Source of the DNA: Thermofilum adornatum
GTDB lineage: Archaea; Thermoproteota; Thermoprotei; Thermofilales; Thermofilaceae
Direction of reading: 5' to 3'
Length of the DNA stretch: 32,000 bases
Assembly: GCF_000446015.1 (NCBI RefSeq)
Contig: NC_022093.1
Span: 1,080,001 to 1,112,000, forward strand
Positions within the stretch are counted from its first letter, which is position 1. Each line of letters begins with the position of its first letter. This document shows, piece after piece, positions 1 through 32,000 of the stretch. Under the pieces are notes generated by a model. The model was not told where the DNA came from, ran no database searches, and was given only the letters and a program-made list of their open reading frames with translations. A program made the position numbers and the translations under genes.

Positions 1-566
1 TGGTCATATGACTTTACCTCGGCTTTTCCCTTCAAGTTATTATTTGCCCACTCTTCCTGTATCGTCCCAAGTTGGACTCCTATCTTTTTCCCGTATAGAT
101 CCTGCTCGCTCTTTATATTTGCGTTCTGTAGGGTAACCACGGCATAGCCTTTACTAGTATAGTATGGGATCGAGAAATCCACAACCTTCTCTCTTTCAGC
201 CGTGGGAGTCATATCCGCGATAACTATATCAACGTCACCATTCTTCAGCGCCTCTATCAACCCGGCAAACTTCATGTCCTTTATCTCGAGTGAAACGCCC
301 AGCTCCTGGGCTATTCTCTTAGCTATCTCTATGTCTATCCCTGCGTAGTTATGATTTGCATCTACATACTCGAATGGCGGCCAGTCTGCACTCGTCCCTA
401 CAATAAGCTTCCCACGAGCTTTGATTTTGTCAATATAGTTCTGTGCTTGCTGTTTCGAACTATATCCTAGTAGCCCGTATGTTGCTAGGCCTCCTACCAG
501 TAGACCAACTATAAAAATTGCAAGCATATTTGGTAGGCTCTTAAAGTTTTTTATTTTTTGGCTCAT
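1..566 (-). CDS. Amino-acid ABC transporter substrate-binding protein (family-3 SBP), N-terminal part only; the 3' end lies beyond the window start
   Basis: Absent from the ORF track because no stop codon lies in the window. Reverse-strand translation from the ATG (complement of 564-566) gives MSQKIKNFKSLPNMLAIFIVGLLVGGLATYGLLGYSS...KARGKLIVGTSADWPPFEYVDA...GIDIEIAKRIAQELG...KFAGLIEALKNGDVDIVIADMTPTAEREKVVDFSIPYY. This is an N-terminal TM anchor followed by typical polar-amino-acid SBP motifs. Confidence 0.7.
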   Translation of the reverse strand, partial: MSQKIKNFKSLPNMLAIFIVGLLVGGLATYGLLGYSSKQQAQNYIDKIKARGKLIVGTSADWPPFEYVDANHNYAGIDIEIAKRIAQELGVSLEIKDMKFAGLIEALKNGDVDIVIADMTPTAEREKVVDFSIPYYTSKGYAVVTLQNANIKSEQDLYGKKIGVQLGTIQEEWANNNLKGKAEVKSYD

Positions 567-672
567 GGCTATCAGAAAAGTTGTTAGTGATCTAGCTTTA
601 TAAACTTTTTTATTCATTAAAGATTTTTCAAATAGATAAAAATCCTCAATATTTAGGACATTTCCAGAAAAA

Positions 673-681
673 CATATTAAT
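673..681 (+). promoter_or_regulatory. TATA-like box (catattaat) for the 703-1386 gene
   Basis: A/T-rich octamer 22-30 nt upstream of the ATG at 703, the spacing expected for a leaderless archaeal transcript. The palindromic TTTATAAA at 597-604 could serve the divergent gene that starts at 566. Confidence 0.3.
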
Positions 682-702
682 CCAAGACATTCAATAAGCG
701 AT

Positions 703-1386
703 ATGTCCAGACGTGAGGGCGTCTCTTACTATGTCCGCTTGGCTCTACTCTCGCGCCCATACGTGTTGATAGCTCTCCAGCAAGGAATAATAAACTACTC
801 AGCCCTTGCAAAGCTCATACACGGCGATGTAGAAAAAATCGCTGGGCGGAGCTTCACAAAAACCTCGATAAAAATGGCTGTCCTCAGGGTAGCTAAGTCA
901 ATGCTCGAGACAATACCTCCAACCCTCAGGCTCTCTAGGGTTCTCTCAAGTAGCTCCCTAAGAGTCTACCATGACTTAAGTGTTCTCTCGGTACCAAACA
1001 GCACTTTCCACACAAAAATTGAAAAAATGTTTGCTAGCGGCTCATTGTCCAAGACAAGTGTTCTCCACGTGATAAAGGGCGAAACAGCAGTCACGATAAT
1101 AACTGACACTGAAGCCGCTGAAAGAATAGTTTCAATCCTCACCAAGGAAGAAATACTCAGACACCTCAGAAACCAGGCGGCGATAGTACTCACAGGACCT
1201 CCAGAAATATTGACGACCCCCGGAATCGTCTCGCTAGTCTCAATGTCTATAGCAGTTCGAGGCGTAAACCTCACAGAAATTGTTTCGTGCCACAGGGACA
1301 TTATATTAATAGTTGAGGGAAGCGACCTATCTATGGCCTATGACACTCTTAGAACACTACTAGAGTGGGCAAAAACACAGCTCTAA
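703..1386 (+). CDS. Conserved hypothetical protein; possible N-terminal HTH-like region plus C-terminal ACT-like ligand-binding domain
   Basis: 227-aa ORF with an ATG start. The C-terminal segment AAIVLTGPPEILTTPGIVSLVSMSIAVRGVNLTEIVSCHRDIILIVEGSDLSMAYDTLRTLL resembles ACT (ACT_7-type) domains. The rest is not recognised. Confidence 0.35.
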   Translation: MSRREGVSYYVRLALLSRPYVLIALQQGIINYSALAKLIHGDVEKIAGRSFTKTSIKMAVLRVAKSMLETIPPTLRLSRVLSSSSLRVYHDLSVLSVPNSTFHTKIEKMFASGSLSKTSVLHVIKGETAVTIITDTEAAERIVSILTKEEILRHLRNQAAIVLTGPPEILTTPGIVSLVSMSIAVRGVNLTEIVSCHRDIILIVEGSDLSMAYDTLRTLLEWAKTQL

Positions 1387-1401
1387 AAAACTTCTACCGT
1401 T

Positions 1402-2292
1402 CTACTGTTCCCCAGCACTAGATGTGTCCTGGCTTTCGCCATTCTTTTTTTCCAGCATCGAGATAACGCTGTCGGCAAGTACTTCGAACGCCTTGGTAGC
1501 CTCTGCATCTGGGTATGCAATTACAAATGGGACACCCCCGTCAACGGCTTCATTTATCCGTGGATCCAAGGGTATCTCTGCCAGAATCTTTACGTTCATC
1601 TCTTCGGAAAGCTTCTCGGCACCACCCTTTCCAAAGATATAATGCTTTGTCCCGCATACGGGGCAAACAAAATAGGCCATGTTTGTGACAACGCCTAGCA
1701 ATGGCATTTTTACTTCTTGGCAGAAAGATATTGCCTTCTTGACGACTATCCTTGTCAAGTCGCTGGGAGTGGTCACGACGATAGCTCCGCTGAGATCCTT
1801 TATGAGCTGGGCGATGGTTAGTGGCTCGTCTCCGGTGCCTGGCGGAAGGTCGACCAATAGGAAGTCTAGTGGGCCCCAAGCAACCATGGATAAGAGCTCC
1901 CTTATGAATGAGGTCTTTAGGGGTCCCCGCCACACAAGGGCTGTTTCCTCGCTTGGAACCATCAGGTCTGAGGACACTATTTTTACGTTCCCAACTCCTA
2001 CAAGGGGCATTAGGCCTGCCGGGCCCGCGTAGATAACTTGCCCATGGACACCGAACATTTTTGGTATTGATGGTCCATGAACGTCGGCGTCGAGTATGCC
2101 TACCTCGTAACCCTTCTTTGCAAGGGTAGCAGCCAGATTAGCAGTTACAAGGGATTTTCCTACACCGCCCTTTCCACTCAAAACCGCTATTTTGTATTTT
2201 ATCTGGCTTAATCGCTTCCTTGCCTCCTCCTCTTGTTCTCTTATCTTTTTTAAGGCTTCTATCCTCATTTGTCTCTCTTTTTCTGCACTCAT
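1402..2292 (-). CDS. Mrp/NBP35/ApbC-family ATP-binding Fe-S cluster carrier protein
   Basis: Deviant Walker A motif KIAVLSGKGGVGKS, ILDADVHGPSIPKMFG, LLVDLPPGTGDE and a CPVCG CxxC motif. The length (296 aa) is typical for the family. Confidence 0.85.
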   Translation of the reverse strand: MSAEKERQMRIEALKKIREQEEEARKRLSQIKYKIAVLSGKGGVGKSLVTANLAATLAKKGYEVGILDADVHGPSIPKMFGVHGQVIYAGPAGLMPLVGVGNVKIVSSDLMVPSEETALVWRGPLKTSFIRELLSMVAWGPLDFLLVDLPPGTGDEPLTIAQLIKDLSGAIVVTTPSDLTRIVVKKAISFCQEVKMPLLGVVTNMAYFVCPVCGTKHYIFGKGGAEKLSEEMNVKILAEIPLDPRINEAVDGGVPFVIAYPDAEATKAFEVLADSVISMLEKKNGESQDTSSAGEQ

Positions 2293-2354
2293 ACTTCTTC
2301 ATCTTTCTCGGCAGTATTTATGCGTTATTACAAATGTTTGACTTATAGGATATA

Positions 2355-2918
2355 TTAGACAAGGAACCCCATCCAAAAGGATATCACGAGGAAAATGAGC
2401 CAGAGAGGCATGTTCCACCGCATAACTTTGAGCCCGTCTAGTGGCCCGATTGGGAGCAGATTGAAGAATGCTATCCAGCCGTTTAGGCTAGCTATGTATA
2501 CTCCTAGTGGGCCACCTCCAATCAGTGCCACGAATCCTAGGAAGATGTTTGTTGCTGGTCCAGCGATAGAAATGATGCCATTAGTTTCTTTGTCAATCAT
2601 GATTGCATATATGTAAACCGCTCCTGGAGCGATAAACTTTATTGGTATGTATGGAATTGCTGAGAGAAGCGTCAAGAAGAACATTTCCGGGTTTATCGAG
2701 TACCTTGCCGGATAACCGAAATGCTGGGCTACAAACTTGTGGGCCAGCTCGTGGGGAACGTATATTATAAATGAAAGGAAAAATATTACCAGCCCCTCTA
2801 AGATGCTTCTTGGAAAATATTCACCTGCGAAAACGAGGAAGACGGCCAGGGTCGACAGGAACAGTTCGATGATTTCGCGCGGATAAAACATGGGGAGACG
2901 TGTGGACATAGATCTCAT
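2355..2918 (-). CDS. Site-2 protease family (peptidase M50) intramembrane metalloprotease
   Basis: Polytopic hydrophobic protein with the HExxH motif (PHELAHKF) and the downstream NLLPIGPLDG motif characteristic of M50. A TATA-like aaaaatattaattttt lies about 25 nt upstream of the ATG at 2918. Confidence 0.75.
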   Translation of the reverse strand: MRSMSTRLPMFYPREIIELFLSTLAVFLVFAGEYFPRSILEGLVIFFLSFIIYVPHELAHKFVAQHFGYPARYSINPEMFFLTLLSAIPYIPIKFIAPGAVYIYAIMIDKETNGIISIAGPATNIFLGFVALIGGGPLGVYIASLNGWIAFFNLLPIGPLDGLKVMRWNMPLWLIFLVISFWMGFLV

Positions 2919-3000
2919 AAGGTTTTTCTCTCCAAAAATATTAATTTTTCGTGGTCATCTCTGAGTAAAGTTTAAAATTGTGTAAATATCCAAGGCTCCT

Positions 3001-4083
3001 GTGAAACTGACAAGACGCCACTTTATATACCTAGCAGGAGCCGTCGCTGTGGCAACAGCTATTGGTGGATATTACTGGCTGTCCACAAGAAGCGAAAAGA
3101 GAATACTCAAGATATACAACTATAGCTCATACATCAATCCAGACATAATCAAGGATTTTGAGGCAAAATACAATGTCAAAGTAATTTACGACGAGTACGA
3201 GTCCGCAGACGAGGCGTTCGCAAAGCTACAGCTTGGGGGCGGAGGATACGACCTAATAGTCCTAACTGACCAATACGTGCCACAGGCAGTAAAAAAGGGC
3301 TTGATTCAGCCCTTAAACAAGGAAAAAACACCTAACCTAAGAAACATCGACTCACTCTTTCTGGAAAACAGGTTTGACCCAGGGCTAAACTACTCTGTCC
3401 CCTATGCCTGGGGCACAACAGGAATAGGCATAAATACAGACTACGTCGAAGAGGGAGAAGTCAGTGGCTACGAGCAACTCTTCGACACGAAAGGCTTCCT
3501 CCCGAAACACAAGGGCAAAGTGTCCATGCTTGAGGAATTCCTAGAAGTAGTCAACGCGGCGAAGCTATACCTAGGCATACCTCTAGACGACTGGTCTGAC
3601 CAGTCTGTCCAGAAGATAATAGACCTCCTCAGGAGCCAGAGAGACTTCCTAGCAGGCTACTATGGTGCAAGTGTCTACATTCCAGCTTTAGCAAAAGGAG
3701 ACCTGCATGCCGCGCAGGCCTGGAGCGGAGACGTTGTCCAGGCACAAAGCGAGAACCAGAAGGTCAAGTATGTCCTACCAAAAGAGGGGGCATACATATG
3801 GATAGACTTTATGACTATACCCAAAAATTCGAAGGCACCCGACCTGGCACATCTCTGGATAAACTATATGCTTGACCCAGAGGTTGCTGCAAAAAATGTT
3901 AACTACATATATTATCCCTCGCCTCTAAGGAAGGAGCTCCTCAGGGGACTAGTAGATGAACAGATTCTCAGCAACCCCGCTATTTATCCGCCTGAAACAG
4001 CCAAACTTATACAGACGATGCCGATAAGCGAAGAAATTCTAAGCATAATTGAGCAAATAAGCACGGCGGTCAAGAAGGTCTAA
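3001..4083 (+). CDS. potD: Spermidine/putrescine-type ABC transporter substrate-binding protein (PotD family) with a twin-arginine-like N-terminus
   Basis: GTG start. The N-terminus is MKLTRRHFIYLAGAVAVATAIGGYYWL (TRRHFI followed by a hydrophobic segment). Body motifs LKIYNYSSYINPD, YSVPYAWGTTGIGINT and AWSGD are typical of PotD/PotF SBPs. The gene lies next to potABC. Confidence 0.8.
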   Translation: MKLTRRHFIYLAGAVAVATAIGGYYWLSTRSEKRILKIYNYSSYINPDIIKDFEAKYNVKVIYDEYESADEAFAKLQLGGGGYDLIVLTDQYVPQAVKKGLIQPLNKEKTPNLRNIDSLFLENRFDPGLNYSVPYAWGTTGIGINTDYVEEGEVSGYEQLFDTKGFLPKHKGKVSMLEEFLEVVNAAKLYLGIPLDDWSDQSVQKIIDLLRSQRDFLAGYYGASVYIPALAKGDLHAAQAWSGDVVQAQSENQKVKYVLPKEGAYIWIDFMTIPKNSKAPDLAHLWINYMLDPEVAAKNVNYIYYPSPLRKELLRGLVDEQILSNPAIYPPETAKLIQTMPISEEILSIIEQISTAVKKV

Positions 4084-4086
4084 AAA

Positions 4087-4866
4087 CTATTTTTCTATGC
4101 TTGATAATGTTTGCTTCGAGTAGATATAGCTTGCAACCAAAGATACAAGTATCATTATAGCAGCCAACGCGTTTAGCTCAGAGGTAGCTCTGCCACGGGC
4201 GGCACGTGACCAAATAACAAGTGGCAATGTTTTGAATCCTGGACCTGTCGTGAAGGCGGTTTTAACAAAATCGTCGAAAGACATGGCGAAGGTTATGAGG
4301 AGAGAGGCGATTATGCCTGGCAACGCCAGTGGGAAATACACCCTGACAAAAACATCGAAGGGTTTTGCCCCAAGCGTGTAGGCAGCCTCCTCCATGCTCC
4401 TAGAAGTTACCTGGAACTGCGGCTTTAAAGCTACGTATGCATAGGAAACATTATAAGCTGTGTGCCCAATGAGCACTGTCCAGAAGCCGAGCTCTACACC
4501 GGCATAGTAGTATAGCATCAGCAGGGAGACCGACTCTACTATCTCGGGTATAACAATTGGTGCGTAAAAGAAGCTATCAACAAATTTTTCTTGTCTCTTT
4601 GAAAAATAGTATGCGGCGAGCCCCCCTAGAACGGTCGATATGATGGCGGATAGGATAGCTACGGATAAGCCGTTTACCATTGCGTTAAATATCTCTTGGT
4701 CTCTCAGCAACTCGAAGTACCAGTTGAGTGTAAAGCCTTTCCATTCTCCTGGATACTTGGCAGAATTAAATGACTGAACGATGATGTATAACAGGGGGAC
4801 GTAGAGAAAAGCCAGCAATACAAAGACGTATATCTTGAGGACGCCTCTAAGCCTCAAGCTCGACAC
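4087..4866 (-). CDS. potC: Spermidine/putrescine ABC transporter permease
   Basis: 259-aa polytopic protein with the EAA-loop region SMEEAAYTLGAKPFDVFVRVYFPLALPG. GTG start that overlaps potB by 20 nt. Confidence 0.8.
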   Translation of the reverse strand: MSSLRLRGVLKIYVFVLLAFLYVPLLYIIVQSFNSAKYPGEWKGFTLNWYFELLRDQEIFNAMVNGLSVAILSAIISTVLGGLAAYYFSKRQEKFVDSFFYAPIVIPEIVESVSLLMLYYYAGVELGFWTVLIGHTAYNVSYAYVALKPQFQVTSRSMEEAAYTLGAKPFDVFVRVYFPLALPGIIASLLITFAMSFDDFVKTAFTTGPGFKTLPLVIWSRAARGRATSELNALAAIMILVSLVASYIYSKQTLSSIEK

Positions 4867-5623
4867 CCCACTTCATATACACATAGACAGCTAGTATGGA
4901 GACAAGCGTAATAAGTAGGGCGAGAATGCTTCCAGCCACCCAGTTCCTGTACTTCAAGAAAAGATCCCAGATCAAGAAGCCCACAGTGTATCCATAAACT
5001 CCTCCAAGCATAGCTGGGACAACAAACTCCGTAAAAGACATCAAGTAGACAAGTGTTACACCGGAAAAGATGCCCGGCAAAGAGACCGGGAGCAGAACAC
5101 GGAAGACCGTCTGGTGGGGCCTAGCACCCAAAGTCTCTGCAGCTTCGAGGAGTCTCTCTTCTACCCTCTCGAATGTCGAGTAGACTGGTAGGAGCATTAA
5201 GGGGAGGTACTCGTAGGTCATCCCTATGATTATTGCTAGAAAACTGTTTGCCAGGCCAATCAGTGAAAAAACATTCATCAATGCGTATGCCTTCAAGAGG
5301 AAGTTTACAAGCATCGGCACAGTGAAGGCGACGAGATAATTGTTCTTTTGCGCCTCGTCCTTAACATAGAAAGCCAAATAATATGCCGCAGGTATTGACA
5401 AGGAAAGAGTAGTCAAAGTTACTACAAGGGCTATGAAGCCTGAGTAGCCAATAATCGACAAATAGTCGGGATTAAGTAGTACCTGTCTATATGTCTCGAC
5501 TCCGCCACTGCGCAGGCTCTCGATTGCCATGAGAACAATCGGCAGGTAAAAAGTGACAACGACGTAAACTATGGGCAAGGAGGCTATAAGCCTGAAGCCA
5601 GAAAAAGCACTCTTTGAGGACAC
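4847..5623 (-). CDS. potB: Spermidine/putrescine ABC transporter permease
   Basis: 258-aa polytopic protein with the EAA loop LLEAAETLGARPHQTVFRVLLPVSLPG. GTG start directly abutting the potA stop codon. Confidence 0.8.
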   Translation of the reverse strand: MSSKSAFSGFRLIASLPIVYVVVTFYLPIVLMAIESLRSGGVETYRQVLLNPDYLSIIGYSGFIALVVTLTTLSLSIPAAYYLAFYVKDEAQKNNYLVAFTVPMLVNFLLKAYALMNVFSLIGLANSFLAIIIGMTYEYLPLMLLPVYSTFERVEERLLEAAETLGARPHQTVFRVLLPVSLPGIFSGVTLVYLMSFTEFVVPAMLGGVYGYTVGFLIWDLFLKYRNWVAGSILALLITLVSILAVYVYMKWGVELEA

Positions 5624-6712
5624 TTATGCCTCCTCACTAAAAAGCACTAAGTCATCGAGACTTATAAAGACTTCAACTTCTTTTTTCTCCTGTAGCTTCT
5701 GGGCCTCATAGCTAGGAACCAGTGCTTCCAGCGATAGGTCTCCGTAGCCGTCAAGGATAACCTTTGTGAGTGGCCCAAGGAAGACCTTGTCGACAACACT
5801 AAGCTTTAAACTTGCATATTTCCCGTTGCTGAACGGAGAAAATGTAAGATGCTCTGGTCTCACAAAGATCCAAACGTCTCCCGTGTACCCCCTAAACCTT
5901 TCTGACACTGTGGACAGGTCTATCTTCGAATTCTTGAGCTCCACAACCCCATCTACGGCCCTAGCCCTTACCACGTTGGCCTCGCCTAGAAAAGTCGCTA
6001 CAAACATGTTTGCAGGTCTCCTATACACCTCGTCAGGTGTGCCTACCTGCTGTACAACTCCGTCACGTATAACTGCAAGCCTGTCAGAGAGCATCATCGC
6101 TTCATTCTGGTCGTGTGTAACATATATCGTGGTGACACCTGTCTCTCTCTGAAGCCTCTTAAGCTCCCTGATCAGTTCAAGCCTGACCTTGTAGTCTAGA
6201 TGGCTGAAGGGCTCGTCGAGAAGCAAGACTTTCGGGTCTCTTGCCAACGCTCTGGCAAGCGCCACTCTCTGTTGTTGCCCACCACTTAACTGCTGGATCT
6301 TCCTGTGGGCATACACTTCGTAGGGTAGACGGACAAGCTCGAGAACCTCGCGAACCTTGCGTTCAATGTAGTCCTTCGGCCGCCCCGTGACCTCGAGCCC
6401 AAACGCCACGTTCTTGTAGACAGTCAAGTGAGGGAAAAGCGCTAGGTCCTGAAAGACCATCCCTATATCTCGCTCATAGGTAGGCTTATATGTGACATCT
6501 TCGTCGTCGAAAAATATTCTTCCCCTGTCGGGGAGAAGCAGGCCGGCGATAATTCTCAGAAGGGTTGTTTTGCCGCAGCCGGACGGTCCAAGAATAGTGA
6601 AAAGTTCTCCACGGTTTATGGTAAGCGAGACGCCTCGGAGAGCATCAGTTCTACCGCGATCAAGGTATGTCTTCGACACGTCCCGGATTCTAACTTCTAC
6701 ACCCCTAGACAT
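5624..6712 (-). CDS. potA: Spermidine/putrescine ABC transporter ATP-binding protein
   Basis: Walker A GPSGCGKTT, ABC signature LSGGQQQRVALARAL, Walker B LLLDEPFSHLD, H-loop VTHD, and a C-terminal TOBE-like extension. Confidence 0.9.
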   Translation of the reverse strand: MSRGVEVRIRDVSKTYLDRGRTDALRGVSLTINRGELFTILGPSGCGKTTLLRIIAGLLLPDRGRIFFDDEDVTYKPTYERDIGMVFQDLALFPHLTVYKNVAFGLEVTGRPKDYIERKVREVLELVRLPYEVYAHRKIQQLSGGQQQRVALARALARDPKVLLLDEPFSHLDYKVRLELIRELKRLQRETGVTTIYVTHDQNEAMMLSDRLAVIRDGVVQQVGTPDEVYRRPANMFVATFLGEANVVRARAVDGVVELKNSKIDLSTVSERFRGYTGDVWIFVRPEHLTFSPFSNGKYASLKLSVVDKVFLGPLTKVILDGYGDLSLEALVPSYEAQKLQEKKEVEVFISLDDLVLFSEEA

Positions 6713-6770
6713 TTTTCTGCGTGTGGCTTGTATCCAAGCTTAAAAACTTATTGCACAATATGACGGGAAA

Positions 6771-7232
6771 TCATTCCAGCTTGTAGGGTCGAAGCCGTTT
6801 TATCTCAGATAATACCTTCTCAACGAAAGCATTGACGTAGCCCCAGTTAAAGCCCCTCTCCTCTAAAACCTGCTTTACATACATCTCGGTATCCCTATAG
6901 TTCTTGAACTTCTCGTTGATCTCCCTCCACGGGATGCCCTTGAGACCATCCGCAAGCCTCTGATCAAAGGGGAGAACCCCCTTAAGCATCAAAAAAGCGA
7001 TTGACGGGTAACCGAGATACCCCTTGTACACAGAACCGTTATCATTAGAGGAAATACCTAGCCCCCCATCCCACACAACCCTATAAACCCTGCTACCATC
7101 AGAGCCAGTCACTTGGGCTTCGCGTTCACCTTTAAAAATTATCCTGCCGTCGCCAACAGCGCCCAATGCCTCCAGTACTTTTACGCGTGGTGGGACCTTC
7201 CAGGGAACCCTAGTTTCCCCTGACTTGGGCAA
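6771..7232 (-). CDS. Hypothetical protein (153 aa); start codon uncertain (TTG)
   Basis: The ORF opens at 7238 and the only start candidate near its 5' end is TTG at 7232. No family recognised. Codon usage is strongly G/T-ending, like the gene upstream of it. Confidence 0.45.
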   Translation of the reverse strand: MPKSGETRVPWKVPPRVKVLEALGAVGDGRIIFKGEREAQVTGSDGSRVYRVVWDGGLGISSNDNGSVYKGYLGYPSIAFLMLKGVLPFDQRLADGLKGIPWREINEKFKNYRDTEMYVKQVLEERGFNWGYVNAFVEKVLSEIKRLRPYKLE

Positions 7233-7291
7233 GCCAGACTACACCTATATAATGTGTTGACGTTCAAGAATATTAACCATTCTGTGGATTC

Positions 7292-8380
7292 TTATTCCGC
7301 GGGCTTCCCCAAGGGAAAGACATACAGCGGTCTCTGTTCGCCGAAAACCTCCAAAAAGTCTTCTTCGTGAAATGCGCCTATAGCCACGGTGCCCAGCCCC
7401 TCATCCACAGCATTCAGGTAGATGTTCTGACCAACAGCGCCAGCCTCAACCTCCCCTAGCAAGCCGTCCCCAAAAAGAACTATCACGGCGGCTGCCCGCC
7501 GAACAGACTCCTGCATGAGGCTGGCCCTCCAAAGCTTTTCACGGAAATCACCAGTCCTAACAAGTTCAAGCTCCATGTCTTTCGCATCGAATTCATAGAT
7601 TCCCTTATCAAGCCCCCTCACATTAAATACTGCTACGGAGCCATTTACACCATACTCCTCCCCGAACTTTAGATAGGGACGCGAACCAGCAACAATCTCC
7701 CCCATAGACCACTTCAAAACGTCCAATAGACTTTCACTGCTTATAGCTTCGCGACTATAGTTCCTTATACTCCTCCGCAAAACAACAGCAGTATCAAACA
7801 GTACCCCTTTCTCAAGAGAAAAACCCCTACAATAGCTATCCACACGTGCAACATCAACCCTAGCGGCTATGTACTGTGGCTTCCCAGGGCCAAACTCGAG
7901 CTCAACAAGCCTGACACTGCCCCACAGCCCATGACTCACAAGAGACAAGAAAAGATTCTGCAGAGCATGTCCAACCTCGTTCCTCACATACATGTAGCCC
8001 CTCTCCCCATAATACGTCACAGTCCTGCCCGGCAAAACCGAAAACAAGAAACCCTCAAAGTCCGCGTTGACGCTTGACTGGACAAGGTTGCCCGAGCAAG
8101 ACACATACTTATAGAGGCCGGTCTTCAGCGGAAAAATCCTCCCCAAAGAGGATACGTACACCTCAAGCGGGTACGTGGCACCGGCCGACGGGACAGTCCT
8201 AAATCGCCTGTCACGGCACCCCTGGACATGGAAAAGGACCCTAGACAGCCATGCCTCGTCCAGCTCGTACCTCAACGGGAGACCATTAGCTAGACACCAC
8301 AAGCACTCGCGTAGCGACGGACCCTGCCTGTTAGGAGACCCCCTCTGGCCAGACATAACAACAATACATATTGAAATCAT
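7292..8380 (-). CDS. Tandem nitroreductase-fold protein (SagB-type dehydrogenase-like N-terminal half plus nitroreductase-like C-terminal half)
   Basis: The N-terminal half has RRFRTVPSAGATYPLEVYV, the PSAG..YP.E.Y signature of SagB/ThcOx-type domains. The C-terminal half begins RRSIRNYSREAISSESLLDVLKWS (nitroreductase RRSxRxF-type motif) and ends VGQNIYLNAVDEGLGTVAIGAF. The TATA-like tatacataaatata at 8381-8394 abuts the first ATG, so the second ATG at 8356 (MSGQRG...) may be the real start. Confidence 0.7.
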   Translation of the reverse strand: MISICIVVMSGQRGSPNRQGPSLRECLWCLANGLPLRYELDEAWLSRVLFHVQGCRDRRFRTVPSAGATYPLEVYVSSLGRIFPLKTGLYKYVSCSGNLVQSSVNADFEGFLFSVLPGRTVTYYGERGYMYVRNEVGHALQNLFLSLVSHGLWGSVRLVELEFGPGKPQYIAARVDVARVDSYCRGFSLEKGVLFDTAVVLRRSIRNYSREAISSESLLDVLKWSMGEIVAGSRPYLKFGEEYGVNGSVAVFNVRGLDKGIYEFDAKDMELELVRTGDFREKLWRASLMQESVRRAAAVIVLFGDGLLGEVEAGAVGQNIYLNAVDEGLGTVAIGAFHEEDFLEVFGEQRPLYVFPLGKPAE

Positions 8381-8451
8381 TATACATAAATATACCGCTA
8401 GCCAAAAAGCCGAAACGCTAAAAACAAATCAAACCGCACCGACCCAAACAC

Positions 8452-9021
8452 GTGGACAAAACCATACTAATCGCAACAAAAAACCGGCACAAAGTCCAAG
8501 AAATGGCCCCAATACTCGAGACATACGGGTACAAGCTACAGCCAGCAGACCTCCCCAAAATAGAGATACAGTCAGACACACTCCAAGAAATAGTAGCCTA
8601 CGCCGCCCGCCACATACCAGCACTAGACAAGCCAGTAATCATAGAGGACGCCGGTCTATTCATCAAAGCCCTAAACGGCTTCCCAGGGCCATACAGCCAC
8701 TACGTCTACCAGACAATTGGATGCAAAGGCATACTACAGCTTCTCCAGCAGGTTACAGACAGGACAGCAGTCTTCCAGTCGGCAATAGCCCTAAAAACAC
8801 CCACAGGCGAAACACACATCTTCACCGGCGAAACCATGGGAAAAATAACCACAGAGCCGAGGGGCACAGGCGGCTTCGGCTTCGACCCCATATTCCAGCC
8901 ACAAGGCACACATAAAACCTACGCAGAAATGAGCCTTCAAGAAAAAAACCTCTACTCCCACAGGGCAAAAGCAACCAAGAAACTAGCAGAACACCTAGCT
9001 ACTATGGCTTCAGTATACTAG
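8452..9021 (+). CDS. Non-canonical purine NTP pyrophosphatase (RdgB/HAM1/ITPase family)
   Basis: The GTG start is the first possible start after an in-frame TAA at 8419-8421. Motifs ILIATKNRHKVQE, IIEDAGLFIKALNGFPGPYS, GFGFDPIF and SHRAKA are seen. The 3' end overlaps the convergent 9002-11386 gene by 20 nt. Confidence 0.85.
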   Translation: MDKTILIATKNRHKVQEMAPILETYGYKLQPADLPKIEIQSDTLQEIVAYAARHIPALDKPVIIEDAGLFIKALNGFPGPYSHYVYQTIGCKGILQLLQQVTDRTAVFQSAIALKTPTGETHIFTGETMGKITTEPRGTGGFGFDPIFQPQGTHKTYAEMSLQEKNLYSHRAKATKKLAEHLATMASVY

Positions 9022-11386
9022 GAGCCCACTTCTCCTGGAACATGGAAGCATAGATATACGCGTTCTGCCATACGTTGGGGATATTGCTTCCCAAATTAAG
9101 AAAACCAGAACCACTAGCGCCATAACTGAACACAACTGTCCAGTATCTTAAAAATGTGCCTGCAGACACAGATCTATAAGTATTGTATGGCCAGAAATCA
9201 GCCTCAATGGACCCTTGACGACCAGTAAGACCCCCAGATGCCGTGCTCGAGAAACTCGCATATGTACTCCCAATGCTTTGGAGCAGATTCACTGCGGCCT
9301 GGTTCAAGATGACTGCTCTCCCAGTGCCCCCATTGTTCCAGTGTGCAAGCAATATACCGGGGTTACTTCTGATCAGAACTCCTTCTGAATAAACCTGGTC
9401 GTAAGTATAGACAAATGTCTGGTTCGTGTAAGAAGAGCTTTTCGTATAAGCAAAGTAGTCTGCGAATCCCGCGCCCATCTCAGTCATAAGCCAGTAGCCG
9501 TAGTCAGATCGCATGTTTTTCCAATAGATATACGTAATTACAGGTATATACCTTGTCCCATTAACTATCTGCACAATCGCTAACGTAGCATAATACTGGT
9601 CACTAAGCGCTGTATCCCCATAGTCCCTATAGACACTGCCTACCCACTCTGTGTTAAGTACAGCGAAAATCCTAATAGGCGCCTTTATCCAAGAGTAACG
9701 CATGTATTCATAGTAAACCTGCCAAGTACCATAAGGTCTGAAACGTCCAAGGTGGCAGTAGGTTCCTGAGCAATACCTTCCAAAGGCATGAAGATTGTAG
9801 GGGCCAAACGCAGAGTCAGTAGACGGGTCTCTTAGAACAAAAGCCGCGACGCCAAAATAGTTTACGTACCCCCTTGACCGCTGGTGCTCCTGGTCAACGA
9901 ACTCCACGTCGTAGAGCGGGTGCCAGACGTCCTTGTGTGTAGAGTCCTGGATAAATTGTATCTGTGTCTGATATACTGCGGGCTCGGTGTCCAGGTCGTC
10001 GTACCACCACAGTGTGACGTATTGCTTACGTATGTTGGTGGGAAACTTTACCTGGAAGACCAGCTTTGTGTTATATTTGTCTCCCTTTACAAAGTCCATC
10101 TGGGGGTCAGACAGGCCTACAGGGTAGTCCACGGGAACACCGTGCCATACAACGGTTGTCCAGTTCTCGTACTGTATAGGCCTCTCTTTAAGTGTTGCCG
10201 TGGTTCCGTCGAGCGTGACGTTTACCCTTATCTGTTTTATGGGTATGTATGGGAAGGGTGGGAGCTTGAGGGCGGGGTCTACTGAGAGCTTTTGCCCAAG
10301 CCAGAAGAGGGAAAGGTTCGAGCTCATCTCAAGGGTGTAGACCTCGTTACTTATGTCGCTTGGTCTAGTCAACGTTGTCTTGTTTCCAGATGAGTCGTAA
10401 TAGATCAAGGTATCAGGGGTATTTCTCTGGACGGCAAAGTAGATGTAGTAGTAGGTAGACGCTTCGACCACTATTCCTCTCTCGTCACTTACCACCACCA
10501 TTATTGGTACATACTGGTCTCCCTTTAGGTCTGTAAGTACGGGGAGCGACGGCTCAAACGTTACAGAGTAGTTGCCCATGCCCGCGTAGGTTACGTCCCT
10601 TATCTTGGCCTGGAGCCACTTTCCGGTGAATCTTCCACTTGCATCCATTTGGGGATAGTATATCCTGACCCATCCCTTGGTGATTAGGCGGCCATAAGGA
10701 GTTCCAACAAGGCTTGGCGGACTTGTTGAGTAGTCAAGGGATCCGTCTTGCCTCACATTGATCATGATTGTCACGTTCTGGCCCGTCACGCTTATCGGTT
10801 TCCTGTAGACAGTCAAGGTTAGTCCCACAAGTACGTCGCTCTCCCAGTTATAGAACCCCATAGCTGTGATGTTTAGCCTGAGCTTTGCATATGCATAGCT
10901 CCCAGAGGTGGGGAGGTACCAGTAGCCCTTCATCAAGTTGTAGACTGTTCGTTGCCTGCCAAGCTCCTTCGAGAGGTCGAGCTGGAGTATCTCGTAGGAC
11001 ACTTGGACTCCATACTCGCCGTAGGCCTTGGTTATAGACTGTCTCCAGTACTCTAGATACGTCTTGGCGACCTGCCTGGCCACAGTAAAGTTGTGCCTGT
11101 TATTCATTGACATTCCGTATGAGCTAAACCTGTCGGTGAGGTCTGAAAACTCGGAATAGTTAAAGTATGCCCTAGTAGCCACAGCCAGCATTGAGGCCAA
11201 CGCCCTCTTGAAGTCAGCCGTTATGGCCCCGACAACCTCCCTGACAACTGGGCTCCTCGTCCTTAGAAACAGGCTATGCGTCTCGTATACAGTGACAAGG
11301 ACAGACATTATCATCAAGCCGATAATTAGTATAGCGGCGACAACCATCTGGGCTGAACGCCTCGCCTTGCTCCTCAAATTTCTCAC
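9002..11386 (-). CDS. Large (794 aa) exported protein with a type-IV-pilin-like N-terminus; mature domain unrecognised
   Basis: GTG start in a GTGA overlap with the upstream gene. The N-terminus is MRNLRSKARRSA|QMVVAAILIIGLMIMSVLVTVY (basic leader plus hydrophobic helix). The rest is Tyr/Trp-rich and beta-looking, with 11 N-x-S/T sequons by my count. Confidence 0.6.
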   Translation of the reverse strand: MRNLRSKARRSAQMVVAAILIIGLMIMSVLVTVYETHSLFLRTRSPVVREVVGAITADFKRALASMLAVATRAYFNYSEFSDLTDRFSSYGMSMNNRHNFTVARQVAKTYLEYWRQSITKAYGEYGVQVSYEILQLDLSKELGRQRTVYNLMKGYWYLPTSGSYAYAKLRLNITAMGFYNWESDVLVGLTLTVYRKPISVTGQNVTIMINVRQDGSLDYSTSPPSLVGTPYGRLITKGWVRIYYPQMDASGRFTGKWLQAKIRDVTYAGMGNYSVTFEPSLPVLTDLKGDQYVPIMVVVSDERGIVVEASTYYYIYFAVQRNTPDTLIYYDSSGNKTTLTRPSDISNEVYTLEMSSNLSLFWLGQKLSVDPALKLPPFPYIPIKQIRVNVTLDGTTATLKERPIQYENWTTVVWHGVPVDYPVGLSDPQMDFVKGDKYNTKLVFQVKFPTNIRKQYVTLWWYDDLDTEPAVYQTQIQFIQDSTHKDVWHPLYDVEFVDQEHQRSRGYVNYFGVAAFVLRDPSTDSAFGPYNLHAFGRYCSGTYCHLGRFRPYGTWQVYYEYMRYSWIKAPIRIFAVLNTEWVGSVYRDYGDTALSDQYYATLAIVQIVNGTRYIPVITYIYWKNMRSDYGYWLMTEMGAGFADYFAYTKSSSYTNQTFVYTYDQVYSEGVLIRSNPGILLAHWNNGGTGRAVILNQAAVNLLQSIGSTYASFSSTASGGLTGRQGSIEADFWPYNTYRSVSAGTFLRYWTVVFSYGASGSGFLNLGSNIPNVWQNAYIYASMFQEKWAPSILKP

Positions 11387-11892
11387 CCAGAAAAACCTAT
11401 AACCATCTGTATAAGCAGAGTCGTACCCCTAACACTGTCTGGATCCCCAGTACACACATATGTATATGTAACGGGCTCAGACTCGACGAGTTTAATGTTT
11501 TTCCAGTCGTAGTTCGATGCACAACCAATCCAAACGAGGTTTACGCTCTTACTAGCAAGGTCAAAGTCGACCCTGTAGATGTCGATCTTAAAGAGGAGCC
11601 CAGGCGGAAGACTGGCACTTGCCAGGAAGCCGAGGTTATAAAACGTGCATTCTCCAGTTTGCTGCATGTTTTCAGAGCCAAGGTTAGCTATTGTTTTCTC
11701 GAATACATTGTTTTCTGCCATGTTGTTGAGCAGGTCGTAGGCGAGTCGTCTTAAATCGCTTGTCTCCCTAACATAGACGCTTTTCAGGGGTCTCGTAAAC
11801 GCCATGACAAGCAGTATTATTGACACGACCATGAAAGTTGCGAGGACGGCCTCTATTACTCTTATCTGACCTTTTCTCTTTGTAAACATCAT
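11383..11892 (-). CDS. Type-IV-pilin-like protein (class III signal peptide), about 169 aa
   Basis: The track starts this ORF at a TTG (11916). An ATGATG at 11892-11887 forms an ATGA overlap with the stop of the upstream gene and is preceded by GGAGGAGGG. That start gives MMFTKRKG|QIRVIEAVLATFMVVSIILLVMAF, a KG|Q class III signal. Confidence 0.6.
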   Translation of the reverse strand: MMFTKRKGQIRVIEAVLATFMVVSIILLVMAFTRPLKSVYVRETSDLRRLAYDLLNNMAENNVFEKTIANLGSENMQQTGECTFYNLGFLASASLPPGLLFKIDIYRVDFDLASKSVNLVWIGCASNYDWKNIKLVESEPVTYTYVCTGDPDSVRGTTLLIQMVIGFSG

Positions 11893-13148
11893 GGGAAGCC
11901 TTCTACCCTCCTCCAAATAGTTAACTCGACGACGTAGGGATAGCTATATATTGTGCATACTCTTCTCAGAGTAACGCTATTAGCCGGGAGAGCAGTTTTA
12001 CCGCCGTAGGCTATATCAATGTTTGGAAGCCTGCTAATAACTATAGCTACAGGGTTCCCTCTAAACTGTGCAAATATGAAAATGTGGCTTGACAAGGGCT
12101 CAACGTACTGGATATATCCTACTAGGTACCACTGTTTCGCACTGGGCAGAACTCGGCCTGCGTTGTTACACAGGGGATCATCGTTCCTAAAGTTTCCAGA
12201 GGAGTCCCTACACCAAGTCACGGTAGTAAAATTAAGAAGGTCTTGATACTCTGGTACAGCTTGAAGCAGGTCATCCTTTACTAGCACAGCCCCAGCGTTC
12301 CTATTTCCCCTCCTGATAACAGGACTGTTAATATCCTTGTTTACAAAGACATAGTTTCCAATAATGTAGCCCTCTGCCGGGACGCCTCCCTGGGAAGTAG
12401 AGGCATAGCCAGCAACGCTTATGAAGCCCTGCCACTCGGCTCTCGCGATAAGAAAAGTATAAAACCACTTGTCTGGTCTCTGCTGTCTAAAATAGCTTGC
12501 CAGGTCGCTTGTATAATCGATCCTGCATTTTCCAACGGCATTTGTTAGACAAGTTTTTGTAAGGATTGTCTTGGCCTCCACGTCGCCCTCGTTATTGCCC
12601 GCTCCAGGCTGTACACGGACCACGACATACATCGCTGTAATGTTTGCGTTTGGGATGCCAAGTCCATAATAGTTGGTGACGAGGAAATCGTATGCAGAAA
12701 TGAAGGTGTAGCTTTGGTAATAGTAGTATCCAGCAGGCGTTATATTGATTAACAGCATCGGTCTTATTCTGAGCCTAAAGCCATAGTCCTCTAGGTTCAA
12801 GAGCTGTGCAAGCCGAGTAGTGTTTAAGAGGAGTGGATTTGGAAGAGTGCTCAGATTTGCCAGCCTCATAACCTTGTCTGGGTCAACAATGTATGGCGAA
12901 CGGGCACCGTAGAGTGCTAGTCCAAAGTCTTGTAGAGTATCTGGAGTAACCTGGATATTTGTTCCCCAGTCGACGGGATAGCCAGGGGTAAGTATAAGTT
13001 TGTCCATCACCCTTTCAGCGATTGTGTAGAGCTGTTCTTCATAAGTCGTAGCGACAGTAGATGTAGTAGCATTTACCATTCCATATGAAACTAAAATTAA
13101 AAGTACTATCAGGAGCCCAACGGCCAGATATTCTAGTGTTGCCTCCAT
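11889..13148 (-). CDS. Exported or anchored protein (419 aa) that begins directly with a pilin-like hydrophobic helix; mature domain unrecognised
   Basis: ATG start preceded by AGGTG about 9 nt upstream. The N-terminus is MEATLEYLAVGLLIVLLILVSYGMVNATTS. Six N-x-S/T sequons by my count. Confidence 0.55.
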   Translation of the reverse strand: MEATLEYLAVGLLIVLLILVSYGMVNATTSTVATTYEEQLYTIAERVMDKLILTPGYPVDWGTNIQVTPDTLQDFGLALYGARSPYIVDPDKVMRLANLSTLPNPLLLNTTRLAQLLNLEDYGFRLRIRPMLLINITPAGYYYYQSYTFISAYDFLVTNYYGLGIPNANITAMYVVVRVQPGAGNNEGDVEAKTILTKTCLTNAVGKCRIDYTSDLASYFRQQRPDKWFYTFLIARAEWQGFISVAGYASTSQGGVPAEGYIIGNYVFVNKDINSPVIRRGNRNAGAVLVKDDLLQAVPEYQDLLNFTTVTWCRDSSGNFRNDDPLCNNAGRVLPSAKQWYLVGYIQYVEPLSSHIFIFAQFRGNPVAIVISRLPNIDIAYGGKTALPANSVTLRRVCTIYSYPYVVELTIWRRVEGFP

Positions 13149-13207
13149 AACTAGCTACACCTAAATATAGTGCCGCCTCTCATAAAACCTTTTCGGTATA
13201 CGAAGAA

Positions 13208-13720
13208 CTATGGACTTATTGTGACCGAGGAGAACCCTACATATATTGAGCCGCCCATGCTAAACGCTATCACAACAGGTTTTCTCCCTGGGGGAAGAGG
13301 CATATAGAGTGTGTCAGATACAGTGAATCCTCCTATGGTAACTGTTCCTTTAACAGCGTGGACCGGATTTTGTCCAAAGTTGGGGGTAACAACAACTCGT
13401 ACTTGTTGATAGACCTGTAACTTGGCCGTAACGTTTAAGACATTGTCGCCACTCTCTCCCAATTGTATCAGATAAGGCTGTCCGCCAAGCGTGTCAGGGA
13501 GCGTAAGGTACATGTAGCTTGTAGAGCCTCCGCCAAGCGTATATACAGAAATCAGTTCAACTATTTCTCTTGCAGCACTCTCGGCTACTTCTCCAAGCAT
13601 GATGTTCTGGTTCTGCATCTGGTAGATGAACCCCATAAAGCTGAAGGTCGCTAAGATAATGATTGTTGCCTGGAGGATGCTGATAGTTCCAATGATGTGT
13701 GAAATTACTGGGTTAACCAT
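13208..13720 (-). CDS. Small (170 aa) protein with a pilin/FlaF-FlaG-style N-terminal hydrophobic helix
   Basis: The N-terminus is MVNPVISHIIGTISILQATIIILATFSFMGFIY and the remainder looks beta-rich. It has its own TATA-like box at 13748-13755. Confidence 0.5.
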   Translation of the reverse strand: MVNPVISHIIGTISILQATIIILATFSFMGFIYQMQNQNIMLGEVAESAAREIVELISVYTLGGGSTSYMYLTLPDTLGGQPYLIQLGESGDNVLNVTAKLQVYQQVRVVVTPNFGQNPVHAVKGTVTIGGFTVSDTLYMPLPPGRKPVVIAFSMGGSIYVGFSSVTISP

Positions 13721-13747
13721 TCTTAGTGATTTGTAGGCTTATTTACC

Positions 13748-13755
13748 TATAAAAA
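13748..13755 (-). promoter_or_regulatory. Internal TATA-like box (TTTTTATA on the minus strand) within the surface-protein locus
   Basis: Lies 28-35 nt upstream of the ATG at 13720, in the 83-nt gap between 13804-14607 and 13208-13720. Confidence 0.3.
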
Positions 13756-13803
13756 CTTTGCAGAGTATTTATCCATTGTTAACAGGGATGGCACTTGGTG
13801 TCT

Positions 13804-14607
13804 TTAAGAGCTACTAATACTGATTCTAGCTATCTTTACTATCAGTACTGATCCATCCGCGTCTGGCCCGGTTAAGTATATCGTCTGGGTTTTCGGGCCA
13901 ACCGTTATGCTAAGGGTTACACTACTAGTATAATAAAAGACGTACTCGTCTACCGTTATCCCGGTATTCCTTAAAACTATGGGGATAGTACCAGATCCCC
14001 CAAGGGTGCCCTTTGTTAATTCAACAATATGCAAGATGAAGTAATTGTACCGCTTCTTGGTGCTACCCTCTGTAACATTTATCTGCGAGCTGTAGAAAGC
14101 TCTGAGTCTTGGAACTAGGAATGCGCATGCTCTCCCAGTAAAGTTTTCGTAGACAATGACTATTGGCTCGCCGCTCTTGGCTACTACTTTGGATAGCTCC
14201 GTTGCGAGGTCGCCTGTCTCTGGGTAAAGTAGTTTCGGCGTCGTTGTTACAAGTGGTCCACCGCATACTTGTAGCACGAGAGGCGTCGACTCGTAAACTT
14301 TAACGTTGTTTGCATAAACAGTTATAGATTGGCTTGAAGGCAGAAGAGAGATCCCAGTGGAGGTCAGGCTGAAACGGGCATACCTAGATCCCCCCTCGCC
14401 AAAGGCCACTTGTTCCAGTGCTGTGGCAACGTAGGTTAGCTGTTCCTTTGCATATTCATACTCCATTGTTTGCCTGTTGAGGTCGATTAGTGAGGTAGAA
14501 TAGAAGAGTGCAATTGTCACTATTGTTAGCATTATGCTTGTCAGGATAACTGTCGCTATTACTGGTGAAATGCCTCTCTTCATGGTTTGCTTATATGCTC
14601 TTGTCAT
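13804..14607 (-). CDS. Archaeal type IV pilin-like protein (Pilin_N/DUF1628-type class III signal peptide), 267 aa
   Basis: The N-terminus is MTRAYKQTMKRG|ISPVIATVILTSIMLTIVTIALFY, the canonical archaeal prepilin/archaellin-type N-terminal motif. The start forms an ATGA overlap with the upstream gene; an alternative ATG at 14583 gives MKRG|ISPV. Confidence 0.75.
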   Translation of the reverse strand: MTRAYKQTMKRGISPVIATVILTSIMLTIVTIALFYSTSLIDLNRQTMEYEYAKEQLTYVATALEQVAFGEGGSRYARFSLTSTGISLLPSSQSITVYANNVKVYESTPLVLQVCGGPLVTTTPKLLYPETGDLATELSKVVAKSGEPIVIVYENFTGRACAFLVPRLRAFYSSQINVTEGSTKKRYNYFILHIVELTKGTLGGSGTIPIVLRNTGITVDEYVFYYTSSVTLSITVGPKTQTIYLTGPDADGSVLIVKIARISISSS

Positions 14608-16145
14608 TCTGTTTCCGCTCTTCTCCGGCGGATAATAACTATCAGCACAAGGGCTAGAGCCACTACGATAAGTATTATTAGTATCGGCAATATTGGCAGG
14701 GAGGGTGTAGGCGATGCTGTTCCGCCCCCGGCCCCCTGTACCATGTAGCTTGTTGACGCGGTTGCCTGGCCTGCCGGTGTGTTATAGGTTACTGTTATCT
14801 TGTAGTTGCCTGGGTTGAGGCTTAATGGCAATGTCGCTACACCTTCGGAGGTAGCGGCGCCCTCAATCGTCACGGGTGTCTTTGTAAAGGCTGTGTCGGG
14901 CAAAGTTGTGGCTAGTACTGTTGCTCCGCTTTGGTCAGTAACCCTTACCTCTACGTTTGAGCTTGTGTAGAGAGGCGAGACACGTATCACGAGGGTGTTT
15001 GCCGTCACCTGAAGGTTTGCTCTTGGCTGGACTGTTGTCGACTTTACCTGTAGCTTCACGATGGATGGGGAATACTTGTTAGAGTCGATCTTTACTGTAA
15101 CAGTGCCCTCGCCCTGTGGGAAGGAGGCATAAACAGTAGGAGCAAAGTCTCCAGAGTATACAGGCTGGTTTTCAAATGTGATGCTTACTGTTGCCTGCTC
15201 GTCCTTGTCGAGCGGGGGGTTAAGTGTGAAGCTCACGGGGACATATGTGTTTGCGACAACTGTGCTTGGAAGGTTTACCTTGGTTTCCCTTACTGGTTTT
15301 ATTACTAGGTTCAGCGGGAAGCTGTAGGAATAAGTGTAGCCCCAGGGCGTGACGGCTGTAACTTTGACTGTTACGCTGTATTGGCTCCTAGCGAATGGGC
15401 CAAGCTTGCTCACGTTCATCAGGAATTCTAGGGTTCGCTTTTCTTCTACATTCATCTTGCCAGTTGTCAATAGGTAGCATTGGACTGGTGCACCGCTTAT
15501 TTCTGCTTGGGCGTTCTCTATAAATCCTTCCCCCTTCACCCATATGTCCACGTAGAACCTGACAATGTAGAATGGGTCGTAGTCCGTCTTTAGGTACGGC
15601 TCTACGTATACATATGTCCTAGGGGCAATCACGCGAACAGGTATACTTGTAAAGGCAGAATAGAAGCCCATGCTCGGTGGTGAGCCGTCATTCATCTCGA
15701 AATAGTATGATAGATCAATCTTGATTGTAGTGTCCTTTATGTCTCCTGGAACCATCTGTGACGCGAAGAACCTCGGCGTAAGCTTTACTGTTAGGCTCAC
15801 TGGTCTCCCGGGAGAAAGCGAGTAAGGCGAGTCGGGAACAACTTCAAGCGTGCTTGTATCTCCAATGGTGATTCTGAGACCCTTCAAGTAGAACACCTTG
15901 AGGCCGGCGCCCTCAACCTCTGTTATAAGTATCGTTACGGGCACCTGATACTCGTTGGTCGCCACGAGTTCTGTTGGCAAGGTAACTGTTACCTTTATCC
16001 ATACGGGTCCAATGTTTACGAGTGATTCTTTTGTTACGGGCTGTGCTGTAGCAGGGATAAAATAGGCTGAGAAGCTGAATACAAGGAGCAAAGTTAACAG
16101 CAGTGCTGGGAGGCGTCTGTTTCTGATCCCGAAGTTATTTGCCAT
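14604..16145 (-). CDS. Sec-exported, C-terminally membrane-anchored beta-rich surface protein (513 aa)
   Basis: N-terminal signal peptide MANNFGIRNRRLPALLLTLLLVFSFSAYFIPATA|QP. The body is long, Val/Thr-rich and looks Ig/CARDB-like. The C-terminus is GAGGGTASPTPSLPILPILIILIVVALALVLIVIIRRRRAETE (linker, TM helix, basic tail). Confidence 0.6.
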   Translation of the reverse strand: MANNFGIRNRRLPALLLTLLLVFSFSAYFIPATAQPVTKESLVNIGPVWIKVTVTLPTELVATNEYQVPVTILITEVEGAGLKVFYLKGLRITIGDTSTLEVVPDSPYSLSPGRPVSLTVKLTPRFFASQMVPGDIKDTTIKIDLSYYFEMNDGSPPSMGFYSAFTSIPVRVIAPRTYVYVEPYLKTDYDPFYIVRFYVDIWVKGEGFIENAQAEISGAPVQCYLLTTGKMNVEEKRTLEFLMNVSKLGPFARSQYSVTVKVTAVTPWGYTYSYSFPLNLVIKPVRETKVNLPSTVVANTYVPVSFTLNPPLDKDEQATVSITFENQPVYSGDFAPTVYASFPQGEGTVTVKIDSNKYSPSIVKLQVKSTTVQPRANLQVTANTLVIRVSPLYTSSNVEVRVTDQSGATVLATTLPDTAFTKTPVTIEGAATSEGVATLPLSLNPGNYKITVTYNTPAGQATASTSYMVQGAGGGTASPTPSLPILPILIILIVVALALVLIVIIRRRRAETE

Positions 16146-16166
16146 GTGTTTTTCAAGCTCGCAACA

Positions 16167-16178
16167 ATATTTAATTTT
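16167..16178 (-). promoter_or_regulatory. TATA-like box (AAAATTAAATAT on the minus strand) for the surface-protein locus
   Basis: Lies 22-33 nt upstream of the ATG at 16145, spacing consistent with a leaderless transcript. It sits in the 84-nt gap after ttuA, which also holds oligo-T runs on the minus strand just after the ttuA stop. Confidence 0.35.
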
Positions 16179-16229
16179 AGCGTGTCAAAACGCCCTTTAC
16201 AGATTTGTTTTTACCAGGAAAAACATCGG

Positions 16230-17201
16230 CTATTCGAGTCCGTACCGCTTAAAGTTGATTTTTCCCATTTTTTCTTCAACAAGCTTCTTGTATTTTTCGT
16301 CCAGGTAGGCCCTATAAAGGCACGTTTTACATATAGGGTTCGTAGAGGGCTCTCCGCATACCCTGCAATATGTTGGCTGTTTATAGGGGGCCTTGATTTT
16401 TTTCCTGGCAAGCTCTTTGCTTGCAAGTAATCGGTACTTGAATCCTGGGTCTTCGTCCTCGACCTCGTTTACCCAGTGCCTTACCGGGTGTCTCATCGCA
16501 TAGACTATGTAGGGGCACTCTACGAAGGGAGTATAGATGTTCATGATCAAGGTGTAGGTCAATACCTCTTTCTCAGGTATAAGGTAGAGAGGCTTAATCC
16601 TAGGTACAAGCGTGGCACTAGTCTCATCGGAAATTATCCCTTCCCTAAGAATGCCGTCGATGTGGCTCTTCAAGGCATTCATAACAAAGACCTGCGTCTC
16701 GTCATCTAGATTGTGGCCAGTAGCCAGCTTCGAGGCATCATGTTCACGTGCAACAGCATTCATAACGTAGCGCCTAAAAACACCGCACACACTGCATGGC
16801 TTAATCACGAGTCCCTTCTCTTTTAGTTTCTTCACTGCTTCATCCAAAGTGAAGCCGAAGTAGTCCTTGAAGGAGCCTACATATATCTCTACCCCTAGCT
16901 TTGCCGCTAGGTTCCTAAGAGCCTCTAGCTTGTACTCCCTATAACCAGCTATACCCTCGTCAACCGCCACGCCGAAGACTTTGATGCCGAGCCTTCCGGC
17001 AAATTTCGAGAGGAGATACAGCGTGGTAAGGCTGTCCTTGCCTCCGCTCACCGCGACTGCTACTCTGTCCCCCTCCTCCACTAGCCGAAAGTGTACGATC
17101 GTATCGTAAACTCTCCTCTCAAAGTACTCAACAAAGTGTTCAGCGCAAAGATAGTCTCCTAGATAAGATACGTATACAGAAGCCTTCTTCCCGCACACCA
17201 T
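16230..17201 (-). CDS. ttuA: PP-loop ATPase, TtuA/NcsA-type tRNA 2-thiolation protein
   Basis: PP-loop SGGKDS; central CSVCG; C-terminal zinc finger CRVCGEPSTNPICKTC; GHNLDDE. The N-terminal zinc finger is only partial from the ATG (MVCGKK...LCAEHF). A TGC Cys codon lies immediately upstream in frame (see finding). Confidence 0.8.
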   Translation of the reverse strand: MVCGKKASVYVSYLGDYLCAEHFVEYFERRVYDTIVHFRLVEEGDRVAVAVSGGKDSLTTLYLLSKFAGRLGIKVFGVAVDEGIAGYREYKLEALRNLAAKLGVEIYVGSFKDYFGFTLDEAVKKLKEKGLVIKPCSVCGVFRRYVMNAVAREHDASKLATGHNLDDETQVFVMNALKSHIDGILREGIISDETSATLVPRIKPLYLIPEKEVLTYTLIMNIYTPFVECPYIVYAMRHPVRHWVNEVEDEDPGFKYRLLASKELARKKIKAPYKQPTYCRVCGEPSTNPICKTCLYRAYLDEKYKKLVEEKMGKINFKRYGLE

Positions 17202-17218
17202 GCATTGGGGAGACGTTG

Positions 17219-17440
17219 TTATCCACCAGACACTACTGAGTGCAGTTTTATTCTCGAACCAGGTCTAACAAGTTCCTCCTCCGTCGTTACCTCGCCATCT
17301 ACACTCACAACTACCTCGCTTACCCGTAGACCAAGCATCTTGACAAGGTCCGCTATCCTCGTGTTTGCTGGAACTTTTACCTCCCTGACCTCTCTGCCGA
17401 AAATATCTACAAGCACTGACACAAGTTCACCATTACTCAT
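17219..17440 (-). CDS. ttuB: ThiS/MoaD-fold ubiquitin-like sulfur carrier (TtuB/SAMP-like) ending in Gly-Gly
   Basis: 73 aa, ending ...RIKLHSVVSGG-stop. The internal VSVDGEVTTEEELVRPGSRI matches the ThiS/MoaD beta-grasp pattern. It sits 17 nt upstream of ttuA on the same strand. Confidence 0.7.
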   Translation of the reverse strand: MSNGELVSVLVDIFGREVREVKVPANTRIADLVKMLGLRVSEVVVSVDGEVTTEEELVRPGSRIKLHSVVSGG

Positions 17441-17530
17441 ATATTTCTAGGAACACATAGGAAAGAGAACATTTTTATTTCTTTCCCTGCAGGCAAGAAA
17501 TACAAGCAAGCCAGAAAGAAGCCAACAACC

Positions 17531-17538
17531 TTTATTAA
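17531..17538 (+). promoter_or_regulatory. TATA-like box (tttattaa) for the yhbY-like gene
   Basis: Lies 24-31 nt upstream of the ATG at 17562. On the other strand, AAATAAAAAT (17471-17480) could serve the divergent ttuB-ttuA unit. Confidence 0.3.
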
Positions 17539-17561
17539 CGGGTAAGCGTCTTTACTACACA

Positions 17562-17825
17562 ATGTCTTCGAGTGTTTTCCAGAGGAAAGACATACCTGTT
17601 GTCAACATCGGCAAAAAAGGGCTGGACGAGGCTGTCCTAGAGGAAATAAAGAATGTCTTAAAGGCGAGGGGGATCGTCAAAGTCAAACTCTTGAAGAATT
17701 TCCGGGAGGCTTACGGGCTCTCGCCAGAAGAGGCGGCAGTGGTTCTTTCCCAGAGGCTCTCCGCGGAGATTGTAGGTGTAAGGGGATTCGTAATCGTACT
17801 AAAAAAGACTATCCGGGGACATTGA
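17562..17825 (+). CDS. YhbY-like CRM-domain RNA-binding protein
   Basis: 87 aa; VNIGKKGLDEAVLEEIKNVLKARGIVKVKL matches the GxxG-containing CRS1/YhbY motif, and the size is typical. Confidence 0.7.
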   Translation: MSSSVFQRKDIPVVNIGKKGLDEAVLEEIKNVLKARGIVKVKLLKNFREAYGLSPEEAAVVLSQRLSAEIVGVRGFVIVLKKTIRGH

Positions 17826-17829
17826 TTCT

Positions 17830-18609
17830 CTAGGTTTCAGCCTCTAGGAGCCTCAGGTATTTTATTTCCCCGAAGTCAAATATCCCTGCTTCTATGTCTA
17901 TCCCATACGCCTTGAACATGTTTATGTCGGCCTCTCTCAGTAGAGGCGAGAGTAAGTCCCTCTCAATGTTTATCTCTGTTCCAGGCATGAGTGGACTAAA
18001 GGCTGGCAAAACGTATACCTTTTTCCCAAGAAACTCTCCCTCCAAAAGGACCTTAAGCTTGATTTTTACACCTAGCCTGTCTCTCAGCGCGAGTGCTGGA
18101 TGCTCGTGGCCCATGAATATGTATTTCACGTCTTCCCGGAATGCCTCGACTGGCAGTGGCTTGTGTCCATGGAAAAACAAATATTCACCCTCAATGAGGC
18201 AGGGGTCGTGGAAAGGTATCTCGAGCCTCTTAAGTATGGGTATCAGGTAGTTGTCATGATTTCCCCTTACAACCTCTACCTTTAGGCCTAGCTCGTTTTT
18301 TAGATATTCTAGGAGCATAGTGGTTTCCCGCCACTCTTGCCTTGTAACATCTCCAAACTCGTGTTTAACGTCTCCCAGGATAATGAGCCTTGACGCATGG
18401 CTCTCTCTAATCATCTCTGCTATATAGTTCCTCATCTCGCTTGTCTGTATCGGCGGGATAAATATTCCCTGCTCTGCGAGCGCCTCCTCGTAGCCAATAT
18501 GCATATCAGATATTATAAGGGTGTCTGTTTCCTCAAGGTATAAACCGTACCCTATAATCTCAAAGCCTCGACGGATCCTAAGCCTTGGAACCTCCATTAC
18601 ATCACTCAC
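17830..18609 (-). CDS. Calcineurin-like metallophosphoesterase (archaeal SbcD-related / MPE-type)
   Basis: Motifs SDMHIG, GDVKHEF, GNHD and GHEHP appear in the canonical order. GTG start (alternative ATG at 18597). Confidence 0.75.
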   Translation of the reverse strand: MSDVMEVPRLRIRRGFEIIGYGLYLEETDTLIISDMHIGYEEALAEQGIFIPPIQTSEMRNYIAEMIRESHASRLIILGDVKHEFGDVTRQEWRETTMLLEYLKNELGLKVEVVRGNHDNYLIPILKRLEIPFHDPCLIEGEYLFFHGHKPLPVEAFREDVKYIFMGHEHPALALRDRLGVKIKLKVLLEGEFLGKKVYVLPAFSPLMPGTEINIERDLLSPLLREADINMFKAYGIDIEAGIFDFGEIKYLRLLEAET

Positions 18610-18676
18610 TTCTACTCTTTAGTCAAATGTCCAGAGTTATAAAAATTACATTCCCATAGAGCTTCTGCTAGAAAAG

Positions 18677-18686
18677 CTTATTTAAC
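18677..18686 (+). promoter_or_regulatory. TATA-like box (cttatttaac) for the HMG-CoA reductase gene
   Basis: Lies 21-30 nt upstream of the ATG at 18707. Confidence 0.3.
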
Positions 18687-18706
18687 ATGCAAATAAAAAA
18701 GCACCT

Positions 18707-19990
18707 ATGAGTCAACAAAAAACATCCCGAATACCCGAGTTCTACAAGAAGACGCTTGAAGAAAGACTAAACATTGTTGCCGAATATGCCGGCCTCACAC
18801 AGGAAGAAGTAGCCCTGCTCAAAAACTTTGGAAACCTAGACCCAAAAATCGCAGACTCAATGATTGAAAACGTCATCGGAGCCATGAGCTATCCATTCGC
18901 AGTCGCAGTCAACTTCCTCATAAACGGAAAAGACTACCTCGTGCCAATGGTCATCGAAGAGGCAAGCGTAGTTGCAGCCGCAAGCAACGCGGCAAGGGTT
19001 ATGAGGAGAGACGGAGGCATAAAGTCGATAGCCACTCAGCCCGTAATGATTGGGCAGATACAGGTATTAGGCGTGAAAGACCCATGGCACAAGAGGATGA
19101 TCATACTCGAGCACAAGGACGAGATTATCCAGAAGGCAAACGAGGTAGACCCGGTTCTCGTCAAGTTCGGCGGGGGAGCCAAGGACGTCGAGGCACGCGT
19201 AGTAGAAGGCCCAAGGGGACCAATGATAATTGTCCACCTACTTGTAGATGTTAGAGACGCGATGGGGGCAAACGCCGTGAACACAATGGCCGAAAAAGTC
19301 GCACCAATGATTGAGCGCCTTACCGGCGGAAGGGTTCTCCTCAGGATAATATCTAACCTGGCCGACCGCAGACTCGTAAGGTCCTGGGTAAAAGTATACA
19401 AGGAAGACATTGGAGGCGAAGAAGTAGTAGACGCCATAGTAGATGCATGGGCCTTCGCGGCGGCGGACCCATACAGGGCAGCTACCCACAACAAGGGAAT
19501 AATGAATGGCGTTATAGCAGTAGCTCTAGCCACGGCCCAGGATCACAGGGCGATAGAGGCAGGCGCACACGCATATGCCGCTAGGACTGGGAGATATGTA
19601 CCACTCTCCACTTGGGAAAAGGACCAGGACGGAAACCTTGTAGGCACCCTGGAGATGCCCATGGCAGTAGGGATAATTGGCGGAGCCACCAAGGTTCATC
19701 CAATAGCCAAAGTAGCACTAAAAATTCTCGGCGTCAAAACCGCTACAGAGCTAGCCGAAGTAATGGGAGCAGTCGGATTAGCACAAAACTTCGCGGCACT
19801 CAGGGCTTTAGCTACCGAGGGTATCCAGAAGGGACATATGAGGCTCCACGCGAGAAACCTCGCAATTATGGCAGGAGCCACTGGCGACCTGATAGACAAA
19901 GTAGTAGAGATAATGGTTAGCGAAAACAAGATCAGCTTCGCATATGCACAAGAGTTAGTAAACAAGCTTTCAAAGGAAGGAAAAGCCTAA
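18707..19990 (+). CDS. hmgA: Hydroxymethylglutaryl-CoA reductase, class II type
   Basis: 427 aa with no membrane domain. Motifs MIENVIG, VPMVIEEASVVAAAS, LLVDVRDAMGANAVNTMAE, DPYRAATHNKGIMNG, EAGAHAYA, LEMPMAVGIIGGATK and ATEGIQKGHMRLHARN are near-identical to the class II (Pseudomonas mevalonii-type) signature blocks as I remember them. Confidence 0.85.
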   Translation: MSQQKTSRIPEFYKKTLEERLNIVAEYAGLTQEEVALLKNFGNLDPKIADSMIENVIGAMSYPFAVAVNFLINGKDYLVPMVIEEASVVAAASNAARVMRRDGGIKSIATQPVMIGQIQVLGVKDPWHKRMIILEHKDEIIQKANEVDPVLVKFGGGAKDVEARVVEGPRGPMIIVHLLVDVRDAMGANAVNTMAEKVAPMIERLTGGRVLLRIISNLADRRLVRSWVKVYKEDIGGEEVVDAIVDAWAFAAADPYRAATHNKGIMNGVIAVALATAQDHRAIEAGAHAYAARTGRYVPLSTWEKDQDGNLVGTLEMPMAVGIIGGATKVHPIAKVALKILGVKTATELAEVMGAVGLAQNFAALRALATEGIQKGHMRLHARNLAIMAGATGDLIDKVVEIMVSENKISFAYAQELVNKLSKEGKA

Positions 19991-19994
19991 AAGA

Positions 19995-20384
19995 CTAGAA
20001 TCCCTGCTTAGCAATGCTCGAATAATAGTTATTTATTACTGGGTCTCCTAGGAGAAGTCTCCTAGCTTCCTCTGAGACTAGCCTAATGAGGAAGTCTTTT
20101 TCGCCTGAAGCCTTGTCGCTGGCTCTTACTTTTTCTTCAAGAGAAACAACTCCAAGAGAAGAAAGTTTCTTCAAAGCCTTTAGAACAGCTTTTTCGTCGA
20201 ACACGTAACCAGTTTCGCCAAGCCTGACCCTGCTTATGGCGTCTCCAAGCTCACTTAGCCATAGGCTACCCCCGAAAACAGTTAAAGCCCTTAGAACGTC
20301 AAGGATAAGAGTAGACTCCGCATCGTTTCTTTTGAGTATTTTTTCTAGTTCCTCCATTTTTGTCAAGGTATAAGGAGTATACAA
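19995..20384 (-). CDS. Hypothetical protein, possibly winged-helix
   Basis: 129-aa ORF. LILDVLRALTVFGGSLWLSELGDAISR...VLKALKKLSSLGVVSLEE looks like a wHTH. No family recognised. The start could be the internal MEELEK. Confidence 0.35.
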   Translation of the reverse strand: MYTPYTLTKMEELEKILKRNDAESTLILDVLRALTVFGGSLWLSELGDAISRVRLGETGYVFDEKAVLKALKKLSSLGVVSLEEKVRASDKASGEKDFLIRLVSEEARRLLLGDPVINNYYSSIAKQGF

Positions 20385-20422
20385 GCTTATAAGTCCAGCG
20401 CATAGTTAAGTCTAGGTCTTTA

Positions 20423-21013
20423 ATGAGAAGACTCTCCTTAAACACATGGATCCTTGTATATTTTGCCTACTTTATATTAGTAAATATTTTCCCCGAAGCA
20501 GGATACACTGCACTCCTTATCAGCGAGATACTTCTAGGCCGAAACACTTCTCTACTAAATGGTAAAAACGTCAGCCTGGGTCATCTCGCCTTTTTTGCCA
20601 TGTTACCCCTCCTTCTACAGCCATACCCCTACATAAATAGCATAAGAGCACCAATACTCAACTCGATAATTTTCAGCATGATATCTGCATTAGCAGAGGA
20701 GTATTTTTTCAGGGGGGTAATACTTCCAATAGCTGGGAATCCTATCCAAGCATATCTCTTCGCACTTACGCACCTAAATACAACCAATCCTGTCTACTTG
20801 GTAAACACATCGCTCCTCGTCCCCCATTACTTCCTCATAGGGCTTATTCTCGGGAAGACCGCAGAGAACCATGGTCTATTCTACTCAATAATATTTCACG
20901 TGGGCTACAATATAGTCTCACAGCTCTTTTATCTTAATTTCACGTTACAGGCTGTTCTCTATTTATTGATAGCTGAAGCGGTTCTTTGCATTTTCATGTT
21001 TGTAAAAAGATAA
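20423..21013 (+). CDS. CPBP-family (CAAX/Abi-type) intramembrane glutamic protease
   Basis: Polytopic protein with ALAEEYFFRGVI (EExxxR), FALTHL and a late FHVGYN motif, the three conserved CPBP blocks. Confidence 0.7.
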   Translation: MRRLSLNTWILVYFAYFILVNIFPEAGYTALLISEILLGRNTSLLNGKNVSLGHLAFFAMLPLLLQPYPYINSIRAPILNSIIFSMISALAEEYFFRGVILPIAGNPIQAYLFALTHLNTTNPVYLVNTSLLVPHYFLIGLILGKTAENHGLFYSIIFHVGYNIVSQLFYLNFTLQAVLYLLIAEAVLCIFMFVKR

Positions 21014-21046
21014 TTTTATAACTATTTTTTTCCTTTTTTTATAGTT
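21014..21046 (+). terminator. Oligo-T terminator region with a short inverted repeat
   Basis: Immediately after the TAA stop. AACTAT (21020-21025) and ATAGTT (21041-21046) flank two T7 runs (21025-21031, 21034-21040). Oligo-T tracts are the usual archaeal termination signal. Confidence 0.4.
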
Positions 21047-21098
21047 GCAAATATTCAAGAAAAATTTTTGTTAAAGAAGAGTATAAAGACTGCCCGCT

Positions 21099-21629
21099 AT
21101 GAGGAGGACAGTCAAAATCTCTCTCACAGCTCTGTTCGGGTCGCTTGCAATAGTGTTTTCAATACTAAGGCTTGAGGCTCCATTCCCATTGTTGCCATGG
21201 CTAAAATTCGACCTGGCAGAGATACCATCAATGCTTGCCTACTTTACGTGTGGTCTCGGATACGGTATATTAGCGGAAGCAATTCATTATATCGGTCTCG
21301 TCGCTCGAGGATCAAACTTTCTGAATGCTTTCATGAAGTTTCTCGCCGTGGCCAGCATGATGGTCGGCTACTCTCTCTTTACCAGAACCATCCATAAAGC
21401 TGTATCCGGAATAGTTCTAAGGGTTGTAGCGGTGTCTATAATGAACTACGTGTACTTTTACTTCCTTTATCCGAACTTTCTCAGCTACGCCTTGAAAGTT
21501 GCAGGTTCAATAGAGCTTCTCTATGGCTATACTGCAGTCTTCAACACAATACATGGAGCTTTAACTATTGGCGTATCATTGCTACTTGTCAGAGAAATTG
21601 AAAAACGTATCAAGTTGCCTCCTAAGTAG
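21099..21629 (+). CDS. ECF-transporter S-component-like membrane protein (RibU-like family), solitary
   Basis: 176 aa with about 5-6 TM segments. The N-terminal pattern ISLTALFGSLAIVFSILRLEAPFPLLPWLKFDLAEIPSMLAYFTCGLGYG parallels the RibU-type FPLLP...DLS.IP...G motif arrangement. No EcfA or EcfT gene is nearby. Confidence 0.5.
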   Translation: MRRTVKISLTALFGSLAIVFSILRLEAPFPLLPWLKFDLAEIPSMLAYFTCGLGYGILAEAIHYIGLVARGSNFLNAFMKFLAVASMMVGYSLFTRTIHKAVSGIVLRVVAVSIMNYVYFYFLYPNFLSYALKVAGSIELLYGYTAVFNTIHGALTIGVSLLLVREIEKRIKLPPK

Positions 21630-24288
21630 TAGAGGCTTTGAGAGACATTTTTCTTATTTTCTTCATCAATTCTTCGTGGAATCTCGCTATAAGGGCCCTC
21701 TTATCTTCCATAAGGACAATATCACTGAGACCCTCCAATACTATGTTGTACGCGAAGGGGGTCGGCGTATCTAGGAGTCCAACATCGACTATCTCTATCT
21801 CGCCTTTATGAATTTTCTCGAGAACTTCCCTTGCATGCTGAATATCCATGTAGTCTTCAAGGATCTCTCTGTAAGTCTCTTTTAGAATTGGGAAGTCTTC
21901 CCACTTCTTGATCACGCGTAGCAAGGTGCTAGCGTTAAGCTGTTGTTTTTCTACACTTATCTCGTGGCCCTTATAGTTTCTCAGTATCATGAGTCCACGT
22001 GTAGCAACGTGCCTGAATCTTCTCTTCATTAGCTCTGTGTTAAAAATTGACTTTTTCAGGTAGTCTTCAAGCTCCTCTGGCCTAATGTCCCTCAGCGAGA
22101 CATCAATGTTTATGCCAGGCGGATAAATCAAAGCGAAGCCATTGTCATGTATCGCGAGACCTATATTTGAGTTCGCCTTCCGCGACGCTAGGTAGGCTAG
22201 GGCGTGAGACAAGGCATCGTTAGTCCTTCTCCCATATAATGTATGGAACACGTGATGGATCCTCCCGGCTTCGTCTCTGTATTTTTCTGTTAAAATGACC
22301 CTGTGGCTCGGGAATTTTTTCGACCCAAGAGACTTTAAGACTAAATACTCTTCCTCAAAGTATGAAACAATGGCCTCTGCGCCTGCACTGTTGACTTTGC
22401 ACTCCCTAGTCAGGTATCTCTTTATTTCTTCCCTAGGCTTTCCACTTGAAATCCACTGGAACATTTTCTCCCTGAATTCTCCGATACGTATAGCCAAATC
22501 ATAGCTAAGAGGCAACATCTCGCTAAACCATGCGGGAATAGTTGGCTTCTGGTCAAATGCGGGCTTCACATAAGCAGTCATGCCGTCGCTCTTCACGAAT
22601 TCGTAAACTTTTCCTCCCAATACAAACCTGTCTCCTGGCACGAGTCTTTCTAGGAACTCTTCCTCGATGTTGCCAACATACTTCTTGTCAAGTGTTAGGA
22701 CTTTTACGCTTACCTCGTCTGGTATTGTACCAATATTCAGTGTGTAGATTACTCTCGCATATTTGCCTCTTCTCCCGAAGACCTTCTCGAAAGGGTCATA
22801 CCATATCTTTCCATAGACCTTGTATTCCTCTAGTTCTCCATAGCTACCTGAAAGAAACTTTAAAGTGTTCTCGAAATCCTCCCAGGAGAGGTCATGGAAG
22901 GAATAACTCCTTCTCACTATTTTGAAAGCGTCTTCAGCATTCATCTTTCTCTCGATAGCCATGCCCACTATGTGCTGTGCTAGAACATCTAGGGGGTTCC
23001 TTGGAATATGGACTTTGTCTAAGTGATGCCTATAAGCTTCCCTAATCATTACCGCTACCTCAACTAGGTCGTCCCTGTCCACACATACCATTATACCCTT
23101 GCTTGTCTCGTGTAGCCTGTGACCGCTCCTGCCTACCCGTTGGAGGCATCTCGTGACCGATTTTGGGGAGCCTACCTGTACAACCACGTCTATGTATCCA
23201 ATGTCTATGCCGAGCTCCAAACTGGTACTGCTGACAATTGCCTTGAGTTCTCCCTTTTTCAGCTTCTCTTCTACGTCCATTCTTACTCCACGGCTTAGGG
23301 AGCTGTGATGTGTAGCAATCGAATCCTCGGGGATGTCTCCTTTTTTCTTTGCGAGCATCTTGAGGTGGAAAACTACTCTTTCGCTACCGCTTCGTGTGTT
23401 TGTAAAGATGAGCGTTGTCCTGTGTTTCTTTACAATGTCGTATAAGGTCTCATACATCTTGCTCGTCACCTCCTGTGCAGGAGTATAAATAAGGTCGCTT
23501 ACAGGGGAGACGACATGTATGCTCTTTCGCTTTGAGTACCTAGCGTCAACAATGAGGCATGGTCTTGGGGAACCGTCTTCGTTGTATCCAACAAGGAACT
23601 TTGCAATCTCGTCCAGGGGATTAATCGTTGCAGAGAGTCCTATCCTAATAAAATCTCTGCCCGTGAGTTCCCTTAATCTCTCGAGAGAGAGTGACAGATG
23701 GGCTCCACGTTTGCTCTCAGCAAGGCTGTGTATCTCGTCTACAATCACCCATTTTACAGTTCTAAGCTTCTCGCGGAACTTTGGCGCAACAAGAATGATT
23801 GCAAGTGTCTCGGGCGTTGTTATGAGTATATGCGGTGTCTTTCTAAGCATGTTTTGTCTCTGGGAACTAGGGGTATCACCCGTCCTGACGACATGTCTTA
23901 TCTCTGGTATCTCCTTGCCTCTCTTCTGTGCTATTTCTCTGATTTCCCTGAGAGGCTCTTCTAGGTTACGATAAATATCATTGTTGAGTGCTCTAAGCGG
24001 AGACACGTATAGCACGTAGACTGTGTTGTCGAGTTCTCCCTTCTCAGCCATGTTGAAGAGCTCGCTGAGAGCGATAAGAAAGGCCGTCAGCGTTTTGCCT
24101 GTTCCCGTGGGGCTAGATACGAGGACATTTTCGCCGTTGTGAATAGGTATAAGTGCATAGCGTTGCGGTGGAGTAAGGTCTCTAAACTTTGATGCAAACC
24201 ACTCGGCTACAAGCGGATTTAGGATTTTGAGTACTTCCTCCTTGGTGTATTCCCTTTCAGCTACCCTTATAGCCTCCTCCATAAACAA
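21622..24288 (-). CDS. lhr: Lhr-type (large helicase-related) superfamily-2 DEAH-box helicase
   Basis: 888 aa. Motif I SSPTGTGKTL, motif II VDEIHSL, SAT, motif VI QRVGRSGHR, followed by a long C-terminal region typical of the DEAD/H-associated domain of Lhr-core proteins. Confidence 0.85.
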   Translation of the reverse strand: MFMEEAIRVAEREYTKEEVLKILNPLVAEWFASKFRDLTPPQRYALIPIHNGENVLVSSPTGTGKTLTAFLIALSELFNMAEKGELDNTVYVLYVSPLRALNNDIYRNLEEPLREIREIAQKRGKEIPEIRHVVRTGDTPSSQRQNMLRKTPHILITTPETLAIILVAPKFREKLRTVKWVIVDEIHSLAESKRGAHLSLSLERLRELTGRDFIRIGLSATINPLDEIAKFLVGYNEDGSPRPCLIVDARYSKRKSIHVVSPVSDLIYTPAQEVTSKMYETLYDIVKKHRTTLIFTNTRSGSERVVFHLKMLAKKKGDIPEDSIATHHSSLSRGVRMDVEEKLKKGELKAIVSSTSLELGIDIGYIDVVVQVGSPKSVTRCLQRVGRSGHRLHETSKGIMVCVDRDDLVEVAVMIREAYRHHLDKVHIPRNPLDVLAQHIVGMAIERKMNAEDAFKIVRRSYSFHDLSWEDFENTLKFLSGSYGELEEYKVYGKIWYDPFEKVFGRRGKYARVIYTLNIGTIPDEVSVKVLTLDKKYVGNIEEEFLERLVPGDRFVLGGKVYEFVKSDGMTAYVKPAFDQKPTIPAWFSEMLPLSYDLAIRIGEFREKMFQWISSGKPREEIKRYLTRECKVNSAGAEAIVSYFEEEYLVLKSLGSKKFPSHRVILTEKYRDEAGRIHHVFHTLYGRRTNDALSHALAYLASRKANSNIGLAIHDNGFALIYPPGINIDVSLRDIRPEELEDYLKKSIFNTELMKRRFRHVATRGLMILRNYKGHEISVEKQQLNASTLLRVIKKWEDFPILKETYREILEDYMDIQHAREVLEKIHKGEIEIVDVGLLDTPTPFAYNIVLEGLSDIVLMEDKRALIARFHEELMKKIRKMSLKASTT

Positions 24289-24317
24289 TACTGGTTAGCC
24301 ACCTATATCCACGTAAA

Positions 24318-24515
24318 TTAACTTTTTTCAAGTCCTCTTTTCCTCTCCTCTAAAAGTACACTTAGGGACTCTGCCGCCTCCTCTAGATGATACAGGACAT
24401 CTTCCAGGAACTCCGCGAGGACTTGGTCTGCATCAGCAACGTCTCTAAGCAAATCGATGGCAAAATCTACACTACTTAGGGCACGCTCAATCTTTTCGTT
24501 TAGTTCCTTACTCAT
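24318..24515 (-). CDS. Small, very acidic helical protein (65 aa from the ATG; the track starts it at GTG 24530)
   Basis: MSKELNEKIERALSSVDFAIDLLRDVADADQVLAEFLEDVLYHLEEAAESLSVLLEERKRGLEKS, with about 17 acidic and 8 basic residues by my count. It lies 29 nt upstream of lhr on the same strand. AATAAAAAC (minus strand, around 24536-24548) is about 27 nt upstream of the ATG. Confidence 0.4.
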   Translation of the reverse strand: MSKELNEKIERALSSVDFAIDLLRDVADADQVLAEFLEDVLYHLEEAAESLSVLLEERKRGLEKS

Positions 24516-24553
24516 AGAAACATTTAACACATAACAAGTTTTTATTGGTAACC

Positions 24554-26182
24554 ATGAAAATTCGAGAAATTGCTGAAAAGCTTTTCCTAGAGCTGGGACA
24601 ACAAGACATTGTAGCTGGAAGCAGAGAAGAGAGAGAATCGCTCGAAAAAATAAGGGGAATATTTGAGGAGCTACAGCTCCCGGTAGAGACTTACAGTTTT
24701 CAATGTTCGAGTTGGCGAGAAAAGCGTGTTTCGCTACATCTTCATGACCATGAATTAAAAGCTGTAGCGATGCCTAACTCTCCGTCTGGAAGTATCGAAG
24801 CAAAGGCCGTATACATTGGCGAGCGGATTCTTAGAGAAGAATTCCGGGGACTTGATCTCTCTGGAAAGATAGCAGTAGTCAAGATGTATAGAAAAATAGA
24901 TGAAATCTCGTGGCAATACCTGAGAGCAGTTGAGAGAGGTGCAGAAGCAGTTATATTTGTTGACCCCTACCCAGACAGAAGAAGGAGAATAGTCATAGTT
25001 CCAAGCGTTGACTATACGTTCTCTGTTGGGAGCCCTCCACCAGTCCCGGTAGCATCTGTTTCCCTGGAGGATGGTCTAAAGCTAGTCCAAGCCGCAAACA
25101 GGGGCGAAAAAATCATCCTAGAAATAGAGACAGATGCAGACAACTCTGCAACGACGGGGGTAGTAGTGGCTGGAGACCTTGAGGGCCCTATCTTTACGGC
25201 ACACATTGATAAGTGGCTCAGCGGCTTTACAGACAATGTTCTCGGCCTAGGCATTGTATTGGCACTTGCAGAAAAATATAGGGAAAATGCAGGACTCATA
25301 GTATTCGGGTCTGAGGAATACGGGGCACCAGGCTACTCGCCGTGGTACTGGATATGGGGTTCACGGTCTTTCGTTTCTAGACTCGACGAAAGAGATAGGT
25401 TAAGCGAGCTAGGTCTAATAATAAATTTTGACACGCTGGGCGGACAAAACATATCCCTGTCAGCTTCTGGAGTAGATCTTCTCTCGGGTCTCAGAAAAAT
25501 GTTGGGCGACTCATACCGCTACACGCCAGACCAAGTAATCTTTGACAGTTTTAGTTTCACTATGCATGGCCATCCTGCCCTAACAATCCATACCTTCGAG
25601 GACACTCTCCCTATATATCACACTGATAAGGATGTCCCAGGCAACGTGGACTGGCAAAAAATAGAGGAGGCTGTACAACTTGCCGAAATAATAGCTACCC
25701 ACTACATGAAAAACAAATGGAAGATGCTTGACTACACCGTCCTCATAGACAAAGTCAAAGAAAAAGCCATGAAACTTAAAGACATAAAAGAAGCCTCAGA
25801 ACTCATAGATTTCCTAGAAAAGATAAAAATAGAAAACGAGAAGCAGGCACACTATATAAGAAGGGAACTAACAAGGCCCATCTATGCTGGGACGTATGGA
25901 GAAGTATTCGAAGACCCTGTTGTGTCTTATCCTTACCTCCTTGAAGCTGTAGAAGACCTACTGTCCCTAACACAATCTCAAATGGATAATACTAAAGGTG
26001 AATCCAAGCTAAAAGCCCTAGTCAAAACAGTTCCAGGCTGGGAAACAAAGATCTATGATTTAAGGATTCTAGTCGATAAGAATGCCTGGGAAGAATTAAG
26101 ATATCTTACAAGACAACTGGCAACGGTATACCTTGCTGAAACTAGAAAGGTCTTTGAAAAGGTTGCGAGTGTTGCTCTTTAA
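24554..26182 (+). CDS. M28-family metallopeptidase with PA (protease-associated) domain and a C-terminal helical extension
   Basis: PA-like GKIAVVKMYR...AEAVIFVD. M28 metal-ligand blocks FTAHIDKW, GFTDNVLG, FGSEEYG and IYHTDKD. I prefer the ATG at 24554 over the track's TTG at 24545. Confidence 0.55.
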   Translation: MKIREIAEKLFLELGQQDIVAGSREERESLEKIRGIFEELQLPVETYSFQCSSWREKRVSLHLHDHELKAVAMPNSPSGSIEAKAVYIGERILREEFRGLDLSGKIAVVKMYRKIDEISWQYLRAVERGAEAVIFVDPYPDRRRRIVIVPSVDYTFSVGSPPPVPVASVSLEDGLKLVQAANRGEKIILEIETDADNSATTGVVVAGDLEGPIFTAHIDKWLSGFTDNVLGLGIVLALAEKYRENAGLIVFGSEEYGAPGYSPWYWIWGSRSFVSRLDERDRLSELGLIINFDTLGGQNISLSASGVDLLSGLRKMLGDSYRYTPDQVIFDSFSFTMHGHPALTIHTFEDTLPIYHTDKDVPGNVDWQKIEEAVQLAEIIATHYMKNKWKMLDYTVLIDKVKEKAMKLKDIKEASELIDFLEKIKIENEKQAHYIRRELTRPIYAGTYGEVFEDPVVSYPYLLEAVEDLLSLTQSQMDNTKGESKLKALVKTVPGWETKIYDLRILVDKNAWEELRYLTRQLATVYLAETRKVFEKVASVAL

Positions 26183-26188
26183 AAGAGC
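26174..26188 (+). terminator. Palindrome spanning the stop codon, followed by T-rich sequence (possible terminator)
   Basis: In gctcttt-a-aaagagc, the 6-bp stem gctctt/aagagc would place the TAA stop (26180-26182) in the loop. The downstream sequence tgttctttattaagttgttttatt is T-rich. Confidence 0.2.
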
Positions 26189-26231
26189 GATGTTCTTTAT
26201 TAAGTTGTTTTATTAAATATTCCGCGCTAGA

Positions 26232-26239
26232 TTTATATA
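26232..26239 (+). promoter_or_regulatory. TATA-like box (tttatata) for the 26266 gene
   Basis: Lies 27-34 nt upstream of the ATG at 26266. Confidence 0.3.
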
Positions 26240-26265
26240 GTAAAAGAATTAAGATTATAAAACGT

Positions 26266-27915
26266 ATGACCAACAGTAAAGTCTTTCTGTTAGCCTTCAT
26301 AGCCCTTCTAGCCTTCACAGCATCCCTGGTCTTCGCTGCCCCCTCATTGAGGCAGTGGACAGGCACAGCCCCAAACATGCCTCTACAAGTAGTTGTAAGC
26401 AATGGCGAGCTCATAGTTACCGACCTGTCAAACGACCAGTACAAATACTACAGCCCTCAATACAACTGGCCAATACCTAGCGACCTCGACATTCTAGAAG
26501 CAAGGGTTTACAGCGATGGACAAAACATCTATGTCAGATACAAGTTCCAAACACTAAAGAGTAAGTATTCGCCATACGTGATGCTGGTTATGGATTTCAC
26601 GCCCGACAACGATATGGACGGCTTTGACAACTGGCTCCCAGACTGGTCAGACACAAAGTTGCCCTGGAAATGGGACGCTATTATCGGTGTCAACCTGGGG
26701 AAGAAGGATAGCCAGTCATTTGTTTTCTACAGGAGTTGGAACCCCCAGTTTGTTGGCAGTCTAGCTGTTGACCAGGACAACGCTGTAATTGAGGCCATGG
26801 TTCCACTTTCAGCTCTTCCCGACTTCCCAAGAAATGGCAAAATCAGGATGGTCATAGTTGTGTTCGCAAATGACTATGGCGGCATATGGGATCCAGGCAA
26901 GAAGAAGAACTATGACCCAGAGATAGGCATCGTCATCAACGAGGAAACATTCTACGCATGTAACGTGTATGATATTGCTGGGCAGGCACCCACCAACATG
27001 GAGGTCTATGGAAACTGGAAGGACGGGGTTCAAGAAGTAGCAGTATACTACACAGTATCAACTTCAAATGGCATTTTCACCTCTGTGGCGGACTATGGGA
27101 GAAAAGTTTCATACGAAAGATCCCTCGCCAAAATGAAGCTAATCTATCCGCCTCTACCGGGCCAGCTTAGAAACTGGGCAGGAACACCCCCACTTACATC
27201 TCCTGGTAGCACAGTTGTTTCAAACGAGGCAATAATAACAGACCCAGCAAACGACCAGTACAAGTATTACAGACCAGACTGGAACTGGCCTATTACCAGC
27301 GACCTTGATGTCCTCGAGACAAGACTCTACAGTGATGGACAATACCTCTACATACGTGTAAAGCTTTCTACACTGAAAAACAAGTATTCACCCTACATAA
27401 TGATACCAATAGACTACACCCCAGACAACCCCTCTGATGGCGTCAGCGAGTGGCTACCAGACTGGTCTGACACAAATCTCCCCTGGAAATGGGACGTGAT
27501 AATAGGTATAAATTTTGGTAAAAGCGAAACCCAGCCCTTCGTAATCGACTCTTCATGGAATCCCAAGTTCACAGGTCAACTGGCCGTCAACCAGACACAA
27601 GGCGTAATCGAGGCCAAGATACCTCTAAGTAGCCTGCCAGGATTCCCGACAAATGGCAAAATAAAATATACTGTCATCATTTTCGCCAATAGTTTTGGAG
27701 GCGTATGGGATCCGGGTCAGAACAACGCTGTAGATCCCTCCACAGGTAAAACAATTTCCGAAAATGACTATGCAAGCGATGTTTACGACATAGCCGGCCA
27801 GGCCCCAACATCTGCTGAAGTCTACGGTGGATGGGGCAATGGAAGCCAGACAGTAAAAACAGCCTTCACAGCCCAGTTGACAAATGGCCTCTTTGTAGGA
27901 ATCACGTCAGCTTAA
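26266..27915 (+). CDS. Secreted protein made of two tandem copies of an about 273-aa domain; function unknown
   Basis: Signal peptide MTNSKVFLLAFIALLAFTASLVFA|AP. Residues about 28-276 and 301-549 align with each other along their whole length (NDQYKYY, WNWPI.SDLD.LE.R.YSDGQ, KYSPY, TPDN, WLPDWSDT.LPWKWD.IIG.N.GK, SWNP.F.G.LAV.Q, VIEA..PLS.LP.FP.NGKI, FAN..GG.WDPG, VYDIAGQAPT..EVYG). Confidence 0.7.
   Translation: MTNSKVFLLAFIALLAFTASLVFAAPSLRQWTGTAPNMPLQVVVSNGELIVTDLSNDQYKYYSPQYNWPIPSDLDILEARVYSDGQNIYVRYKFQTLKSKYSPYVMLVMDFTPDNDMDGFDNWLPDWSDTKLPWKWDAIIGVNLGKKDSQSFVFYRSWNPQFVGSLAVDQDNAVIEAMVPLSALPDFPRNGKIRMVIVVFANDYGGIWDPGKKKNYDPEIGIVINEETFYACNVYDIAGQAPTNMEVYGNWKDGVQEVAVYYTVSTSNGIFTSVADYGRKVSYERSLAKMKLIYPPLPGQLRNWAGTPPLTSPGSTVVSNEAIITDPANDQYKYYRPDWNWPITSDLDVLETRLYSDGQYLYIRVKLSTLKNKYSPYIMIPIDYTPDNPSDGVSEWLPDWSDTNLPWKWDVIIGINFGKSETQPFVIDSSWNPKFTGQLAVNQTQGVIEAKIPLSSLPGFPTNGKIKYTVIIFANSFGGVWDPGQNNAVDPSTGKTISENDYASDVYDIAGQAPTSAEVYGGWGNGSQTVKTAFTAQLTNGLFVGITSA
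26347..27093 (+). repeat. Intragenic tandem duplication, copy 1
   Basis: LRQWTGTAP begins at 26347. The register offset to copy 2 is exactly 819 nt (273 codons), for example gaccagtacaaatactac at about 26434 versus gaccagtacaagtattac at about 27253. Confidence 0.8.
27166..27912 (+). repeat. Intragenic tandem duplication, copy 2
   Basis: LRNWAGTPP begins at 27166. Similarity to copy 1 is visible at both the nucleotide and protein level; by eye roughly half or more of the residues are identical. Confidence 0.8.
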
Positions 27916-27925
27916 ATTATTTCTT

Positions 27926-28912
27926 TTAAAAAATTATTTTTTCTTTCTTTATATCTTCTTCATTTGCAACATAGATTGCGTCATCACCAATAACATAGTG
28001 TGTTCTTGCAATGCTTAACACTCTCTTTAAGGCCTTCTCGAGACTCGTCGCCTTGAAGAGAGCCCCAGCCGCATACTTGTGTCCGCCGCCGCCAAGGCTA
28101 CTAGCGATGACAGAGGCGTCATAGCTGGAGGACGGCTGCGCCCCCGCGTAAAGCCTAAATTTGAACAGCCCCCTCGGGACAATTACAAGTGTAAATTCTG
28201 CCCCCCTGCGTTCTAGGAGGATCGTCAAGTATCTATAGGCAATGCCTAGATCTTTCTTGAAAGCTACAATTGTAACTTTTTCGACAGGTATTTTTTCAGC
28301 AATTTTCTCCGTTCTTTTTCTCATCTCCTCATGCCGAGAAATCCACTCTCTTACCTCCTCGCGCTTCAAGGCTTCAAGCCCTTCTCGAGCCAGAAGTTCT
28401 ACGAGACGTAGCTTTCCACGGTATCCCGCCCCCTTTACCGCCGCGTCCAGTAACAAGGCTTCCTGAGACCTTATATTAGCTGTGTCGGTCTCGACAGCCA
28501 AGTTTACGAGGGTAACGGCGAGCGGATTATTATCCAGCGAGAGTGCTTTCATGGCAAGAAATGCTGAGGCTGGCGCTGATGGGTCATAGAATTCCTCATC
28601 CGCACATGGGGAATTTGTTACGTGGTGGTCAGCCCTAAGTCTAGCTTTTCCTGGACAGGGCAGATCGGCAACAAAGTCCCAGTAAACGCGCCGCAGTATG
28701 GGGCTTCTTAATACGTCTTGTGGATGTGCTAGAACTATCTCTGCATCTGGTTTTGAAATCTTGAAGAGGGTTGCACTGACTATACCGTCCACGTCTCCTG
28801 CGTCTGACAATGCCAGCGGCTTCTTTTTTATCTGTGCCGTCAATATTTGTAGAGTCCTATAGATGGATACATATGACATCATTAATGCATCACGCCCCTC
28901 AAAAATTCTCAT
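27926..28912 (-). CDS. DHH/DHHA1-family phosphoesterase
   Basis: Motifs DAGDVDGIVSA (DxD), LRADHH (DHH) and GGGGHKYAAGA (the GGGH of DHHA1) appear in the canonical order. Confidence 0.6.
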   Translation of the reverse strand: MRIFEGRDALMMSYVSIYRTLQILTAQIKKKPLALSDAGDVDGIVSATLFKISKPDAEIVLAHPQDVLRSPILRRVYWDFVADLPCPGKARLRADHHVTNSPCADEEFYDPSAPASAFLAMKALSLDNNPLAVTLVNLAVETDTANIRSQEALLLDAAVKGAGYRGKLRLVELLAREGLEALKREEVREWISRHEEMRKRTEKIAEKIPVEKVTIVAFKKDLGIAYRYLTILLERRGAEFTLVIVPRGLFKFRLYAGAQPSSSYDASVIASSLGGGGHKYAAGALFKATSLEKALKRVLSIARTHYVIGDDAIYVANEEDIKKEKIIF

Positions 28913-28941
28913 AGAAATAAAAGGTTATCTTGGTAGCCAAT

Positions 28942-30072
28942 TTATCCTATGACAGCAAGTTCCTTTACTGTCTTGCCCTCCTCAAACCTAGACAAGACAA
29001 GGTTGCCAGCCTCCTGGCTCCTCGGTCTACCCGAAGTTATCCAGCTCGCCACCTCCTCTGCTACTACGGGGGCCATCATAAATCCGTGGCCACTAAAACC
29101 TGTAGCAATGTAGAGGTTTTCGATAGGCGTAACTGGACCGATTATTGGATGATGATCAGGAGTCATCTCGTAATACCCGGGCCAGTACCTGAGGATGTTC
29201 ACGTTTGGGAGCCACGGAAGCCACTTGCTCCAAACCGAGACAACCTTCTCGAGGAAGGCTAGCTTAACACTCAGCTCGCCGAACGGCTTCTCTTCTACGT
29301 CCACACCCATCAATACATTACCGTGGAAAGTTTGCACCGCGTATGCCCCAGAAGCCACGTCTATTATCAACGGGTCAAAAAGCCTGCCAAAGTCTTCGGT
29401 TAACGCTGCATGGTGTGGCACCGGCGTGAGGGGTATCTTTATCCCGTTTCTCTCGAGCAGATATACAGAGTAGGCCCCCGCAGTGACGGCAACGTTTCTA
29501 GCAGGTATCTTTTCACCATCTATCAGCACGCCCTTGGCAGCCCCGTTTTCTATATCTATGCGTGTAACCTCTTTTCCAACCAAAAACTCTACTCCAAGAC
29601 TCTTTGCGGCCAAGAACTGTTTATACAACGAGTCGAAGGGGCTGGCTTTGCCCGCCAAAGGGTCAAAGAGAGCCCCAACCATCTTGGAAGTATCCACGTA
29701 AGGAGCAACTTCTTTGACGAAGTCCTCGCCCACGAGCCTTGTATCTAGGCCGAACATATGGTGGATACGCATATACCCCTTAATCTTCTCTAAGTCTTCT
29801 TCCCTGTGGGTAAGCCACAGGTACCCGCTCCTTGAGTACTTCACGCCAAGCTTTTCCTTGAGCTCTCCCCACAGCTCGATGCTCCTCTTCATCAAGACTA
29901 TGTGCTCTCTACTAGTAAAGCTGGCCCTGATGCCGCCGGCACAGCGGAAAGTCGAGCCGCTGCCGAGATAGTTCCTTTCAACAAGTAGGATCTTGCCAAA
30001 GCCCTGCTCTGCCAGCTTAAAAGCCAGGCTAACACCTATAATGCCGCCTCCAACGATTATCAAATCATACAT
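28942..30072 (-). CDS. FAD-dependent oxidoreductase (DAO family), beta subunit of a proline dehydrogenase / sarcosine-oxidase-like complex
   Basis: N-terminal Rossmann motif MYDLIIVGGGIIGVSLAFKLAEQG, and a C-terminal GFSGHGFMMAP typical of SoxB / dye-linked PDH beta. It is the last gene of a four-gene overlapping operon. Confidence 0.75.
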   Translation of the reverse strand: MYDLIIVGGGIIGVSLAFKLAEQGFGKILLVERNYLGSGSTFRCAGGIRASFTSREHIVLMKRSIELWGELKEKLGVKYSRSGYLWLTHREEDLEKIKGYMRIHHMFGLDTRLVGEDFVKEVAPYVDTSKMVGALFDPLAGKASPFDSLYKQFLAAKSLGVEFLVGKEVTRIDIENGAAKGVLIDGEKIPARNVAVTAGAYSVYLLERNGIKIPLTPVPHHAALTEDFGRLFDPLIIDVASGAYAVQTFHGNVLMGVDVEEKPFGELSVKLAFLEKVVSVWSKWLPWLPNVNILRYWPGYYEMTPDHHPIIGPVTPIENLYIATGFSGHGFMMAPVVAEEVASWITSGRPRSQEAGNLVLSRFEEGKTVKELAVIG

Positions 30073-30334
30073 CCTTCTTCACCCTCAAGAAAAGCCTCAC
30101 AGGGACAGGTTCAAGAGGTGGACGAATAGCAACATAGCTCAGCTTTTCTACTGGAACTCCAAGCTTGCGGGAAAGAATACCAAGAACTATTGGCACACAG
30201 TATCTTCCCTGGCATGGCCCCATCCCAATCCGCAAGTAGCGCTTTAAACTCTCTACATCGCGAAAGCCCATGTCTATTGCTCTCTCCACGTCCTCGACAG
30301 TTACCCGCTCGCACATACACACATAACTATTCAA
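30065..30334 (-). CDS. Small BFD-like [2Fe-2S]-binding subunit (delta-like)
   Basis: 89 aa. CMCERVTVEDVERAI...MGPCQGRYC is the C-x-C...C-x4-C pattern of BFD-like 2Fe-2S domains. It overlaps both neighbours by 8 nt and 4 nt. Confidence 0.65.
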   Translation of the reverse strand: MNSYVCMCERVTVEDVERAIDMGFRDVESLKRYLRIGMGPCQGRYCVPIVLGILSRKLGVPVEKLSYVAIRPPLEPVPVRLFLRVKKDV

Positions 30335-30807
30335 CTTCTTCTCGCTCGTACCGACCTCACCTCCATAACCAACTCTTCAGGAACCTCAACAGTCACAACC
30401 TGAGTCTTATTTACCTCGAAAACTCTCAAAACCACACCTGTACCAAGGACTCTGCCATCCCTGCCCAGCAACTCTACAAAATCCCCCTTCTTCAACTTGG
30501 GTAGAAACTCATAGGGTACAGTAACCTTAGCGGGGCCGCTGAGATCCACCAGGAACATTGCTTGGCCAGGACACGTCCCAACACATACTCCGCACCCAGT
30601 ACACTTTTCCCAGTCTATCTTGGGTCTCCCCCTCAAGCCGCCAACCATTATAGCCTTAACGGGGCACACAGCCTCACACACATTACATGGTATCTCCTCT
30701 ACGCATTCCGTTACAGCCACAGTCCCCCTTTTCAGTCTCTCAATGGGTGGAACTAGTCCAAGCGAGAACAATGTCTCCTTTTCAATAATCCCGCTACGCC
30801 TATACAT
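30331..30807 (-). CDS. Ferredoxin-like 4Fe-4S subunit (gamma-like)
   Basis: 158 aa with Cys clusters CNVCEAVCP and CTGCGVCVGTCP. Confidence 0.65.
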   Translation of the reverse strand: MYRRSGIIEKETLFSLGLVPPIERLKRGTVAVTECVEEIPCNVCEAVCPVKAIMVGGLRGRPKIDWEKCTGCGVCVGTCPGQAMFLVDLSGPAKVTVPYEFLPKLKKGDFVELLGRDGRVLGTGVVLRVFEVNKTQVVTVEVPEELVMEVRSVRARRS

Positions 30808-32000
30808 TTAGACTCACCTTTTTCTGCCCCTCTAGAATTTTGACCGAAAACTGGGTCCCCCTCACTTCTTCCAGGAGCCTGAGAGTCTCCTCACGCTCTT
30901 CAACCAGCTCTTTCTGTGGACCAAGGATACTTATTGTAGCCGAGAGCCCAGCTATCCTGCCAGTGAGAAGCGCCGTAGTGGCCTCCTCCACGCCAGAAGC
31001 ATCTCCAGCCACATATACTCCAGGTACACTGGTCTCCATATACTTGTTCCTGTAAGGAACATAGCCCCCGAGCTCACTCGACCAGACCATTTTTGCCCCC
31101 ATTTCTGCCAGCAAGCGGGCCTCCGGCGTCAGTCCAACAGCAAGCAACAGCAAATCAGCATCAAACACTTTCTCTGAACCCTCTATGGGCTGATAGTCTC
31201 TTCCAACCCTAGCCACGACAACCTTTTCAACATGGCTAGACCCCTCAGCTCTAAGTACTGTATGCTCCGTCAATATAGGAACCCCCAGCCTGCGAACCTT
31301 AGCCGCATGCACAAACCAGCCGCCAATCTCGGGTCTAACCTCAACTATGGCCGCCACATCGACCCCCGCCTGTAGCAATTGATAAGAAACAATCAACCCC
31401 ACATTGCCCGCACCCACAACTACTGCCCTCTCGCCAGGCTTAACCCCATACTCATTCATCAACGTCTGGGCTGCACCTGCACCCATTACGCCTGGAAGAG
31501 TATTTCCCGGAAACGGGAGGAAACGCTCCACAGCACCAGTGCCCACAACTACAGCCCTGGGTTTAACCCTTAAAAGCCGGCCATTGCTGTTTACAGCCAG
31601 GACCCCCTCGCTAAACCACCCAAAGACAGAAGACCGCGTGTAAATCTTGACGCCCAGCTCCTCGGCCTCCTTAACTAGCTTCTCAGCTATCTGAAAACCC
31701 CTCAGCCCACCAAAAAGCTCGCCAGAGCCAAAAAACTTGTGCGTCTGCTTGACTAGTTGCCCACCAGGCCTAAAATGCCTCTCAAAAACCACCACTTTGA
31801 GTCCTCTCTTGGCAGCTGAAATAGCTGCAGAGAGCCCAGAAGGCCCAGAACCAACTATAACAACGTCAGCTAGGATTTCTTCGCTTTCAGATGGCACTTC
31901 CTCTCCCGTGCTCGGCAAAGAAGCGACATCGCTCTCGACAATGATACCATCCATAGCCGGCTCAATACAAGCCCTAACCTTGCTCTTGCCGTTAACCCGT
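30800..32000 (-). CDS. FAD/NAD(P)-binding pyridine-nucleotide-disulfide-type oxidoreductase (alpha-like subunit); the 5' end probably lies beyond the window
   Basis: Two dinucleotide-binding motifs, VVIVGSGPSGLSAA and AVVVGAGNVGLIVSYQL. The frame stays open upstream of the track's ATG (31954) to the window edge and reads ...RVNGKSKVRACIEPA-MDGIIVE, which looks like the end of an N-terminal 2Fe-2S (Fer2_4-type) domain. Confidence 0.7.
   Translation of the reverse strand, partial: RVNGKSKVRACIEPAMDGIIVESDVASLPSTGEEVPSESEEILADVVIVGSGPSGLSAAISAAKRGLKVVVFERHFRPGGQLVKQTHKFFGSGELFGGLRGFQIAEKLVKEAEELGVKIYTRSSVFGWFSEGVLAVNSNGRLLRVKPRAVVVGTGAVERFLPFPGNTLPGVMGAGAAQTLMNEYGVKPGERAVVVGAGNVGLIVSYQLLQAGVDVAAIVEVRPEIGGWFVHAAKVRRLGVPILTEHTVLRAEGSSHVEKVVVARVGRDYQPIEGSEKVFDADLLLLAVGLTPEARLLAEMGAKMVWSSELGGYVPYRNKYMETSVPGVYVAGDASGVEEATTALLTGRIAGLSATISILGPQKELVEEREETLRLLEEVRGTQFSVKILEGQKKVSLNV

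Follow-up and report, generated by a model that had tools for sequence, protein, structure and literature searches.

A conserved five-gene pilin-like cassette in Thermofilum adornatum as a probable accessory module of a trans-assembled type IV pilus

What might a surface locus build when it encodes a series of pilin-like proteins and none of the machinery that assembles pili? The question is raised by six co-directional genes on the minus strand of T. adornatum, here called g1 to g6 in transcription order, which span positions 9002 to 16145 of the window, the 32-kb stretch of DNA that was analysed. A sequence-only reading of this DNA had seen in them a minor-pilin-like set with one giant pilin-headed subunit, served by a motor encoded elsewhere in the genome. 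In this study, we find that g2 to g6 are probably an accessory, minor-pilin-like module of a Thermoproteota type IV pilus resembling those of subclade 4A, assembled in trans. The locus is no new kind of system.

Gene content of the locus

ORF calling and inspection of the sequence bore out the six genes, their coordinates and their N termini as first proposed (Table 1). The short overlaps between neighboring genes are likewise present in the sequence, ATGA at 14607-14604 (g1/g2) and at 11892-11889 (g4/g5) and GTGA at 11386-11383 (g5/g6), while gaps of 83 and 59 nt separate g2 from g3 and g3 from g4, respectively. All six are real genes, far above chance, and orthologs of each of g2 to g6 are collinear, at 23 to 70% identity, in more than 12 other genomes. 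None of the six has a match to Pfam or NCBIfam at or above the curated cutoff.

Table 1. Genes and candidate promoter elements of the locus (window coordinates)
Feature	Position	Strand	Length	Remarks
g1	14604..16145	-	513 aa	
g2	13804..14607	-	267 aa	
g3	13208..13720	-	170 aa	
g4	11889..13148	-	419 aa	
g5	11383..11892	-	169 aa	Length from ATG; longest ORF begins at TTG 11916
g6	9002..11386	-	794 aa	GTG start; N186_06150 / arCOG14668 in T. adornatum 1910b (accession mapping)
A/T-rich TATA-like box AAAATTAAATATT	16178-16166	-		Centre ~27 nt 5' of g1 ATG; candidate g1-g2 promoter
Box TTTTTATA	13755-13748	-		Centre ~31 nt 5' of g3 ATG; candidate internal promoter

The TATA-like boxes described upstream of g1 and g3 lie where they had been placed, and their spacing to the respective start codons is compatible with the leaderless or near-leaderless mRNAs of crenarchaea. 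The internal promoter, if real, would be lineage-local, because the gap between g2 and g3 is only ~5 nt in other genomes. The lack of motor genes in the window was also upheld. Pfam scans of the remaining window ORFs of 100 aa or more, save those overlapping annotated genes in antisense, revealed housekeeping genes only, with no T2SSE, T2SSF or prepilin peptidase among them, and searches for tRNA genes and Rfam families gave no matches in the window. Among real genes, a FlaFind-style search across the entire window marked g2, g5 and g6 only.

The proposal that the whole set is pilin-like holds for g2 to g6 and fails for g1. The g1 protein begins with a Sec-type signal peptide and has, at its C terminus, a transmembrane anchor with an RRRR tail, and both termini are kept in five orthologs; its Pfam matches are weak and Ig-like only (FlgD_ig, E=0.0011). 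From these features g1 is predicted to be a lineage-restricted type I surface protein with a beta-rich, Ig-like ectodomain and no pilin N terminus. Homologs occur in the window and, with loci of relatives labelled L0xx, at L001-3, L025, L009, L010 and L011 only. Since 9 of the 14 adequately flanked cassette loci lack it, g1 is ruled out as a core member. It may be a separate membrane-anchored surface protein that is co-expressed with g2 in some lineages.

A conserved cassette and its link to a pilus motor

The conserved unit consists of five genes, g2 to g6, not six. At each of the 14 species-level loci whose flanks are long enough, in a range that runs from Thermofilaceae to Nitrososphaeria, these five are collinear, so that the expected conservation as a unit applies to them and not to g1. 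Orthologous genes for a T2SSE ATPase and a T2SSF/TadC platform adjoin the cassette at nine of these loci, namely L004/5/21, L007, L009, L010, L012, L015, L016 and L020 and, in Nitrososphaeria, L027. At five of them (L004, L012, L015, L016, and L027), TadC is directly followed by g2. The gene order at L027 is TadC-299-172-395-166-716 aa, with family-profile matches at E-values of 1e-22 to 1e-67, and the family profiles identify Nitrososphaeria orthologs of g3 (E=9e-22), g4 (E=6.5e-67) and g5 (E=2e-28). For a Nitrososphaeria ATPase match, L026, the cassette lies beside TadC and ~9 kb from the ATPase gene.

A second companion of the cassette is a small pilin of the PilA type. A gene for such a protein of ~150 aa is found near the cassette in at least eight of the nine ATPase/TadC-linked loci; the sequence of the ninth, L016, ends inside the ATPase gene. 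Complete loci with the gene inside or alongside number eight, and L027 has it too. This protein, whose C terminus bears the motif GQxIExKxHTxSGxEYP, is akin to the subunits of solved archaeal type IV pilus filaments (8fk7, E=7e-5) and is a candidate for the major pilin.

Only in the Thermofilum/Infirmifilum group is the cassette detached from the motor genes, and there it sits between TtuA and Ham1. The missing cis machinery is a rearrangement specific to this group and not a trait of the system. Full-length orthologs of the cassette-adjacent ATPase of L009, 64 to 69% identical, are present in T. pendens, I. lucidum, Infirmifilum sp., the SKYB99 MAG and T. adornatum, and the TadC orthologs encoded in trans in Thermofilum/Infirmifilum are 70 to 74% identical. 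The distance from ATPase/TadC to the cassette is ~280 kb in I. lucidum and ~468 kb in T. pendens. For T. adornatum itself, the part of the machinery that was directly located is the ATPase, N186_03755, ~456 genes from the cassette as judged from accession spacing. No archaellum ATPase was found in Thermofilum. The idea of a minor-pilin-like set plus a giant subunit with its motor in trans thus gains support from the T2SSE/T2SSF adjacency at nine loci and from the orthologs, 65 to 74% identical, that the Thermofilum and Infirmifilum genomes encode elsewhere.

The locus is not new to the literature. Section 14 of the census of Makarova, Koonin & Albers 2016 (PMC4858521) already describes Thermofilum pilin loci without ATPase/TadC and ties them tentatively to one ATPase clade; the genomes covered include Thermofilum sp. 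1910b, which is T. adornatum, and T. pendens, and g6 is arCOG14668 of that census. In the census tree (PMC4858521), the Thermofilum ATPases GI 530780318 and 119719356 are sister to the 4A ATPases of Desulfurococcales with a support of 0.992. The former identifier corresponds to N186_03755, which is orthologous to the ATPases beside the cassette. The label 4A for the Thermofilum ATPase is read from its position in the census tree only, because the census text calls the ATPase group a Thermofilum-specific clade. Whereas the ATPase link is tentative and g6 "Thermofilum-specific" in the census section, the link is seen here as direct gene adjacency in nine lineages and the g6 family is much wider. 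These two points, together with the definition of a five-gene core unit, add modestly to the earlier account.

Features of the five proteins

The class III signals that had been read in g2, g5 and g6, and the pilin-like helices that open g3 and g4, are supported by motifs conserved in ortholog alignments. The signal of g2 is canonical (MKRG/ISPVIATV, the slash marking the predicted cleavage site) and is kept in orthologs. With the pilin N-terminal model TIGR02537, g2 scores 18.7 bits where the cutoff is 20, and when the 43 members of its family were searched one by one, DUF7289 was matched in 11 and Pilin_N (PF07790) in 6, all below threshold (best E for PF07790, 0.014); neither TIGR02537 nor PF07790 matched g3 to g6. 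The AF2 model of g2 (pLDDT 91.2) has a helix at residues 15-69 followed by beta strands at 74-265 that form an all-beta domain, so the predicted fold is a "lollipop" of a long helix and a beta domain. An hhalign comparison of g2 with the PilA-type pilin gave an alignment confined to the N terminus.

Of the two leaderless proteins, g3 opens with the pilin-like N terminus M-P-S-P-V-x-S-H-x-x-G-T, conserved in an alignment of 13 orthologs, and 6 of the 13 family members match DUF7266 below threshold. In g4, which is also pilin-like, M1, E6 and Y7 are invariant among 14 orthologs, and the protein contains 5 Cys and 6 N-glycosylation sequons and gave no match to Pfam. A class III signal is lacking from g3 and g4 in all orthologs aligned. 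The remaining small protein, g5, carries the class III signal KRKG/QIRVIE with an invariant G/Q-x-R-x-x-E, the Glu being mature residue +6 (alignment of 14 orthologs), and matches DUF7288 at E=0.0069, with sub-threshold matches in 3 of the 14 family members. A Glu near the mature N terminus is conserved in g4 and g5 and absent in g2, g3 and g6.

The giant subunit g6 has the class III signal RRSA/QMVVAA, and the pattern RR[GS][GA]/Q is kept in its orthologs. Its AF2 model (pLDDT 88.4, pTM 0.84) places a helix at residues 5-43 and further helices up to residue 121, followed by multiple beta-sandwich domains. Among the 50 PDB matches listed by Foldseek, similarity is at the level of single domains, to the beta-sandwich or supersandwich modules of glycosidases and lyases (GH38 mannosidases, LacZ, and PL26 lyase), with a TM score of at most 0.34, 7 to 10% identity, and no catalytic domain aligned. 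No solved relatives were found for the g2 and g6 profiles. The g6 superfamily comprises 252 representatives and extends to Nitrososphaeria and Conexivisphaerales; its members share an N-terminal module of ~300 residues, while the C-terminal domains are variable and carry large insertions that differ between lineages. By these sequence features g6 is a candidate adhesin. The protein contains 11 sequons, and both g4 and g6 have 1.4 sequons per 100 aa, versus 0.04 in cytoplasmic proteins, a density that favors surface exposure of the two.

Profile-profile comparisons of g3 with g5, g2 with g6, and g4 with g6 revealed no relationship, so that an origin of g2 to g6 by duplication is unsupported at the sequence level. 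Three haloarchaeal Pfam families are matched repeatedly below their curated cutoffs, DUF7289 by g2, DUF7266 by g3 and DUF7288 by g5, mainly over the N-terminal ~100 residues and at best E-values of 0.0013 to 0.0069. This suggests an old, position-specific correspondence between these accessory pilins and the haloarchaeal families. Searching the literature for DUF7289, DUF7288, DUF7266 and DUF7287 yielded no papers, and a search on pili of T. adornatum or Infirmifilum brought up nothing relevant.

Known pilus systems and the possible role of the cassette

As had been anticipated, profile and structure searches do not place the proteins in the Ups, Aap, archaellum or bindosome families. For Ups, the UpsA model NF046073 (cutoff 130 bits) reached 11.9 bits with g2 and aligned to the N-terminal helix only. 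The Aap locus of Sulfolobus acidocaldarius comprises AapA, AapB, AapX, AapE and AapF, and to our knowledge it contains neither a five-gene accessory cassette nor a large protein with a class III signal. The Aap pilins are small members of the PilA family, encoded apart from or next to ATPase/TadC. In the census (PMC4858521), the Aap pilus belongs to subclade 4A. No g2 to g6 homolog from Sulfolobales was seen among the matches that bear a source name, most matches bearing none.

The nearest likeness is to other systems of this subclade. As presented in the census for 4A and 4E systems and in Sivabalasarma & Albers 2026 (bioRxiv 10.64898/2026.04.22.720090) for subsystem 4A, accessory genes lie 3' of the platform gene, as they do here. 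The Desulfurococcus 4A loci of the census are comparable in having one or more pilins of ~255 aa, a surface protein of ~880 aa and three more secreted components, but gene number and order differ, with 254/257/878/367/136/430 aa compared to 267/170/419/169/794 aa in the cassette. Traits described for 4A systems are pilins of arCOG11238/arCOG06117 together with an adhesin that has remote homology to bacterial PilY; g6 has no PilY1-like match in Pfam or among the 50 Foldseek PDB matches listed. The Caldivirga locus with arCOG05475 in the census (462/698/532/256/185 aa) was rejected as a match, since its sizes and order differ from those of the cassette.

The logic of the cassette is shared with the bacterial minor pilins and PilY1 and with GspH-I-J-K, in which four or five low-abundance pilin-like proteins and one very large subunit are encoded in a coupled operon and are believed to initiate assembly and to cap the fiber. 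Some members of the bacterial minor-pilin systems have a Glu near the mature N terminus, as do g4 and g5. In contrast, PilY1 has no class III signal or pilin-like helix whereas g6 has both, and the cassette differs in its two leaderless members and in relying on archaeal-type peptidase and ATPase families. Homology to PilY1, GspK or minor pilins was detected neither in Pfam and NCBIfam nor among the Foldseek PDB matches listed for g2 and g6.

We infer that newly made g2, g5 and g6 bear class III signal peptides, which a PibD-type prepilin peptidase encoded elsewhere would cut off after Gly or Ala, while g3 and g4 would be synthesised leaderless and therefore already resemble processed pilins at their N termini. 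All five would insert in the membrane via the N-terminal hydrophobic helix, their glycosylated beta-rich domains facing outward, and a TadC-family platform and the T2SSE-family ATPase (N186_03755) would assemble them with a small PilA-type major pilin encoded elsewhere. The likeliest specific role would be to prime filament assembly as a complex of fixed stoichiometry. This complex would finally reside at the tip and there present g6 as an adhesive or receptor-binding head, in the manner of bacterial minor pilins with PilY1 or of T2SS GspH-K.

It is rather unlikely that the cassette instead builds a filament of its own, with g2 as the major subunit and g3 to g6 as minor ones and the PilA-type pilin belonging elsewhere or being interchangeable. 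Such an arrangement would fit with the class III signal of g2, the most canonical of the set, and with the position of g2 directly after TadC in complete loci. At that position, the Desulfurococcus 4A loci of the census carry two genes of ~255 aa from arCOG08836, labelled major pilin, and the census considers that one ATPase/TadC pair can serve several pilin sets (PMC4858521). The g2 family is probably arCOG08836, and under this label g2 would be a filament subunit and not accessory; the assignment, however, is based on size, position and phyletic pattern. Moreover, the gene related to solved filament subunits is the ~150-aa PilA-type gene that is present at eight of the nine motor-linked loci, and not g2, which is single-copy and has a large head of 200 aa.

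The absence of a peptidase site from g3 and g4 implies that these two may remain in the membrane, outside the filament, and one could imagine that all five proteins do so, as a membrane-anchored base complex across the pseudo-periplasm that serves as a stator, an S-layer gate or an anchor. This would resemble FlaF and FlaG, pilin/archaellin-like proteins with a hydrophobic N terminus, a beta-sandwich domain and no prepilin-peptidase site; the first and last of these features are shared by g3 and g4 in all orthologs aligned. The Ig-like family of FlaF/FlaG (PF22201) is matched weakly by one of the 43 g2 homologs (E=0.066) and not by the g3 family or the g4 of the window, and the census names arCOG08836 "FlaG/FlaF/PilA family". 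We nevertheless hold a base complex to be quite unlikely, considering that the peptidase sites strictly kept in g2, g5 and g6 would be pointless in permanently anchored proteins, that the conserved +6 Glu of g4 and g5 is the residue type that, by inference from bacterial E5, serves helix-helix packing in filaments, and that the variable C terminus of g6 with its large insertions is typical of an exposed adhesin. Finally, a bindosome or T2SS-like pseudopilus, displaying or secreting g6 as a carbohydrate-binding or -processing protein for nutrient capture, appears very improbable. Its appeal derives from the GH38 mannosidase, LacZ and PL26 lyase modules that are the sole fold matches of g6 among the 50 listed and from the proposal in a 2026 preprint that archaeal TFF machines gain substrate-scavenging functions through proteins with class III signals. 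Yet the distant, domain-level character of these matches, the lack of any solute-binding-protein family in g2 to g6 (Pfam, NCBIfam) and the filament-type PilA pilin that accompanies the system all speak against it.

For the accessory pilus module that we favor, a further step is conceivable, if doubtful: the priming and tip complex of bacterial minor pilins and PilY1 might have its archaeal counterpart in g2 to g6. The cassette would then be an ancient, strictly collinear five-protein module in which leaderless g3 and g4 bypass the prepilin peptidase and g6 combines a pilin helix with a variable, glycosylated adhesin head. Beyond a few model systems, little is known of how the assembly of archaeal type IV pili begins, what forms their tip and what they bind. 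The cassette offers a clean and widely conserved candidate for an initiation/adhesin complex in Thermoproteota, including relatives of the ammonia-oxidising archaea, and g3 and g4, as conserved leaderless pilin-like members, stand out for experimental study. If g2 to g6 are indeed such a counterpart, this would be the first defined initiation complex of crenarchaeal type IV pili, and it would introduce a new rule, that of pilin-like subunits independent of the peptidase.

The five-gene unit and its surroundings

ORF calling placed all six proposed genes, g1 to g6, exactly as described in the sequence-only reading, and direct inspection recovered the 4-nt overlaps ATGA (g1/g2 and g4/g5) and GTGA (g5/g6). 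Gaps of 83 nt and 59 nt separate g2 from g3 and g3 from g4. The two predicted TATA-like boxes are likewise present as A/T-rich stretches, centered ~27 nt before the g1 start codon and ~31 nt before that of g3. Such spacing is suited to leaderless crenarchaeal transcripts, and we regard both boxes as putative promoters. A Thermofilum adornatum protein shares 99% identity with g6 (the strain 1910b counterpart of g6 is AGT35569.1, N186_06150). For g2 and g4, short metagenomic contigs alone yielded exact copies.

Coordinates of the cassette genes and other features in the window
Feature	Position	Strand	Remarks
g1	14604-16145	minus	513 aa
g2	13804-14607	minus	267 aa
g3	13208-13720	minus	170 aa
g4	11889-13148	minus	419 aa
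g5	11383-11892	minus	169 aa
g6	9002-11386	minus	794 aa, GTG start
Putative promoter, g1	16178-16166		TATA-like
Putative promoter, g3	13755-13748		TATA-like
Ham1/ITPase	8452-9021	plus	convergent with g6
SAMP2/ThiS-like small modifier	17219-17440	minus	directly upstream of TtuA
TtuA	16230-17201	minus	tRNA 2-thiolation
M28/PA-domain peptidase	24545-26182		
Predicted secreted protein	26266-27915	plus	549 aa
Antisense ORF	8175-8915	plus	246 aa

An alignment of g6 was used to scan species-representative genomes, followed by the context of single homologs and a tblastn map of every locus. These are real genes that form a conserved unit: g2-g3-g4-g5-g6 (the cassette) are collinear in every locus with enough flank, the one exception being locus L012, in which g4 lies inverted upstream. 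Pairwise identities are as low as 23-37% with the remotest Thermofilaceae, and the same order recurs in a Nitrososphaeria locus (L027), where TadC is followed by proteins of 299, 172, 395, 166, and 716 aa that the cassette family profiles match near full-length (E 9e-22 to 6.5e-67). g6 carries insertions in L018, L007, and L004 (950-1133 aa), and distant members of its family have only the first ~300 profile positions in common. The conserved block comprises the five genes g2 to g6 and not the proposed six. Homologs of g1 occur only in the window (and the near-identical contigs L001 to L003), L025 (T. pendens), L009, L010, and L011 (the SKYB99 MAG), which argues that this lineage-restricted, non-pilin gene lies outside the core. 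Its Sec-type signal peptide, beta-rich region with weak Ig-like matches, and C-terminal TM helix followed by RRRR are kept in its five orthologs. In L027, the gene after the cassette (12190-13425, plus) encodes 411 aa with matches to bacterial Ig-like and CarboxypepD_reg families, and its product possibly fills the role of g1.

Pfam matches among the remaining substantial ORFs of the window were to housekeeping genes only (ABC transporter, Ham1, TtuA with SAMP2, HMG-CoA reductase, Lhr helicase, oxidoreductases, etc.), and scans for tRNA genes and Rfam families found none. The 3' ends of g6 and Ham1 overlap by 20 nt (9002-9021), and by 14 nt in T. pendens. The ordinary-looking SAMP2-TtuA pair also adjoins the cassette in T. 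pendens and Infirmifilum lucidum and marks its insertion point in the Thermofilum/Infirmifilum lineage. The 549-aa ORF beside the M28/PA-domain peptidase gene lacks a Pfam match but clearly opens with a Sec signal peptide (...LVFA|AP); it is predicted to encode a secreted protein that has no annotation and no relation to the cassette. The antisense ORF, which overlaps the nitroreductase and Ham1 genes and has a low-complexity, very biased translation, is probably spurious, and it lies where strand composition is strongly skewed (7001-9000: GC skew about -0.23 to -0.31; AT skew 0.41 at 8001-9000). GC skew is similar near the window's right edge (30001-32000).

Pilin-like N termini, families, and models

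In a FlaFind-style scan of all six frames, g2, g5, and g6 were the sole real genes flagged as carrying class III signals. Across orthologs, these N termini are kept as [KR]G|ISPV(I/V)ATV in g2, an invariant G|Q-x-R-x-x-E in g5, and RRG|Q in g6 (RRSA|Q in the window). Every g3 ortholog starts with M-P-S-P-V-x-S-H-x-x-G-T, which looks like a processed pilin N terminus with Met alone before it, and every g4 ortholog with M1 and then an invariant E6-Y7, the Glu being as far from the N terminus as that of mature g5. Given this conservation, the earlier description of three signals and two leaderless helices, with which g3 and g4 open directly, is accurate.

None of g1 to g6 gave a curated-cutoff match in Pfam or NCBIfam; g2 came near the 20-bit cutoff of TIGR02537 (N-terminal model for archaellins and type IV pilins), scoring 18.7 bits. 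When ortholog families were searched member by member, sub-threshold matches appeared to DUF7289 (11/43 members) and Pilin_N (6/43) for g2, DUF7266 (6/13) for g3, and DUF7288 (3/14) for g5. Each family repeatedly matches its own DUF, and we consider these near misses informative. Profile-profile comparisons (g3/g5, g2/g6, and g4/g6) detected no kinship among cassette members. The density of N-glycosylation sequons in g4 and g6 (1.4 per 100 aa versus 0.04 in the window's cytoplasmic proteins, ~35-fold) fits surface exposure. The SKYB99 g5 ortholog (L011:8818-9990, plus) has 390 aa instead of the usual ~169 aa, owing to a C-terminal extension or fusion.

The confident g2 model (43 homologs; pLDDT 91.2) joins a helix of 55 residues (15-69) to an all-beta domain, a predicted pilin "lollipop" shape, and gave no significant PDB match. 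That of g6 (36 homologs; pLDDT 88.4, pTM 0.84) is also confident, with an N-terminal helix (5-43), more helices to about residue 121, and then a long series of beta-sandwich domains. Foldseek matched it to PDB entries at the domain level alone (TM-scores <=0.34, 7-10% identity), namely to beta-sandwich/supersandwich modules of GH38 mannosidases, LacZ, and PL26 lyase, with no PilY1-like fold among the matches. The g2 and g6 family profiles found no sequence relatives among solved structures.

Assembly machinery in cis and in trans

As the sequence-only reading had claimed, no T2SSE ATPase, T2SSF platform, or prepilin peptidase turned up when the remaining substantial ORFs of the window were scanned against Pfam. 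This absence in cis is true of the window, but the detachment is specific to one lineage. In nine species-level loci, the cassette lies directly beside T2SSF/TadC and T2SSE ATPase genes: L004 (identical in place to L005 and L021), L007, L009, L010, L012, L015, L016, L020, and L027, where the ATPase is ~9 kb from TadC. The ATPases and TadC proteins of the Thermoprotei loci share 47-75% mutual identity and 36-55% identity with their Nitrososphaeria counterparts. Detached cassettes, with no machinery within ~7-10 kb, were found in five loci: the window, L025, L006 (I. lucidum), L011, and L018 (MAG 356-284). The cassette sits between TtuA and Ham1 in the first three, and Ham1 lies downstream of it in L018.

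The cassette-side ATPase of L009 has full-length orthologs (64-69% identity) in five genomes: T. pendens (ABL77848.1), I. lucidum, an Infirmifilum sp., the SKYB99 MAG (whose cassette shares the 519-kb contig), and T. adornatum (AGT35113.1, N186_03755). I. lucidum keeps the divergent TadC/ATPase pair intact at a distance of ~280 kb from its cassette; in T. pendens, five genes separate the two, both ~468 kb away. Since these detached pairs are 65-74% identical to that of L009 (TadC 70-74%, ATPase 65-67%) and the window's cassette proteins 52-62%, they represent one orthologous system, split by a rearrangement in the Thermofilum/Infirmifilum lineage. The proposed assembly in trans is thereby supported, both by linkage in relatives and by ATPase/TadC orthologs away from the cassette.

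Several ATPases of the clade (L007:15690-19202, plus; proteins P0056, P0078, P0086, P0087, and P0089) reach ~1140-1177 aa because of an intein (Pfam Intein_splicing) inside the T2SSE domain, some also with a LAGLIDADG homing-endonuclease domain. A small GTPase gene (Arf/Roc/GPN-loop ATP_bind_1 matches) and a Roadblock/LC7 gene, with small unknown proteins, lie divergent from the pilus ATPase (L004:503-3153, minus; L007:4255-4710, minus), a pairing reminiscent of MglA/MglB-type regulators of bacterial type IV pili. Near the L007 locus, too, there is a GPN-loop-like gene. Behind the detached ATPases of T. pendens and I. lucidum come two conserved genes, for a ~370-aa protein without Pfam match and for a DUF711 protein (L022:10108-12265; L024:10004-12156), a pair not seen beside the cassette-adjacent ATPases of other loci. 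In the Nitrososphaeria locus (L026:1613-9938), TadC and the ATPase are separated by clustered glycosyltransferase genes and by two additional pilin genes, one of 172 aa and a Thr-rich one of 183 aa.

Proposed role and relation to known systems

Most likely, g2 to g6 are an accessory, minor-pilin-like module of the type IV pilus. A PibD-type peptidase would cut g2, g5, and g6, with g3 and g4 entering uncleaved. Conserved gene order and translational coupling suggest that the five proteins form a fixed-stoichiometry complex, which would prime assembly and cap the filament, and g6, being large, glycosylated, and lineage-variable, might be an adhesive head. It is possible that g2 is instead the major filament subunit, a reading implied by how the census labels arCOG08836. 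A better candidate for that part is a ~150-aa PilA-type protein, which the Nitrososphaeria locus encodes along with eight other loci, complete or partial. It carries K[GA]|ISPVIATVIIVAVAIAIAIAVAFW at the N terminus and conserves GQxIExKxHTxSGxEYP at the C terminus. Its sequence relatives include subunits of solved archaeal type IV pilus filaments (8fk7, E=7e-5; more weakly 8tib, 8q30, 8gi2, 6nav, and 5kyh), and its likeness to g2 is confined to a 41-column signal and helix region; no gene for it was found in the window or the fetched Thermofilum/Infirmifilum flanks. Other possible readings are a FlaF/FlaG-like base or S-layer-spanning complex and a bindosome-like display system. The Pfam, NCBIfam, and family scans assigned no membership in the Aap, Ups, bindosome, or archaellum systems. 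Bacterial minor pilins with PilY1 and GspH-K share the logic of the accessory module, with no detectable homology.

One of the two Thermofilum genomes in the census of Makarova et al. 2016 (PMC4858521) is Thermofilum sp. 1910b, that is, T. adornatum. The census had listed Thermofilum loci with pilins but neither ATPase nor TadC and connected them tentatively with this ATPase clade. Its tree places the ATPase pair GI 530780318 and 119719356 as sister group of the subclade 4A ATPases from Desulfurococcales, and arCOG08836, arCOG05475, and arCOG10502 have one member each per Thermofilum genome. The two 1910b GIs there (ATPase and arCOG14668 protein) are offset by 456, exactly as are AGT35113.1 and AGT35569.1, so the census would have covered this locus and this ATPase; we infer this mapping from accession order. 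The Desulfurococcus 4A loci described there (ATPase, TadC, then secreted or pilin components of 254/257/878/367/136/430 aa) resemble the cassette in composition but differ in gene number and order. Subsystem 4A has its accessory genes downstream of the platform gene according to a preprint on archaeal TFF machineries by Sivabalasarma & Albers, which does not mention Thermofilum (bioRxiv 10.64898/2026.04.22.720090).

Hence, the original observation is confirmed. Its interpretation is supported as well once corrected on three points: the core has five genes, the detachment is particular to one lineage, and the locus had been catalogued before. Systems of this kind are already known from computational censuses, and the role of the cassette is a prediction. 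New are the link to ATPase/TadC, proven by gene adjacency, the definition of the unit as five genes, its extension to Nitrososphaeria and Conexivisphaerales, g3 and g4 as two conserved members without a leader, and the PilA-type major-pilin candidate. On a more novel reading, the cassette may encode a complex that primes archaeal pilus assembly and sits at the tip, with some subunits independent of the peptidase.
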